Shown here piece after piece: positions 1 to 46,968 of a stretch of DNA of 46,968 nt. The stretch is taken from positions 1 through 46,968 of the forward strand of contig JAJPJL010000085.1 in NCBI GenBank assembly GCA_021324255.1, given 5' to 3'. The number at the start of each line of letters is the position of its first letter. Positions within the stretch are counted from its first letter, which is position 1. The notes below the pieces were generated by a model, which had not been told where the DNA came from, did not search any database, and saw only the letters and a program-made list of their open reading frames with translations. Both the position numbers and the translations under genes were made by a program. Source of the stretch: Bacillota bacterium (GTDB lineage: Bacteria > Sysuimicrobiota > Sysuimicrobiia > Sysuimicrobiales > Segetimicrobiaceae).

Positions 1-326
1 ATCGCGACCTGCATGACGAGCGTCTCCAGCCGCGGCGCCTGCACGATGACCAGCGCCAGCGCGATGGCGACGAGGTTGCCCCACAGAAACCCCCGGCCCG
101 CCTCCCCCAGCGTCGCCGCCACGTTGGCCGGATACAGGGGCAGATCGTCCCATGCGCGCGCCGCGATCGCCACAGGGCTCGAGAGCGTGTACCGCGCCCA
201 CGGCAGCACGGTGCCCGCGACCTGCCAGAGCGCCACGAGCACCACCGGACCGAGGATCGCGTCGCCCCACGAGGGCCATGCGGATCCCAGCCTGGTTCCC
301 CGGCGGCGCGCGGCGCGAGCGTCCAC
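1..326 (-). CDS. ABC transporter permease, NitT/TauT (SsuC/TauC-like) family; partial, runs off the window start
   Basis: The minus-strand translation (…WPSWGDAILGPVVLVALWQVAGTVLPWARYTLSSPVAIAARAWDDLPLYPANVAATLGEAGRGFLWGNLVAIALALVIVQAPRLETLVMQVAI) looks like the N-terminus of an SsuC-type permease. A GTG start lies 10 nt downstream of the ATPase stop. It is not in the ORF track because no stop falls inside the window. Confidence 0.6.
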   Translation of the reverse strand, partial: MDARAARRRGTRLGSAWPSWGDAILGPVVLVALWQVAGTVLPWARYTLSSPVAIAARAWDDLPLYPANVAATLGEAGRGFLWGNLVAIALALVIVQAPRLETLVMQVA

Positions 327-336
327 GTGGGGGCGC

Positions 337-1161
337 TCAGCGGCCGGCGGCGTCACCGGCGTCGGCGCCCGCAAACAGCAGCTCGCTGAGCCGGTCGCAC
401 AGCGCGTGAAACGGCGCGGTGCGCACGACGGCCGGCCCGCGCGGGCGGGGCAGGTCGATGGGGACGTCCGCGCGGATCGTCCCGGGATGGGGCGTCATCA
501 CCACCACCCGGTCCGCCAAAAACACGGCCTCCGCGATCGAGTGTGTCACGAGCAGCGTGGTCGGCTCCTGCTCGTGCCAGATGCGGAGGAGCTCGAGGTT
601 CATTCGCTGCCGGGTCATCTCGTCGAGCGCGCCGAACGGCTCGTCCAGCAACAGCACGCGGGGGCGCGTCACGAGCGCGCGGGCGATCGCGACGCGCTGT
701 TTCATCCCGCCGGACAGTTGCGCGGGGCGCGCGGCCTCGAACCCCCGGAGGCCGACGAGGGCGATCAGGTCGCGCACGTCCTGCGGGGAGACGCGGATGC
801 CGGTGACCTCCAGCGGCAAGGTCACGTTGCCGTGGACGGTCCGCCACGGCAGCAATGCGGGATCCTGAAACGCAATCGCGAGCCGGTGTTGCGCGCGCGC
901 GGCGCAGGGCGGCGCGCCTTCGACGAGCGCCCGTCCCTCCGTCGGGACCTCGAGATCGGCCAGGATGCGCAGCGCCGTGGACTTGCCGCACCCCGAGGGG
1001 CCGAGCAGCGCCACGAACGCCCCGGCCGGAACGTGTAGATCCATGCCGGCGATCGCATGGATCTCGCGCCGTCCGAGCCGGTACGTCTTCCGCACGCCGT
1101 CCAGGACCAGCCCGCCGAGCCGGTCCCGCGCGGCCGGCGGGCTCCCATCCGGTCCGGTCAC
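337..1161 (-). CDS. ABC transporter ATP-binding protein, NitT/TauT (SsuB/TauB-like) family
   Basis: Walker [13 protein letters not shown] signature [15 protein letters not shown], Walker [12 protein letters not shown] and an H-loop (THS). 274 aa. Confidence 0.9.
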
Positions 1162-1204
1162 ACCCCGTCGCCGGGCGAGGTCGGCGCAGGCGCGGCCCGC
1201 GCGG

Positions 1205-2254
1205 TCACACCCGGTTCCGTCCGCGGTAGATCTCTTGTAAGACGTCGTTCGTGAACAGCTCGGGGCCCACCGCGATGCCGGTTTGCTTGAACAAGGAGAC
1301 GTTGGCCGCGATCTCGCCCTCGCCCATCCAGAGCAGCCCGTGCTGCCTCGTGACCGGGGTCTGCATGAGCCGCTCGATCGTGACCTTGTTCCCCAGGTAC
1401 TGCGACATGTAGCTCAGCCCCAGGGCCTTGCCGTACTTCTCCACGGTCAGCTTCGCGCCCAGCGACGGGTTGGCGACGTTCGCCTCCCACCCCCGGATCT
1501 CGGCGCGCATGAACCGCACGACCTCATCGCGCCGGGCCTTGAGCGTATCCTCGAGCACGTAGTAGCATCCCGAATACGACGAGTAACCGTAGTCCGCGAG
1601 CAGGAAAAACTCCACGGGTACCCCCTGCACCTGCAGCTCCACGGGTTGCTCCGTCGCGAACGACAGAAACGCATCGACCTGACCGGTGACGAGCGGCGCG
1701 GGGTCAAACTGCACCGGCACGCGCGTGATCTTGGATGCGTCGAGATGGTTGAGCGCGAGCCACGTCGTCCATGGAATGCTGTCGGCCGCCGCCACCCCCA
1801 CCCGCTTGCCCAGTAGGTCCTGCGGGGTGCGGATCGGGCTCTTCTTCAAGGAGAGCACGGCGAGCGGGCTCTTTTGGTACAGCACGCCGATCACCTTGAG
1901 CGGCGCGCCTTGCTGCCGGGCCTTGGCCAGGATCTGCGCGCCCGTCCCGCAGCCAAACATCGCCCTGCCGGAGACGATCGCGGTGACCACGTCGATGCCG
2001 GGGCCGCCGGACAGCATGTCGACGTCCAACCCCTCGGCCTTGTAGTAGCCGCGATCGTCCGCGATGAAGCTGCCGGCGAACTCCACCGTCTTGACCCAGC
2101 CAAATTGCACCGCCGCTCGGGTCTGGGCTTGCGCGCGGCCCCGGGCACCAGGCCATGCGGCGGCCGCGAGCGCCGCGCCCGCGGCCCCGCCGATCCCCCG
2201 GCGCAAGAATGCCCGGCGGTCCATCATCTTCCCGCGCGCCCAGCGCTCGATCAT
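1205..2254 (-). CDS. ABC transporter substrate-binding protein, NitT/TauT (SsuA/ThiY-like) family, with a TAT signal peptide
   Basis: Twin-arginine motif [23 protein letters not shown] followed by an SsuA/NMT1-like periplasmic domain. A GGGGGG Shine-Dalgarno sits about 7 nt before the ATG at 2254; an alternative ATG is at 2227. Confidence 0.85.
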
Positions 2255-2435
2255 GCTGACCCCCCTGGGTGATGTGGCTCGCGCACGCTACGCTCCATAC
2301 TACGGTACGGCACGGGGGGCACGTTCCCTCTCCCTCCGGCGGGTTGGGCGGATGCGGCGGGCGTCGCCATTGACACCCGTACACGCGGCTGCTACATGTG
2401 TCCTATGCACGCGCCGCTCGGGATGGACTGACCTC

Positions 2436-3083
2436 ATGCCTCTCATCACCGGCGTGATGGAAGACTATCTCAAGGCCATCTACAAGCTACAACGGGGACA
2501 CGGCTCCGTGGCGACCGTGGAGCTGTCGAAGGAGCTCCGCGTGGCCGCCGCCACGACCACGGCCATGGTGCAGCGGCTGGCGAAGCTCAAGCTGGTGTCC
2601 TATCACCGCTACCGCGGCCTCACCCTGACCTCCGCGGGCGAACGGATCGCGCTCGAGACGATCCGGCATCATCGTCTGATCGAACTGTACCTGGCGCAGC
2701 ACTTGGGGGTCGACCTCGACAAGGTGCACGGCGAAGCCGAGAAGATGGAGCACGTCCTCTCACACGACGTGGAGGCGCGTATCGCCGCGGCCCTCGGGAA
2801 TCCCACGACGGACCCCCATGGAGACCCGATCCCCTCCACGACGGGAACGATGCGCGATATCCGCTATCCCGCCCTGACGGCGTTCGGAGCCGGCATGACG
2901 GGCGTGGTGGCGCGTGTCAGCGACCGCGACCCGGCCACCTTGCGCCGCCTCGCCGGCCTGGGAATCCTCCCGGGCGTCAAGGTAAAGATCCTGGCGCAGC
3001 GTCCGAGCGGATGCCGCGTCGAAATCGATGGACACCGGGTGACGGTGCCGCGGGCGCTCTGCGGCGACGTGTACATCCAGTAG
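2436..3083 (+). CDS. DtxR/IdeR/MntR-family metal-dependent transcriptional regulator with a C-terminal FeoA/SH3-like domain
   Basis: MPLITGVMEDYLKAIYKLQRGHGSVATVELSKELRVAAATTTAMVQRLAKLKLV… shows the DtxR winged HTH and metal-site helices. The ORF track's longer 2064 start adds 124 residues of low-complexity non-homologous sequence. The ATG at 2436 begins exactly at the conserved N-terminus. Confidence 0.85.
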   Translation: MPLITGVMEDYLKAIYKLQRGHGSVATVELSKELRVAAATTTAMVQRLAKLKLVSYHRYRGLTLTSAGERIALETIRHHRLIELYLAQHLGVDLDKVHGEAEKMEHVLSHDVEARIAAALGNPTTDPHGDPIPSTTGTMRDIRYPALTAFGAGMTGVVARVSDRDPATLRRLAGLGILPGVKVKILAQRPSGCRVEIDGHRVTVPRALCGDVYIQ

Positions 3084-3211
3084 GCATACGCCGGGCCGCA
3101 TCTGATGCATATCGGGTGAGCGTGGGTACACTCATGGTATACTCCTTCGTGTGCCACAGGGACCTCACCCGTCCAACCTCGCCGACGCCGCCGTACAAGC
3201 TGGGGGGGTAG

Positions 3212-4219
3212 ATGCGCGCCCGTAGCATCGCAACTACGATCCGCAGGATCGCCCTGGGAGGCTGTGCGCTGGCACTGGCGCTGGCCGTTGCCTCGCCGCC
3301 GTCCGGACCACAGGCTCGCCGGACACCGCACGCCGCGAACCACGTCGCCGTGGTCGTGCCGCGCGGCGACGCCCGGTTCCTGATCGTGGGCCTGACCCAG
3401 GACCGCCAGCGGACCGATACGGTCGAGGTCGTGCAGTGGGACGACGCGCACCATCGGGTCAGGATTCTCGGCATCCCGCGGGACATCCCGATCGCCCTTC
3501 CCGGCGACCCCGTCACCAAGCTCGATCATGCGTACGCGACGGGCGGGATCGGGCGGGCACGCGCCGCGGTCGTGCGGCTGCTCAATGTGCCGATCGCCCA
3601 TTACGTCGTGTTCAGCCTGCCGGCCATGCGTGAGATCGTCGATTTGATCGGCGGGGTCCCCATCGACGTGGAAAAACGCATGGTGTACACGGACCACGAG
3701 CAGGGCCTCTACATCAACCTGTATCCGGGGCCGCAGGTGCTCGACGGCGCCCATGCCGAGCAATACCTGCGGTTCCGCCACGATCCGGAAGGCGACATCG
3801 GTCGCATTCGGCGGCAGCAGCACTTCGTCCGCGCCGCGCTCGCTCAGGTGCACAAGCCCGGCGTGATCGTGCGGATCCCCCAGATCGTGGAGACGGCGCA
3901 CGGCGATGTGCTGACCGACCTCACGTCGTCCGAGATCCTCGGGTGGATGCAGCGCGTCGAACCGCTCACGCCGGACGAGGTCACGGCCGCGTCGATCGAG
4001 GGCCGGCCGGCGGTCCTCTACGATAGCCTTGCCCGCATGCGTCTGGACTTCTGGGTACCCGACCCGCGCGATCTGCGTGCGAAGACGCGGTGGTTGATCA
4101 GCGGCGTGCCGCCGGCCGCGGACACCGGCTCCGCGACGCATCCGCCGCTGCCCGCGAAACAGCCGGTTCGCCGCGCGAGCGGCAAGAAGACCACCCCCGG
4201 ATCCCGGACCGACCCGTAG
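3212..4219 (+). CDS. LytR-CpsA-Psr (LCP) family cell-envelope phosphotransferase
   Basis: N-terminal signal/TM (IALGGCALALALAVAS). LCP core: DTVEVVQWD, NVPIAHYVVFSLPAMREIVDLIGGVPIDV, GAHAEQYLRFRHDPEGDIGRIRRQQHF. A GGGGGGT Shine-Dalgarno precedes the ATG. Confidence 0.85.
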   Translation: MRARSIATTIRRIALGGCALALALAVASPPSGPQARRTPHAANHVAVVVPRGDARFLIVGLTQDRQRTDTVEVVQWDDAHHRVRILGIPRDIPIALPGDPVTKLDHAYATGGIGRARAAVVRLLNVPIAHYVVFSLPAMREIVDLIGGVPIDVEKRMVYTDHEQGLYINLYPGPQVLDGAHAEQYLRFRHDPEGDIGRIRRQQHFVRAALAQVHKPGVIVRIPQIVETAHGDVLTDLTSSEILGWMQRVEPLTPDEVTAASIEGRPAVLYDSLARMRLDFWVPDPRDLRAKTRWLISGVPPAADTGSATHPPLPAKQPVRRASGKKTTPGSRTDP

Positions 4220-4294
4220 GGCGCGGCCGGCTCCCCCGGCCGTCCCGGCCGTTCAGGCGTCACGCGCATCCAGTAGCGGCAGCCCGAGGCGGCG

Positions 4295-5182
4295 CTAGGT
4301 GCCGAACCGCCGATCCCGTTGCTGGTAACTCCGGAGCGCTCGAAGGAAGTCGACCTTGCGGAACGCCGGCCACGGCACGTCGCAGAAGTAGTACTCGCTG
4401 TACACGCTCTGCCACAGCAGGAACCCGCTGAGCCGAATCTCGCCGCTCGTCCGGATGATGAGATCGGGATCGTGGCTGCCGTTGGCGTAGACGCGGGTTC
4501 CGATCTCCTCCGGCGTGATGTACGCCTCGAGCTCGTCGGCCGTCATCCCGGAGCGGTAACGCGCCCGCACCAGGGCCCGGACGGCATCCGCGATCTCCTG
4601 GCGTCCGCTGTACCCGACGGCGATGTTGAGCCAGCACCGCGCGTGGTCGGCCGTGGCGCGCTCCGCGTCCGCGATGGCCTGCCGGAGCGACGCCGGGAGC
4701 ACGTTCAGCCGGCCGACGGCGCGCAGTTGTCGCTGCCGCCCCGCCGTCTCGGGGTGCCGCGCCAGCTCCCGGATCTTCTCCTCGATGACGGCGAGCAGCG
4801 CCCGCACCTCGTCCTCGGGACGCTCCAGATTGTCGATGGACAGGACCCAGATGGTGACCTCCGGGATGCCCAGCTCGTCGCACCACTTCAGCACATCGTC
4901 GACCTTATCCGCGCCCAGGCGGTACGCATCCGCGCCGCTCAACCCCGCTGCTTGCGCGTAGCGGCGATTGCCGTCCAGGATGAGCCCGATGTGCCGGGGA
5001 AGCCCGCCGTGGCGGAGTGATTTGAGCAGGCGGTGTTCGTAGAGGCGGTACAGGACGCCGAGGAGCGGCTGGTTCAGCTTCGATCCCCCCGCTGGGTGCC
5101 GACGTGCATCGCCTCTTACACCGGTCCGGCGTCCGAATCCTCTCGGGCGCCCGGCCGCCGACCGCCCACCGGACGCGGGCAC
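4295..5182 (-). CDS. Isoprenyl transferase (cis-prenyltransferase, UPP-synthase family); the N-terminus resembles actinobacterial Z-FPP/decaprenyl-diphosphate synthases
   Basis: LYRLYEHRLLKSLRHGGLPRHIGLILDGNRRYA is the HxAxxMDGNxRWA active-site region. The rest of the cis-IPPS fold is present (…SIDNLERP…, …RLSGFLLWQSVYSEYYF…). GTG start with an N-terminal extension typical of actinobacterial homologs. Confidence 0.85.
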   Translation of the reverse strand: MPASGGRSAAGRPRGFGRRTGVRGDARRHPAGGSKLNQPLLGVLYRLYEHRLLKSLRHGGLPRHIGLILDGNRRYAQAAGLSGADAYRLGADKVDDVLKWCDELGIPEVTIWVLSIDNLERPEDEVRALLAVIEEKIRELARHPETAGRQRQLRAVGRLNVLPASLRQAIADAERATADHARCWLNIAVGYSGRQEIADAVRALVRARYRSGMTADELEAYITPEEIGTRVYANGSHDPDLIIRTSGEIRLSGFLLWQSVYSEYYFCDVPWPAFRKVDFLRALRSYQQRDRRFGT

Positions 5183-5260
5183 GGCCGCCTCCGTCCCAGG
5201 CGGAACGTCGTCCCGCGGCGAATAGCGCGCTGCTCATCCCGTATCGGCGGTGCCGGGACC

Positions 5261-6064
5261 GTGCGACTCCATCGACATATCGGTGTCCAGATCGTGCTCG
5301 CGTTGGCGGCGCTGGCCGCGGCGCCGGGAGCGGCCTGGGATCAGCCGGCCGGCGAGAACCCCGCCGTGTTCTTCGTGGCGGCGGTTGACAGCGACGGCAC
5401 GCGCCCGCTGCAAACCGGCACGGGATTCTTTATCGATCCCGGCGGGACGGCTCTGACGGCGAGTCACGTCGCGTCGGTCGTCACACGCGATCGGGCCAAG
5501 CGGCTCATTGCCGTGGTAAATCGCGAGGCCTACGCGGCCGACGTCGTGTGCGCCTCGCGGCTGCCCTATGATCCCACGTCGTCTGTCCCGGGCCTCTACA
5601 GTTTTCACGCGTGGAGCCGCGACGTGGCGGCGATCAAGCTTCGCCCGGGCACCGATCTCTCGCTGCCGAATGGTGCGCTGTCATGGGAGACACGCGACGG
5701 CCGGCAAGTCCGCGCGCCGGCGCATACAGGAGCGCTGCCGGCCTTTCCGGCCCTCCCCCTGGGCAAGGGGATGAGACCCGGCGACGCCGTCACCGTCGTC
5801 GGGTACGGCGCTGCGAGTCCGGCCATGACCCAGGAACGCATCGCGGGCACCGTCCGAGAGATCGAGCGGGCCCGGGATGGCACGCGGGTGGGGGTGCTCG
5901 CGTTCCCTGAGCGGTCGGCGCCGGGCGCGGGGTTCAGCGGCGCGCCGGCAATCAATGGTGCCGGGCAAGTCGTTGGACTCTTGGCGTGGACCGATGCGGA
6001 CACCCCTGACCGCGGCTACGCCGAGACCAGCGATTCCCTGACGCCGCCCTGCGGAACGTCGTAG
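5261..6064 (+). CDS. Secreted trypsin-like (S1 family) serine peptidase
   Basis: GTG start giving a signal peptide (M)RLHRHIGVQIVLALAALAAAPGAA/WDQ. His motif GTGFFIDPGGTALTASHV and Ser motif GAGFSGAPAINGAGQVVGLLAW. The track's longer 5033 start adds non-homologous sequence. Confidence 0.75.
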   Translation: MRLHRHIGVQIVLALAALAAAPGAAWDQPAGENPAVFFVAAVDSDGTRPLQTGTGFFIDPGGTALTASHVASVVTRDRAKRLIAVVNREAYAADVVCASRLPYDPTSSVPGLYSFHAWSRDVAAIKLRPGTDLSLPNGALSWETRDGRQVRAPAHTGALPAFPALPLGKGMRPGDAVTVVGYGAASPAMTQERIAGTVREIERARDGTRVGVLAFPERSAPGAGFSGAPAINGAGQVVGLLAWTDADTPDRGYAETSDSLTPPCGTS

Positions 6065-6111
6065 TCCGCCCCGCGCGCCCGGGCGACGCGGCGGCGATCG
6101 CACACATCTAT

Positions 6112-6498
6112 TTGGCCTCTCGCCGCGACGCGCTCCCGTACATCCGCAACGCACACACGGACGAGAAGATACGGACGTGGGTTCCGTCGGTGCTCCTGAC
6201 GCAGACTCAGGTCTGGATCGCCGAGCTCCGCGGCGCGGTGGTCGGGTTTTTCGCGCTGCACGGTGATCAACTCGATCATGTGTATCTCCAACCGGGATAC
6301 TACGGGCGCGGCATCGGCAGCCTGCTTCTCCATAAGGCCAAGGACCTCAGCCCGCAGCGCCTGACGCTGTGGACCTTCCAGCGGAACGAACGCGCGCGGG
6401 CATTCTACGAAGCGCACGGATTCGTTCCGGTGAGATTCACCGACGGGTCGGACAACGAGGAGCGCGAGCCCGACGTGCTCTACGAATGGAATCGTTGA
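6112..6498 (+). CDS. GNAT family N-acetyltransferase
   Basis: GNAT motifs: ELRGAVVGFFALHGDQLDHVYLQPGYYGRGIGSLLL, AFYEAHGF. Homology (IRPARPGDAAAIAHIYLAS…) continues about 16 codons upstream of the TTG at 6112, with no in-frame ATG/GTG/TTG, so the true start is uncertain. Confidence 0.8.
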   Translation: MASRRDALPYIRNAHTDEKIRTWVPSVLLTQTQVWIAELRGAVVGFFALHGDQLDHVYLQPGYYGRGIGSLLLHKAKDLSPQRLTLWTFQRNERARAFYEAHGFVPVRFTDGSDNEEREPDVLYEWNR

Positions 6499-6521
6499 AC
6501 AGCTGCGCGCGCCTCGCGTAC

Positions 6522-6550
6522 TTGACAATGACCCGGCCGTCTTGTACATT
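6522..6550 (+). promoter_or_regulatory. Candidate sigma-70-type promoter (TTGACA, 17 nt spacer, TACATT) upstream of the sirC-cobA-cysJI operon
   Basis: Near-consensus -35 TTGACA at 6522-6527 and -10 TACATT at 6545-6550 with a 17-nt spacer, in an otherwise GC-rich region directly after the GNAT stop. This would give a ~300-nt leader. Confidence 0.35.
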
Positions 6551-6721
6551 GCCGCACAGAATGAATCACCCGGCGTTCCTCGCGCAATGCATGTGTACCC
6601 GGCGGAGGCAGCCTGCCTGCGTCCGGGTCGTCCTCGCGTAGCAGACTTCCTCCGCCGCCTTTACCGTCCCGGCTAGCCATACGGCGCCAGGCGATTTGCC
6701 GCCTGCGCACGGGAGGATCCC

Positions 6722-6856
6722 ATGGATTTGCCACGACCGGAGGCGGCGCGTGCGTTCGCGCTGAGCTTCCATCCGCCCCGCGTCATTCGACCGCCGCTGT
6801 GCCCGGGCCGCGATCGCCGTGAGCGCGCCGGACCCGCGGGGAGCGACCGCCCGTGA
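6722..6856 (+). CDS. Possible small upstream ORF (44 aa) translationally coupled to sirC
   Basis: ATG at 6722 preceded by GGGAGGAT at 5-nt spacing. The stop TGA overlaps the sirC GTG start (GTGA). The product is low-complexity (MDLPRPEAARAFALSFHPPRVIRPPLCPGRDRRERAGPAGSDRP), so this is speculative. Confidence 0.2.
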   Translation: MDLPRPEAARAFALSFHPPRVIRPPLCPGRDRRERAGPAGSDRP

Positions 6857-7494
6857 GCCGTTACTATCCGGTCTCGCTTGACCTCGCCGGCCGGCGCTGT
6901 GTCGTGTTGGGCGGCGGATCGGTTGCCCAACAAAAAGTCCTCGGGTTGCTGGACGCAGGAGCACGCGTCGTGGTGATCGCCGAGTCGGTCACGCCCGGGC
7001 TGGATGCCCTCGCGTCGCACGGACGCGTCGAGATCACGAGACGCGCGTACCGGCGAGGTGATCTCACGGGAGCGTTCCTGGCGATCGCCGCGGGCGATCG
7101 TGGGATGCACCCGGCCGTGTGGGATGAAGCCGCCGGCGGACGCATCCTCCTCAATGCCGTGGACGACGCCCCGTACTGCCATTTCATCGCACCGGCCATC
7201 CATCGCCAGGGCGAGCTCGTCATTGCCGTCTCCACGGCGGGTAAAAGCCCGGCGCTCGCCGTCCGCCTGCGAAACCGCATCGCCAAGCTCGTCGGCCCGG
7301 AGTACGGGGTCCTCCTCGAGATCCTGGGCGAGTTGCGGCCCGCGGTGGCGGCACGAGAACCTGACCCCGCTCGCCGCGCGGCGTTGTGGTACCGCCTCGT
7401 GGATTCGGATGTGCTCGACCATGTGCGGCGCGGTGATGCGGCGGGCGCCCGCGAGCGTCTCGCATCGTTGGTTCGTGCCGGAGCCGGCCGGTAA
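6853..7494 (+). CDS. Precorrin-2 dehydrogenase / sirohydrochlorin ferrochelatase (SirC / CysG N-terminal domain-like)
   Basis: Rossmann motif LDLAGRRCVVLGGGSVAQQKVLGLLDAGARVVVIA. The CysG-N-like remainder is present (…ILLNAVDDAPYCHFIAPAI…AVSTAGKSPALA…). Stop/start overlap (TAATG) with cobA. Confidence 0.85.
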   Translation: MSRYYPVSLDLAGRRCVVLGGGSVAQQKVLGLLDAGARVVVIAESVTPGLDALASHGRVEITRRAYRRGDLTGAFLAIAAGDRGMHPAVWDEAAGGRILLNAVDDAPYCHFIAPAIHRQGELVIAVSTAGKSPALAVRLRNRIAKLVGPEYGVLLEILGELRPAVAAREPDPARRAALWYRLVDSDVLDHVRRGDAAGARERLASLVRAGAGR

Positions 7495-8489
7495 TGCACG
7501 TCACGGGCGGCGCGGGCTCGGGCACGACCGCCGCAGTTCCCACAGCACGGTGCGACGCGCGTGTCTCCGGAGCGGGACGCACGATCGGCGCGGTGCGGCC
7601 CGGGGCCGTCTACCTCGTCGGCGCCGGCCCGGGCGATCCCAAATTGATCACCGTGCGCGGGCTCGAGGTCCTGCGCGCCTCTGACGTCGTCGTCTACGAT
7701 CGGCTCGCCCACCCCGCGCTTCTTCAGGAAGCGCCGCACGCGGCGGAACGCATCTACGCGGGGAAGCGGCCGGGACACCACACGCTCCGGCAGGAGCAGA
7801 TCAACACCTTGTTGATCGACCGCGCCCGCGGGGGGGCGACCGTCGTGCGGCTCAAAGGGGGAGACCCCTTCGTATTTGGTCGCGGCGGCGAAGAGTGCGA
7901 AGCCTTGCGCTCGGCCGGTGTCCCGTTTGAGGTGGTCCCGGGCGTGACCGCGGCGATCGCGGTCCCGGCGTACGCGGGCATCCCCGTGACCCACCGGCGC
8001 CACGGCTCCGCCTTTGCGGTCGTGACGGGCCACGTGGGCGGCAACCGGCGGGGTCCCGACTGGAGCGCGCTCGCGAGGATGCCCGTGCTGGTGGTGCTGA
8101 TGGGTCTGCGGGCGCTTCCCGAGACGTGCCGGCGCCTGATCGCTCACGGACGCGACGCCCGCACACCGGCGGCGGTTGTGAGCCTCGGAACGACCGCGCG
8201 GCAGATCACCGTCACCGGCACGCTGGGGACGATTGCGCAGCGCGCGCGCGCGGTGGCGCTGCCGGCGCCCACCGTGTGCATCGTCGGGGACGTGGCGCGC
8301 CTGGGGCAGACACTGCGTTGGTTCGCGCCCGAGCGTCACGTACCCGAGGGCTCCCCGGGCCCGAGCCCGATCTGGGGCGCCCCACGGCCGCCCGCGCGGC
8401 TCGATGCCCGATCAGACATCCGGACCCGTACGCGAACTCCGGCGTCCGCCCCGGCCGCATGCGCCGCGCGATGGCCTGACAAGGTATGA
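7494..8489 (+). CDS. cobA: Uroporphyrinogen-III C-methyltransferase (SUMT)
   Basis: [46 protein letters not shown] and [18 protein letters not shown] are the tetrapyrrole methylase signatures. Low-complexity N- and C-terminal extensions are present. Confidence 0.85.
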
Positions 8490-10381
8490 CACGAAGCGAC
8501 ACCCCGCATGAATCGCCTGCGCGCCGGCCCGGTCCGGCACCCGGCGGGCCCGCCGGGTTGCGGGTCCCGCTCACCGCCGGTCACGCCGGGCAACTCGAGG
8601 CACTCCTTGCAACGCTGTCGCGAGAGGAAGCGCTGTGGATCAGCGGGTACCTGGCCAGGGTTGCGCTGCAGGAATGCGCCGGCGTCCCCGCGGCGCCGTC
8701 CACCGCGCCGCCCGCCACCGAACCAATCACGATCCTCTACGGCTCGGAGACCGGTCATGCCGCAACGGTGGCGAAGCGCTTGGGCGAATTCGCCTCCGCT
8801 CGAGGCCTCCCAGCGCGCGTCGTCGATATGGCGGCGTTTCGCCCCCAGGAACTGACGAACGTCACGCACCTCGTCGTGGTGACGGCCACCCACGGCGACG
8901 GCGCGCCCCCCGACCCGGCGGCCGGCTTCTATGAATTCCTCCACAGCCGAAAAGCGCCGCGGCTCGAGCACACGACGTTCGCCGTGCTGGGTCTTGGCGA
9001 CTCCAGCTACGAACGCTTCTGCCAGACGGCCAAGGACTTCGATCGCCGGCTGGAGGAACTGGGCGCCCGGCGGCTGCTCGACCGCGTCGACTGCGATACC
9101 GACTACGAGGAACCCGCCGGCGCCTGGATCGAGGCCGTTCTCGCGCGCCTGACGTCGAACGGCGACGCCTCGCCAAGCGGGACGCGCAACGGGTCGAGCG
9201 CACGCGCCGTGCTCCGCACGGCGTCCCCGGACGGCGCGGCGCCGGAAGCCACCGCGCCGTCGTACGACCGCCGGAGGCCATTCCCTGCCGAGATCGTCGA
9301 CAGCCTCGTGTTGAACGGCCGCGGTTCGGATAAGGAGACGCGCCACCTCGAACTCTCCCTCCGCGGCTCCGGGTTGACGTATGAGCCTGGCGACTCGCTC
9401 GGCGTGGTTGCGGAGAACGACCCCGCGCTCGTCAGCGAGCTGATCGAGACGCTCGCGCTGGACCCGGACGAACCGGTCGCGGGCGTTGCGGGCGAGACGA
9501 CGCTAGCGCGGGCGCTGACGACGGATTACGAGATCACCACCCTGACGCCGCGCTTCATCGCGCGCTACGGGGACGCCGCTCAGGCGGAAACGCTCCGCAC
9601 GTTGACCCGCCCGGACGAGCAGAGCCGTCTCAGCGCTTACCTGGCCGGACGGCGGATCATCGATGTCGTCACCGCGTTCCCGGTGAGAGGGCTCCCGGGC
9701 GCGGCGTTCGTCGGCATGCTCCGGAGGCTCGAGCCCCGGCTCTACTCGATCGCGTCGAGCCTGACGGTGTATCCCGAGGAAGCGCACCTCACCGTCGGCG
9801 TCGTGCGCTACCGGGCACACGGGCGGCGGCACACGGGAGTGGCGTCCGGCTATCTCGCGGACCGGCGCGCCGTCGGCGACGCCGTCTCCGTATACGTCGA
9901 GCGAACCGAACACTTTCGGCTGCCCCGGGATCCCGCAGCGCCCATCATCATGATCGGCGCCGGCACCGGTGTGGCGCCGTTCCGCGCGTTCGTCCAGGAA
10001 CGGCAGGCCATCGGGGCAACGGGCCGCAGCTGGCTGCTGTTCGGCGATCGTCGCTTCCGCATCGACTTCCTCTATCAGGTCGAGTGGCAGCGCGCGCTCC
10101 GCGAGGGCCCACTCAGCCGCATGGATGTGGCGTTTTCGCGCGACCAGCCGGAGAAGGTGTACGTGCACCATCGCCTGTTGGAGGCGGCGCGCGACATCTA
10201 CGCGTGGATCCAGGACGGCGCCTACCTCTACGTGTGCGGGAGCGCAGACCGCCTGGCGCCGTCGGTTCACGAGACGCTGATCACGATCGTGGAGCAGCAG
10301 GGACACGTGGACCGTGGGCGCGCCGAGGAGTACGTCAAGAACCTGCAGCGGGAACGGCGCTACCAACGGGACGTCTACTGA
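8486..10381 (+). CDS. cysJ: Sulfite reductase [NADPH] flavoprotein alpha subunit
   Basis: Flavodoxin-like domain ([19 protein letters not shown]…, [18 protein letters not shown]), FAD-binding (RLYSIASS) and NADPH-binding ([22 protein letters not shown]) ferredoxin-reductase domains. 631 aa. ATGA overlap with cobA. Confidence 0.85.
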
Positions 10382-10394
10382 ACGGAGCGCGACG

Positions 10395-12146
10395 ATGACG
10401 ACGGCAGACCGTGGCACGGACCGAAGCCGGGATCTCACCCAGCCCTTGGAGCGGCTGCACCACAACGAGACGATCAAGGCCGAGAGTCGCTACCTCCGCG
10501 GCTCCATCGCGGAGGGCCTGGTCGACCCGGTGACCGGTGCGATTCCCGGGGACGAGGCGCCGCAGATCCTCAAATTCCACGGGGTGTATCAGCAGGACGA
10601 CCGCGATCTCCGCGCCGAGCGGCGGCGCCAGAAGCTGGAGCCCGCCTACCAGTTCATGGTGCGCGTGCGTCTGCCCGGCGGCACGTGCCGGCCCGACCAG
10701 TGGCTCAGGCTGGACGCGTTGGCGCGTGAACACGCCAACGGCACCCTCCGGCTCACGACGCGGCAGACCTTCCAGTTCCACGGCGTGCTGAAGCGGGACC
10801 TGAAAGCAACGATCCAGCGCATCCACGCCGCGCTGCTGGACACGATCGGCGCGTGCGGCGACGACAATCGCGGGGTGATGTCCTCGCCCAACCTCGACCA
10901 GTCGGCAATCCACGCACAAGTGTACCCGCTGGCGAAACAGCTCAGCGACGCGTTGCTGCCGCGCACGCGCGCCTACCACGAAATCTGGTTGGACGAGACG
11001 CCGGTCGCGGGCGGTGACCGCGAAGAGGAGCCCATCTACGGCCGCACGTACCTGCCCCGGAAGTTCAAGCTGGGGCTGGCGATCCCGCCGACCAACGACG
11101 TCGACATCTACACGCAAGACCTCGGGTTCATTGCGATCGCCGAGGGCGATCGGCTGGCGGGCTTCGATGTGTGCGTCGGCGGCGGCATGGGCCGCTCCGA
11201 CAACGAGCCCGCCACGTACCCGCGGCTCGCGGATGTGATCGGATTTTGCGCCCCGGAGCAGGTCGTGGCGGTGGCCGAGCAGGTCGTCGGCATCCAGCGC
11301 GACTTCGGCGATCGTGTCGACCGGAAGCACGCGCGCTTGAAGTACACCATCGACGACCGCGGGCTGGAGTGGTTCCGCGGCGAGCTGCATCGACGCCTGG
11401 GCTGGCACCTCGGGGACGCGAGGCCGTTCCGCTTCGACACCAACAGCGACCGCTACGGGTGGACGGAGGCGCTCCGTGGCCGCTGGCACTATGCGCTGTT
11501 CGTCGAAAACGGGCGAGTCCGGGACGGCGAGGCCCTGCAACTGATGACGGCCCTGCGCGAGATTGCGAGCGTCCACACGGGCGAGTTCCGCCTCACACCG
11601 AACCAAAACCTGATCGTGGCGAACGTCCCGGCCGAGGAGCGGGACCGGATCGACCGCATCCTCGAGGCGCATGGGGCCATGGCCCCTGCGCGGCAGAGCG
11701 TCCTTCGCCGCCACGCGGTCGCGTGCGTCGCGCTGCCGACGTGCGGGCTGGCGATGGCGGAGAGCGAGCGCTACCTCCCGTCCCTCCTTACCAAGCTCGA
11801 GGCCATTGCGGCATCATGCGGGCTCGAGCGCGACCCCGTGATCATTCGAATGAGCGGCTGTCCCAACGGGTGCTCGCGCCCGTACGTCGCCGAGATCGGG
11901 TTCACGGGCCGCGCGCCCGGCAAATACAACGTATATCTCGGCGGCGGGTTTCACGGCCAGCGGCTCAACAAGCTCTTCCTGGAAAACGTCGGGGAGGCGC
12001 AGATCCTGGAGGGGCTCGCGCCGGTCATTCGACGCTACGCCGCCGAGCGGCTGCCGGCCGAGCGCTTCGGCGACTTCGTGATTCGTGTCGGGTACGTCAA
12101 GGAGGTACGAGCGGGTCGCGAGTTCAACGACGAGGACCAAGGCTAA
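10395..12146 (+). CDS. cysI: Sulfite reductase hemoprotein beta subunit (siroheme/4Fe-4S)
   Basis: NirA/CysI repeats ([15 protein letters not shown]…, [13 protein letters not shown]…, [38 protein letters not shown]). ATG at 10395 lies 14 nt after the cysJ stop. The track's longer 10314 start overlaps cysJ with non-homologous sequence. Confidence 0.9.
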
Positions 12147-12260
12147 TTCTCATTCGGGCGGAAGACCCGGCCGGGTTCCCCGGTGGGAAGGAGGTCGGGG
12201 ATCGAATTGGAAATTCCGCCTAGCGGGTCGCCGGAACCGGGACGCGCACAGGCGGCCGGA

Positions 12261-13079
12261 ATGGCGGGACGGAGGTGTGTCACGGATCCGCTTGCACGAT
12301 TCAAGGACGCTCAGAGGCAAGGGTGGGCGCATTTCGCGCCGCTGGCGGACAACACGACACCGGAGGCCGCACGGCTCGTGAAGCACGCGGGAGTGCGCCC
12401 GGGAGACCGGGTGCTCGACGTCGCGTGCGGCACGGGGGTCGTGGCCATCACGGCGGCCCGTTTGGGAGCCCGCGTGACGGGGCTCGACATCACGCCGGAG
12501 CTCATCGCACACGCCCGCGAGAACGCCGGCATTGCCGACGTCGAGGTCGAGTGGCATGAGGGAGATGTCGAGGAGCTGCCGTTCGGCGACGCGGCCTTCG
12601 ATGTGGTCCTCAGCCAGTTCGGACACATGTTTGCGCCGCGGCCCGACGTCGCGGCGGCGGAGATGCTGCGTGTCCTGAAACCGGGCGGGACGATCGCGTT
12701 CTCCACCTGGCCGCCTGAACTGGTCCTCGGCCGATTGTTTGCGCTCGGCGGGCGCTACATGCCCCCGCCGCCGGCGGGCGTCATGCCGCCGACCGGGTGG
12801 GGAGATCCCAACATCGTCCGCGAACGGCTCGGCTCGGCGGTCAAAGACCTCGTGTTTGACCGCGCGACGATGCGAGTCCCCGCTCTGAGTCCGCAACACA
12901 GTCGGCGGATATCGGAGCGTACGGCCGGCCCGCTGGTCAAGCTCGTCGAATTCCTGGCCGCGACGGATCCGGCCCGTTTGGCCGCCTTCCGGCGCGAGTA
13001 CGATGCCATTGTGGCCGACTACTTCGAAGACAATACCGTGCGGCAGGACTATCTGCTCACACGCGCGACCAAGATCTAA
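12261..13079 (+). CDS. Class I SAM-dependent methyltransferase (Methyltransf_11-like)
   Basis: Motif I VLDVACGTGVVAITAARLGARVTGLDI, motif II/III region EGDVEELPFGDAAFDVVLSQFG…LRVLKPGGTIAFS. The start is chosen at MAGRR…; the track's 12183 start adds non-homologous residues. Confidence 0.8.
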   Translation: MAGRRCVTDPLARFKDAQRQGWAHFAPLADNTTPEAARLVKHAGVRPGDRVLDVACGTGVVAITAARLGARVTGLDITPELIAHARENAGIADVEVEWHEGDVEELPFGDAAFDVVLSQFGHMFAPRPDVAAAEMLRVLKPGGTIAFSTWPPELVLGRLFALGGRYMPPPPAGVMPPTGWGDPNIVRERLGSAVKDLVFDRATMRVPALSPQHSRRISERTAGPLVKLVEFLAATDPARLAAFRREYDAIVADYFEDNTVRQDYLLTRATKI

Positions 13080-13248
13080 CGAGACTTCCGCCTCAGACCG
13101 CCGAGGCATGTGGTCCGAGACGTGTTCCCATCGGCGATACGCGGCGAAGCCGGAGGGATTGTCGCCGACGGCTGGTGGATCGTCGCACCGTAATCGTCAA
13201 GGCCCTCTCGTACGAGCGGGGTTGACGGTCCGGGGGCCGCGTTTGTTA

Positions 13249-14307
13249 TTAGCCTTCGTCCTGCTCGCCCGCCCCGTACGCGGCGGTGCTCGAAGGTCCT
13301 GAGGCGTCCTCGTGGACCGCGACGCGGTGTCGCGCCCTCCGGAGCTCACCGTGTAATCCCGCGCGGGCCCCGATGCGAGGAGCATACCCGAGGGCCGCGA
13401 TCTTGGAGATGTCAAAGTGGTAGTCGCTGAACAGTCCGCGGAGCTCCTGCATTCCAAGATGTGCGAGATCCGACCGTCCCCACCAGCGGCCGAGAAGGTT
13501 GATGAGCGGCCTGATCACGACCGCGCACCGCCAGGGAATGGACGGGAACCAGAGCGAGCGGTCCAGCGCCTCGGCAATCCATCGCAGGAGGTCTCCCGCA
13601 CGATAGCATCCGCCGTCCGTCACGTTGTAGGCCTCGCCGGACCGTCCTGTTTCCATGACGAGCAGATGCGCCCTCGCGAGATCGTCCGCGTGCACCACGT
13701 CCACCAGGTGGCGGCCGCCGTCCGGCAGCGGCAGCAGCGGCAGCCGCATGAGGCGCGCCGCTTCCGGCACGAAATATCGATCGCCGGGACCGTAGACGAT
13801 GCACGGCCGGAGATTTATCGCGCGGAGGCCGCGAGCCGCGGCGTCGCGCACCCGTCGTTCCGCCTCGACCTTGGACGCTCCATAGATGCCCGCCGGGTTG
13901 AGCGGCGCGTCCTCGGCGACACCGACAGGCAGCAGGTCACCGTACACGGATACGGAACTCGTGTATACGACCCGGCCGGCGCCGGCGGCACGAGCCGCCT
14001 CGAGCAACCGGCGCGTGCCCTCCGCGTTCGTCTCCCACATCTCCGCGGCCGTGTGCCTGTGGACGTCCACGGCCCCCGCCACATGGTAGACATCGTGCAC
14101 TCCCGTACAGGCCGGCCGCAGACTCGTTGGGTCCCGCAGATCGCCCTGGGCAATCTCCACCTGTGGTCCAAAGAGGCCGCGAGCGCCCTCCGCGTCCCGC
14201 ACAAAGACGCGAACCGGGCGGTTCTGCGCCAGCAGCGCGCGCACCACGGCGCGCCCCACCAATCCGGTGGCGCCCGTCACCAGCGTGCGCGGCTCACCCA
14301 TCGACAA
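13249..14307 (-). CDS. NAD-dependent epimerase/dehydratase family protein (extended SDR)
   Basis: TLVTGATGLVGRAVVRALL (GxxGxxG), the YGASK catalytic Tyr-x3-Lys, and NAD(P)-binding fold throughout. Confidence 0.85.
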   Translation of the reverse strand: MSMGEPRTLVTGATGLVGRAVVRALLAQNRPVRVFVRDAEGARGLFGPQVEIAQGDLRDPTSLRPACTGVHDVYHVAGAVDVHRHTAAEMWETNAEGTRRLLEAARAAGAGRVVYTSSVSVYGDLLPVGVAEDAPLNPAGIYGASKVEAERRVRDAAARGLRAINLRPCIVYGPGDRYFVPEAARLMRLPLLPLPDGGRHLVDVVHADDLARAHLLVMETGRSGEAYNVTDGGCYRAGDLLRWIAEALDRSLWFPSIPWRCAVVIRPLINLLGRWWGRSDLAHLGMQELRGLFSDYHFDISKIAALGYAPRIGARAGLHGELRRARHRVAVHEDASGPSSTAAYGAGEQDEG

Positions 14308-14413
14308 CGACTCGCGGAAATTCCACTTCGACGCCTATCCCTTTCTCGTCAACGGGGCCACCCGGCCTTTCCGTCCGGGGCCCTTCCCGCCGCCGCCCGC
14401 GGGAGGGGACAGC

Positions 14414-14700
14414 GGCTACCGGGGCCTGGTTCGCGATGCCTTCGCGAGGCGCCGGCGCCTCACTCCCACCGACAATTTCTACGAGTGGCACTCACACCCT
14501 GGGGCGCAGAAACAACCCGAGGCGATCTCTCGAGCCGATGGCGAGCCATCGGCCCTCGCGGGTCTGCGGGAAGCGCGGCCTGATTCCGAGCGGGACACCG
14601 ATCTGCGCGCATGCACCATCGTGATGACGGGAGTCAACGGCTCCACATCGCACACCTGCCATGCGAGGAGTTCGATCGACCTATCTGGTTGGGTGAGGCA
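14414..14700 (+). pseudogene. N-terminally truncated remnant of an SOS-response-associated peptidase (SRAP/YedK/HMCES family) gene
   Basis: The + frame gives …AFARRRRLTPTDNFYEWHSHPGAQKQPEAISRADGEPSALAGLREARPDSERDTDLRACTIVMTGVNGSTSHTCHARSSIDLSGWV. This aligns to the YedK core (RRCLVPADGYYEW…KQPWYFHRADGQPLLMAGLWD…SFTIITTEAN…IHDRMPVLL…WL) with degenerated conserved positions (GLWE to GLRE, HDRMP to HARSS). The N-terminal Cys2 domain is absent and would overlap the epimerase gene. The frame then runs on through antisense rpoZ. Confidence 0.4.
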
Positions 14701-14793
14701 GAAGGCGATCCCCGGAGTCTCGCACGTCCCGCGTCCCGGGGGGACGCTCCGCGTCAGGCCCGTGAGCCGGCGATCACGCACGCGGACAGATGC

Positions 14794-15078
14794 TCACCGC
14801 TCGCCTATGGCGACCTCGGCAACGTCGCGATCAGGCGGCGCTGCGTCCACGTCCGCCTCCGCCTCGTGCCGCGCGGTCCCTGCCGGCCGTTTGGCGCTCA
14901 CGCATAGCTTGCCCGATGCCAACTCTTCCATCGCGACGAGGACGGGATTCCGCGTGCTCGTTTCAATCGCCGGGATGCCGCCGCGCATCAACTGTTCCGC
15001 CCTGGTCGCGACCACATGCACGAGAGCAAATCGCGGACTCGCCTTGGCCAAAAGAGCCTCGATGGACTCCTGCCGCAT
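14794..15078 (-). CDS. rpoZ: DNA-directed RNA polymerase subunit omega
   Basis: IEALLAKASPRFALVHVVATRAEQLMRGGIPAIETSTRNPVLVAMEELASGKL aligns along its length to E. coli RpoZ ([29 protein letters not shown]…TTVIALREIEEGLI). A GGGGGAAAAGG Shine-Dalgarno precedes the start. Confidence 0.8.
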   Translation of the reverse strand: MRQESIEALLAKASPRFALVHVVATRAEQLMRGGIPAIETSTRNPVLVAMEELASGKLCVSAKRPAGTARHEAEADVDAAPPDRDVAEVAIGER

Positions 15079-15355
15079 ACGCCTTTTCCCCCTGGGACCG
15101 GCGTCCCGTTTCTGTGGCTCGCTGTCAGCCGAGGGGAGGAAAGCGCCTGCGGCGCACTACGCCGGCACGCCCCGGGGCTATCCTCATTGTACCACTCGCG
15201 CGAGCATCACTGCCGTGGCGATGGCCGCCGGCCGGGACGCTCCACACCCGGCGAGGCGAGTCAAAGCGGGAGCGCATCGTGAGACAACGAACCTGTTTGG
15301 AGGCTACGATCAGTGGAGGTGGGTCGATGCGGTTGAATGCGTTGCGGGGTGGGTC

Positions 15356-15550
15356 GTGAGCGACCGAGTGCGCGCGAAGGCCGGCCTGCCGTGGCCGGTA
15401 AGCGGCATCTACGTGTGCGACAAGTGCCATGCGGAACACATCGCGTGTGCCGGAGACGTCACGCCGCGGTGCTCGGCCGAACGCGGCGACGGACACCGGT
15501 GCAACTGCGCGTACTTTGTCCTGCGTGCGGGTAACAGCGCTGCCTCGTGA
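15356..15550 (+). CDS. Possible small Cys-rich (zinc-ribbon-like) protein, 64 aa
   Basis: The tail of the long + ORF (GTG at 15356) reads VSDRVRAKAGLPWPVSGIYVCDKCHAEHIACAGDVTPRCSAERGDGHRCNCAYFVLRAGNSAAS. It has CxxC…C…C…CxC spacing and high GC3 codon usage. No family was recognised, so this is speculative. Confidence 0.25.
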   Translation: MSDRVRAKAGLPWPVSGIYVCDKCHAEHIACAGDVTPRCSAERGDGHRCNCAYFVLRAGNSAAS

Positions 15551-15653
15551 ATTCTCGTGCGGAACCTCTCATCGCTTCCACGTCCAAGATCCGCAAGGCC
15601 GGGTGACGTTCACCCGGACACGGACGGTGAGATTCCCGGAGCCTGCGGCCGCG

Positions 15654-17807
15654 TCAGCGGCCGCCTGGCCGCTGCGCCGGGGTCTCGGGCACGACGTCAA
15701 GCGGTCCCACGACATCCAGGACCTCCACGTGCGAGCGTGAGGCGTCGCGGGTGCATCGGAGCGTGGCGCGCGATGCGCCGACGCGGAGGTTGCGGATCTC
15801 CACCCAATCCAACCACGCCGGCAGCGCGGGCGCGACGTACAGCCGTTGATGAGGCGCATCGGCACGGAGGCCAAGCAGCACGTGCACGAACGCAAACGTG
15901 CTCCCGGCTGCCCATCCCTGCGGGATGTTGGCGCCCAAGTACTGCACCGGAAACCCCAAGCTGTTGCGTGCCTGCCCGCCAAGGAGCTCTGGAAGCCGAT
16001 AGCGCTGAAACACGGCGGCCGCATCGAGGATGCCCCGCGTGATCCGGGCGGCCGCATCGACGTCGCCGTAGCGGCGGCATCCCGCGGCGATCAACAGGTT
16101 GTCGTGCGGCCAAACCGCTCCCCGCTGATATGCGAACGGATTGAAGGCCGGATGGGCGGCGCTCAGCGTGCGGATCCCCCACCCGCTCCACATGTCCTCC
16201 GCCAACAAACGCGCAATGACGCGCGGAGCACGGTCCGCCGGCACGATCCCCGACCACAAGCAATGCCCCGTGTTGCTGACGACGCTCGTGATGGGCGCCT
16301 TACGTGAGTCCAGTCCAAACGCGTAGATGCCTTCGTCCTCCAGCCAAAACGCCTCGTTGAACCGCGCCCGGAGCGTCTCGGCTTCCTTGCGCAGGCGGTC
16401 CGCGTCGGCGCTACGCGCGAGCCCGTCGTAGAGCGCCGCCATGCGCAGCTTGGCGTCGTACACGTAGCCCTGCAGTTCGCACAGGGCCACCGGAGGCTCC
16501 ACGGGCCGGCCGTCAGCGTACACGGTACCGTCGCCCGAGTCCTTCCATCCTTGATGCTTGATCCCTCGTGGGGATCGCGTGCGGTACTCTTGGAACCCGT
16601 CCCCGTCCCGGTCGCCGTACCGGTCGATCCAGCGCATGCATCGCTCGGCCACCGGAAGATACGCCTCCAGGACGTCGTGGCCGCCCGTCCACATATACGT
16701 CTCGTGAAGCAGGATCGGGTACAAGATCGTCGCGTCGGCGCTCCCATAGTAGGGCGTGTGGGGAATCTGACCGAACCGCGCCAACTCGCCCGTCCTGAGC
16801 TCGTGGAGGATCTTCCCGGGATCGGCGTCCCGATAGTCGTCGGAGCCTTCGGCTTGATAGGCGGCGAGGGCCCCGAGCGCCCCGAGGGCGAACCCCCGGT
16901 GAAGCGGTAGGGTTTGAAGCCCGGAAATGAGAGCGTCTCGGCCGAAGAGGGCGACGAACCACGGCACCCCGGCCGACAGGACGCACGGCTCATCGGGCGC
17001 GCCCGCGTCGAGGAGCAGGGAAATGAGATCGTCGACGGACCGCCCGAGCGTGTGGGTCAGCGCGTCATCGCTCGTCCTGGTATCCGCGAACACGCCGCGC
17101 CAGCGCTGGATGAATCCCTCCCGTTCGGCAACCGACGCATGGCTGCAGGCGGGGGGACCGGGATACACGACCCCGTCGAGTTCCGGGGTGAGATGAGCGC
17201 ACACGTGCCAAGATTCACCCGGATCCAGCACGAGGTCGAACAGAACCGCATGACCCCGCCGGCGGGCGCGGCTCGAGGTCCGGGTGAATTGACAGTGAAA
17301 CCGCGCCGCGTACGTGTCCCGCGCGTACTCGCAACTGAACCGCTGGTCTCCCTCGTGCCACGATGTTCGGACAGACCGGGGAACACGCACGTAGTGGCTC
17401 CGAACCTCGAACAGGTCGGCGAAGTCCGTGCCCAACTCGAGCTCGAACGTCAGGTGAACGGGCCGTCCATGATAGTTGACGAGGTCGAAGTCCTCGTGCA
17501 CGCCCCCGACGATGCTCCGTTTGACCGTGAACCCGAGGACGTGCTTGGGGATCGGCTCGTCGGCACTCAGGAGCGCGGGGTTCGTGAACTCGAACCGAAC
17601 CGCCGTATACGTGAGGGGGGAGGAACTCACGAGCTTCCACGTCCGCCCGTTGATCCGGTAGCGGTAGTGAGACAAGAACCGAACATCGTGACTGAACAGG
17701 CCGTGTTCGACCGTGCGGCGGATACAGCCGTCCAGCCCGCTGACCATGAAGCTGCGCCCGCAGTTGATCGTGGCAATGTTCGGGCCCACCTTGATCTCGC
17801 TCAGCAT
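15654..17807 (-). CDS. Amylo-alpha-1,6-glucosidase family protein (GDE_N_bis + GDE_C; bacterial/archaeal glycogen-debranching-enzyme-like)
   Basis: MLSEIKVGPNIATINCGRSFMVSGLDG… is the GDE_N_bis N-terminus. The central and C-terminal (alpha/alpha)6-barrel is present (…GKILHELRTGELARFGQIPHTPYYGSADATILYPILLHETYMW…, …NTGHCLWSGI…, FNPFAYQRGAVWPHDN). The ATG at 17807 matches the homolog N-terminus; the track's 18206 start adds 133 aa of low-complexity sequence. Confidence 0.85.
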   Translation of the reverse strand: MLSEIKVGPNIATINCGRSFMVSGLDGCIRRTVEHGLFSHDVRFLSHYRYRINGRTWKLVSSSPLTYTAVRFEFTNPALLSADEPIPKHVLGFTVKRSIVGGVHEDFDLVNYHGRPVHLTFELELGTDFADLFEVRSHYVRVPRSVRTSWHEGDQRFSCEYARDTYAARFHCQFTRTSSRARRRGHAVLFDLVLDPGESWHVCAHLTPELDGVVYPGPPACSHASVAEREGFIQRWRGVFADTRTSDDALTHTLGRSVDDLISLLLDAGAPDEPCVLSAGVPWFVALFGRDALISGLQTLPLHRGFALGALGALAAYQAEGSDDYRDADPGKILHELRTGELARFGQIPHTPYYGSADATILYPILLHETYMWTGGHDVLEAYLPVAERCMRWIDRYGDRDGDGFQEYRTRSPRGIKHQGWKDSGDGTVYADGRPVEPPVALCELQGYVYDAKLRMAALYDGLARSADADRLRKEAETLRARFNEAFWLEDEGIYAFGLDSRKAPITSVVSNTGHCLWSGIVPADRAPRVIARLLAEDMWSGWGIRTLSAAHPAFNPFAYQRGAVWPHDNLLIAAGCRRYGDVDAAARITRGILDAAAVFQRYRLPELLGGQARNSLGFPVQYLGANIPQGWAAGSTFAFVHVLLGLRADAPHQRLYVAPALPAWLDWVEIRNLRVGASRATLRCTRDASRSHVEVLDVVGPLDVVPETPAQRPGGR

Positions 17808-17815
17808 GGCCCGGA

Positions 17816-18184
17816 TCACCGGACGAGCGCCGCGTCCAAGACGCGCTCGTAGATCGACTCGTACGCATCCGCCATCCGGGCCGCGGAGAACCGCACGGCC
17901 ACGTGCGCGCGGCAGCGCCGGCGGTCGGTGCGGGGCACGTCGGCCACCGCCGCGATCATCTCGGCATACGCCACATGGTCGCGCACGCTGGGGTCCAAGC
18001 GGAGCCCGCGGGTACAACAAGGAATCAGCCGCGCTGAGGTGTTGGAATCGCCGCTCGCGAAGAGCGTCACCTCGTGGCCGCGACGCACGAGCTCCTCGGT
18101 CACGCCATCCACAACACGCTCCGTGCCCCCATAGAGCCTCGGTGGAACCGATTCGTACAAGGGCGCTACCTGTGCGATCCGCAT
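17816..18184 (-). CDS. Glycosyltransferase family 4 remnant (N-terminal ~65 aa fused to C-terminal ~50 aa); probable internally deleted pseudogene
   Basis: MRIAQVAPLYESVPPRLYGGTERVVDGVTEELVRRGHEVTLFASGDSNTSARLIPC is a GT4 N-terminus. The C-terminus (…RFSAARMADAYESIYERVL) is the typical GT4 C-terminal helix. The roughly 250-aa catalytic middle is missing from this 122-aa ORF. Confidence 0.5.
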   Translation of the reverse strand: MRIAQVAPLYESVPPRLYGGTERVVDGVTEELVRRGHEVTLFASGDSNTSARLIPCCTRGLRLDPSVRDHVAYAEMIAAVADVPRTDRRRCRAHVAVRFSAARMADAYESIYERVLDAALVR

Positions 18185-18385
18185 CTCGCGAGTATCTCCT
18201 CTCCAAAACACTGGGACAGGGCCCCGCCCCGTCCCAGCGCCATCCGCACCTGACATCGCGCGCCCGCTCCGATGAGGCATTCCGGCCTCGTCCCGGACCG
18301 TGCGCGGTCAGATGTATGCTCGCCTCTCCACGTACAGTATACTTCAGGCCTCAGCGCCGCGCTCCGCGGGTTTCCGCAACCGGGG

Positions 18386-18865
18386 CTACGGGACGTCCGC
18401 GCCCACCAGCACCCTCCCCTCCCGCCCGGCGCGCGTCCGCTCGCACTCCTCGAGCGATCGGTGCCCGGATTCACGAATACCGCGTACGATCTCTCGAGTC
18501 GTCAGGTATCCGGCGAGATAGGAAACGATCGCCCGTTGGGCTGTCAAATCGACGCTGGCGTGCAGGACACCGGGCAACGCGCGCAACGCGTTCTCAATCC
18601 GGCCTACGCACGACGAACAGGCGCTGCCGTCCACTGCGACGACCGCGTGTGAGGTCCGGACCTCGCAGCCCACCGAGCGCAACACTTCCGCAAGCTTCAG
18701 GAGGTCCACGCGGTTGGGGTCGAATGCGATGCGCACCTTCTCGGTGGCCGCGGTCATTGACACGAGGTGCACGCCGCAGACGTCGGTCAGAGCGGATGTA
18801 ATATGCGCGGTCGATCCCGCAACATGTGTTCCCGCGATCGGTAGAAGAACGATGTGTTCGGGCAT
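18386..18865 (-). CDS. Tandem heavy-metal-associated (HMA) domain protein; the first domain lacks the CxxC site, the second has GSACSSC
   Basis: Two beta-alpha-beta-beta-alpha-beta HMA-like repeats: IVLLPIAGTHVAGSTAHITSAL…VRIAFDP (Cys replaced) and VVAVDGSACSSCVGRIENALRALPGVLHASVDL…AIVSY (CxxC intact). Confidence 0.6.
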   Translation of the reverse strand: MPEHIVLLPIAGTHVAGSTAHITSALTDVCGVHLVSMTAATEKVRIAFDPNRVDLLKLAEVLRSVGCEVRTSHAVVAVDGSACSSCVGRIENALRALPGVLHASVDLTAQRAIVSYLAGYLTTREIVRGIRESGHRSLEECERTRAGREGRVLVGADVP

Positions 18866-19405
18866 GGACAGACACCTCCGTTGACGATAGGTTCGCCATG
18901 ATGCGCGAACAGTTCGAGGCTCACGCGATGCGTGGAGCGCCCCTCGAGGGCGTGATCGCGCCTCCGTGGCGCTTCGTAGAAACCCGCGTGGCGTTGGCTT
19001 CGACGGGGTCGGTGCGTCGGATCCGTTACACGTTCAACCCGTGCGGCGCGATGCAGACGCAGGAGAAGCCGGAACTCTCTTAACGCGACCTATGTAGGGT
19101 ACCATCGAAGATCAGAATTGTCAAATTCGGGACCCTGATGTCCCTGATGTGTGATTGCTGAGTGAATCTGTCACCCTGGGAGGATGAATAACGAGACAGG
19201 CACCTCGACCACGAGGGCGCATCAGCGCGTGCATGTCTTGTCTCGTGTCCACGACGGGGTGCTGCGCACCGGGGAGGTGGCGCGTGCTGGACGGAGACGA
19301 GGACCCTCCGTCTCGAGCCGTGCGGGGCCCGCCAGGATCGGACGCCGAAGTACCGAAAATGATTAGATTCGCCGGATTCTGCACCAACGTCCGAGGAGGC
19401 GGAGC

Positions 19406-20467
19406 GTGTCTTCTGCGATTCCACAACCGGTCCTTGCGCGGCTCACGCGCGCCGCCATCTTTCTGGTCGTGACGGTGAACCCGGGCCCGGACCATCGTGC
19501 CGCCGTGCGGGCGTTGTGTGGAGATCTGTCCGCTCTCCTACGCGCCGTGGGATTCCGTGACCTCGAGGGCCACCTGTCCTGCGTCATGGCGTTTGGCTCC
19601 GACGCCTGGGACCGGCTGTTCGGGCCGCCGCGGCCGAAAGCGCTCCATCCGTTCCGAGAGATCCGCGGCCGGCATCATGCCGTCTCCACGCCGGGGGATA
19701 TTCTGTTCCACATCCGCGCCGCGCGCATGGACCTCTGCTTCGAGCTGGCGATGCAGATCATGGCCCGGCTCGGCTCCGCCGTGTCCACGACGGACGAAGT
19801 CCATGGCTTCACGTACTTCGACGACCGCGATTTGATCGGGTTCGTCGATGGGACGGAGAACCCCGCGGAGCAGGCGGCGATTGACGCCGCCATCATCGGC
19901 GACGAGGATCCGGCGTTCGCCGGTGGCAGCTACGTGGTCGTACAGAAGTATCTGCACGACCTGCAGGGGTGGAATGCGCTGCCCATCGAGGAGCAAGAAC
20001 GCATCATCGGTCGCACCAAGCTGTCCAACATCGAGCTGGACGATGCCGTGAAACCCACCTCGGCACACAACGAGTTGACGACGATCGTGGAAGACGGGGA
20101 GCAGCTGGAGATCGTCCGTGACAACATGCCGTTCGGGGACGTGGGGAAGGGCGAGTTCGGCACGTATTTCATCGGCTATGCCCGGTCCCCTCACCGGATC
20201 GAGCAGATGCTCCTGAACATGTTCGTCGGCCGGCCGCCGGGGAATTACGACCGGCTGCTCGACTTCAGCCGCGCGGTGACCGGCACGCTGTTTTTCGCGC
20301 CGTCGGCAACGTTCCTGGAGACCGTGGCAGCCGGGGACGCGGCGCCGGCGGTCGCCGGCCCCCCGGTTGACGGCGCGCCGGGCACGCCCGCCGACGAGGC
20401 ACGAGCGGCGTCGCGTGATGGTTCGCTCGGCATTGGTTCATTGAAAGGAGACCGCGAGCATGACTAA
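19406..20467 (+). CDS. Dyp-type peroxidase with a C-terminal encapsulin cargo-loading peptide
   Basis: DyP signatures (…AAIFLVVTV…, GFVDGTENP, …FGTYFIGYARSP…). The C-terminal tail …DGSLGIGSLKGDREHD matches the family-1 encapsulin targeting-peptide consensus (SxGIGSLKG). Confidence 0.9.
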   Translation: MSSAIPQPVLARLTRAAIFLVVTVNPGPDHRAAVRALCGDLSALLRAVGFRDLEGHLSCVMAFGSDAWDRLFGPPRPKALHPFREIRGRHHAVSTPGDILFHIRAARMDLCFELAMQIMARLGSAVSTTDEVHGFTYFDDRDLIGFVDGTENPAEQAAIDAAIIGDEDPAFAGGSYVVVQKYLHDLQGWNALPIEEQERIIGRTKLSNIELDDAVKPTSAHNELTTIVEDGEQLEIVRDNMPFGDVGKGEFGTYFIGYARSPHRIEQMLLNMFVGRPPGNYDRLLDFSRAVTGTLFFAPSATFLETVAAGDAAPAVAGPPVDGAPGTPADEARAASRDGSLGIGSLKGDREHD

Positions 20468-21266
20468 TCTTCACCGAGAACTCGCTCCTATCTCGGACCT
20501 GGCATGGGCGCAGATCGAGGAGGAGGCGTCCCGCACCCTCAAGCGCCACCTGGCGGCGCGGCGCGTCGTGGACGTGCAGGGCCCGAAGGGCGTCGATTTC
20601 TCGGCCATCGGTACCGGCCATCTCCGGCCGCTCGAGACGCCGGGCGAAGGGATCCATGCCGCGCAACGCGAGGTGAAGGCGCTCGCCGAGTTGCGGGTCC
20701 CCTTCGAACTCGACCGTCAGGCGATCGATGACGTGGAACGCGGCGCCAGCGATTCGGACTGGCAGCCGTTGAAGGAAGCGGCGCGCAAGATCGCCTTCGC
20801 CGAGGATCGGGCCGTCTTTGAGGGGTACGCGCCGGCGGGGATCTCAGGCATCCGTCAGGGAACCAGCCATCCGGTGCTGACCCTCCCGGCCGACGTGAAG
20901 GACTATCCCGACGCCGTGGCCCGGGCGGTCACGCAATTGCGCCTCGCCGGCGTCAACGGGCCCTATGCTCTTCTGCTCAGCACAGATGCCTACACCGCCG
21001 TGAGCGGAGGCAGCGATGATGGATACCCGGTCCTGCGGCACGTCGCGCGTCTCGTGGACGGGGAGATCATCTGGGCCCCGGCCATCTCCGGCGGCGTGGT
21101 CCTCACGACTCGCGGCGGCGACTTCGCGTTGCACATCGGCCAGGACATCTCGATCGGGTATCTCGCCCATACCGATGCCGCCGTGCGACTGTACCTACAG
21201 GAGACGTTCACGTTCCTACAGTTGACCGCGGAAGCCGCGGTGGTGCTGACGCCCCCGGGCCGGTAA
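20460..21266 (+). CDS. Family 1 encapsulin nanocompartment shell protein (linocin M18-like, HK97 fold)
   Basis: MTNLHRELAPISDLAWAQIEEEASRTLKRHLAARRVVDVQGP… and …VLTTRGGDFALHIGQDISIGYLAHTDAAVRLYLQETFTF… align along their full length to M. tuberculosis Rv0798c and T. maritima encapsulin. The start overlaps the DyP stop (ATGA). Confidence 0.9.
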   Translation: MTNLHRELAPISDLAWAQIEEEASRTLKRHLAARRVVDVQGPKGVDFSAIGTGHLRPLETPGEGIHAAQREVKALAELRVPFELDRQAIDDVERGASDSDWQPLKEAARKIAFAEDRAVFEGYAPAGISGIRQGTSHPVLTLPADVKDYPDAVARAVTQLRLAGVNGPYALLLSTDAYTAVSGGSDDGYPVLRHVARLVDGEIIWAPAISGGVVLTTRGGDFALHIGQDISIGYLAHTDAAVRLYLQETFTFLQLTAEAAVVLTPPGR

Positions 21267-21602
21267 CCGCGACGAGGGTCGCGAACGCCGCTTGCCCTTG
21301 ACCGCCGCGGCCAATGCCGCCGCCGGTGTGTAGTAGAGGTTGGCGCGATCGCATCGGCGGCATCATGACGCGGTCAATCGTGCCGTGGGCCGATCCGAGC
21401 GTGCGAAGCGGGCGCGCGCCTCACGCGCGCCGAGGCGCGATAGGAAAGGCCCACCGGGCCCGCGAAGGACCGCCGGACGGAGGAGAGCAGAGGGGCCCAA
21501 CGGCACGGGAGCCGTGGAGGGGCGGTGCGAGAGGCATCACCGATCCCGTGACTCCACGGCCGGAGGACCGCGCTCTCGAGCCGCCGCGGGGAGGGACCGC
21601 CG

Positions 21603-23282
21603 ATGGCACCGGTTGACGGGTTCGTCGTCGCTCGGGACGCGTTGATCGCCCGGCGGGCGGACTATGAAGCGGCGTACCGCGGCTTCGCGTGGCCCGCGGT
21701 CGAGCGCTTCAACTGGGCGCTTGACTACTTCGACCCCATGGCCCGTGGCAACGAACGAGCCGCGCTGCGGATCGTGGACGAGGCCGGGCGCGAAGAACGC
21801 CGGACCTTCGCCGACCTCGCCGACCGATCCGACCGCATCGCCAACTTCTTCCGGCGGCGGGGCGTGCGCCGGGGCGACCGAATCCTGGTGATGCTCGGAA
21901 ACGCGGCGCCCCTGTGGGAGGTCATGCTGGCGGCCATGAAAGTCGGCGCGGTGGTGAGCCCCGCGACGACGATGCTCACCGCCGCCGACGTGAAGGACCG
22001 GATCACGCGCGGCCGGCTGACCCACGCCGTGGCGGAGTCGCAGGTCGTGGAAAAGCTGCACGAGGTGTCCGGCCTCCACGTCCGGCTGGCGGTTGGAGCG
22101 CCCGCGCCGGTGGGCTGGGAGCCCTTCGAGAACGCCCTGGCGGCGCCCGCGCGGTTCGTGCCCGAGGGCGAGACGCGCGCGGGCGACCCGCTGCTGCTGT
22201 ACTTCACGTCCGGGACGACGGCGAGCCCGAAGATGGTGGTGCACACGCACCAGAGCTACCCGATCGGGCACCTCTCTACGATGTACTGGCTCGGCCTCAA
22301 ACAAGGCGACCTGCACTGGAACATCAGTTCGCCGGGGTGGGCGAAGCACGCGTGGAGCTGCTTCTTCGCGCCGTGGAACGCCGGCGCGACCGTCTTCGTG
22401 TACAATCTCGCGCGATTCGACGCCAGGCGAGTCCTGGAGGCCGCGGCGCGCTACGAGATCACGTCGCTGTGCGCTCCGCCGACGGTCTGGCGCCTGCTCG
22501 TGCTGGAGCGCCTCGGCGCCTGTCCCCCGGCGCTTCGCGAACTGGCCAGCGCGGGCGAGCCCCTGAATCCCGAGGTGATCGAGCGCGTCCGCGAGGCATG
22601 GGGCATCACGATCCGCGACGGGTACGGGCAAACCGAGACGACCGCCGTGCTCGGGAACACGCCCGGCCAGGCGGTGAAACCGGGGTCGGTCGGCCGGCCG
22701 CTCCCGGGCTACGTGGTGACCCTCACCGACCCCGACGGACGCGAGGCCGCGGAGGGGCGGATCTCCATCTCCCTGCGCCCGCGCCCGACCGGGTTGATGG
22801 CCGGATACGCCGACGCTCCGGCCGGGGCGGCGGGCGCAGAGCGGTACGACACGGGTGACGTCGCGTCGCGGGACGAGGACGGCTACTACTGGTACATCGG
22901 GCGCGCGGACGACGTGTTCAAGAGTTCCGACTACCGCATCAGTCCGTTCGAGATCGAGAGCGCGCTGATCGAGCACGAAGTGGTCGCCGAAGCGGCGGTG
23001 GTGCCGAGCCCCGACCCGATTCGCTCGGCGGTGCCGAAGGCCTACGTGGCGCTGGCGCCCGGCCAGCCGGCGACACGGGAGACCGCGCTGGCGATCTTCC
23101 GCTTCAGTCGCGAGCGGTTGGCTCCCTACAAGCGCGTGCGGCGTCTCGAGTTCTCGGATCTGCCCAAGACCATTTCGGGGAAGATCCGCCGAGGCGAACT
23201 GCGCGACAAGGAACGGGAACGGCGGCTGCGCGCGGAACGCGGCGTGCTCGAGTTTTGGGAGGAGGAGTTTCCGGAGCTGTAG
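21603..23282 (+). CDS. AMP-forming acyl-CoA synthetase (acetyl/medium-chain ACS family)
   Basis: AMP-binding motif YFTSGTTASPKMVVHTH, GYGQTETT, the DTGDV…DGYYWYIGRADDV hinge, and the PKTISGKIRR C-terminal Lys motif. Confidence 0.9.
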   Translation: MAPVDGFVVARDALIARRADYEAAYRGFAWPAVERFNWALDYFDPMARGNERAALRIVDEAGREERRTFADLADRSDRIANFFRRRGVRRGDRILVMLGNAAPLWEVMLAAMKVGAVVSPATTMLTAADVKDRITRGRLTHAVAESQVVEKLHEVSGLHVRLAVGAPAPVGWEPFENALAAPARFVPEGETRAGDPLLLYFTSGTTASPKMVVHTHQSYPIGHLSTMYWLGLKQGDLHWNISSPGWAKHAWSCFFAPWNAGATVFVYNLARFDARRVLEAAARYEITSLCAPPTVWRLLVLERLGACPPALRELASAGEPLNPEVIERVREAWGITIRDGYGQTETTAVLGNTPGQAVKPGSVGRPLPGYVVTLTDPDGREAAEGRISISLRPRPTGLMAGYADAPAGAAGAERYDTGDVASRDEDGYYWYIGRADDVFKSSDYRISPFEIESALIEHEVVAEAAVVPSPDPIRSAVPKAYVALAPGQPATRETALAIFRFSRERLAPYKRVRRLEFSDLPKTISGKIRRGELRDKERERRLRAERGVLEFWEEEFPEL

Positions 23283-23328
23283 GCGGGCGCGCCGCTCCGC
23301 ATCGCAGGCGCCCGGTGACGGGTACGGG

Positions 23329-23508
23329 TTACGCGGGGAGTCGCTTGCAGGCCTCCGGTGGTTCCACGAGAGGCCGGAGGCCGAGGGGTTGTACAAGCGT
23401 GAGAACCGCACCGACGTGATCGGGGCCGAGCCCCAGCGTGACGTCGATGTCGTGGGTGACGCGGGGGTCGCCGTATAGGAGAACGGCTGGGCCGCCGATC
23501 ACCATATA
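23329..23508 (-). pseudogene. Minimal nucleotidyltransferase (MNT/Pol-beta superfamily)-like gene fragment immediately 3' of tRNA-Arg
   Basis: The minus frame gives MVIGGPAVLLYGDPRVTHDIDVTLGLGPDHV… (hG[GS]…DxD nucleotidyltransferase motif). The motif sits at the very N-terminus of the ORF. Upstream in-frame sequence (…SQRLAAIARSLAAHPY) has no start and reads into the tRNA. The C-terminus overlies a strong hairpin. It is likely a remnant. Confidence 0.25.
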
Positions 23509-23600
23509 CGGGTGAGCGGCGAGGCTACGGGCGATCGCCGCGAGCCGTTGCGACGCGGCTGATGGCTGCGGCGTACCGGAAACGCTTGCTACGCAAGGGT

Positions 23601-23676
23601 TGGCGGGCCCGGAGGGAATCGAACCCCCGACCTGAGGCTTAGGAGTCCCCTGCTCTATCCACTGAGCTACGGGCCC
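23601..23676 (-). tRNA. tRNA-Arg (anticodon CCU)
   Basis: Reverse complement GGGCCCGUAGCUCAGUGGAUAGAGCAGGGGACUCCUAAGCCUCAGGUCGGGGGUUCGAUUCCCUCCGGGCCCGCCA. It has a 7-bp acceptor stem, D-arm GCUC/GAGC, anticodon loop CUCCUAA and T-loop GGTTCGATTCC. The CCA is encoded. Confidence 0.85.
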
Positions 23677-23754
23677 GTTGTCAAGCGTCGTTCGCCGGCG
23701 GCGTTGAGCGCCTGGCGGTCGCTGTTAGTGTAGCACGATCAGTGACGTCTCGGA

Positions 23755-24237
23755 CTAGGGCAGCGTGGGGCCCGTCGGCTGCGGCATGTCCTGCTCGTCC
23801 GCGCCCTCCTCCGCGTCCAGCGCCTCGTCGCCGTTGGTGTACGCAATGGGCGCCCGACGAGGAATCGCCTCGATCCGCGCCGGTCTCTGTGTGGATCGCG
23901 GGCTCCCGTGGCGCTTCACCTTGACCGCCTTTGGACGGCCATCCTTCCCGGGCGCGATCTCAAACGAGACCGCCTCGCCGGCTTCAAGCGACCGAAGGCC
24001 GGTGCCCTCGATGTCGCTGTAGTGCACGAAGAAGTTGCGGTTCATGGCCTCGCACTCGATAAAACCCCACCCATGCTCGAAGCGAGACACAACACCCGTG
24101 TACCGGCGGCCATCGCCTACCGCGGACTCGGCTCCGTTGGCGGATGTCACCATCTGTTCCAGATCACGCTCGCGTACGCCCAGGTGAGCGCACAACGCAC
24201 GAAGCATCTGTTCGATACGATCCAATTGCTGAGCCAT
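23755..24237 (-). CDS. Cold-shock domain (CspA/Y-box)-containing protein with N- and C-terminal extensions
   Basis: CSD core YTGVVSRFEHGWGFIECEAMNRNFFVHYSDIEGTGLRSLEAGEAVSFEIAPGKDGRPKAVKVK (RNP1-like GWGFI, RNP2-like FFVHY). Start at MAQQL… with GGAGG at 8 nt. The track's 24303 start is longer. Confidence 0.8.
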   Translation of the reverse strand: MAQQLDRIEQMLRALCAHLGVRERDLEQMVTSANGAESAVGDGRRYTGVVSRFEHGWGFIECEAMNRNFFVHYSDIEGTGLRSLEAGEAVSFEIAPGKDGRPKAVKVKRHGSPRSTQRPARIEAIPRRAPIAYTNGDEALDAEEGADEQDMPQPTGPTLP

Positions 24238-24769
24238 CGCTATGACCTCCATGCTCGCGGTATGCCAACGCACGTTCCGGACGCCTCTCAGAGGACGAAT
24301 CAATCATTCAATCATGTGTGGTGGGTCCACGGAGAAACCGAGGTCCAAGTAGTTGACGTGTCACGTGCCCGCCTCTATGAACACACATACCCGATCGGGA
24401 GCAATCCTACACCCTTCCGCCGCGCTTGAGGTCGAGCCGGCCACACCCCGAGCCCCGGGCGCGATCTCCCGTGAGCGAGCCGCCGGGCTCCAATGATGCA
24501 CCCGAATCGACCCGTCTGGATCCCCGTTGCGCGGAATAATCGAGCCTGTCCAACGAAATGCGGGCCCCTGCCGGGGCAGGATCACGTCCTTCAGAATGCG
24601 TCTTCGGCCGCCCGGCAACCCGGGAACCAGGCCTCGCCGCCTGCATAAATTATGCGATGCGGATACGCGCAGGTCAACGGATGCCGCCGGCATGCGCCCG
24701 GATGCAGGGAGCCTTCCCAGACGTTACATTCAGGGGAGGACTACATCGCGGTCCTGGGGAGGTGAAGAC

Positions 24770-25018
24770 GTGGCAGAGAAGCTCGACGTGACCATCGAAT
24801 ACTGCACGAGTTGAGGGTACCTTGGCCACGCCGTCCGTGTGACGGAGTCGATCCTCAAAGAGAAGCCGCAGGGCATTCGCTCGCTTCGGTTGGTCCCATC
24901 CTCAGGCGGGGTCTTCGAGGTGTCCGCAAACGGGCGTCTCGTGTTCTCGAAAAAGGAGACCGGCCGGCGGCCCGAACCCGAGGAGGTCCTCCAAGGCCTC
25001 TTCGCCAGCCGGGCCTGA
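24770..25018 (+). CDS. SelW-like (Rdx family) selenoprotein; in-frame UGA at 24812-24814 read as selenocysteine (CxxU)
   Basis: GTG start with GGGGAGGTG at 5 nt. The translation (M)AEKLDVTIEYCTS-U-GYLGHAVRVTESILKEKPQGIRSLRLVPSSGGVFEVSANGRLVFSKKETGRRPEPEEVLQGLFASRA aligns to SelW/bacterial SelW-like proteins (VVYCGAUGY…GFFEV…G.L.HSKK). The frame continues cleanly past the TGA to a stop at 25016-25018. The ORF track splits it at the TGA. Confidence 0.75.
24826..24850 (+). promoter_or_regulatory. Candidate bacterial SECIS hairpin downstream of the in-frame UGA
   Basis: A stem (CCGUC/GACGG, 5 bp, extendable with mismatches) has a 5-nt apical loop CGUGU containing G and U, starting about 17 nt after the UGA. 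This matches the position bSECIS elements occupy. The structure is hand-folded only. Confidence 0.35.
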
Positions 25019-25034
25019 AGCTACCGCATGCGGT

Positions 25035-25057
25035 GGGGGGGCCGGCGCCGGCCCCCC
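25035..25057. terminator. GC-rich perfect hairpin between the convergent selW-like gene and the minus-strand secreted-protein gene (putative bidirectional terminator)
   Basis: GGGGGGGCCGG-CG-CCGGCCCCCC is a perfect ~10-bp palindrome directly between the two stop codons. There is no U-tract, as is typical in high-GC genomes. Confidence 0.35.
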
Positions 25058-25070
25058 TACCGCGCTCGCA

Positions 25071-25685
25071 CTAATACCACGCGATCGCCACGTCTTGTAA
25101 CGGGACCGTCACTCCCACGCCGGAGTCCACGAAGACACGCCACCGTGGGAGCGTCCGATCAATGTCGCCGATGATGCTGCGTTTGCCATCCAAGCATCCA
25201 TAGTTGACGCGCATGCCGGCTACGCCCGCGGTGGCGCCGGTTAAGAAGGTGCACCGCGTGCCGTCGCCGAGCTCGAGCGCCCAGGGGAGCCCGCGACCAA
25301 TGCCGGACGCGTTGGCTTGTGCGCGGGCCGGTTCCTTGGTGGGGCGCAGCACCGTCACCCGGGGGGACCACGGCGTCTCCGGACACGCGAGCGCCGGCGT
25401 GCTGCCCTCGAATCCCTGGAAGCATGGGTCCATGATGGCGTTCCCGCTCATGCACCGCCAGGCGTCGTCTCTTGCCTGATCCGCGACCGACGCCGCGAAG
25501 CACTCTCCGGAGACCCGCCGCGTCACGAGCACTCCCGGCCGCAGCGCGCCGGGGCCGAACGCGGCGTAGACGCGGATCGCGGTGGCGCTCGGTGCGGACT
25601 GCGCATGGAGGCGGCCCGGCGGGGCCGCCAGCAACCACGCACCCGCCGCCGCGATGATTACCCACGAAGCCGATCGCCGTGCCAT
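25071..25685 (-). CDS. Hypothetical secreted protein (signal peptide, 6 Cys)
   Basis: ATG at 25685 with GGAGG at 5 nt. Signal peptide MARRSASWVIIAAAGAWLLAAPPGRLHA/QS. No family recognised. High GC3. Confidence 0.6.
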   Translation of the reverse strand: MARRSASWVIIAAAGAWLLAAPPGRLHAQSAPSATAIRVYAAFGPGALRPGVLVTRRVSGECFAASVADQARDDAWRCMSGNAIMDPCFQGFEGSTPALACPETPWSPRVTVLRPTKEPARAQANASGIGRGLPWALELGDGTRCTFLTGATAGVAGMRVNYGCLDGKRSIIGDIDRTLPRWRVFVDSGVGVTVPLQDVAIAWY

Positions 25686-25925
25686 CGTGCCTCCTACCGC
25701 ATCGCGAAGTCGCGAGTGCAAGATACGGAGCGCGCCCGGGGGGCTCCTCTCCGGGCGGCGTCGCATACGATCGCCGGCGCCGGCTCACCATGCGACACCG
25801 ACAACGCGCGTGCCGCTGTGACGCGTAATCGCTGACTGCGACCGCCGGCGAGGCGAAGCCGGGAGTGTGGACATCCGTTCGCCTTGCCAGGCACCCGGAC
25901 GCCCGATATAGTGGCGCCATCCGCC

Positions 25926-26990
25926 ATGCGTACCCGCTCGCTCCGGGCATTTCGCGTGCTCGTGGGGTCTGCGTTCGTGGTCGTCGTCGCGATGATGGTG
26001 TGGACGGCGCGACCGCATCCCCCCGTCTCTGTCCACAAAGCCCGGCCCGCACCGTCCACGGAACCGCGCCCGCCCCAAGGTCTCGTTCCGGATCCCATTG
26101 ACGGGCAGCTCGTCCCTTACCAACTCGCGGCGCGTCGGCCGATCGCGGTCATCATCGACAACTTCACGCAGGCGCGCCCGCAGTGGGGACTGTCGGCCGC
26201 ATCGCGCGTGTACGAGGCCATCACCGAGGGCGGCATCACGCGGTATCTGGCAGTCTTCGCGGAGAAGGACGCCGACCGCATCGGCCCGGTCCGGTCGGTA
26301 CGCACCCAGTTTCTCGACTACGCCCTCGAGATCGACGCCGGCGTCGCGCACGTCGGCGGCAACGCCGACGCGCTGGCGCTCATCCAGCAGCTGCCGATCG
26401 TGAACCTGGATGAGTTCCGGTACGCCGCCGCGTTTCGCCGGATCCCCGCGCCGCACGTGGCATTCGAGCATACGGTCTTTACGTCGACCGCGGCGCTGCG
26501 CGGCGTGATCGATCAACGCGTCGGGGTGGAAGGCGTCGCCGCCGCGCCGGAGCGCTGGAAGGACGACGCCCCGGCGGCGCGCCGGCCGGCCGCCGGCAGC
26601 GTGTCGATCGCGTTTTCGTTGCCGGAGTATGCGGTCAAGTGGACCTACGAGCCGGCGGCCAACGACTACGCTCGCACCCTGGGCGGCGTTCCGGACACGG
26701 ACGCCGCCACCGGCCAGGCGCTCACGGCGAAGTCGATCGCCATTGCCGTGGTTTCCCGCACCCACGGGCGGACGGTCATCGGCGAGGACACCTGGACGTT
26801 CGCCGACATCGGCTCCGGCCCGGCGTGGGTCCTGCAGGACGGCGTCGTGGTCCCGGGCACCTGGCGCAAGCAGTCCCGCGCGGACCGCCTCCGTTTCTTC
26901 GACGGCGCGGGACGTGAGATCGCCTTCGACCGCGGGCCCCAGTGGGTGGAAATCATCCCGCCCGAAGTCTCCCCGACCTTCTCGCCATAG
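25926..26990 (+). CDS. DUF3048 domain-containing (YerB-like) putative lipoprotein/secreted protein
   Basis: N-terminal TM/signal (LRAFRVLVGSAFVVVVAMMVW), then the DUF3048 core (RPIAVIIDNFTQARPQWGLSAASRVYEAITEGGITRYLAVF…IGPVRSVRTQFLDYA…AHVGGN). The start could be 25884 or 25926. Confidence 0.75.
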   Translation: MRTRSLRAFRVLVGSAFVVVVAMMVWTARPHPPVSVHKARPAPSTEPRPPQGLVPDPIDGQLVPYQLAARRPIAVIIDNFTQARPQWGLSAASRVYEAITEGGITRYLAVFAEKDADRIGPVRSVRTQFLDYALEIDAGVAHVGGNADALALIQQLPIVNLDEFRYAAAFRRIPAPHVAFEHTVFTSTAALRGVIDQRVGVEGVAAAPERWKDDAPAARRPAAGSVSIAFSLPEYAVKWTYEPAANDYARTLGGVPDTDAATGQALTAKSIAIAVVSRTHGRTVIGEDTWTFADIGSGPAWVLQDGVVVPGTWRKQSRADRLRFFDGAGREIAFDRGPQWVEIIPPEVSPTFSP

Positions 26991-27098
26991 CGATCGCCGC
27001 CGCGCCAGCGGCAGGACGCCCCGCCGGCTCGTCGAACCACACGGCGCGCGAAGCCGTGCGGCGCCACGGCAGCGGTTGAAGGACCCTACTCGCCTCTC

Positions 27099-28040
27099 AT
27101 GCGACCGTATATCATCCGCCGCATCATCCTGATCATCCCGCTAATCTGGGGCGTGGTCACGAGCGTCTTTCTCGTCATCCATCTCCTGCCGGGCGATCCC
27201 GCGGCCGTCCTCCTCGGTCCGTTCGCCACGAGCGACCGCGAGGTCGCGTTACGCCATATGTGGGGCTTGGATCAACCCCTTGTCGTCCAGTACATTCACT
27301 ACCTCGGCAACGTTGCCACCGGCAACTTCGGCACGTCGTTTCTCACCGGCCAGTCGGCCGCGTACCAGATCGTGACGTCCCTGCCCTACACGGTCATCCT
27401 GGGCCTATCCGCGCTGGCGATCGCCGTCGGCGTGGGCATTCCCCTCGGCGTGACCGCCGCCGTCCGCAGCGAGACCGTAGCGGACCGCCTCTCCCTGTTC
27501 CTCTCGCTGGTCCTGATCTCCGCCCCGAACTTCCTCGTCGGGATCGTGCTGCTCATCGTCTTCGCGGGACGCCTGGGGTGGGTACCGTCGATCGGCGCCG
27601 GCACGTTTGCCCAACCCGGCTCGATCGTGTCGCACACCATCTTGCCGGCCGTGGCGCTCTCGGCCGGTCTCCTTGCCTATCTCGCGCGGATCACCCGCAC
27701 GACGCTCATGTCGGTGTTCCGGGACGACTACATCCGGACCGCCCGGGCCAAGGGGCTGGCGGGCGCCTCCGTCGTCTTCCGCCACGCGTTGCGCAACGCC
27801 ATGCTGCCTGTGCTGAGCATCCTCGGGCTCGCCGTCGGGGACCTCGTGGGCGGGACCGCCGTCATCGAGACCGTGTTCGCGCGTCCCGGCATCGGGAGCC
27901 TCCTCGTCAACTCGGTCACGGGCCGCGACTACGTGCAGGTCCAGGCGTGCGTCATCATCCTCGCCGCGTCGTTTGTCGTGACAAACCTCGTGACGGACCT
28001 CTGTTACGCGGCCGTGGACCCGCGGATCCAGTATCAATAG
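27099..28040 (+). CDS. ABC transporter permease, OppB/DppB family
   Basis: MRPYIIRRIILIIPLIWGVVTSVFLVIHLLPGDPAAV… N-terminus. EAA-type loop (YIRTARAKGLAGASVVFRHALRNAMLPVLS). C-terminus …DPRIQYQ. Confidence 0.9.
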   Translation: MRPYIIRRIILIIPLIWGVVTSVFLVIHLLPGDPAAVLLGPFATSDREVALRHMWGLDQPLVVQYIHYLGNVATGNFGTSFLTGQSAAYQIVTSLPYTVILGLSALAIAVGVGIPLGVTAAVRSETVADRLSLFLSLVLISAPNFLVGIVLLIVFAGRLGWVPSIGAGTFAQPGSIVSHTILPAVALSAGLLAYLARITRTTLMSVFRDDYIRTARAKGLAGASVVFRHALRNAMLPVLSILGLAVGDLVGGTAVIETVFARPGIGSLLVNSVTGRDYVQVQACVIILAASFVVTNLVTDLCYAAVDPRIQYQ

Positions 28041-28044
28041 CCAC

Positions 28045-28947
28045 ATGGTCCAAGCGCTGCCGTCCGTCGCCTCCGCCCCGGCCGCCCCGGCTGCGCGATC
28101 GCGGTGGCGCGCGTTCGGCAGGAGCCTGCGGCGCAACATCCCGGCGCTCCTGTCGCTGGCGTTCATCGTGCTCCTCGTGATCATCGCGGTGTTCGCGCCG
28201 GTCCTGGCGCCCTATAGCCCGTCCCTCGTGTCCGCGGCGGCGTCCTTCCGTCCGCCCACCTGGCAGCATCCGTTCGGCACCGACCTGTTCGGCCGGGACA
28301 TCCTGTCGCGCGTGATCTACGGCACGCGCCTCTCCCTGCTGGTCGGCGTGCTCGCGGTCGCGATCGGGGCCACCGGCGGGACGCTCCTCGGCATGATGGC
28401 GGGCATCAGCACGCGGCGTGTGGACCAGGCCATCATGCGGTGCATCGACGTGGCGCTGGCGTTCCCGTTCATCCTGCTCGCGATCCTGATCCTGGCGTTC
28501 TTCGGGTCGGGCGTCCAAAATGTGATGCTGGCCGTGGGGATCGCCTACGTCCCCCGGTTCGCGCGGATCACCCACGCGTCCACGCTGTCGTTGAGGGAGA
28601 TGGAGTTTGTCTCCGCGGCGCGGGCGAGCGGCGCGGGGATCGGGCGCGTGATGCTGCGGCACATCCTGCCGAACCTCTTTCAGGTCCTGACGGTGTACGG
28701 GACGTTCTCGATCCCGATCGCCATCTTGATCGAGGCGGCGCTCGACTACCTGGGATTGGGGGTGCTCCCCCCCACGCCGACGTGGGGGGCCATCATCAAC
28801 GAGGGGCGGCAGTCGCTGATGATCGCGCCCTGGGAGTCCGTGCTCCCGGGCGTCGTCATCATGTTGGCGGTGCTGGCGTTCAACCTGTTCGGCGAGGCCG
28901 TGGCGAGCTTCCTCGACCCCAAGGCCAACATCGGCCTCCAGCGATAA
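28045..28947 (+). CDS. ABC transporter permease, OppC/DppC family
   Basis: N-terminal RNIPALLSLAFIVLLVIIAVFAPVLAPYSP, HPFGTDLFGRDILSRVIYGTRLSL, and EAA loop (FVSAARASGAGIGRVMLRHILPN). Confidence 0.9.
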   Translation: MVQALPSVASAPAAPAARSRWRAFGRSLRRNIPALLSLAFIVLLVIIAVFAPVLAPYSPSLVSAAASFRPPTWQHPFGTDLFGRDILSRVIYGTRLSLLVGVLAVAIGATGGTLLGMMAGISTRRVDQAIMRCIDVALAFPFILLAILILAFFGSGVQNVMLAVGIAYVPRFARITHASTLSLREMEFVSAARASGAGIGRVMLRHILPNLFQVLTVYGTFSIPIAILIEAALDYLGLGVLPPTPTWGAIINEGRQSLMIAPWESVLPGVVIMLAVLAFNLFGEAVASFLDPKANIGLQR

Positions 28948-28951
28948 TGGG

Positions 28952-29479
28952 CTAACGGGCGCGGGCGCCCCGATACCGCGCCCGGGCTTCGGTGATGACC
29001 CGGTATGCGTCCTCGTGGCCGAGCCATCCCGTCACCGTGACAGCCTTGCCTTCCAGGTTCTTGTAGGTCTCGAAGAAGTGCTCGATCTCGCGGCGCGTGT
29101 GCTGGTTGACGCTGTCGATGGTCCGCGTGGACGCCATGCGCGTGTCGCCGACGGCCACCCCGATGATCTTCCAGTCGCGCCCGGCCTCGTCGCGCATGTC
29201 GAGGATGCCGACCGGCGCGGCTTCGAGCACGCAGCCGGGAAACGTCGGCTGCGAGATCAACACCATGATGTCGAGGTGGTCGCCGTCGGGCGACCGCGTC
29301 TCGGGGATAAACCCGTAGTCGGCGGGGTAGTAGACGGGCGAAAACAGGACGCGATCCAGGCGGATGACCCCGAGCGTCTCGTCGTATTCGTACTTGTTGC
29401 TGGAGCCTTTTGGGATCTCGACCACGGCGTTGACGATCTCGGGAGCGCGGGCGCCGATCGACAGCGTGGACCACCCCAT
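28952..29479 (-). CDS. ppa: Inorganic pyrophosphatase (family I)
   Basis: MGWSTLSIGARAPEIVNAVVEIPKGSSNKYEYDETLGVIRLDRVLFSPVYYPADYGFIPETRSPDGDHLDIMVL… matches family I PPase active-site motifs. ATG at 29479 with GAGGTG at 6 nt; 175 aa. The track's longer start adds 24 non-homologous residues. Confidence 0.85.
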   Translation of the reverse strand: MGWSTLSIGARAPEIVNAVVEIPKGSSNKYEYDETLGVIRLDRVLFSPVYYPADYGFIPETRSPDGDHLDIMVLISQPTFPGCVLEAAPVGILDMRDEAGRDWKIIGVAVGDTRMASTRTIDSVNQHTRREIEHFFETYKNLEGKAVTVTGWLGHEDAYRVITEARARYRGARAR

Positions 29480-29597
29480 GGCACACCTCGTCGGGAAAGC
29501 GTGGGCGAGCGACGATTCCGCTCGGCGGACGAGCTCTCCTGGCAGCGGCAATGCGGCGCCTGGCGCCGCGGACGTGCCATCGTGCTATAGTGAGCCC

Positions 29598-30164
29598 ATG
29601 GGCACCGGCTCCCGCGCGCTGTCCCGGCCCGGCCATCGCGGACCCGGAGTCCGGCTCCACGCCGGCGTGATCGCGACGCTCGTGGTCTTGGCGCAGACGC
29701 TGAGCCTGCCCAACCTCAGCACGCACCGCGAGGCGCGGTCCCTGGTCGTGATCAACGCGTCCGCCGACACCGTGTGGAACCTCTTGACCGATCTACCCCG
29801 CTACCCGGTCTGGAACCCGTACATCTCGCCGGCGAAGGGCGATCTGCGGGAGGGGGCGCAACTCGAGCTCACCCTCCACAACGGCAGCCAAACGGTCGTC
29901 ATCGAGGAGACGGTCCTGAGCGTCAAGCCGGAGCAGGAGTTGAGCTGGGGCGGTTGGATGCTCGGGCACAACCTGCAGCGGACGCTCACGTTCTCCATCG
30001 ACCCCGTGGAATCCGATCGCGTGCAACTTGACGCCCACGAGGTGTTCCAGGGCCTGTTGCTCCCGCTGGCCGGCAGCGTCCCCGACGACGCCCAGCGCGG
30101 TTTGGACGAGATGGTGCGCGCCCTGCGCTCTGCCGCGGAATTAGTCCCGCATCCCGCGCACTAA
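29598..30164 (+). CDS. SRPBCC (polyketide cyclase/dehydrase-like, START/Bet v1 fold) domain protein with an N-terminal signal/TM
   Basis: Starts at MGTGSRALSRPGHRGPGVRLHAGVIATLVVLAQTLS… followed by SRPBCC core VVINASADTVWNLLTDLPRYPVWNPYI…ELSWGG…. The track's 29364 start overlaps ppa in antisense. Confidence 0.7.
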   Translation: MGTGSRALSRPGHRGPGVRLHAGVIATLVVLAQTLSLPNLSTHREARSLVVINASADTVWNLLTDLPRYPVWNPYISPAKGDLREGAQLELTLHNGSQTVVIEETVLSVKPEQELSWGGWMLGHNLQRTLTFSIDPVESDRVQLDAHEVFQGLLLPLAGSVPDDAQRGLDEMVRALRSAAELVPHPAH

Positions 30165-30277
30165 CGCGCGTTCTACCGGTGTCCCTCGCGGGGCGCCGGC
30201 AGCCGGCCGGGCGATCGGGCCGCACGCCGCCCCACATCAGCCGCCGCGCTCGAGGGATGCACCGGGCCGCACCCCGC

Positions 30278-30315
30278 GCACCGGCGTCCCGCCGCGTGCG
30301 CCGGGACGCCGGTGC
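30278..30315. terminator. Perfect 13-bp inverted repeat between convergent genes (putative bidirectional terminator)
   Basis: GCACCGGCGTCCC-(12 nt)-GGGACGCCGGTGC, between the SRPBCC stop (30164) and the minus-strand gene stop (30353). Confidence 0.3.
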
Positions 30316-30352
30316 CGCCGTCCCTCACGCGATGCCGTCCTCCAGTGGAACG

Positions 30353-30892
30353 CTACCGGCACCTCGCGTTCCAGTTGCGATCACCGTCACAGTACCGGGG
30401 ATCGTACCGATGACCATAATCGTAGGCCGGCGCGGGATGCGATGTGGCGTTGTGCAGGATCAGGTAGGCGAGGCCACCCAGGACCAGCGCCCCGAGCGCG
30501 ATCCCCACGGCCGTGGAACTCGACGGCGGCGCGGCCACGCCGGCAGGCGCGGGCGGGGATGCGCCCTGCGGCGCGCTGACGTCCAGGCGGCCGAGGATGA
30601 ACTGGCTGTTTTCCGGGACCAGGTAGGCCGTCACCGGCGCGCCCGCCAAAGGCGCCAGCGCGCACACGGAGGTCAACCGGCCGTTCACGTAGATCGCGGT
30701 CTGGTTGGTGACCGGAAAGGTAGCGGCGCCGCCGGATGTATTCAACGTCAGCTCCTGCGCCTGGCAGTTTGCCGCCTCCAACGTTCCCTGCACCTGCAGC
30801 GGTTGCTGGGCTTGAGCGCTGCCGGCCTCCGCAAATCCAAAGCACGCGAGCAAGAGCCCTGTGATGACCGCGGTCACTCGACGCATCGTCAT
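30353..30892 (-). CDS. Hypothetical exported/membrane-anchored protein (signal peptide plus C-terminal TM helix)
   Basis: Signal peptide MTMRRVTAVITGLLLACFGFAEAGSAQA. Pro/Ala-rich linker, a C-terminal TM (AVGIALGALVLGGLAYLIL) and a short Tyr/Arg-rich tail. No family recognised. Confidence 0.55.
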   Translation of the reverse strand: MTMRRVTAVITGLLLACFGFAEAGSAQAQQPLQVQGTLEAANCQAQELTLNTSGGAATFPVTNQTAIYVNGRLTSVCALAPLAGAPVTAYLVPENSQFILGRLDVSAPQGASPPAPAGVAAPPSSSTAVGIALGALVLGGLAYLILHNATSHPAPAYDYGHRYDPRYCDGDRNWNARCR

Positions 30893-31053
30893 CCCTCGCT
30901 TCCGGGCCGGCAGCCTTCAGGACGCCGGCCTCCGTTGCCTATCATGACCGGACGGCGTGAAGAGGTCGTGAACGCGCTCTGCGAAAGCTGCGAAGATCGC
31001 CGTCCGGCGCGCGCGAATGCCAACACGAAGGAGGCGGTTGCGGCGTCGAGAAG

Positions 31054-31848
31054 ATGATCCCCATGGGTACCGGTCCGCACTCCCGAATCCCGCTGAACAA
31101 CGGCACGGCCATTCCCGTCTTGGGGTTGGGGACCTGGCCGATCGCGAATGGGGAGCCCACCGCCAGGGCCGTCGCCCAGGCCCTCCGCCTCGGGTACCGG
31201 CACATCGACACCGCCAAGATGTACGGCAACGAAGAAGGCGTGGGGGATGGAGTTCGCGCGAGCGGCGTGCCGCGGTCAGAGGTGTGGATCACGACCAAGC
31301 TGGCGACCGGCGATCAGCCGCATGCCCGCCGCGCGTTCGACGAGAGCCTGGCCCGGCTTCGCCTGGAGTACGTGGATCTGTATCTCGTGCATTGGCCGGC
31401 GCCGGGCCTTGTCACGCGGACGTGGTCGGCGATGGAAGCGCTCTGCGGGGACGGACGGTGCCGGGCCATCGGCGTCAGCAACCACTCGATCGACCAACTC
31501 GCCGAGATCCTGCGCATGGCGAAGATCCGGCCCGCGGTCAACCAGATCAAATTCTCGCCGTTCGGGTTCGACCAAGAACTCGCGGACTACTGTCGCCGCG
31601 AGGGCATCGCGGTCGAAGCGTACAGCCCCCTGACGAAAGGCCGCAACCTGCGAAACCGGACGCTCGGCGAGGTCGCACGACGCTATGGCAAGTCGCCGGC
31701 CCAAATTCTCATTCGGTGGGCGCTGCAAAAGCAGACCATCGCCCTTCCGAAATCCGAACAGGCCGGGCACATGGAAGAGAACGCGGCGGTGTTCGACTTC
31801 GAGATCGCCGCGGACGATATGGCGCGCCTGGACGCGCTTGGAACGTGA
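31054..31848 (+). CDS. Aldo/keto reductase (2,5-diketo-D-gluconate reductase-like, AKR family)
   Basis: IPVLGLGTW, catalytic tetrad context (GYRHIDTAKMYGNEEGVG, …TKL…, LEYVDLYLVHWP), C-terminal IPKS and ERM motifs (ALPKSEQAGHMEENAAVFDFE). Confidence 0.85.
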   Translation: MIPMGTGPHSRIPLNNGTAIPVLGLGTWPIANGEPTARAVAQALRLGYRHIDTAKMYGNEEGVGDGVRASGVPRSEVWITTKLATGDQPHARRAFDESLARLRLEYVDLYLVHWPAPGLVTRTWSAMEALCGDGRCRAIGVSNHSIDQLAEILRMAKIRPAVNQIKFSPFGFDQELADYCRREGIAVEAYSPLTKGRNLRNRTLGEVARRYGKSPAQILIRWALQKQTIALPKSEQAGHMEENAAVFDFEIAADDMARLDALGT

Positions 31849-31857
31849 TGCCCGCTA

Positions 31858-32568
31858 CTAGGGTTTCCAGGCTCGGAAGCTCGCCGCCGGTCCCGTAACC
31901 CCGCAGCCGCTCACCTGGCCGCTCCAGAAGAGACCAGGGCGACCCGGCGTTCCCGGCAAACCCGGACGACCCGGCGTGCCGGACGTGCCCCCCGTGCCGC
32001 CGGCGCCGCCTTGCCCTCCGGAGCCTCCGGCGCCGCCTTGGCCGCCACTGCCGCCGTTCCCACCGTTACCTCCTCTACCGCCATTCCCTCCGCCGCCGCT
32101 ATTGCCGGAGCCTCCGGCGCCTCCCGCGCCGCCCGAGCCGCCATTGCCCCCCGTGCCCCGGCTCACGACTCCCGTCCATTGCTGGACGCAGCCCGGTGCC
32201 GTTGCGCGGGTGAAGGTCATCGTGCTTTGAACAACCCGTACGTGGATTGGCGTGGCGCCCCCCTGGCCGTCCTCGACGATCCGGCCGTCGAGCGTGCCAT
32301 CCGGCTCTGCCGTCAGCGTCACGGACCCGTGGCTCGCGCCGCAACACCACCACTGCCATGTTCCGGCCATCTCCGCCGGCGAGACGGGCCCGGCGCCGGG
32401 TTGCGCCTCCGCCGTGCCCACCCCGGCTGCTCCGAACATGGTTGCCAGGGTCACACCGACGATCAGCACGGACGCGCACGCCGCGAGACCGGCCGTCCAC
32501 CCCACGATGCGCGCGCTCCCGCGTCCGCCCGTTGTTCGGGTATGCATAGGGCTCATCCCACCCATCAC
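31858..32568 (-). CDS. Secreted protein with an N-terminal globular domain, a GGxGG (PGRS-like) glycine repeat region and a C-terminal collagen-like GXY repeat
   Basis: GTG start with AAGGAGGAG at ~8 nt. Signal/TM (IVGWTAGLAACASVLIVGVTLATMFGAAGVGTAEA), then …GGNGGSGGAGGAGGSGNSGGGGNGGRGGNGGNGGSGGQGGAGG…, then GTSGTPGRPGLPGTPGRPG (six GXY triplets). The opposite-strand Pro-rich ORF is its antisense shadow. Confidence 0.6.
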   Translation of the reverse strand: MMGGMSPMHTRTTGGRGSARIVGWTAGLAACASVLIVGVTLATMFGAAGVGTAEAQPGAGPVSPAEMAGTWQWWCCGASHGSVTLTAEPDGTLDGRIVEDGQGGATPIHVRVVQSTMTFTRATAPGCVQQWTGVVSRGTGGNGGSGGAGGAGGSGNSGGGGNGGRGGNGGNGGSGGQGGAGGSGGQGGAGGTGGTSGTPGRPGLPGTPGRPGLFWSGQVSGCGVTGPAASFRAWKP

Positions 32569-32725
32569 CTAGTCGTCTCCTCCTTAACTATACCCGATGG
32601 CCGCCCCTGCCGGTCCACTTCTATGGTACGGAGGCACGGCGGGTTTTGTGCCGTAGCGCCGAGGGTTCCGCCGGTCGCGCGCGTACATGTCGCACGGGTA
32701 AATATAGATCGGGAGGTGGACGCTC

Positions 32726-33088
32726 ATGAGGACGGTCGCCGTGGTCCTGCTACCGTTGGTGATCGGGGGCGCTGCGCCCGCGTGGGGCCAGGCGCAGCCC
32801 GCGTTTCCTCCCGCCTGCAGCGCCGCGCATCCGGCGTACGTGTGCGTCCGCTTGTGGAACCAACTCGAGGCGGGGACGGTCCGCTTTCTGATCGACGACG
32901 TCCCGCAGGGTTCGGCCGGGCCGGGAGAGTCGGTCTACACGACCGGGTCGCCCGGTGCGCACCGTGTCGAGGCCATCGTGGTCACAGATTCCACCGACCA
33001 GCAGCGGCACACGACAAAGACGGTATCGTGGGATCCGGGAGTAAACGCCACGTACTGCATCTACGAACCGGGACACGGGGGATGCTAG
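32726..33088 (+). CDS. Hypothetical small secreted protein (signal peptide)
   Basis: ATG with GGGAGGTGG at 6 nt. Signal peptide MRTVAVVLLPLVIGGAAPAWGQA/QP. 120 aa. Its 3' end overlaps the convergent S41 peptidase ORF by ~107 nt, which lowers confidence. Confidence 0.4.
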   Translation: MRTVAVVLLPLVIGGAAPAWGQAQPAFPPACSAAHPAYVCVRLWNQLEAGTVRFLIDDVPQGSAGPGESVYTTGSPGAHRVEAIVVTDSTDQQRHTTKTVSWDPGVNATYCIYEPGHGGC

Positions 33089-34406
33089 CGCGCGGGCGCT
33101 CGAGGCTCCGCAGCGCCGCTTCCAGCTGCGTGTCCTCCCCGCGCGTCACCGCCGCCACCGTGAGATCGACCGGAAGGTCCGGGCTGATCCCCGCCCCTTC
33201 GATCTGCTCGTAGCGCGGACCGCTTACCTGCGACACGGTGATTTCCATGCCCCCCACCGGCAGCGGAAATCGCAGGGCAACCCCGAGCGCGCCTTCGGTC
33301 TTCTCCCCGAGCAACGGGCCGCGGTGGGCGTCCCGCAGACCCGCCGTGAGCAACTCCGCCGTCGACGCCGTCCCGCCGTCGATGAGGACAATCAGCGGGG
33401 TGTCGGCGGGAACGATCGGCACGCCATCCGATGTCAACTCCGCGGGCGGGTGCGTGCGCTCGAGCGTATGCCCCAGCACGGTGCCGGGCGGGAGCAACGT
33501 CCCGGCCACGAGGCGCCCCTCCCGGATGAGCCCGCCGCCGTTACTTCGGAGGTCCAGAATCATCGCGGAGATCGCGGCGTGCGACGCCAACGCGCGCAGC
33601 GCCGTCCGCAACGTGCCCCCGGTGCCGCTGGGGAAGCCCAGGAGACGCACATACGCCACGCCCGGCCGGATGAACGACGCCGCTACCGGCGGGATCTGGA
33701 TCGCCTGGCGGACGATGGACACGGTGACCGTGCGGCCGGTCGCACGCTTCACCGTCACCGCAACCGACGAACCGGGAGGCCCGCGAAGCACGCCGGCGAG
33801 CTTGCCGGCGGTCATCCCGCTCGTGTCCTTTCCGTTGACCCGCAGAATGCGGTCGAAGCGCCGGAGGCCCGCGCGGGCCGCCGGGCCGCCCGGGAACGGC
33901 GCCGCGACGAACGCGACGCTCTTGCCATCCGGCGTCTTGATGCTCCTGACGAACACTCCGATGCCCGCGTAGCTGGCCTGCCCGGCCAAGTTCCGCTGAA
34001 GCTCGAGGAACGCCGCGGGTTCGTAGAAATTCACATGGCTATCGTGCAACGACGCCAGCATGGCGCGCGTCGCGGCGTAGGCGAGATCGGTCGACGAGCC
34101 CGCCGCGCTCTGGACGGCCCGGTCAAAGGCGTCGAGAAACATGAGCGACGCGGACGCGCCGGTCCCGTCGGGGATGTCGGGCAGCGCCCCGGCGTCGAGG
34201 CCCGTCGACTTCCGCAGCGCGCCGATCGCCGCGTTGAGCAGGCCCACGTCGTCCACCGGTTTCGCGTAATGCTCCTCGAGCAACTGCAGCGCGGCGACCA
34301 CCAGGTTGCCGTCCGCGGCGTGCGCGGGCGCGAACACCGCGCCCGCGCAGAGCAGCAGCGCGACGAGCGCCGCGCGCACCACTACCCGTTCCCGCACCCG
34401 CCGCAC
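32982..34406 (-). CDS. S41 family C-terminal processing peptidase (CtpA/Prc-like) with a PDZ domain
   Basis: GTG start giving signal peptide (M)RRVRERVVVRAALVALLLCAGAVFAPAHA/ADG. PDZ region (GIGVFVRSIKTPDGKSVAFVAAPFPGGPAARAGLRRFDRILRVNG). Catalytic Ser motif LDLRSNGGGLI and the downstream Lys region. The track's 34787 start adds ~130 aa of low-complexity sequence. The start could be 34397 or 34406. Confidence 0.8.
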   Translation of the reverse strand: MRRVRERVVVRAALVALLLCAGAVFAPAHAADGNLVVAALQLLEEHYAKPVDDVGLLNAAIGALRKSTGLDAGALPDIPDGTGASASLMFLDAFDRAVQSAAGSSTDLAYAATRAMLASLHDSHVNFYEPAAFLELQRNLAGQASYAGIGVFVRSIKTPDGKSVAFVAAPFPGGPAARAGLRRFDRILRVNGKDTSGMTAGKLAGVLRGPPGSSVAVTVKRATGRTVTVSIVRQAIQIPPVAASFIRPGVAYVRLLGFPSGTGGTLRTALRALASHAAISAMILDLRSNGGGLIREGRLVAGTLLPPGTVLGHTLERTHPPAELTSDGVPIVPADTPLIVLIDGGTASTAELLTAGLRDAHRGPLLGEKTEGALGVALRFPLPVGGMEITVSQVSGPRYEQIEGAGISPDLPVDLTVAAVTRGEDTQLEAALRSLERPRASIPRVPVRRCSTWRLLPDPTIPSLSCAAAGRWNL

Positions 34407-34420
34407 AGCGCCGAGCAGCG

Positions 34421-35188
34421 TTACTGACGTCGCGGTGCGTAGGCTCGCACGCGCTCCCAGATCTGCCGGTCGACACGCGGCGCGGCGTGCCGGAGGGTCG
34501 CGCGCGGCCCGCGCGACACGATTCGCCCCTCCGGGATTTGCCAGCATCGCGACAGCAACCGATTGACCGCTGCGAGCACCGCGGGGGTACCGTGCCAGAT
34601 TAGCCGGCCGCTGCGCGGAAAGGTCCCGGCGGGCCAGTTTCCGTCCAGGTAACCGCCGAGAAACGGCGCCGCGAGGTCCTCGGGAATGTCGTCGAGCAGC
34701 GCCGGGTCCTCGCCGTGGGCGTCCGACGGGATCCCCCAGGGCATCAGCGCCTTGCAGAGGCTGGGTTCCCGCACGTAGGCCTGCCACCCGAGGAGGCTGC
34801 TCTCGCAGTACTCCTGCCGTACGCCGGGACCCGTGATCTCCTGCATGAACCTCATCATATGGACGTCGGCCCGATCACCCAGCGTCACCACGATGGCCAT
34901 GGACGGGCCTTGTCCGAGAATGCGTCCGGCCGCCGTCAGGAAGCCCACCCAGTAGAGCTGCGCCTCGGCCGGGGCGCGTCCCGGCGACGGGGCGCGCGCG
35001 CTCAACAGCTCCGCCGGATCGGACAGCCGGGCATGGTTTGCCGGCGCCAGCACGCGATTGACGACGGTAATGGAAAATTGGCAGCGCTCGGCGATCTCGG
35101 TGGCCGCCCAGCCCTTGCGCGCGGCCGCGCGAATCGCCGCGATCTGGGCGCGCGCCTCGGGCGCCAGCTCGCGCCCCCGGAGGCTCAT
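34421..35188 (-). CDS. HTH domain protein with two degenerate LAGLIDADG-like motifs (homing-endonuclease-derived fold?)
   Basis: N-terminal HTH-like helix pair (PEARAQIAAIRAAARKGWAATEIAERCQFSITVVNRVL). The first motif is YWVGFLTAAGRI (acidic residues lost) and the second is PFLGGYLDGNW. It lies immediately upstream of, and co-oriented with, the S41 peptidase. Confidence 0.6.
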   Translation of the reverse strand: MSLRGRELAPEARAQIAAIRAAARKGWAATEIAERCQFSITVVNRVLAPANHARLSDPAELLSARAPSPGRAPAEAQLYWVGFLTAAGRILGQGPSMAIVVTLGDRADVHMMRFMQEITGPGVRQEYCESSLLGWQAYVREPSLCKALMPWGIPSDAHGEDPALLDDIPEDLAAPFLGGYLDGNWPAGTFPRSGRLIWHGTPAVLAAVNRLLSRCWQIPEGRIVSRGPRATLRHAAPRVDRQIWERVRAYAPRRQ

Positions 35189-35282
35189 TGCGACGGACTC
35201 ACCGCATCATGCGCTGCCCGCTGCGTCGATCCTCGGGCACGTCGTAACGCGCCGCCATCCGGCCGCTTCACCCCGCACGCTC

Positions 35283-35328
35283 CGCACGCCGCATACACCT
35301 CACGCCGCATACACCTCCGCATACACCT
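35283..35328. repeat. Three tandem direct repeats of CCGCATACACCT (with CA/CACG spacers) in the 5' region of the HTH/LAGLIDADG-like gene
   Basis: cgcaCGCCGCATACACCTcaCGCCGCATACACCTCCGCATACACCTagtatagc. On the gene's strand this reads TATACT (-10-like) followed by AGGTGTATGCGG repeated three times, ~95-140 nt upstream of the start. Confidence 0.5.
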
Positions 35329-35959
35329 AGTATAGCAAGCCGGAGCGACATCCCGGATCGCGGCGTCCGGATCGGACGGATGCGGCACGCACCGCACGAT
35401 CTCCGCATGAGCGCATCCAGGCCGAAACCCGCCGCCATAGTGCTCGACAGCCTCGGTCGGGACGTCGCCGTCGCGCAGAGGCACCGCGGTGAGCCGCTGG
35501 TCCGTGACGGCGCGAGTCTCCGGTGAACACCCCGAGTCGCGATGCGCACGCATTGGTGATCCACGGTACAGAAATGGCCGAAGAGCCTAGTCCCTTGGGG
35601 TGACGAACCGCGTAGCGTCTCGAGACGGCCTGGGAAAATATCGCGCGATGTTCTGCCGTGTGGTCTCGACCGCAGACCGGGCGCGCCGCTCCGGTGCTGT
35701 TCTCGCGGACGGCCGTCGCGTCGTATATGACGCAGCGGCTTCGCGCGCACGTGTTCCTCGTTTGCGTCCTTCGCTGCGCATCACCCCCGCGCGCGCACCG
35801 CGACGGGACTTTCGCGGCGCGTTCGTGCGGAGCTACACCGAACGCTCCCCGCCGGTCTGAGCAAGCGGCGCCGCTTGTGTGTAGCGGCAAGACCGCTGCA
35901 ACCGGCGGTGCGCTGTCGAGGCACAAAGGCTCGCAGCACCAGTCACAAGGAGGCGATGC

Positions 35960-37585
35960 TTGGTGAGAAGCGGTCGCAAGACACGCTCGATGTGGTACTT
36001 CTTCCTCACAGTAGCGCTCGCGCTCGCGATCCCCGCCCTCTATGTCAACGCGGCCGCCACGGTGGCCCACGCGCAGACGTCAGGCAACGGCGGCGCCGGC
36101 GGCGCGGGTGGCGTCGGCGGTAGCGGCAACGGGCTTCCCGGCAGTCCCGGGACCACGGTCGTTGGCGGCGGCACGGGCGGGGCTGGCGGTGCCGCTGGAA
36201 CGACCGGCGGTGGCGGCGGTGCGGGCGGCGCCGGCGGCAGCGGCGGCAGCAACAATGCGAACACCTCCGGTAACGGCGGCAACGGCGGCAACGGCGGGAA
36301 CGGCAGCAATTCCAACAGTGACGGCGGCGCGGGTGGCGCGGGTGGCGCCACCTCCGGCGGTAACGGAGGTGCCGGTGGTGCCGGCGGCTCGAACAACGGG
36401 AACGGCGGTGCTGGTGGCAAGGGCGGGAACGGCGGCAGCTTCAACGTCAACGACTCCGGGAACGGCGGCGCGGGTGGTGCCGGCGGCAACGCGTCGAACA
36501 GCGCGGGGGCAACCCCCGCGGGCGGAAACGGTAACGGTGGCAACGGCGGCGCAGGCGGCGCCAACCATGGCGGCAACGGCGGTGCGGGCGGCGCCGGCGG
36601 TAATGGAAACGGCAACGGCGGTGCGGGCGGTGGCGGTGGGAACGGCGGCAGCAACGACACGAGCGCATCCGGCAACGGTGGTGCGGGCGGCGCCGGCGGA
36701 GCGAGCGGTATCAACAACGGTGACGGCGGCGCAGGCGGCGCCGGCGGTGCAGGCACCGGCGGCGCGGGTGGCACGGGCGGCAAGGGAGGCAACAACAACG
36801 GTGACGGCGGCGCCGGCGGCAACGGCGGCGCCGGCGGCACGGGCAACAGCGTTTCGTCCGGCAACGGCGGCGCGGGTGGCGCAGGCGGCGCCGGCGGGAA
36901 CGGGAACGGGACCGGCGGAACCGGCGGCGCGGGCGGAACAGCCGCGGGCGCGGCCGGCGGGGCCGGCGGTAGCAACAACGGCAACGGCGGTGCGGGCGGC
37001 AACGGCGGCGCCGGCGGGAACCTGAATCTCGGCAACACGGGCGCCGGCGGTCTCGGCGGATCGGGCAACGGTGGTGCCGGCGGTAAGGGCGGTGCCGGCG
37101 GCAACAACAACGGGATGGGCGGTACCGGCGGGACCGGCACCAATACGGGCGGAACCGGCGGCAGCAACAACGGCAACGGCGGCGCCGGCGGCAACGGCGG
37201 CGCGGGCGGCAACGCCAACGTCAACGGCTCCGGGAACGGCGGTACGGGCGGCAACGGCGGCGCGGGCGGCAACAACAACGGCACGGGCGGCAACGGATCC
37301 GGAACCGCGGCCGGCGGCGCAGGCGGTAGCAACAACGGCAACGGCGGTGCGGGCGGCAACGGCGGCGCCGGCGGCAACAGCAACACCAACGGTTCCGGCA
37401 ACGGGGGCGCGGGCGGCAACGGGGGCGCGGGCGGCAGCAGCAACGGTAACGGCTCGGGCACAAGCGGGAACGGCAACGGCGGCGCCGGAGGCAACGGTGG
37501 AGCCGGCGGGAACAACAACGGCGGCGGCTCCGGCAACGGCGGGGCCGGCGGGGCCGGCGGCTCAGGCGGGAACAACAACATCTAA
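35960..37585 (+). CDS. Secreted glycine/asparagine-rich repeat protein (PGRS-like; ~500 aa of GNGGAGG/GGAGGNNN repeats)
   Basis: AAGGAGG Shine-Dalgarno 5-8 nt before the TTG/GTG start. Signal peptide (M)VRSGRKTRSMWYFFLTVALALAIPALYVNAAATVAHA/QT. The repeats are reminiscent of mycobacterial PGRS domains (…GNGGAGGAGGSNNGNGGAGGNGGAGGN…). The 513-aa Pro-rich ORF on the opposite strand is its antisense shadow. Confidence 0.65.
   Translation: MVRSGRKTRSMWYFFLTVALALAIPALYVNAAATVAHAQTSGNGGAGGAGGVGGSGNGLPGSPGTTVVGGGTGGAGGAAGTTGGGGGAGGAGGSGGSNNANTSGNGGNGGNGGNGSNSNSDGGAGGAGGATSGGNGGAGGAGGSNNGNGGAGGKGGNGGSFNVNDSGNGGAGGAGGNASNSAGATPAGGNGNGGNGGAGGANHGGNGGAGGAGGNGNGNGGAGGGGGNGGSNDTSASGNGGAGGAGGASGINNGDGGAGGAGGAGTGGAGGTGGKGGNNNGDGGAGGNGGAGGTGNSVSSGNGGAGGAGGAGGNGNGTGGTGGAGGTAAGAAGGAGGSNNGNGGAGGNGGAGGNLNLGNTGAGGLGGSGNGGAGGKGGAGGNNNGMGGTGGTGTNTGGTGGSNNGNGGAGGNGGAGGNANVNGSGNGGTGGNGGAGGNNNGTGGNGSGTAAGGAGGSNNGNGGAGGNGGAGGNSNTNGSGNGGAGGNGGAGGSSNGNGSGTSGNGNGGAGGNGGAGGNNNGGGSGNGGAGGAGGSGGNNNI
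36070..37570. repeat. Degenerate GGN-codon tandem repeats (GGC GGC GCC GGC GGC AAC …) underlying the Gly-rich CDS
   Basis: Nucleotide-level repetition of ggcggcgccggcggc / aacggcggcgcgggcggc units across ~1.5 kb. It is coding and has no spacer-repeat architecture, so it is not a CRISPR array. Confidence 0.5.
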
Positions 37586-37607
37586 CGCCTGAACCGCGAT
37601 GGTCGTC

Positions 37608-37639
37608 GAGCGGGGCGTGCCAGAGGGCACGCCCCGCTC
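37608..37639 (+). terminator. Perfect 14-bp stem / 4-nt loop hairpin 23 nt after the Gly-rich gene stop (factor-independent-like terminator, no U-tract)
   Basis: GAGCGGGGCGTGCC-agag-GGCACGCCCCGCTC. Confidence 0.45.
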
Positions 37640-37812
37640 GCGCTTCCAGCCGCGAGGTCTTTCAACCCGTGGAGCGGGCGGCGGGTCCCGTGCGCTTCTC
37701 CCTCGTTCGATTCTCGCCTCGTTACACGATCTTAATGCGGTCTCGCTAGAAAAGAGTTAGAATTTAGGCTGAGGAGGAACTGCGCCGCCGTTCGGTACGC
37801 TCGATATGGTGT

Positions 37813-37887
37813 GGCGCGCCCGGAGGGATTTGAACCCCCGACCTACGGATTCGTAGTCCGGCGCTCTATCCGCTGAGCTACGGGCGC
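37813..37887 (-). tRNA. tRNA-Arg (anticodon ACG)
   Basis: Reverse complement GCGCCCGUAGCUCAGCGGAUAGAGCGCCGGACUACGAAUCCGUAGGUCGGGGGUUCAAAUCCCUCCGGGCGCGCCA. Cloverleaf with anticodon loop CUACGAA. CCA encoded. Confidence 0.85.
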
Positions 37888-37989
37888 GATCTCGGTACGG
37901 CACCAATATTAACAAAACGCGGTTGCTTTCTCCAGGCACCGGCTCGACGACGCAACACGACGGCCTGCAGGCACGCGGGGGAGGCGGCA

Positions 37990-38508
37990 ATGATGCGGCG
38001 GTGGCTTTGGATCTCTTTCACGGTCCTGACGCTCGCGACGGCAGGGGCGCCCGCGTACGCGCAGGGGATCAACCCGGTTCTTCCCGGACAGGCCATCGGC
38101 GGATTCCGGCTCGGCGAAGACGTCAACACCATGGTGAGGTCGCTGGGTCCGGTTCACTCCGCGGATGATATTCCGAGCAGCAACCTCACGGCGTATTTCT
38201 GGCCGCTGAGGCGCATCGGCGCGATCGCCGACAAGACGTCCAGCAAGGTGGTCGCGCTCGTCGTCTCGATGGACGATGGCTACCGGACCGACAAGGGCAT
38301 CGCCGCGGGCGCGGAGATGGAGTCTGTACGAAGCGCCTACGGGCAGGAAGACAGCGTGGACAGCCACGAGGACGACGATACCCTGGTGTACGACAAGATC
38401 GGCGTGGCGTTTCTCGTGGACAAGACCGGAGCGCTGGGCAGCCGCGTGTCGGCGATCTTCGTCTTCAACCCCGGCCAGTACAAGACGATCTTCCAGCAAA
38501 CCCCGTAG
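37990..38508 (+). CDS. Hypothetical secreted protein (signal peptide)
   Basis: MMRRWLWISFTVLTLATAGAPAYA/QG signal peptide. High GC3. No family recognised. 172 aa. Confidence 0.65.
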   Translation: MMRRWLWISFTVLTLATAGAPAYAQGINPVLPGQAIGGFRLGEDVNTMVRSLGPVHSADDIPSSNLTAYFWPLRRIGAIADKTSSKVVALVVSMDDGYRTDKGIAAGAEMESVRSAYGQEDSVDSHEDDDTLVYDKIGVAFLVDKTGALGSRVSAIFVFNPGQYKTIFQQTP

Positions 38509-38565
38509 CGGGGAACCCCGCCGCAATCATCGACGTGCCGCGGACGCGGCGCCGCCGGCCTTCAG

Positions 38566-38608
38566 CCGGCCCGCCGCCGCGCGACCCGGGTCGCGGCGGC
38601 GGGCCGGC
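38566..38608. terminator. Long near-perfect GC palindrome between convergent genes (putative bidirectional terminator)
   Basis: GCCGGCCCGCCGCCGCGCGACCCGGGTCGCGGCGGCGGGCCGGC, centred on CCCGGG. It lies between the + gene stop (38508) and the otsAB stop (38620). Confidence 0.4.
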
Positions 38609-38619
38609 ATCGCCCGCGG

Positions 38620-40992
38620 TCAGCGAGGCGTGTGGGCCAGTCGGGTCTCGAGCGTCCGCCGCGCACGGGCCACGTCGTCGCGGAGCGCCGCGATGCCGGC
38701 GGCGCGGCCGGCGCCCTCGCCCGTCGCGCCGCCGGTCAACACCAACACCCACAGCAGCCTGTGCACGTCATCCACGCCGGCGACTCGGTACCGCGCAGCG
38801 GTCTGCGGCGGACGGCGGCCGACTTTGATCGTGAGCGCCGACTCGGGCAGCGCACGGAAGGCGTCCTCATCCGCCCAATCGTCGCCGATGTAGATCGGTT
38901 GAACGCGCATCGCCCAGGCGTCCCCAAACGTTTGCATCAAGATGCGCCGGACCGCGGCGCCCTTGTCCCACGCCACGTTGGGCCGCACTTCGAGGGCGTG
39001 GGCGCCGAGCTGGACGCCGATTTGCCCGGGCGCCGCCTGCCCGGTTTCCTCGAACACGACATCCCGGACCCGTTCGAGAAACGCGTGTGGCGTGCGCCGG
39101 TAGTGCACCGTGAGCGTCAGCCCCTTGTCCTGCAACCAGGCGCCGGGAATCTCACGCAGCCGGCGTGCAAGCCGCACGGCGCATGCTTCGATCGCCGGAC
39201 GCGCCCGCTCCGCGTCGGGCAGCACCCAGGTCGCGTCCCCATCCGTCATCTCCAATCCGTAGTTCCCGGCGTACACGAAGCCGTCGATTCCAATGCGCCC
39301 CGTCAAATCGTCGAGCGCGCGACCGCTGACGATGGCGACCAGGGTCGCGGGACGCTCCGCCAGCCGGAGCAGCGCGGTTCGGGCATCGGGGGGCAGGGAC
39401 ACCCGCGACGGATCGTCGTGGAATGGCGCCAGGGTCCCGTCGAAGTCCAGGAAGACGGCCAATGGGCGTCCGCTGCGCGATGTGTGCTCGACGGCCGCCG
39501 CCGCCTCGGCCTTGGGGCGGATGGCCGTGCCGGCGTGGAGCAGCCGGGACGCGGTCTCGAGGTGCTTGCCCATCCAGCGATACACGTCCTGCGCAAACAC
39601 GTGCCGCCGCAGGTGATCGAGCCGCTGCCGCCGCTCTTCCACGGGCATCGCAAGCGCCCGCGCCATCGCCGCGGCGCAACCGGCCGCGTCGTACGGATTG
39701 ATGGACACGCTGCCGGTGAGCTCGTCGTGCGCACCGGCGAACTCGCTGAGGAGCAGCACACCGCTCACATCCACCTGGCATGCCACGAATTCCTTGGCCA
39801 CGAGGTTCATGCCGTCCTGAATGGAACTGACGACGCACAGGTCCGCGAGCCGGTAGAGCGCGGCCATGCCGGCCGGTGGCAGCGGATCGGGCAGCGCGAT
39901 AATCGGAATCCAATCCGGCGTGCCGTGGGCCGCGTTGAGCCGCTCGATCCGCTCCTCGATCCGAGCCCGGAGATCGCGGTACACCTTGATCTGTCCCCGG
40001 CTCGCGGCGAGCTTTTGAATGAACACGACGCGGCCGCGGTATTCCGGCCACCGGGACAGCAATTGATCGATGCCGCGGAGCCGCTTGAGGATGCCCTTCG
40101 TGTAGTCGAGCCGATCCACGCTGAGCACGATCCGCCGCCCCTCGAGACCGAGCACGCGGCGGAACCCATCCATCCACCGCTCGGCCTGCGGCGACCGCGC
40201 AACCTCGTCGAGGGCCGCGGCGTCCACGCTGATCGGAAACGCCTCCACCACCGTCCGCCGCCCCGCGTACCAGACGGTGTTGCCGGACACGTGCGCCCCG
40301 AGATCGCGCCGCGCGCACTCGAGGAAGTGCTCGACGTGCCGATCGTGTTGAAACGTGAGGAGGTCGTTCGCCAGCAGGCCGTCGAGGAGCGCCACCCGCT
40401 CCGGGCAGACCCGAAACGCGTCCCACGCGGGCCACGGCACGTGCCAGAAATGCATGAGAAACAGATCCGGCCGAAGCTCCCGCAGCGCGCGCGGACACGT
40501 CGCCAGGTGGTAATCGTGCAGCCACACGACCGCGTCGCGAGGGGCCTCCGCGGCGACCGCCTCCGCGAACCGCCGGTTGACCGCCTGGTACGTCTCCCAG
40601 TACCGCGTCCGCACGCGGACTTGGTCCATGACCATGTGGCAGAGCGGCCACAAGACCTGGTTCGCATAGCCGTAATAGTAGCCGTCGACGTCCGGCCGGG
40701 AGAGCGCGATACGCTTGAGCGTGTAGCGCGGGTTGTCATCCGGCACCTGCACCCGGCCATCCGCGTCGGCGACCGCGAAGTCCGCGTCACCGTCGCCCCA
40801 TGCGATCCAGGTGCCCGAGACAGCCTGCATCACCGGGTCCAGGGCGGCCACCAGTCCCCCGGCGGGACGCTCCACGCTGATGCCTCCCGGGCCGGTTCGA
40901 TGCGCGTAAGGTTCGCGATTGCTGACGATCACCAGCTGGCGCCCTTTCAGCATGCCGTCGAGTTGCTCAAGGCGCCCTCGTGCGATGACCAT
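38620..40992 (-). CDS. otsA: Bifunctional trehalose-6-phosphate synthase (GT20, OtsA) / trehalose-6-phosphate phosphatase (HAD, OtsB) fusion
   Basis: N-terminal GT20 (RQLVIVSNREPY…, …GYANQVLWPLCH…, …VDRLDYTKGI…, LVAKEFVAC… (GT20 nucleotide-sugar-binding region)). The C-terminal ~270 aa is HAD trehalose-phosphatase (VFLDFDGTLAP… motif I, …GKG/ …IYIGDDWADEDAF motif IV). GGAGGTG at 6 nt before the ATG. 790 aa. Confidence 0.9.
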   Translation of the reverse strand: MVIARGRLEQLDGMLKGRQLVIVSNREPYAHRTGPGGISVERPAGGLVAALDPVMQAVSGTWIAWGDGDADFAVADADGRVQVPDDNPRYTLKRIALSRPDVDGYYYGYANQVLWPLCHMVMDQVRVRTRYWETYQAVNRRFAEAVAAEAPRDAVVWLHDYHLATCPRALRELRPDLFLMHFWHVPWPAWDAFRVCPERVALLDGLLANDLLTFQHDRHVEHFLECARRDLGAHVSGNTVWYAGRRTVVEAFPISVDAAALDEVARSPQAERWMDGFRRVLGLEGRRIVLSVDRLDYTKGILKRLRGIDQLLSRWPEYRGRVVFIQKLAASRGQIKVYRDLRARIEERIERLNAAHGTPDWIPIIALPDPLPPAGMAALYRLADLCVVSSIQDGMNLVAKEFVACQVDVSGVLLLSEFAGAHDELTGSVSINPYDAAGCAAAMARALAMPVEERRQRLDHLRRHVFAQDVYRWMGKHLETASRLLHAGTAIRPKAEAAAAVEHTSRSGRPLAVFLDFDGTLAPFHDDPSRVSLPPDARTALLRLAERPATLVAIVSGRALDDLTGRIGIDGFVYAGNYGLEMTDGDATWVLPDAERARPAIEACAVRLARRLREIPGAWLQDKGLTLTVHYRRTPHAFLERVRDVVFEETGQAAPGQIGVQLGAHALEVRPNVAWDKGAAVRRILMQTFGDAWAMRVQPIYIGDDWADEDAFRALPESALTIKVGRRPPQTAARYRVAGVDDVHRLLWVLVLTGGATGEGAGRAAGIAALRDDVARARRTLETRLAHTPR

Positions 40993-41046
40993 GCATCACA
41001 CCTCCGCCGCGCGGATGTCGCTCCGGACCCATGAGGCTCCATGCGC

Positions 41047-41083
41047 AAAACAAAACCCACCCGGAGAAGGTCTCCGGGTGGTT
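41047..41083 (-). terminator. Intrinsic terminator (9-bp stem CACCCGGAG/CTCCGGGTG, 5-nt loop, followed by GGUUUUGUUUUG) ~55 nt upstream of the otsA start; expression-platform terminator of the riboswitch leader
   Basis: On the minus strand: CACCCGGAGACCUUCUCCGGGUGGGUUUUGUUUUGC. This is a classic hairpin plus U-tract, rare in this GC-rich window. Confidence 0.6.
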
Positions 41084-41097
41084 CATGGCCCGGCTGG

Positions 41098-41240
41098 CCT
41101 TCTCTCGATGCCTACGGGGTTAGCTGACGGGCTCGGGCCGAGAGACTTGCCCTACCTGCGCGCACACACAGGCTGCGCCCCACGAACTTGGGTCCCCCGT
41201 TCCCCGAACGGTCCTCGGGGATTCGGCACATCGTGCGTTG
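41098..41240 (-). promoter_or_regulatory. ydaO/kimA-type cyclic-di-AMP riboswitch aptamer in the 5' leader of otsA-otsB
   Basis: The minus-strand RNA contains hallmark ydaO blocks in the right order: GCCGAAUCC…GGGGAAC…CGGGGGACCCAAG…GGUAGGGCAAGUC…CCCGAGCCCGUCAGCUAACCCCGUAGGCAUCGAGAGAAGG. Compare B. subtilis/T. tengcongensis GCCGAAUCC…GGGGGACCCAA…GGUAGGGCGAAA…CCCGACAGCUAACUCCGGAGGCAAU / …CGUAAGCGUUCGAGAGGAGG. It is followed by an intrinsic terminator and preceded by an AT-rich TACAAT -10-like element at ~41270. Confidence 0.6.
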
Positions 41241-41360
41241 CCGCGATGTCGCGACTCGATCTCGTTTCTATTGTAATATTTTCCCCGTTTCCCGGCGGAG
41301 TTTCACAAAGGTTTCGCGGCGTCCGCGCTCGGGCGCGCGTCCCGCGGGATCCGGCCGCGG

Positions 41361-42200
41361 TTATCGCGCCCGCACGTCGAGCGCGTCGCGCAGGGCGTCG
41401 CCGATGAAGAACACGGCGACCACGCTGAGGGTGACCACCGCGCCGGGCGCGATCACGAGCACCGGGTTGGAGGTGAGATAGCTCTCCGCCTGCGTCATCA
41501 GGTTGCCCCACGTCGGGATCTCCGGGGGCAGCCCGAATCCAAGAAAGTCGAGCGCGGCTTCCGCCAGCATCGCACCGCCCACGGCGAACGCCGCCTGCAC
41601 CAGGATGGGGGCCATGGCATTCGGTAAGATGTGCCGAAAGACCACGCGCCGCACACCGGCGCCGCCCGCCCGGGCCGCCTCCACGAACTCCCGCTCGCGC
41701 AGCGACAGATACTCCGCGCGCACGATGCGCGCCAAGCCCGTCCAGCCGAACAAGCCCAGGTAACCGACCATCAAGGCCACGGGCGCGCGTCCGGCGGTCC
41801 AGTTGAGCAGGATGAGAAGCAGAAAGATCGCCGGGAAGCTGAGCACGAGATCCACGAGGCGCATCACGGCGGCGTCCACGCGGCCGCCGAGATATCCCGC
41901 CAGGGACCCGAGCGTGACCCCGATCGCGCTTCCGACCAGCATCGCGGTCATGCCGACCAACAGGCTCACGCGCCCTCCATATAATAGCCGCGCCAGCTCG
42001 TCGCGGCCGAGATCGTCGGTGCCGAGCGGGTGGCGGGGGGTCGGCGCTTCGAGCGCGTGGTCCGGATCGAGCGCGGCGGGATTGTACGGCGTCAGGAGCG
42101 GCGCGAGCGCGGCCCCGCCCATGACGAGCGCGAGCGCAACGGCGCCCGCGACGGCCGCCCGATGCCGGCGGAAGCGCCCCCAGACGCGTGCGGCCATCAT
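41361..42200 (-). CDS. ABC transporter permease, OppC/DppC family (second opp-like locus)
   Basis: …AVAGAVALALVMGGAALAPLLTPYNP…HPLGTDDLGRDELARLLYGGRVSLLVG…. EAA loop FVEAARAGGAGVRRVVFRHILPN. Start chosen at ATGATG (42200). The track's TTG at 42281 would overlap the OppB stop by 32 nt. Confidence 0.85.
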   Translation of the reverse strand: MMAARVWGRFRRHRAAVAGAVALALVMGGAALAPLLTPYNPAALDPDHALEAPTPRHPLGTDDLGRDELARLLYGGRVSLLVGMTAMLVGSAIGVTLGSLAGYLGGRVDAAVMRLVDLVLSFPAIFLLLILLNWTAGRAPVALMVGYLGLFGWTGLARIVRAEYLSLREREFVEAARAGGAGVRRVVFRHILPNAMAPILVQAAFAVGGAMLAEAALDFLGFGLPPEIPTWGNLMTQAESYLTSNPVLVIAPGAVVTLSVVAVFFIGDALRDALDVRAR

Positions 42201-42249
42201 CGGCAACCGGCGCCGCCGGGCGCGAGCACGCGTGCCGCCTTCGTGAGTA

Positions 42250-43200
42250 TCATTGATATCGGATCCGCGGGTCGAGCGCAACGTACGCCAGGTCCGCCAT
42301 GAGATTGCCGGCGACCAGCAGCGCGGCGCTCATCATCAACCCCGCCATCTGGACGGGGTAGTCGCGATTGTTGAGCGCCTCCAGGAACAACCGTCCCATC
42401 CCCGGCCAGCCAAAGATCGATTCCGTGATCACCGCCCCGCCCACGAGCGCGTGCAGATCCAGCCCGATCAGCGTCGCGATCGGGATCAGGGCGTTGCGCA
42501 GCATGTGGCGCCGCCGCACGCGCGCCTCAGGCAAACCTTTCGCGCGTGCGGTGCGAACGTAATCCTGCGAGAGCACGTCCAGGAGGCTGCTCCGGAGGTA
42601 GCGGCTCCAGCTCGCAATGGAGCCGAGCCCCAGCACGAGAGCGGGCAGGACCAGGTGGCGCGCAAGGTCCGGCAGCGACGCGTTCCCGACCTCGTGCATC
42701 CCGGCCACCGGCAGGAGCCGCCAGCGGACCGCAAACAGGAGCTGCAGCATCAACCCAAACCAGAACGTCGGCATGGCCCAGGCGAAGAACGAGCCGAACG
42801 ACAGCGCGGTGTCGCCCCACGAGTACTTGTGCGTGGCGGCAAACGTGCCGAGCGGGATGGCCAGGGCGATCGCCAGGCCGAACGCGCTCAGCATCAAGGC
42901 CAAGGTAGCCGGGAGCCGCTCGCCGATCATCGCCAGCACCGGACGTCCCGTATAGTAGGAATCGCCCCACTGGCCCCGCAGCAAGGCGCCCGCCCAGACC
43001 ACGTAGCGCGCGTACCACGGACGGTCGAAGCCCAATTGATGCCGCAGGATCGCGATGCGCTCCGGCGTCACCTGCGGGTTGTGCATGTACACCGCGAGGG
43101 GCCCGCCGGGCGCGAGGTTCATGATCGCGTACCCGACCAGCGATACGAGCGCCAGGAGCGCCACAGCCTGCGCCGCCCGCTGCAGGACGTAGCGCGTCAT
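42250..43200 (-). CDS. ABC transporter permease, OppB/DppB family (second opp-like locus)
   Basis: MTRYVLQRAAQAVALLALVSLVGYAIMNLAPGGP… N-terminus. EAA loop YVRTARAKGLPEARVRRRHMLRNALIPIAT. C-terminus …DPRIRYQ. Confidence 0.9.
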   Translation of the reverse strand: MTRYVLQRAAQAVALLALVSLVGYAIMNLAPGGPLAVYMHNPQVTPERIAILRHQLGFDRPWYARYVVWAGALLRGQWGDSYYTGRPVLAMIGERLPATLALMLSAFGLAIALAIPLGTFAATHKYSWGDTALSFGSFFAWAMPTFWFGLMLQLLFAVRWRLLPVAGMHEVGNASLPDLARHLVLPALVLGLGSIASWSRYLRSSLLDVLSQDYVRTARAKGLPEARVRRRHMLRNALIPIATLIGLDLHALVGGAVITESIFGWPGMGRLFLEALNNRDYPVQMAGLMMSAALLVAGNLMADLAYVALDPRIRYQ

Positions 43201-43235
43201 CGGCCCCTACGGCCGGCGGACGGCGGCGGGACGCC

Positions 43236-44834
43236 TCACCGCGTGCTCCACGTCTCCGGCGGCGTCGTGCCGAACGTCGTGGCAACGTACCCGTGGACGT
43301 TCGCCGCGACGGCATCGGTGTTCACGTACCAGAACAGAAAGATCACGGGCACGTCGCGCTGTTCGAGCGCTTGGATGCGCCGGTAGATCTCCAGGCGCCG
43401 CGCCGGGTCCACGGCAGCGTCGGCCTGGTCGAGCAGGGCGTCCATCTCGGGATTGCGGTACCGCTCCGCGTTCTCGCCGGCGCCGTTGGCGTCGGCCGGA
43501 ATGTAGGCGGAGCTCCAGTTGATGCGGTTCTCGGGAAAGACACCCTGACTCCACGAAAAGATCAGCGCCGCGTCTCTGCCGTTCCACTGCGGACCGTTCT
43601 GTCCAAACAGCGCCGCCGAACTGACCGCATGGGTGTCGGTCGCCACGCCGGCGGCGCGCCACGCCTGTGCGATGATCTGCATGGCCTGGACGAAGTAGAG
43701 CCGGGTCGAGACCGTCCACAGCGGCACCTCGAGGCGCGCGCCGTCCTTCGTGAACGACCCGTCCGCGCCCCGCACAAATCCCGCCGCGCGAAGCAGCCCG
43801 CGCGCCCGTTCCGGATCGTAGGGGCGCGGCGCGAGACCGCGGTCCGCCCAGGGGCCGTCCGGGACCATGTCGCTCACCGCCGGGGCGGCCTGCCCCCGCA
43901 TGACGTCCTTGATGATCGGCGCCTTGGGCGTCGCGAAATCCAGCGCCTGCCGCACCCGCACGTCGCGCAGAAATTGATACTCGTCCAGCTGGACGAGCGC
44001 GTAGGTCGACGTGAGATACCGCTGGAGCGTGATACCCGGGAACCGGCGGACTTCGTCGAGCCGCGCCGGCGGCACGCCCTGGAGCACGCTCAGGTCGCCC
44101 GCGCGCAGAAGGTTGACCTGGGTGTTCTGGTCGGGCACGATGCGGACGACGATCTGGCGCAGCTTCGGCCTGGGCCCCCAGTAATAGGGATTCGCCCGCA
44201 ATGTCACATGATCGTCGGCGACGAACTCCGACACCGCGAACGGACCCGTCCCCACCGGTCTCCGGTTGAACGGTGAGCGGTTGATCTCGTCCGCCGAGAG
44301 CCCCGCAAAGAGGTGCCGCGGGACAATGGGTGCCCCGGCCACCTGCTCCCGAAACGGCGCGTACGGCGCCTTGAGATGAAATACGACCGTGGCCGGCGTC
44401 GGCGTCGCCACGCTCGCGATCCGGTCGAAGCCCGTCGCGTAGCTGATGTGTACGCCGGTGTCGGTGGCCAGCTGCCACGTGTACTTGACATCCGCCGACG
44501 TGAGCGGCTCCCCATCGGACCACCGGACGCCCGGGCGCAGCGTGTAGGTCCACGTCAACCCGTCGGCGCTGACGTGCTCGCCGGCGGCCAGCGCCGGCTC
44601 CCAACGCCCGCGCTCATCCACGCGATAGAGGCTGTCGAAGACGAACCCGTACACTTGCTGGCTGGCAAGCAGGCTGTGCAGGTATGGATTGAGATTGTCC
44701 GGGTTGTCCGAGACGACGAGGGCAAACGTGCCCGGCGCCGGAACGGCCGCGGCGAACCGCGGCCCGACCAGGGCCAGCAAGCCGCACCCACCCAACAAGA
44801 TGAGCGCCTGCCGTATCACCTTCCGATGACGCAT
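43236..44834 (-). CDS. ABC transporter substrate-binding protein, family 5 (OppA/DppA-like)
   Basis: Signal peptide MRHRKVIRQALILLGGCGLLALVGPRFAAA. SBP_bac_5 fold (…LRPGVRWSDGEPLTSADVKYTW…, …RANPYYWG…, …YVNTDAVAANVHGY…). Start at ATG 44834; an in-frame GTG at 44915 exists. Confidence 0.85.
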   Translation of the reverse strand: MRHRKVIRQALILLGGCGLLALVGPRFAAAVPAPGTFALVVSDNPDNLNPYLHSLLASQQVYGFVFDSLYRVDERGRWEPALAAGEHVSADGLTWTYTLRPGVRWSDGEPLTSADVKYTWQLATDTGVHISYATGFDRIASVATPTPATVVFHLKAPYAPFREQVAGAPIVPRHLFAGLSADEINRSPFNRRPVGTGPFAVSEFVADDHVTLRANPYYWGPRPKLRQIVVRIVPDQNTQVNLLRAGDLSVLQGVPPARLDEVRRFPGITLQRYLTSTYALVQLDEYQFLRDVRVRQALDFATPKAPIIKDVMRGQAAPAVSDMVPDGPWADRGLAPRPYDPERARGLLRAAGFVRGADGSFTKDGARLEVPLWTVSTRLYFVQAMQIIAQAWRAAGVATDTHAVSSAALFGQNGPQWNGRDAALIFSWSQGVFPENRINWSSAYIPADANGAGENAERYRNPEMDALLDQADAAVDPARRLEIYRRIQALEQRDVPVIFLFWYVNTDAVAANVHGYVATTFGTTPPETWSTR

Positions 44835-45016
44835 CGGGACCTCGCGCCGGACGCGATCACCGCGCAATGATTCAACCATTCGAGGGCCCGGCCGCGCGGG
44901 CCTTTCCGGCGGCACCCGCGCCGCTTGGCCGGCGCTCGCGCTTGCTCCCGGGCGCCGCCGCCGCGTAAGCTACTGTACGTGAACGCGGGGGTTGCGCCGC
45001 GGTGCGTCCAAGGAGG

Positions 45017-45643
45017 ATGCTGTTGAACGAGAGGACTGCGTCGAACGAATTGAGGGAGGCGGACGTTCACCCCGATCCATTCACGCAGTTCCGGTTGTGG
45101 TTGGACGACGAAGTGCGCGAGGGCCTGCGGATGCCCGCCGCCATGATCGTTGCCACGGCGACGCGCGACGGCCGCCCGTCTGTCCGCACCGTCTTGCTCA
45201 ACGGGCTCGACGCCCGCGGCCTCGTATTCTATACGAACTATGAGAGCCGCAAGGCGAAGGAACTGGCCGAGAACCCGGCGGCCGCGGCGCTCTTTTACTG
45301 GGCGAGGAGCGGCCGCCAGGTTCGCGTCGAGGGGCACGTGGTCAAAGCCTCCCTCGAGGAGTCGGACGCGTACTTCCGCGGGCGGGCGCGGGACAGCCAG
45401 ATCGGAGCCTGGGCATCACCGCAGAGCGCGGTGTTGCCCAGCCGGGCGGTTCTCGAAGATCAGGTGAGACGGCTCGCGTCGCACTATCGGGATCGCGAAG
45501 TGCCCCGGCCGCCGCACTGGGGCGGATACCGTTTGATCCCCGAGTCGTTCGAGTTCTGGCAGAGCCGGCCCAACCGGCTCCACGATCGCCTTCGATACCG
45601 TCGCGAGGACGGGCGGTGGCGCATCGAGCGGCTGGCGCCCTGA
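45017..45643 (+). CDS. pdxH: Pyridoxamine 5'-phosphate oxidase
   Basis: PdxH motifs: PDPFTQFRLWLDDE, RTVLLNGLDARGLVFYTNYESRKAKEL, the C-terminal …FWQSRPNRLHDRLRYRR… region. The start is ambiguous: GTG 45002, ATG 45017, or TTG 45023 (the last has AGGAGG at ideal spacing). Confidence 0.8.
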   Translation: MLLNERTASNELREADVHPDPFTQFRLWLDDEVREGLRMPAAMIVATATRDGRPSVRTVLLNGLDARGLVFYTNYESRKAKELAENPAAAALFYWARSGRQVRVEGHVVKASLEESDAYFRGRARDSQIGAWASPQSAVLPSRAVLEDQVRRLASHYRDREVPRPPHWGGYRLIPESFEFWQSRPNRLHDRLRYRREDGRWRIERLAP

Positions 45644-45809
45644 CGTCGTCCCGTCGGCCCGTGCGATCCCGGCGACCGTCCGGCGGCGCTCCGGCGCCGC
45701 GGCCGCGAGGAACGTTAACTCTGTTCGGGGACCGCCAACGCCGACGCGACGTCGAGACTGATGTAGATCACGTCGATCCGGTGCGGGCCGCGCGAACGGA
45801 GCGCACCCC

Positions 45810-46748
45810 GTGACCGGGCACCCGCGCCCCACGCGGCCTCGTATGCCCGAGAGCTACGGTGTTTCCGGCGATCCGGCTCCCGATCAGCCGGGAGCATGGA
45901 CCAGGATCGTCGAGCGCATCGCCGCCGCGCGCAACTACTGGGTGAGCACGACCCGCCCGGACGGCCGGCCGCACGCCATGCCTGTGTGGGCCGTGTGGCT
46001 CGACGGCGGCTTACACTTCACCACCGCGCGCGCGTCGCGGAAGGCGCGCAATCTGCGGCACAACAGCGCGATCGTGATCCATCTGGAGAGCGGCGACGAC
46101 GCGTTGATCCTCGAAGGCGCCGTCGAGGAAGTCCGCGACCCCGGCACCCTTCGACGCTACGCCGCGGCCTACAAAGACAAGTATCAGTGGCGTCTCGAAG
46201 GCCGCGAGACCGCGGACGTCACGTATGTCGTCCGCCCGCGGGTCGTCTTTGCGTGGAGCGAAGCCGCGTTTCCGGCCAGCGCCACTCGATGGCTGTTCGA
46301 CACGGACGACCGCGCCGGATCGGTTCGCCGCGCCCTCCGGATCCCGGCGGTTCCGCCGGTGGTGTTTGCCTTCCTCACCGACCCGGCGAAGATCGGCCGG
46401 TGGTTCGGCGTCGAAGCCGCCGGGGATGCTCGCCCGGGGGCGTCGTACAAGCGGATCATCAACGCGGGCCACGTCGTCAGCGGTACGTACCTCGAGCTCG
46501 TGCCGGATCGCCGCATTGTGTGTACCTGGGGGTGGGTCGGGAGCGAGAAGCTCCCGCCGGGCTCCACGGTGGTCGAGATCGAGTTGCGGCCGGACGCCGG
46601 CGGCGGAACACAGCTCCAGCTCACCCACCGGGACCCGGTGACGAAATCAGGCGCGGGCCGTGCGGAGATCTGGGACCACTACCTCCCGAGACTCGCGATC
46701 GCGTCGTCTGGAGGGGACCCCGGCCCCGACCCCTGGGGTTCGGGATGA
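45810..46748 (+). CDS. Fusion protein: N-terminal PPOX-class (pyridoxamine-5'-phosphate-oxidase-like FMN/F420-binding split barrel) domain plus C-terminal SRPBCC/AHSA1-like domain
   Basis: N-terminus WTRIVERIAAARNYWVSTTRPDGRPHAMPVWAVWLDGGLHF…ALILEGAVEEV. C-terminus …PAVPPVVFAFLTDPAKIGRWFG…GHVVSGTYLELVPDRRIVCTWGW… (Aha1/BPI-like SRPBCC). Confidence 0.75.
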   Translation: MTGHPRPTRPRMPESYGVSGDPAPDQPGAWTRIVERIAAARNYWVSTTRPDGRPHAMPVWAVWLDGGLHFTTARASRKARNLRHNSAIVIHLESGDDALILEGAVEEVRDPGTLRRYAAAYKDKYQWRLEGRETADVTYVVRPRVVFAWSEAAFPASATRWLFDTDDRAGSVRRALRIPAVPPVVFAFLTDPAKIGRWFGVEAAGDARPGASYKRIINAGHVVSGTYLELVPDRRIVCTWGWVGSEKLPPGSTVVEIELRPDAGGGTQLQLTHRDPVTKSGAGRAEIWDHYLPRLAIASSGGDPGPDPWGSG

Positions 46749-46890
46749 TGCACGGCGGCCGGCATCCTGGCGTCGCCGGTGCCGCGGCTCGAGCGACAGC
46801 CGGGACTGGAATCGGCGGCGTGATCAGGCGGCCCGAGTGAATGCTTGCCAATGGGTCCCTAGGCGGGTAGGATAAGAGCGCCAGGAGGCC

Positions 46891-46968
46891 GGAGGGGTGG
46901 CCGAGCGGTCCAAGGCAACGGTTTGCTAAACCGTGACCCCTTAACCGGGGTCCGTGGGTTCGAATCCC
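46891..46968 (+). tRNA. tRNA-Ser (anticodon GCU), 3' end truncated by the window edge
   Basis: GGAGGGGUGGCCGAGCGGUCCAAGGCAACGGUUUGCUAAACCGUGACCCCUUAACCGGGGUCCGUGGGUUCGAAUCCC… has a class II tRNA with a long variable arm. Anticodon loop UUGCUAA. T-arm GGUUCGAAUCC present. The acceptor 3' strand lies beyond 46968. Confidence 0.8.

Follow-up and report, generated by a model that had tools for sequence, protein, structure and literature searches.

Two overlapping genes lie at positions 19406-21266 on the forward strand of the window (the whole stretch of DNA that was analysed, 46,968 nucleotides), the upstream one encoding a DyP-type haem peroxidase and the downstream one a family-1 encapsulin shell protein (Table 1). 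We read the pair as a complete two-gene system of the family-1 (classical) encapsulin type, with the DyP peroxidase as its sole cargo within the window, and put the probability of this reading at about 0.93. The initial annotation had placed a peroxidase and an encapsulin open reading frame at these positions; on re-translation both ends are exact, and both products match their family models over the full length. At least 24 contigs that were assembled independently carry proteins identical to these, which means that the sequence is real and not an assembly artefact; it is also the same across many samples and years. The host is an uncultured, high-GC (69%) soil bacterium that is abundant in its source habitat, a coal-fire-heated soil that stood at 37 C at sampling.

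Table 1. Features of the encapsulin locus, in order along the window
Feature	Position	Strand	Description and basis
Non-coding leader/promoter region	19084..19405	+	322 nt, 5' of DyP gene; no coding GC3 signature in its ORFs
Shine-Dalgarno of DyP gene	19393..19399	+	GAGGAGG, 6 nt ahead of GTG; read from sequence
DyP-type (B-class, encapsulin-associated) haem peroxidase	19406..20467	+	353 aa, GTG start; Pfam, NCBIfam and PDB matches
Distal Asp148	19847-19849	+	In GxxDG motif (here GFVDG)
Proximal His221, haem ligand	20066-20068	+	Aligns with KpDyP His225
Distal Arg238	20117-20119	+	Aligns with KpDyP Arg242
Flexible Pro/Ala/Gly-rich linker	20321..20419	+	Residues 306-338, about 30 residues; composition
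Cargo-loading peptide	20420..20446	+	GSLGIGSLK, residues 339-347, then tail GDREHD; consensus match
Shine-Dalgarno of shell gene	20444..20450	+	AAAGGAG, 9 nt ahead of ATG; within Lys347-Gly348-Asp349 codons
Gene overlap	20460..20467	+	8 nt, shell ATG through DyP TAA; sequence
Family-1 encapsulin shell protein	20460..21266	+	268 aa, ATG start; Pfam, NCBIfam and PDB matches
GC-rich hairpin	21268..21283	+	CGCGAC-GAGG-GTCGCG, 2 nt past shell stop; in MFE and centroid structures

Peroxidase, targeting peptide and shell

Profile searches give the peroxidase the two-domain ferredoxin-like DyP fold (Dyp_perox_N PF04261, 1.7e-31; Dyp_perox_C PF20628, 3e-61; TIGR01413, 2.4e-89). There are 67 matches to it in the PDB, of which the top ones are encapsulin-associated DyPs, and the best solved match is KpDyP of Klebsiella pneumoniae (8U4Z; 2.7e-147, 69% identity over 306 core residues). 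The catalytic core runs approximately from residue 1 to residue 305, and His221 and Arg238 of the active site align with residues of KpDyP (Table 1), with Asn240 present as well. KpDyP is a haem-loaded, active hexamer, and on the basis of the 69% identity the enzyme described here would likewise bind haem, form hexamers and carry out oxidations with H2O2. The DyP of Mycobacterium smegmatis is matched at 2.6e-126, and DypB of Rhodococcus jostii RHA1 (3QNR), a B-class enzyme with the same Asp/Arg/His/Asn active site, at 1.9e-119. DypB is best known for the in vitro oxidation of lignin and Mn(II), substrates that are not transferable to the present DyP. The protein is predicted to carry neither a Tat nor a Sec signal and to be cytoplasmic, unlike class A EfeB-type DyPs; its N-terminus aligns from residue 2 with that of the cytoplasmic KpDyP, and it scores 47.5 bits against the Tat-substrate equivalog TIGR01412, the cut-off of which is 428.

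The catalytic core is followed by the linker VAAGDAAPAVAGPPVDGAPGTPADEARAASRD, the sole stretch of the DyP whose alignment to KpDyP is poor or gapped; in the structure of KpDyP the equivalent region, the C-terminal 60 residues, is disordered. Beyond the linker, re-translation yields a C-terminus ending in ...SRDGSLGIGSLKGDREHD*, exactly as the initial annotation had written it. The targeting peptide within it, GSLGIGSLK, fits GSLxIGSLK, the consensus of 1193 encapsulin-associated DyPs (PMC10960027), and holds every residue (Leu, Ile, Leu, Gly and Lys) that was essential in an alanine scan of the published peptide. Its variable position holds Gly where the K. pneumoniae peptide GSLNIGSLK has Asn, and the tail, which reads KGDREHD here when the final Lys of the peptide is included, reads KKE... 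in K. pneumoniae. A six-frame search of the window for further cargo peptides, with the pattern [ST]Lx[IVL]G[SDT]L, returned the DyP peptide only.

The initial annotation had named beforehand, as findings that would speak against it, a DyP C-terminal motif missing on re-translation and a shell ORF that failed to match encapsulin models. The motif is there, as described above, and the 268-residue shell product covers model positions 1-253 of the 253 in Linocin_M18 (PF04454, 1.1e-99) and scores 356 bits, against a cut-off of 100, with NF041155, the equivalog for the 'family 1 encapsulin nanocompartment shell protein'; the Pfam comparison proposed at the same time for both genes thus agrees with the assignment of each. 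Shells of this family have about 265-290 aa and carry no fused cargo or cNMP domain, a description that the protein fits. Among solved structures the best match is KpEnc of K. pneumoniae (8U50/8U51; 1.3e-116), with 67.5% identity and no gaps over 265 residues, and from this homology to the cryo-EM structure 8U50 the shell protein is predicted to have the HK97 fold. An AlphaFold2 model of the shell is of low confidence (mean pLDDT 37, pTM 0.30) because the underlying alignment is shallow, comprising 39 sequences with some 80% identity among themselves, and it is not evidence against the fold. The experimentally mapped peptide-binding residues of KpEnc, Arg34, Asp38, Thr217, Asp229 and Ile230, are identical here and at the same positions in five cases out of five; all of them but Thr217 had been probed by mutation. 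Across 39 close shell homologues R34, D38 and D229 are invariant, with T217 and I230 conserved in at least 90%.

Shells of the mycobacterial systems, namely those of M. tuberculosis (Cfp29; 7PHM, 7P1T and 9FN9) and M. smegmatis (7BOJ/7BOK), match with E-values from 4e-101 to 2e-103 and are more distant, at 341-349 bits versus 392 for the enterobacterial/soil clade. Chain 6I9G, which the PDB output names only 'Linocin-M18' and which we take to be the Brevibacterium linens shell, matches at 6.5e-104. T=1 shells are found in all of the closest solved relatives checked, which comprise those of K. pneumoniae, of the related enterobacterial system and of the mycobacteria, whereas EncA and similar PDB chains, presumably shells of the T=3 or T=4 type, match at only 1e-7 to 1e-12.

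The locus had initially been likened to M. tuberculosis Rv0799c/Rv0798c. The likeness is right as to kind, since family and operon type are the same and the mycobacterial systems also have T=1 shells with a DyP cargo loaded via its C-terminal peptide; the nearest characterised system, however, is that of K. pneumoniae (Jones, Andreas & Giessen 2024, PMC10960027), with which a related enterobacterial system (9E5E, PMC11623594) is grouped as closest known. The K. pneumoniae system has the same gene order, and its haem ligands and the pocket residues R34, D38, T217, D229 and I230 are those found here. Accessory oxidoreductase or cupin genes, frequent in mycobacterial operons, are absent. The operons of the enterobacterial systems occupy mobile regions bounded by transposons, where a conserved formate dehydrogenase lies upstream of them and an RpoH-like sigma factor downstream (PMC10960027); the neighbours of the present locus include no transposase, formate dehydrogenase or sigma factor.

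Gene overlap and flanking regions

The two genes had been described as joined by an ATGA overlap. They do overlap, but by the eight nucleotides ATGACTAA rather than by a 4-nt ATGA: an ATGA string is present at 20460-20463, with its TGA out of the DyP frame, and the DyP stop codon is the TAA at 20465-20467, which sets the overlap at 8 nt. The Shine-Dalgarno sequence of the shell gene lies upstream of the overlap, within the codons for the final Lys of the targeting peptide and the next two residues. Two of these codons, AAA and GGA, are minority codons in the window (17% and 11%, respectively). Because the ribosome-binding site of the shell gene is located inside the Lys-Gly-Asp codons and the genes overlap, a single mRNA very probably yields both proteins through coupled translation.

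The leader upstream of the DyP gene has no match in Rfam at E<=1, folds no better than its shuffles (z = -0.49) and contains neither a sigma-70 consensus nor inverted repeats that we could find; its small ORFs have no Pfam match. A 60-aa ORF at 19184-19366, faintly helix-turn-helix-like, was rejected as a candidate regulator on the grounds that it has no coding GC3 signature and no match in Pfam. Downstream, the region 21264-21602 folds with z = -2.5 relative to shuffles, and this structured intergenic region of 336 nt holds the hairpin listed in Table 1, a possible transcript end; the hairpin has no U-tract and is not reported by the terminator scan. Taken together, the sigma-70 and terminator scans, the search for inverted repeats, Rfam and folding identified no promoter, regulator or terminator around the locus. 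The locus is neighboured by a divergent HMA-domain protein and by an acyl-CoA-synthetase-like gene. The contig belongs to a bulk metagenome assembly rather than to a binned genome. A neighbouring trehalose-synthesis gene has named relatives, at 56-58% identity, in Armatimonadota metagenome-assembled genomes, a hint as to the taxonomy of the host that is suggestive only.

Related loci and horizontal transfer

Comparison was made with 80 related loci, at 73-82% identity, which come from no fewer than eight phyla; the close relatives belong to Acidobacteriota, Alphaproteobacteria, Gammaproteobacteria, Verrucomicrobiota, Planctomycetota, Bacteroidota, Nitrospirota and Binatia. A DyP gene is located directly 5' of the shell gene in all 80, and GSLxIGSL[KR] directly 5' of the shell gene in 78. 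The overlap is of 8 nt in 63 of these loci and of 4 nt in 12, so that 75 of the 80 have one or the other. A Shine-Dalgarno-like motif occurs at the equivalent position in 74 relatives, in the form AAAGGA in 60. Since the order of cargo then shell with overlapping genes is the usual one among relatives, and catalytic and peptide-binding residues are all kept, the initial description of a complete peroxidase-packaging system is supported.

The surroundings of the pair are not similarly kept. When seven window neighbours were searched against the 80 related loci by tblastn, no shared neighbour was found, the one match being to an unrelated glycogen-debranching-like sequence, and clustering of flanking ORFs gave no cluster that extends to over 12 of 81 loci. 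The most widespread of them is a long AAA+ chaperone-like ORF, presumably ClpB, of Bradyrhizobium-type loci. Even in the closest relatives, at 84-85% identity, the flanks differ from those in the window, and the HMA-domain and acyl-CoA-synthetase genes are therefore rejected as components of the system. No mobility gene adjoins the cassette in the window or in the two closest relatives whose neighbours were examined. With no relative sharing flanking genes with the window, the cassette would move self-contained. It appears to have been acquired horizontally and to have adapted since to the codon composition of its host; GC3 is 0.82-0.83 for both genes and 0.78-0.95 for neighbouring genes. What is conserved and transferred across phyla as a unit is thus the two-gene module, together with its 8-nt overlap and the ribosome-binding site inside the Lys-Gly-Asp codons.

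These observations can be combined into a joint reading that we hold tentatively, at somewhat less than even odds. The DyP-shell pair would be a minimal self-contained cassette that has passed among at least eight phyla of soil bacteria, with proteins 73-87% identical, and landed here in an uncultured lineage of coal-fire soil, maybe related to Armatimonadota; and the K-G-[D/E] that comes after the portion of the peptide resolved in structures, and that hardly varies, would be kept less for binding to the shell than because its codons, AAA GGA GA-, are the ribosome-binding site of the shell gene. If such dual coding is true, the constraint fixes the translational coupling of cargo to shell, and with it their stoichiometry.

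Alternative readings and proposed role

Encapsulins share the HK97 fold of phage capsids and have at times been mistaken for them (PMC8346489), so that the 268-aa protein could in principle stem from a defective prophage, as its major capsid protein, or from the remains of some other HK97-fold virus, with an unrelated DyP next to it. We reject this reading, which is effectively refuted and retains a negligible probability: the shell protein has no match in PHROGs and is a full-length equivalog match to the family-1 encapsulin model, the gene upstream bears an encapsulin-specific targeting peptide, and the annotated neighbours in the window are metabolic or housekeeping genes, with no terminase, portal, protease, integrase or other phage-type gene among them. 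No more credible is the view of the shell protein as a secreted bacteriocin or antigen rather than an intracellular compartment, a history that survives in the Pfam name Linocin_M18 and in the JGI annotation 'linocin/CFP29 family protein'. Every solved member of the family, also where the identity to this protein is 60-68%, is an icosahedral shell that encloses cargo, and the N-terminus, MTNLHRELAPISD, has no evident signal peptide and corresponds instead to the helix with which conserved shell sequences begin.

Decay deserves a little more weight, although it too is very unlikely. The operon would then be a non-functional remnant, with shell or cargo no longer made, assembled or loaded. This would agree with the lack of a detectable promoter-like site or regulator upstream, and a few of the 80 loci (for example L030, L049, L058 and L078) have a DyP match that is broken up or displaced with respect to the shell start, which, read as frameshifted or truncated copies, suggests that decay may occur in the family. 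At the present locus, by contrast, both ORFs are intact and full length relative to their models, no catalytic or binding residue has been lost, the codon-position GC signature is like that of expressed host genes, and the sequence has stayed identical over many samples and years.

An intact peroxidase-loaded nanocompartment is accordingly the reading that we prefer, and no observation speaks against it. From its homology with the systems of K. pneumoniae, the mycobacteria and Brevibacterium, it would work as follows. The haem of the DyP would be held by His221, while Asp148 and Arg238 would occupy the distal side, in an enzyme assembled into hexamers. The linker would present the C-terminal GSLGIGSLK to a pocket, made up of the five residues shared with KpEnc, on the inner face of the shell P-domain. 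One or two DyP hexamers would be trapped, and so loaded in vivo, during the self-assembly of 60 subunits into an icosahedral shell with T=1 and a size of about 24 nm, an architecture like that of K. pneumoniae. Five-fold pores would admit H2O2 and small organic co-substrates to the enzyme. The M. tuberculosis system has a reported contribution to oxidative-stress defence; it is speculative that the present one, under oxidative stress and possibly also under acid or heat stress, serves to detoxify peroxide or to oxidise a co-substrate.

The locus is an ordinary, intact case of a well-known type of bacterial nanocompartment, one more in a family of thousands. Of all encapsulin classes that with DyP cargo is the most abundant; 1,505 such systems were on record in 2021, several have been solved by cryo-EM, and at least 8,000 shell homologues are found in the protein collection searched. 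A peroxidase nanocompartment from an organism of heated soil could serve as a robust chassis for biotechnology. The exact shell protein is nameless in the collection and has no encapsulin annotation, and the 90%-identity cluster of the peroxidase, also without encapsulin annotation, has one truncated member labelled 'putative iron-dependent peroxidase'; a proper annotation of this exact pair is therefore useful, its importance beyond that being small.

Identity of the peroxidase and its shell

The initial annotation placed a DyP peroxidase gene and an encapsulin shell gene at 19406-21266. Both ORFs occur there, and re-translation gives the DyP C-terminus as ...ASRDGSLGIGSLKGDREHD, as it had been reported. 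Among Pfam and NCBIfam profiles, the DyP protein matches Dyp_perox_N (1.7e-31), Dyp_perox_C (3e-61), and TIGR01413 (2.4e-89), and falls far under the cut-off of the Tat-exported EfeB-type equivalog (47.5 bits, cut-off 428). The shell protein matches Linocin_M18 (Pfam) across the whole model (1.1e-99) and scores 356 bits against the NCBIfam equivalog 'family 1 encapsulin nanocompartment shell protein' (cut-off 100). When all PDB sequences were searched, the best matches were the encapsulin-associated DyP (8U4Z, 2.7e-147) and shell (8U50/8U51, 1.3e-116) of K. pneumoniae, referred to here as KpDyP and KpEnc. Next came enterobacterial 9E5E, M. smegmatis 7BOK/7BOJ, R. jostii DypB 3QNR, M. tuberculosis Cfp29, and the Linocin-M18 chain 6I9G, which we take to be the B. 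linens shell. The shell is 67.5% identical to KpEnc (179/265, no gaps) and the DyP 69% identical to the core of KpDyP (211/306). The kind of system had been named correctly, but its closest known counterpart is that of K. pneumoniae, not the mycobacterial one proposed earlier. An AlphaFold model of the shell, built from an alignment of near-identical homologues only, had a mean pLDDT of 37 and was unusable.

In KpDyP, His225 is the proximal haem ligand and Arg242 the distal residue (PMC10960027). These align, at a constant offset of +4, with His221 and Arg238 of the window DyP, which also has the GxxDG motif (GFVDG, Asp148) and Asn240. A linker of about 30 residues rich in Pro, Ala, and Gly, the counterpart of the disordered C-terminal region of KpDyP, separates the catalytic core from the targeting peptide, GSLGIGSLK (residues 339-347). 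The targeting-peptide consensus, GSLxIGSLK, was derived from 1193 cargo DyPs, and an alanine scan found the three hydrophobic residues, the second Gly, and the Lys to be essential; in the KpEnc shell, Arg34 and Asp229 are crucial, while Asp38, Ile230, and Thr217 contribute to peptide binding (PMC10960027). The window shell keeps R34, D38, T217, D229, and I230 at identical positions, and across 39 close homologues each of these pocket residues is either invariant or conserved to at least 90%. Family matches, functional residues, and targeting peptide bear out the earlier reading of the operon as a complete DyP-encapsulin system, and the pair is a further member of the best-populated class in a well-characterised system.

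That the shell is instead a prophage capsid protein is excluded, as it has no match in the phage-protein library, its neighbouring genes are not of phage type, and the cargo signal on the DyP is specific to encapsulins. Decay of the operon to a remnant is unlikely, given ORFs that are intact and full length, conserved functional residues, and host-like codon statistics. The older interpretation of the shell as a bacteriocin is obsolete.

Genes and other features located in the window
Feature	Position	Strand	Details
DyP ORF	19406-20467	+	353 aa, GTG start (ORF list)
Shine-Dalgarno of DyP gene		+	GAGGAGG, 6 nt upstream of GTG (read from sequence)
Shell ORF	20460-21266	+	268 aa, ATG start (ORF list)
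Shine-Dalgarno of shell gene	20444-20450	+	AAAGGAG, 9 nt before ATG
Assimilatory sulfite reduction and sirohaem cluster	6853-12146	+	sirohaem synthase-like NAD-binding/dimerisation protein, tetrapyrrole methylase, flavodoxin/FAD/NAD sulfite reductase flavoprotein, NIR_SIR hemoprotein
HMA protein gene	18386-18865	-	159 aa, divergent from DyP gene
tRNA-Arg(CCT)	23601-23676	-	2.3 kb downstream of encapsulin operon
Repeat ORF	35960-37585	+	541 aa
tRNA-Arg(ACG)	37812-37887	-	
Fused trehalose-6-phosphate synthase/phosphatase gene	38620-40992	-	GT20 + Trehalose_PPase
c-di-AMP (ydaO-type) riboswitch RF00379	41095-41238	-	full length, 92.9 bits
Third tRNA	46891-46968	+	cut off by window end
Pfam-less ORF	13-1035	+	
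Pfam-less ORF	25071-25685	-	
Pfam-less ORF	30353-30892	-	
Pfam-less ORF	34421-35188	-	
Pfam-less ORF	37990-38508	+	

Junction, relatives and flanks of the two-gene module

The DyP frame ends in ...GAG CAT GAC TAA, and the shell ATG starts at 20460, giving an 8-nt overlap (ATGACTAA, 20460-20467). The letters of the ATGA overlap described earlier are present at this junction, but their TGA does not lie in the DyP frame. The Shine-Dalgarno motif of the shell gene is made up by the codons of Lys347-Gly348-Asp349, that is, the last residue of the targeting peptide and the next two. The window, at 69% GC, makes only minority use of the codons TTG, AAA, and GGA (12%, 17%, and 11% of their families), which is consistent with selection acting on the nucleotide sequence.

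With each GTDB species represented by one genome, a scan gave 80 related loci (shell identity 73-82%) in Acidobacteriota, Alpha- and Gammaproteobacteria, Verrucomicrobiota, Planctomycetota, Bacteroidota, Nitrospira, and Binatia, all 80 with a DyP directly upstream of the shell. The overlap is 8 nt (ATGAATAA) in 63 and 4 nt in 12; GSLxIGSL[KR] is found in 78, and a Shine-Dalgarno-like motif at the equivalent place in 74 (AAAGGA in 60). At five of the 80 loci (L030, L049, L051, L058, and L078), the upstream DyP match is either split or read in a frame that closes elsewhere than at the start of the shell gene; assembly errors could account for this, as could a frameshift or truncation of the cargo gene beside an intact shell gene. 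At least 24 contigs, up to 1.3 Mb long, encode a shell protein identical to this one (NCBI, JGI, ENA, and Logan assemblies); among them is JBAIIA01, assembled in bulk from soil sample Cen22 of fire-affected Centralia (PA) (37.4 C soil temperature at sampling). The shell protein carries no database name, and the sole name in the 90%-identity cluster of the peroxidase is 'putative iron-dependent peroxidase' (JGI, truncated 293-aa member).

Of seven neighbour genes in the window compared with the 80 related loci by tblastn, none recurs there apart from one unrelated glycogen-debranching-like match; no flanking gene family is common to more than 12 of 81 loci, and flanks differ even in metagenomic relatives at 84-85% identity. 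Since the DyP-shell pair is kept where conserved flanks are absent, the two-gene module is the conserved unit. Horizontal transfer has been described in the literature as frequent for family-1 operon types, and the spread of the module over phyla agrees with this. The GC3 of the module (0.82-0.83) is indistinguishable from that of neighbouring genes, and its acquisition in this genome is therefore not recent. Unlike enterobacterial DyP-encapsulin operons (PMC10960027), the window operon is flanked by no transposase, integrase, formate dehydrogenase, or RpoH-like gene.

Searches of the 322-nt DyP leader for a promoter-like site, regulatory inverted repeat, Rfam element, or unusual structure found none. 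A 6-bp GC hairpin follows the shell stop codon, inside a structured 336-nt spacer (fold z = -2.5); because it lacks a U-tract, transcription termination there is only a possibility.

Proposed assembly and role

Gene content, gene order, overlap, motifs, and residue conservation are direct observations. By analogy with solved homologues, the DyP would form haem-loaded hexamers of about 230 kDa. While 60 shell subunits assemble into a T=1 particle of about 24 nm, the C-terminal peptide would bind in the P-domain pocket of the shell and so capture one or two of these hexamers per particle. Substrates would enter via the pore on the five-fold axis, which measures about 9 Å in KpEnc. The role is probably, if speculatively, peroxide or oxidative-stress chemistry with some organic co-substrate, as proposed for the M. 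tuberculosis and enterobacterial DyP encapsulins; native substrates of bacterial DyPs are not yet known in the literature.

Other features of the window

The protein encoded divergently from the DyP has one clear HMA domain (residues 75-135, metal-binding motif GSACSSC), and its N-terminal half resembles a further HMA repeat that has degenerated and has no cysteines. Its gene is not conserved beside the DyP-encapsulin operons of the 80 related loci. Although tRNA-Arg(CCT) sits downstream of the operon, neither an integrase nor a repeat that would point to an island boundary was seen.

In the repeat ORF, a signal-peptide-like N-terminus (MWYFFLTVALALAIPALYVNAAATVAHA) precedes about 500 residues of Gly/Asn/Ala repeats (GNGGAGGAGG, SNNGNGGAGGNGGAGGN), with tandem-repeat arrays of periods 9, 18, 42, and 165 nt; the 36-38 kb region owes its GC of 0.77, as well as its strong GC and AT skews, to this ORF. 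A Pfam search returned no match for this ORF, the composition of which recalls mycobacterial PGRS repeats. The riboswitch lies about 100 nt upstream of the trehalose gene, which suggests that c-di-AMP controls osmoprotectant (trehalose) synthesis in this organism. Named relatives of this OtsA-OtsB gene are Armatimonadota MAGs (56-58% identity), which is no more than a hint at the lineage of the host.

Five ORFs of 170-340 aa have no Pfam match at E<=0.01 and may encode lineage-specific proteins of this uncultured organism. Four passed a coding-type GC3 filter. The fifth, 34421-35188, failed; it shares about 370 nt with a long ORF called as an S41 peptidase, so the true start of the peptidase gene is probably further downstream than called.

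Follow-up and report, generated by a model that had tools for sequence, protein, structure and literature searches.

The locus and its reading frame

The window (the whole stretch of DNA analysed, 46,968 nt long) carries on its plus strand a gene for a small protein of the SelW-like, or Rdx, family, whose frame is crossed by an in-frame TGA. Read directly, this frame runs from a GTG start at 24770 to a terminal TGA at 25016-25018 and meets a single internal stop, TGA 24812-24814, at codon 15. Its 82 sense codons, the number that an earlier note on this DNA had given and that translation reproduces exactly, yield VAEKLDVTIEYCTS*GYLGHAVRVTESILKEKPQGIRSLRLVPSSGGVFEVSANGRLVFSKKETGRRPEPEEVLQGLFASRA, where the asterisk stands for the internal TGA. 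Cys12, with which the redox motif opens, is specified by TGC at 24803-24805. Coordinates of the features are collected in Table 1.

In a mechanical list of open reading frames the gene is split into 24527..24814 and 24839..25018, a division at the TGA to which the earlier note had drawn attention. Its further expectation, that standard gene callers would mis-annotate the locus, is also matched by the public record, where gene calls retain just a 59-residue tail (P0001, 100% identical to the window and on record from eight contigs). Given that the UGA is almost certainly a Sec codon, this is how automatic gene callers come to cut the gene to a fragment.

Table 1. Features of the SelW-like locus (window coordinates)
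Feature	Position	Strand	Basis or remark
Shine-Dalgarno-like GGAGG	24758..24762	+	7 nt 5′ of the GTG start; read directly
SelW-like / Rdx-family selenoprotein gene (Sec predicted)	24770..25018	+	translation, profile matches, codon-position variation on both flanks
C-T-S-U redox motif, TGC ACG AGT TGA	24803..24814	+	direct reading; IEYCxx*GY kept in related loci
In-frame UGA, predicted Sec codon, residue 15	24812..24814	+	79 of 80 related loci likewise have TGA here
Candidate bacterial SECIS, extended hairpin	24811..24858	+	minimum-free-energy fold
Apical hairpin U1, CCGUC / loop CGUGU / GACGG	24831..24845	+	covariation, loop G
Alternative apical hairpin W, CACGC / loop CGUCC / GUGUG	24827..24841	+	window minimum-free-energy structure, covariation
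G+C-rich 16-bp hairpin	25029..25064	.	between the convergent SelW-like gene and minus-strand ORF 25071..25766

Neighbourhood and other features of the window

The SelW-like gene stands alone, with no partner gene pointing to a specific substrate. A 466-nt spacer (24304-24769), in which no Rfam family match was found, separates it from a divergently oriented cold-shock-domain gene upstream (23755-24303, minus strand), with tRNA-Arg(CCU) on that side as well. This arrangement of tRNA, cold-shock gene and SelW-like gene recurs in most of the near clade, in seven loci (L004-L008, L010 and L012; window 23601-24303 for the first two genes). One of these, from an ‘uncultured Firmicutes’ MAG (L006), also shares downstream hypothetical and DUF3048 genes. 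Within the spacer there is a sigma-70-like promoter match at 24677-24649 (minus strand), from which a cold-shock transcript would have some 340 nt of 5′ leader. On the other side, the G+C-rich hairpin that follows the SelW-like gene folds at -39.2 kcal/mol (z = -3.67, with 0 of 200 shuffles folding as well) and is terminator-like in look, though without a U-tract; for want of a T run it is passed over by a simple terminator scan. Two weak Rfam matches on this hairpin were dismissed as meaningless. The convergent ORF beyond it has no family matches.

Several features elsewhere in the window are independent of the selenoprotein question. A c-di-AMP (ydaO-type) riboswitch (41095-41238, minus strand; 92.9 bits) lies about 100 nt 5′ of a fused trehalose-6-phosphate synthase/phosphatase gene (38620-40992, minus strand), which suggests that c-di-AMP controls synthesis of the compatible solute trehalose here. 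At 19406-21266 (plus strand) a DyP-type peroxidase gene runs into the start of the gene for an encapsulin (Linocin_M18) shell, the pair being a classic peroxidase-encapsulin nanocompartment operon, and upstream of it is a gene for an HMA (heavy-metal-associated) domain protein (18386-18865, minus strand). A sulfite-reduction cluster at 7494-12146 (plus strand) comprises a tetrapyrrole methylase (siroheme synthesis), a CysJ-like flavoprotein and a CysI-like hemoprotein, with a small gene for a siroheme-synthase N-terminal domain just 5′ of it in the public gene calls (L084).

A screen of the whole window for additional in-frame TGAs with coding signal on both sides gave no credible case. TGA 5018, considered as a recoded codon, proved to be an artefact of an antisense uppS gene followed by a protease gene. 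The TGA of the SelW-like gene was itself missed, since only 14 codons precede it, so the screen is insensitive to N-terminal Sec codons.

Family assignment

For profile and structure-homologue searches the read-through protein was used with U replaced by C. It matches Pfam Rdx (PF10262) at E=2e-21 (76.4 bits, cut-off 22.6), in an alignment that covers residues 7-75 of the 82 and hence both sides of the UGA. It also matches TIGR02174 (CXXU_selWTH), with a score of 70 bits where the cut-off is 34.2. Membership of the Rdx/SelW family, which the earlier note had proposed from the letters, is thereby upheld by both profiles, and so is its proposal that homology persists past the UGA as far as a proper stop, with the Rdx match extending to residue 75 and the terminal TGA following in frame. 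The narrower Campylobacter-type equivalog NF041051 (SelTWH_Campy) scores 80.1 bits, under its cut-off of 88, and the protein is therefore not a member of that subgroup.

Seven solved Rdx-fold chains are homologous, the best being Atu0228 (2fa8) at E=5.7e-11, with mouse SelW (2npb) and MIEN1 (2ljk) among the solved homologues, and a thioredoxin-like fold is predicted from this homology. Near its N-terminus the protein has C12-T-S-U15 as its form of the family's CxxC/CxxU redox motif. In printed alignments, e.g. with 2fa8, the CxxC of the solved homologues falls at the CxxU position, and C12-T-S-U15 likewise aligns with the C-A-S-C of two Cys-type relatives (L067 and P0008). The UGA had been placed by the earlier note at exactly the CxxU redox position, and it does stand opposite a Cys in the Cys-type homologues (L067, P0008 and P0009) as well as in solved Cys-type bacterial Rdx proteins such as 2fa8.

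Conservation of the UGA and of both coding flanks

A search over 5.8 billion proteins returned 32 relatives of the SelW-like protein. About 25 of them, P0001 included, are fragments of 45-61 residues that start shortly past the UGA position, the mark left by gene callers that halt at a TGA conserved in the family. A DNA scan with one genome per species yielded 584 confirmed relatives, the best 80 of which were kept and read. TGA is present at the homologous codon in 79 of these best 80 of 584, the sole exception being an actinomycete MAG (L067) with TGT (Cys), and the motif flanking the TGA in related loci is I-E-Y-C-x-x-*-G-Y. The hosts of the best 80 of 584 are labelled as Bacillota, Chloroflexota, Armatimonadota, Verrucomicrobiota, Actinomycetota and others. 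Judged from these comparisons, a family match that continues across the UGA, together with TGA in 79 of 80 loci, is far beyond chance.

Closest to the window copy, at 62-73% identity, are loci in metagenome-assembled genomes that carry the labels Armatimonadota, ‘Bacillati bacterium ANGP1’ and ‘uncultured Firmicutes’, and the nine nearest orthologues (L003-L010 and L012, among the best 80 of 584) have 61-73% identity. All nine have an ATG or GTG exactly 14 codons 5′ of the TGA, and all nine have a purine-rich Shine-Dalgarno-like run, usually GGAGG, some 6-11 nt 5′ of that start. In the 13 N-terminal codons of the nine, variable columns number 8, 4 and 12 at codon positions 1, 2 and 3, respectively; in the 60 nt further upstream every column varies. 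The conserved start, the Shine-Dalgarno-like run and the 8/4/12 pattern together indicate that the N-terminal segment is translated and under purifying selection, as is the part that follows the UGA. The pattern of variation by codon position is thus that of coding sequence on both sides of an in-frame UGA that lies opposite the Cys of homologues.

A candidate SECIS in competing registers

The minimum-free-energy fold of the sequence at the UGA is an extended hairpin with a lower stem of 8 bp (24811-24818 with 24851-24858) that holds the UGA. Folded by itself, 24806-24880 is unexceptional (z = -1.19; 24 of 200 shuffles fold as well), and support for the hairpin therefore comes from comparison with relatives and not from thermodynamics. 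An Rfam scan of 24250-25150 found no curated RNA family, at the gathering or the E<=1 threshold. The comparison used an alignment (A2) of 72 distinct Sec-type sequences, gap-free from -3 to +57, in which column c corresponds to window position 24808+c. RNAalifold gave no single consensus structure for all 72, because the register of the hairpin differs between lineages, and pairs were for that reason counted for named helices instead. The lower stem is retained in the consensus fold of the ten closest sequences; across all 72 sequences (columns 3-10 with 43-50) it is only 60.8% paired and is treated as a feature of the near clade only.

In the apical part, U1 (columns 23-27 and 33-37, i.e. 24831-35 and 24841-45) has 84.4% of its cells paired in the 72 sequences, and a covariation score of 0.326 compared with at most 0.218 for slid controls, a score that 0 of 500 shuffles reach. 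In its pair 24-36, which is CG in 37 sequences, GC in nine, AU in three and UA in one, the wobble base of an Ala codon is matched with the wobble base of an Ala/Thr codon. The pattern is compensatory and unexplained by protein coding. W (columns 19-23 and 29-33, i.e. 24827-31 and 24837-41) has 76.1% of its cells paired in the same 72 sequences and a covariation of 0.294, compared with at most 0.122 for slid controls and again with 0 of 500 shuffles reaching the observed value. The shuffle controls ignore relatedness and the hairpin columns are also under protein-coding constraint. More weight attaches to the slid controls and to the compensation between wobble bases.

U1 and W, 4 nt apart, are mutually exclusive, and the window can form either, the hairpin region beginning 12-16 nt past the UGA. 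A third register, B (AGAGC/AGUU/GCUCU), is that of eleven sequences, mostly clostridial. When all five pairs are required to form, the 72 sequences divide into 31 with U1 only, 14 with both U1 and W (the window and most of the near clade included), 11 with B only, seven, again mostly clostridial, with W only, and nine with none formed perfectly. Position 2 of the loop is G in 45 of 45 sequences for U1, 20 of 21 for W and 11 of 11 for B, and U is usually next. The sequence right after the UGA thus has a SECIS-type hairpin with a small, G-containing apical loop in two covarying registers. In the window the minimum free energy of the whole element favours W (-19.1 vs -16.4 kcal/mol), and as an isolated mini-hairpin U1 is the more stable (-6.7 vs -3.6 kcal/mol for W).

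The hairpin that the earlier note had described, about 17 nt past the UGA and with a G/U-containing loop, is recognizable as U1, whose first base, 24831, lies 17 nt 3′ of the UGA's final base. Its proposal of a hairpin holds insofar as U1 is conserved and covarying, and needs refinement in that U1 is one of two registers, accompanied by a lower stem. Both loops carry G-U at positions 2-3, and for each of the two registers there is another lineage of the protein family in which no other can form. It is conceivable, if rather unlikely, that the window's clade carries a bistable SECIS, either as an evolutionary intermediate for a register shift within constrained coding sequence or as a switch tuning Sec insertion. 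The two competing registers in this clade are the only mildly unusual point of the locus, and are a low-probability lead.

Sec machinery and its linkage to the gene

None of selA, selB, selC and selD is present in the 47-kb window or in the 10 kb past its left end (L084), which holds transporter and amidohydrolase genes only; a look-up at the right end gave just a 1.6-kb contig. Pfam annotation of 40 window ORFs includes no SelA, SelB or SelD, and the tRNA genes of the window are tRNA-Arg(CCU), tRNA-Arg(ACG) and one truncated tRNA read as Ser(GCU). The last, at the window edge (46891-46968, plus strand), has GCU in its anticodon loop and a long variable arm, and is therefore a tRNA-Ser and not tRNA-Sec. 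With no sel genes in the window or the adjacent 10 kb, possession of selA, selB, selC and selD by this genome, which the earlier note had taken to be implied, is indicated only indirectly, and would follow from the conservation of the TGA and from the sel genes that lie beside orthologues elsewhere.

Such linkage is seen in four of the best 80 of 584 loci (L039, L050, L057 and L059) and is accordingly sporadic. In a Verrucomicrobiales MAG (L039; span 10001-15598) the orthologue (10001-10225) heads a run in which tRNA-Sec (10288-10383) comes next, and then selD, selA, a gene of transglutaminase-like type and selB. In two further Verrucomicrobiota loci (L050 and L057) tRNA-Sec and selD directly follow the SelW-like gene in the same way, selA being fully seen in L039 and L050. 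In Bacillus sp. 1P02SD (L059, 5346-10213) selB ends 22 nt 5′ of the orthologue, and tRNA-Sec and selD are just upstream. This Bacillus selD (6180-6404, minus strand) has an in-frame TGA of its own in the N-terminal motif (…TKAG*GCKIG…); it is itself of the Sec type, and is likewise truncated by ORF calling.

As for the genome to which the window belongs, three window proteins (1205-2254, minus strand; 20460-21263, plus strand; and P0001) are also recorded on a contig of 1,344,817 bp, and the first of these, an NMT1-family protein, is in addition encoded on GCA_037025125.1, contig JBAIIA010000026.1 (470 kb), which shares the left end of the window. A much bigger piece of this genome is thus public.

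Proposed decoding and alternative readings

The reading preferred here, with a probability of roughly 0.9, is that 24770-25018 (plus strand) is a monocistronic gene for an 82-residue, thioredoxin-fold, Rdx/SelW-like redox protein whose UGA is recoded as Sec. The in-frame UGA almost certainly encodes Sec, which we infer in preference to any other residue. Translation most likely begins at GTG 24770, and recoding of the UGA at codon 15 would involve mRNA just downstream, within the coding sequence, folding as a bacterial-type SECIS, presumed to be functional, whose small apical loop has G-U at positions 2-3. By analogy with established bacterial Sec insertion, SelB-GTP-Sec-tRNA(Sec) would bind the hairpin loop while the ribosome is on the UGA, the lower stem with its UGA having presumably been melted by the approaching ribosome. 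Failure of Sec insertion would leave only a 14-residue peptide. The product would be a small thiol-dependent oxidoreductase in which Cys12-x-x-Sec15 may cycle between the selenolate/thiol and selenenylsulfide forms, as in other CxxU/CxxC thioredoxin-fold proteins.

The alternative that survives best, itself very unlikely, is that the UGA is read through without Sec, either by near-cognate insertion of Trp or Cys or because of a lineage-specific reassignment. Low-level read-through of UGA is known in bacteria, and the indirect case for Sec machinery in this genome leaves some room for it. Against it, TGA terminates 13 of the 30 Pfam-supported genes of the window (the terminal stop of the SelW-like gene included), several of them with domain matches to the last residue, as for the pyridoxamine-phosphate oxidase gene, whose C-terminal domain match runs right up to its TGA; the genetic code is therefore not reassigned. 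The position of the codon opposite the catalytic Cys of homologues, the conservation of the SECIS-like hairpin and the adjacency of Sec genes to the orthologue in relatives also tell against non-Sec decoding.

It is highly improbable that the annotated 59-residue ORF (GTG 24839 to 25018) is the true gene, with the UGA a plain stop of an unrelated upstream frame. There is a GTG at 24839, and this ORF is exactly what public gene callers give, here and for about 25 similar fragments. However, a protein so begun would be missing strand beta-1 along with the entire CxxU/CxxC redox centre by which the family is defined, and the Pfam match already begins ahead of the UGA, at residue 7. No Shine-Dalgarno-like sequence precedes 24839, and it is the 14 N-terminal codons, with their own start and Shine-Dalgarno-like site, that are conserved across orthologues. 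Many relatives, moreover, have no start at the equivalent place, which is why the annotated fragments begin at differing positions.

Scarcely credible is a pseudogene, i.e. a Cys-type Rdx gene in decay after a nonsense mutation from TGC or TGT to TGA. A single transversion would turn the Cys codon into TGA, Cys-type relatives do exist (L067, P0008 and P0009), and Sec machinery is not seen in the window. However, TGA as the usual state (79 of the best 80 of 584 related species) effectively refutes this reading, and the coding pattern of substitution on both flanks, the conserved start and Shine-Dalgarno-like site, the occurrence of the same sequence in independent assemblies and the covariation of the downstream hairpin are all contrary to decay.

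A sequencing or assembly error, to which a single-codon feature in metagenomic sequence might be thought open, has a negligible chance and is already refuted, being excluded by the identical gene on two more independently assembled metagenome contigs (L001 and L002) from different JGI samples, with the 59-residue fragment on eight contigs and TGA in 79 other species pointing the same way.

Implications

The window gene is a real, ordinary and previously mis-annotated SelW-like gene, and both the family and the mis-annotation are textbook cases. Recoding of its UGA changes nothing in what is known of selenoproteins. The practical gain is in annotation: what public collections have of the gene is just a 59-residue fragment that lacks the active site, with most relatives subject to the same error, and the corrected annotation gives back a CxxU redox protein. 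The organism, an uncultured soil bacterium, is also flagged as a probable Sec user, in whose genome other UGA-containing genes may occur. On a more modest reading than that of a bistable SECIS, the gene would be a marker of Sec use in an uncultured soil lineage of high G+C about which little is known.

Comparison with known systems

Mammalian selenoprotein W (2npb) and Rdx12/MIEN1 (2ljk) belong to the same fold family and have the same CxxU/CxxC motif, though homology to mammalian selenoprotein W is distant (E=0.022 for 2npb), and eukaryotic SelW relies on a 3′-UTR SECIS of other architecture and on other factors (PMC1088965). The solved Cys-type Rdx proteins (Atu0228, 2fa8; SAV_2001, 3dex; 2oka, 2obk, 2ojl and 2p0g) are closer, with homology over about 70 residues at E-values from 5.7e-11 to 3e-6 and their CxxC where the window has CxxU. 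They differ in having Cys for Sec, in being about 20 residues longer and in needing neither recoding nor a SECIS.

As to the recoding signal, a point of reference is the SECIS of the E. coli fdhF type. In work from the Böck laboratory this hairpin reportedly starts beside the UGA, with the UGA in its lower stem, and its small apical loop is reported to carry an essential G-U whose spacing from the UGA is short and fixed, features that the window hairpin would share. To our knowledge there is no sequence similarity between it and the window hairpin, which differs also in having two overlapping, competing registers.

The closest parallel is with the SelW-like selenoproteins of bacteria, an established family described since 2005 and known from Symbiobacterium thermophilum, Desulfotomaculum reducens, Alkaliphilus metalliredigenes and Geobacter sulfurreducens (PMC1088965, PMC1794560, PMC13188914). 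In Sargasso Sea data it was the most abundant selenoprotein family, with 48 genes; such genes were found to be almost universally mis-annotated, and the function of the family was called unclear (PMC1088965). It is also listed for Symbiobacterium, Desulfotomaculum, Alkaliphilus and Geobacter, with few Cys homologues in Sec-using organisms (PMC1794560), and a 2026 review counts ‘SELENOW-like protein, PF10262, CxxU’ as one of the high-confidence predicted families (PMC13188914). The best 80 of 584 relatives found here include orthologues from Symbiobacterium (L056) and from Desulforamulus/Desulfotomaculum (L037 and L042). The window protein shares with the family its domain, a length of about 75-90 residues and an N-terminal CxxU with UGA-encoded Sec (predicted in the present case). 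Also shared are a hairpin that directly follows the UGA inside the gene and has a G in its apical loop, and a great preponderance of Sec over Cys forms (79 to 1 among the best 80 of 584, the same trend as in PMC1794560). From these bacterial SelW-like selenoproteins the window copy has no difference in kind, and what sets it apart is its source, an uncultured soil lineage of 69% G+C.

Follow-up and report, generated by a model that had tools for sequence, protein, structure and literature searches.

A probable c-di-AMP riboswitch and intrinsic terminator in the leader of a fused otsAB trehalose gene from an uncultured GC-rich bacterium

The finding that emerges from this work is that a fused gene for trehalose synthesis, otsAB, is preceded by a full-length c-di-AMP (ydaO-type) riboswitch aptamer, which is followed by an intrinsic terminator. 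The gene is found on a contig of 46,968 nucleotides from an uncultured bacterium (JAJPJL010000085.1); this whole stretch, which has a GC content of 69%, is referred to here as the window. The aptamer is a clear member of the RF00379 class and is predicted to bind c-di-AMP. Together with the terminator it very probably forms a functional ydaO-class transcriptional OFF switch that acts on a monocistronic otsAB. The direction and size of the regulation and its physiological trigger are likewise predictions. The riboswitch class is well known; the trehalose-synthesis target would extend the c-di-AMP osmotic regulon in a coherent way, with modest novelty.

The otsAB gene is located at positions 38620–40992 on the minus strand of the window and encodes a bifunctional trehalose-6-phosphate synthase/phosphatase of 790 amino acids, as determined with Pfam and NCBIfam. 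The protein has a Glyco_transf_20 domain (PF00982, residues 19–480, E 7e-122) and a Trehalose_PPase domain (PF02358, residues 514–725, E 5e-34). It scores 650.1 bits against the NCBIfam equivalog for bifunctional OtsA/OtsB, NF011071, which has a cutoff of 634. The assignment of a fused otsA-otsB in the initial annotation of this DNA is borne out by the presence of both the GT20 synthase and the HAD-IIB phosphatase domains and by the score above the equivalog cutoff. Glucosylglycerol-phosphate synthase (GgpS), which also belongs to GT20, was considered as another identity for the protein and was ruled out with an NCBIfam score of 306 against a cutoff of 569. The start codon of otsAB is an ATG at 40992, with a GGAGG ribosome binding site at 41005–41001. 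On the 3′ side there are a convergent 172-amino acid ORF of unknown function and a tRNA, and otsAB therefore appears to be monocistronic. Pfam identifies opp-like ABC importer genes 5′ of otsAB on this strand (SBP_bac_5, OppB-like and OppC-like, 41361–44915). The gap between this operon and otsAB had been put at 330 nt, and this value needs to be corrected; the intergenic length from the OppC-like stop codon (41363–41361) to 40992 is 368 nt. In the set of species-representative genomes the closest relative is 'Bacillota bacterium Centralia_MAG_233', which has an OtsAB that is 91% identical.

The main evidence for the aptamer is its Rfam score. The match to RF00379 (ydaO/yuaA) runs from 41238 to 41095 on the minus strand and has a score of 92.9 bits compared to a gathering score of 38, with an E-value of 1.1e-20. 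The alignment extends over model positions 1–134 of 134, no non-canonical pairs were flagged, and it was the sole riboswitch match when the whole 47-kb window was compared with Rfam 15 at gathering thresholds. A minus-strand match above the gathering threshold was the check proposed in the initial annotation; this match lies far above it and well beyond chance. The four ydaO/kimA blocks quoted in that annotation, GCCGAAUCC, CGGGGGACCCAAG, GGUAGGGC and CCCGUCAGCUAACCCCGUAGGCAUCGAGAGAAGG, were all found on the minus strand. The P1 helix is formed by UGCC (41228–41225) and GGCA (41112–41109). A short leader hairpin region, GAGUCGCGACAUCGCGGCA, lies directly 5′ of the aptamer at 41239–41257 on the minus strand and is conserved in two related loci, L001 and L002. 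The aptamer and otsAB share a strand; 102 nt separate the aptamer from the ATG, and the terminator lies within this interval.

Comparison with related leaders is consistent with this assignment. The window and seven distinct homologous leader sequences give eight distinct leaders. When their aptamers were aligned, 97.6% of the pair cells held standard pairs, compared to 37–52% with the partners slid by 1–3 columns. Compensatory double changes were observed at four pairs, for example C-G to U-A twice in one hairpin; these sequences are few and related, so that the alignment is supporting evidence and not an independent proof. All of the consensus helices, that is P1, the long-range helices and the four hairpins, are available in the window aptamer and are maintained in its relatives. 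In an unconstrained fold of the whole leader (z-score −1.8) the aptamer structure did not appear, as is to be expected of an RNA that has a pseudoknot and is stabilised by its ligand, and the result was not used as evidence either way.

A pseudoknot between a hairpin loop and a purine-rich 3′ tail is class-defining for ydaO riboswitches, as is selective binding of c-di-AMP with two molecules per RNA. In the window the hairpin loop CUCUCG (41139–41144, minus strand) is the 5′ partner and is complementary to CGAGAG in the tail. The tail, CGAGAGAAGG (41098–41107, minus strand), is the predicted switching sequence and can pair in two ways. Its CGAGAG segment (41107–41102) is one half of the pseudoknot, and its GAGAAGG segment (41104–41098) forms helix 1 of a putative antiterminator. 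Nucleotides 41104–41102 are common to both pairings, so the pseudoknot and antiterminator helix 1 are mutually exclusive. The loop–tail duplex of the window has an energy of −10.1 kcal/mol compared to −5.2 kcal/mol for shuffled tails, and 10 of 500 shuffles were as good. The potential to form the pseudoknot, with 6–9 bp, was found in all eight leaders, and in L005 and L006 the loop and the tail lengthen together.

The terminator is located at 41047–41081 on the minus strand and starts 13 nt after the end of the aptamer. It consists of a hairpin with the stem CCACCCGGAGA / UCUCCGGGUGG (41081–41057; 11 pairs, eight of them G-C) and the loop CCU, followed by the U-tract GUUUUGUUUU (41056–41047). 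The hairpin energy is −20.9 kcal/mol, and a consensus scan found this to be the only terminator-like site in 40700–41600. Between the end of the U-tract and the ATG at 40992 there are 54 nt, in agreement with the textbook hairpin and U-tract described initially at about 55 nt before otsA. At the equivalent position, 11–15 nt past the Rfam aptamer end, a GC-rich hairpin of 11–13 pairs, with an energy of −17 to −25 kcal/mol and followed by a U-rich tail, is present in all of the leaders that have the aptamer, including L001, L002, L003, L005, L006, L008 and L090. The outer stem sequences vary from lineage to lineage and the complementarity is retained.

The putative antiterminator uses two helices. 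In helix 1 the tail pairs with CCUUCUC (41070–41064), which spans the terminator loop and the proximal 3′ arm. In helix 2 the linker CCGGG (41089–41093, minus strand) pairs with CCCGG (41078–41074) in the terminator 5′ arm, and a CCGG(G/A) motif is conserved 3′ of every aptamer in the eight leaders. The duplex of tail plus linker with the terminator has an energy of −24.3 kcal/mol in the window compared to a mean of −14.4 kcal/mol for shuffled tails, with 9 of 500 shuffles as good. In six of the eight leaders at most 23 of 500 shuffles were as good as the natural sequence. The tails of L005 and L006 are G-rich, and for these two the antiterminator duplex was no better than the shuffled controls (201 and 53 of 500 as good). 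When the distal 3′ arm of the terminator was blocked, as a mimic of the nascent transcript, the same two-helix antiterminator was obtained in every one of the eight leaders with energies from −17.2 to −22.0 kcal/mol. Sequestering the first nine nucleotides of the tail as well, which mimics the ligand-bound pseudoknot, weakened it to between −8.2 and −17.5 kcal/mol, a loss of about 5–10 kcal/mol. For the window the corresponding values are −19.2 kcal/mol as long as the distal 3′ arm is blocked and −9.3 kcal/mol with the tail sequestered. The mutually exclusive pairing of terminator and antiterminator that had been named as a further check was thus found by folding in all eight distinct leaders. 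There is also partial covariation between the tail and the terminator loop, with GAGAAGG:CCUUCUC in the window and GAGAGC:GCUCUC in L008. The minimum-energy fold of the full-length leader is the terminator in seven of the eight, and the ON state would therefore need kinetic trapping. A kinetically trapped ON state is usual among transcriptional riboswitches.

Judged by computation, the leader appears to fit a transcription-terminating OFF riboswitch. The transcription-attenuating OFF architecture proposed in the initial annotation agrees with the equal placement of the terminator in 8/8 leaders, with the exclusive pairing of tail and terminator in 8/8, and with the retention of the unit where the opp-like genes are absent. 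When c-di-AMP is bound, the tail segment CGAGAG would be held in the pseudoknot with the loop CUCUCG. With the tail docked, the 11-bp hairpin and its U-tract would form and RNA polymerase would terminate 54 nt before the otsAB start codon. At low c-di-AMP, the free tail and the CCGGG linker would pair with CCCGG ... CCUUCUC as these segments leave the polymerase. The antiterminator would then cover the 5′ arm, the loop and the proximal 3′ arm, the terminator would be blocked, and read-through into otsAB would allow trehalose to be made. Bacteria at low c-di-AMP also de-repress K+ and osmolyte uptake. c-di-AMP restrains K+ and compatible-solute accumulation, and elevated c-di-AMP signals the absence of osmotic distress (PMC9337991; PMC6108528; PMC10243994). 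An otsAB gene that would be ON at low c-di-AMP agrees with this accepted logic. There are no diadenylate cyclase or c-di-AMP phosphodiesterase genes within the window, and c-di-AMP signalling in the organism is thus an assumption.

Conservation of the unit was assessed in loci that encode OtsAB relatives at graded identity, each of which was scanned with Rfam. The aptamer, the terminator and otsAB occur together in nine further loci, representing seven distinct leader sequences, with OtsAB proteins that are 58–91% identical to that of the window. The RF00379 aptamer precedes otsAB at full length and in the same orientation in L001 (91% OtsAB identity), L002 (79%), L003 (73%), L005 (62%), L006/L007 (61%), L008/L009 (58%) and L090 (58%), and the homologous leaders score 62.9–93.5 bits against RF00379. 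The unit is found in four different neighbourhoods. In the window, L001, L002 and L003 the order is opp-like operon, aptamer and otsAB. In L005–L007 the unit is divergent from rsmI, with otsAB, DUF5752 and TreT_GT1 genes downstream. In L008/L009 the aptamer is followed by a yihY/brkB-like membrane-protein gene that overlaps otsAB, and in L090 the flanks are unrelated. Retention of the linkage through several rearrangements argues for function rather than chance adjacency.

The association of the riboswitch with otsAB is clade-restricted and patchy. L091/L092 (57% and 56% OtsAB identity) and L093/L094 (53% and 51%) lack the aptamer. A covariance model built in this analysis did not find it in 80 metagenome OtsA/OtsAB loci of 31–46% identity, and 30 of these distant loci were scanned again with Rfam and likewise lacked it. 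On the basis of these 80 loci, a linkage general to otsA was rejected. L004, which encodes an OtsAB that is 70% identical and has the same downstream synteny, has a colinear, decayed aptamer remnant at L004:328–460 (+), with otsAB at L004:503. The remnant scores 10.9 bits with the covariance model built here and has no Rfam match. Its core is mutated: CGGAG-A stands in place of CGGGGGA and CGCGGACC in place of CAGCUAACC. The terminator, too, is degraded and lacks a U-tract. The locus would seem to be losing its riboswitch; a change of aptamer specificity is much less probable.

Where does the transcript that passes through the riboswitch originate? The initial annotation pointed to an AT-rich, −10-like TACAAT on the otsAB strand. 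The hexamer is present at 41275–41270 and is an uncertain candidate for a −10 box: a −35 partner is missing, the promoter scan did not call it, and L001 has CTTAGT in its place. A rather unlikely reading is that the riboswitch is real and has no promoter of its own in the window, so that it forms a conditional operon boundary at the opp-like/otsAB junction. High c-di-AMP would then end the opp transcript at the riboswitch terminator, and low c-di-AMP would let it continue into otsAB. Several observations point in this direction: the scan found no terminator-like site in the stretch from the OppC-like stop (41361) to the aptamer and no sigma-70-like promoter in 40700–41600, and the window shares the order of opp-like genes, aptamer and otsAB with L001, L002 and L003. 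However, the consensus behind the promoter scan is of the E. coli type and may be unsuited to this host, and better candidates are found 5′ of other aptamers. In L003, where the opp synteny is the same, GTGACA-17-GATAAT is found just 5′ of the aptamer, and TGGACT-16-TATAAT, TATAAT and TGgTATAAT are present in L005, L006 and L008. L005, L006, L008 and L090 have no same-strand gene upstream, and in these a good −10 box or −35/−10 pair lies 3–27 nt before the aptamer, which indicates that the unit can be self-standing. In the lineage of the window, a weak or non-canonical promoter could drive transcription, or the transcript could arise by read-through from the opp-like operon. Under either origin otsAB would be gated by the riboswitch terminator.

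Two further explanations were weighed against the preferred reading of a c-di-AMP OFF switch, and both are very improbable. The ligand of the aptamer could be something other than c-di-AMP, for example ATP or a related dinucleotide. ATP was once proposed as the ydaO ligand, and the single-stranded junction after GGGG is CGCAG in the window aptamer compared to UGAAU in the Rfam consensus. All of the remaining strongly conserved blocks agree with the consensus, however, and an otsAB target fits the c-di-AMP osmotic regulon. The class members tested by Nelson et al. in 2013 reportedly bind c-di-AMP with far higher affinity than ATP. It is equally hard to credit that the hairpin at 41081–41047 is a constitutive terminator of the opp operon behind a non-functional or decaying aptamer without a role in otsAB regulation. 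Past the opp-like genes no terminator-like site comes before this hairpin, and riboswitch decay is known in this gene family from the 10.9-bit remnant of L004, but the window aptamer, at 92.9 bits and with every helix intact, is unlike that remnant, the complementarity of tail and terminator is conserved and partly covaries between the window and L008, and the aptamer and terminator also precede otsAB in loci that have no upstream opp operon, so that the terminator is not merely that of the opp operon.

The c-di-AMP switch proposed for otsAB resembles the B. subtilis ydaO (kimA) and B. thuringiensis kdp riboswitches in its aptamer family, helices, pseudoknot and position in the 5′ leader. Those switches also have an intrinsic terminator after the aptamer and OFF logic, as predicted for the otsAB leader, and in ydaO-class riboswitches binding of c-di-AMP leads to premature termination (PMC9960051; PMC10117811). 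The difference is in the target and the host. The ydaO (kimA) and kdp targets are K+ or amino-acid transporters, whereas otsAB encodes a cytoplasmic enzyme that synthesises a sugar acting as a compatible solute, in an uncultured bacterium with a GC-rich window. The high-GC versions known from actinobacteria, upstream of rpfA in Streptomyces and nlpC in Corynebacterium, have the same aptamer class. The rpfA riboswitch acts by premature termination (PMC10117811) and the nlpC switch has been proposed to act on translation (PMC9960051). Both control peptidoglycan hydrolases, in contrast to otsAB, which is an osmolyte-synthesis gene with a clear intrinsic terminator.

A closer parallel in terms of function is ablA of Dehalobacter sp. 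CF, which encodes lysine-2,3-aminomutase and is preceded by a tandem of Na+ and c-di-AMP riboswitches described by White et al. in 2022 (PMC9337991). The c-di-AMP riboswitch of this tandem terminates transcription of an osmolyte-synthesis gene, its antiterminator is made of P1 and pseudoknot nucleotides, and the design was validated in vitro (PMC9337991). The otsAB leader is predicted to share with it a c-di-AMP OFF switch and a terminator on osmolyte synthesis rather than uptake, with an antiterminator that draws on the 3′ nucleotides of the aptamer. The otsAB leader has a single riboswitch and not a tandem, and the osmolyte is trehalose rather than β-lysine or N-ε-acetyl-β-lysine. Unlike that of ablA, the predicted otsAB antiterminator also uses the conserved CCGGG linker and reaches into the terminator loop and 3′ arm.

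Osmoprotectant-related genes were reportedly mentioned in general terms by Nelson et al. in 2013. Targets described for RF00379 include, in Bacillales and Clostridia, transporters of K+, osmoprotectants and amino acids and, in actinobacteria, cell-wall hydrolases (PMC9960051; PMC10117811), together with the one osmolyte-synthesis gene ablA (PMC9337991). A link between an RF00379 riboswitch and trehalose synthesis was not found in the searchable full-text literature, which is consistent with the initial description of the target as rarely described; the gene tables of Nelson 2013 or Block 2010 could list otsA, and a listing in Gao & Serganov 2014 is also possible.

c-di-AMP is best known for restraining the uptake of K+ and compatible solutes. 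Evidence that it gates compatible-solute synthesis is sparse, and the tandem riboswitch of ablA was the one case found. If a conserved c-di-AMP riboswitch does act on otsAB, trehalose, a major protectant against desiccation, heat and osmotic stress, would join the regulon. A wider reading, which we offer tentatively, is that trehalose synthesis may be a direct and previously undescribed output of c-di-AMP in an uncultured GC-rich clade, one relative of which is labelled Bacillota. The riboswitch and terminator would be a conserved unit that has moved with otsAB between contexts, and in the lineage of the window c-di-AMP would decide whether the opp-like transcript extends into otsAB. The otsAB leader offers a simple one-gene system in which to see how c-di-AMP levels follow osmotic state in GC-rich environmental bacteria that have been little studied. 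It also provides genome annotation with a regulatory context for otsAB in these metagenome-assembled genomes.

Some observations were made on other loci and on the rest of the window. An nhaA-I RNA (RF03057) was found in the 5′ leader of a GT20 otsA in two distant metagenome loci, at L045:2673–2735 (+) and L041:2077–2134 (+), with scores of 45.7 and 49.4 bits compared to a gathering score of 37. The nhaA-I RNAs are a cation-responsive riboswitch class, and these cases thus place a second, unrelated ion- or osmotic-related riboswitch class ahead of trehalose genes in other lineages. Should the wider reading given above hold, trehalose synthesis would come repeatedly, through the two classes, under riboswitches that sense ions or osmotic state.

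Clusters of otsAB or otsA with DUF5752 and a TreT_GT1-type glycosyltransferase are present at L005:5306–7187, L006:5297–7178, L008:5296–7174 and L045:4418–5065, and GH57, GlgB or TreS-Mak genes are also found in some of them. DUF5752, which is uncharacterised, seems to accompany trehalose genes consistently. In the same region of the window as otsAB, at 15654–18206 on the minus strand, there is a gene for an 850-amino acid glycoside hydrolase with GDE_N_bis and MGH1-like (mannosylglycerate-hydrolase-like) domains, which is possibly related to compatible solutes or glycogen. The window has two opp-like clusters, both without adjacent ATPase genes. One is the SBP_bac_5, OppB and OppC cluster at 41361–44915 (−), and the other, at 25884–28947 (+), has a DUF3048 protein, OppB and OppC.

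A 541-amino acid ORF at 35960–37585 (+) has a signal-peptide-like N-terminus followed almost entirely by Gly/Asn/Ala repeats (GNGGAGGAGG units). It has no Pfam match and is reminiscent of mycobacterial PGRS repeats; its DNA has a GC content of 75–80%, a strong purine skew and an equally long ORF on the opposite strand. At 19406–21266 (+) a gene for a DyP-type peroxidase is followed by an overlapping gene for an encapsulin shell protein (Linocin_M18), the classic cargo and shell pair of an encapsulin nanocompartment.
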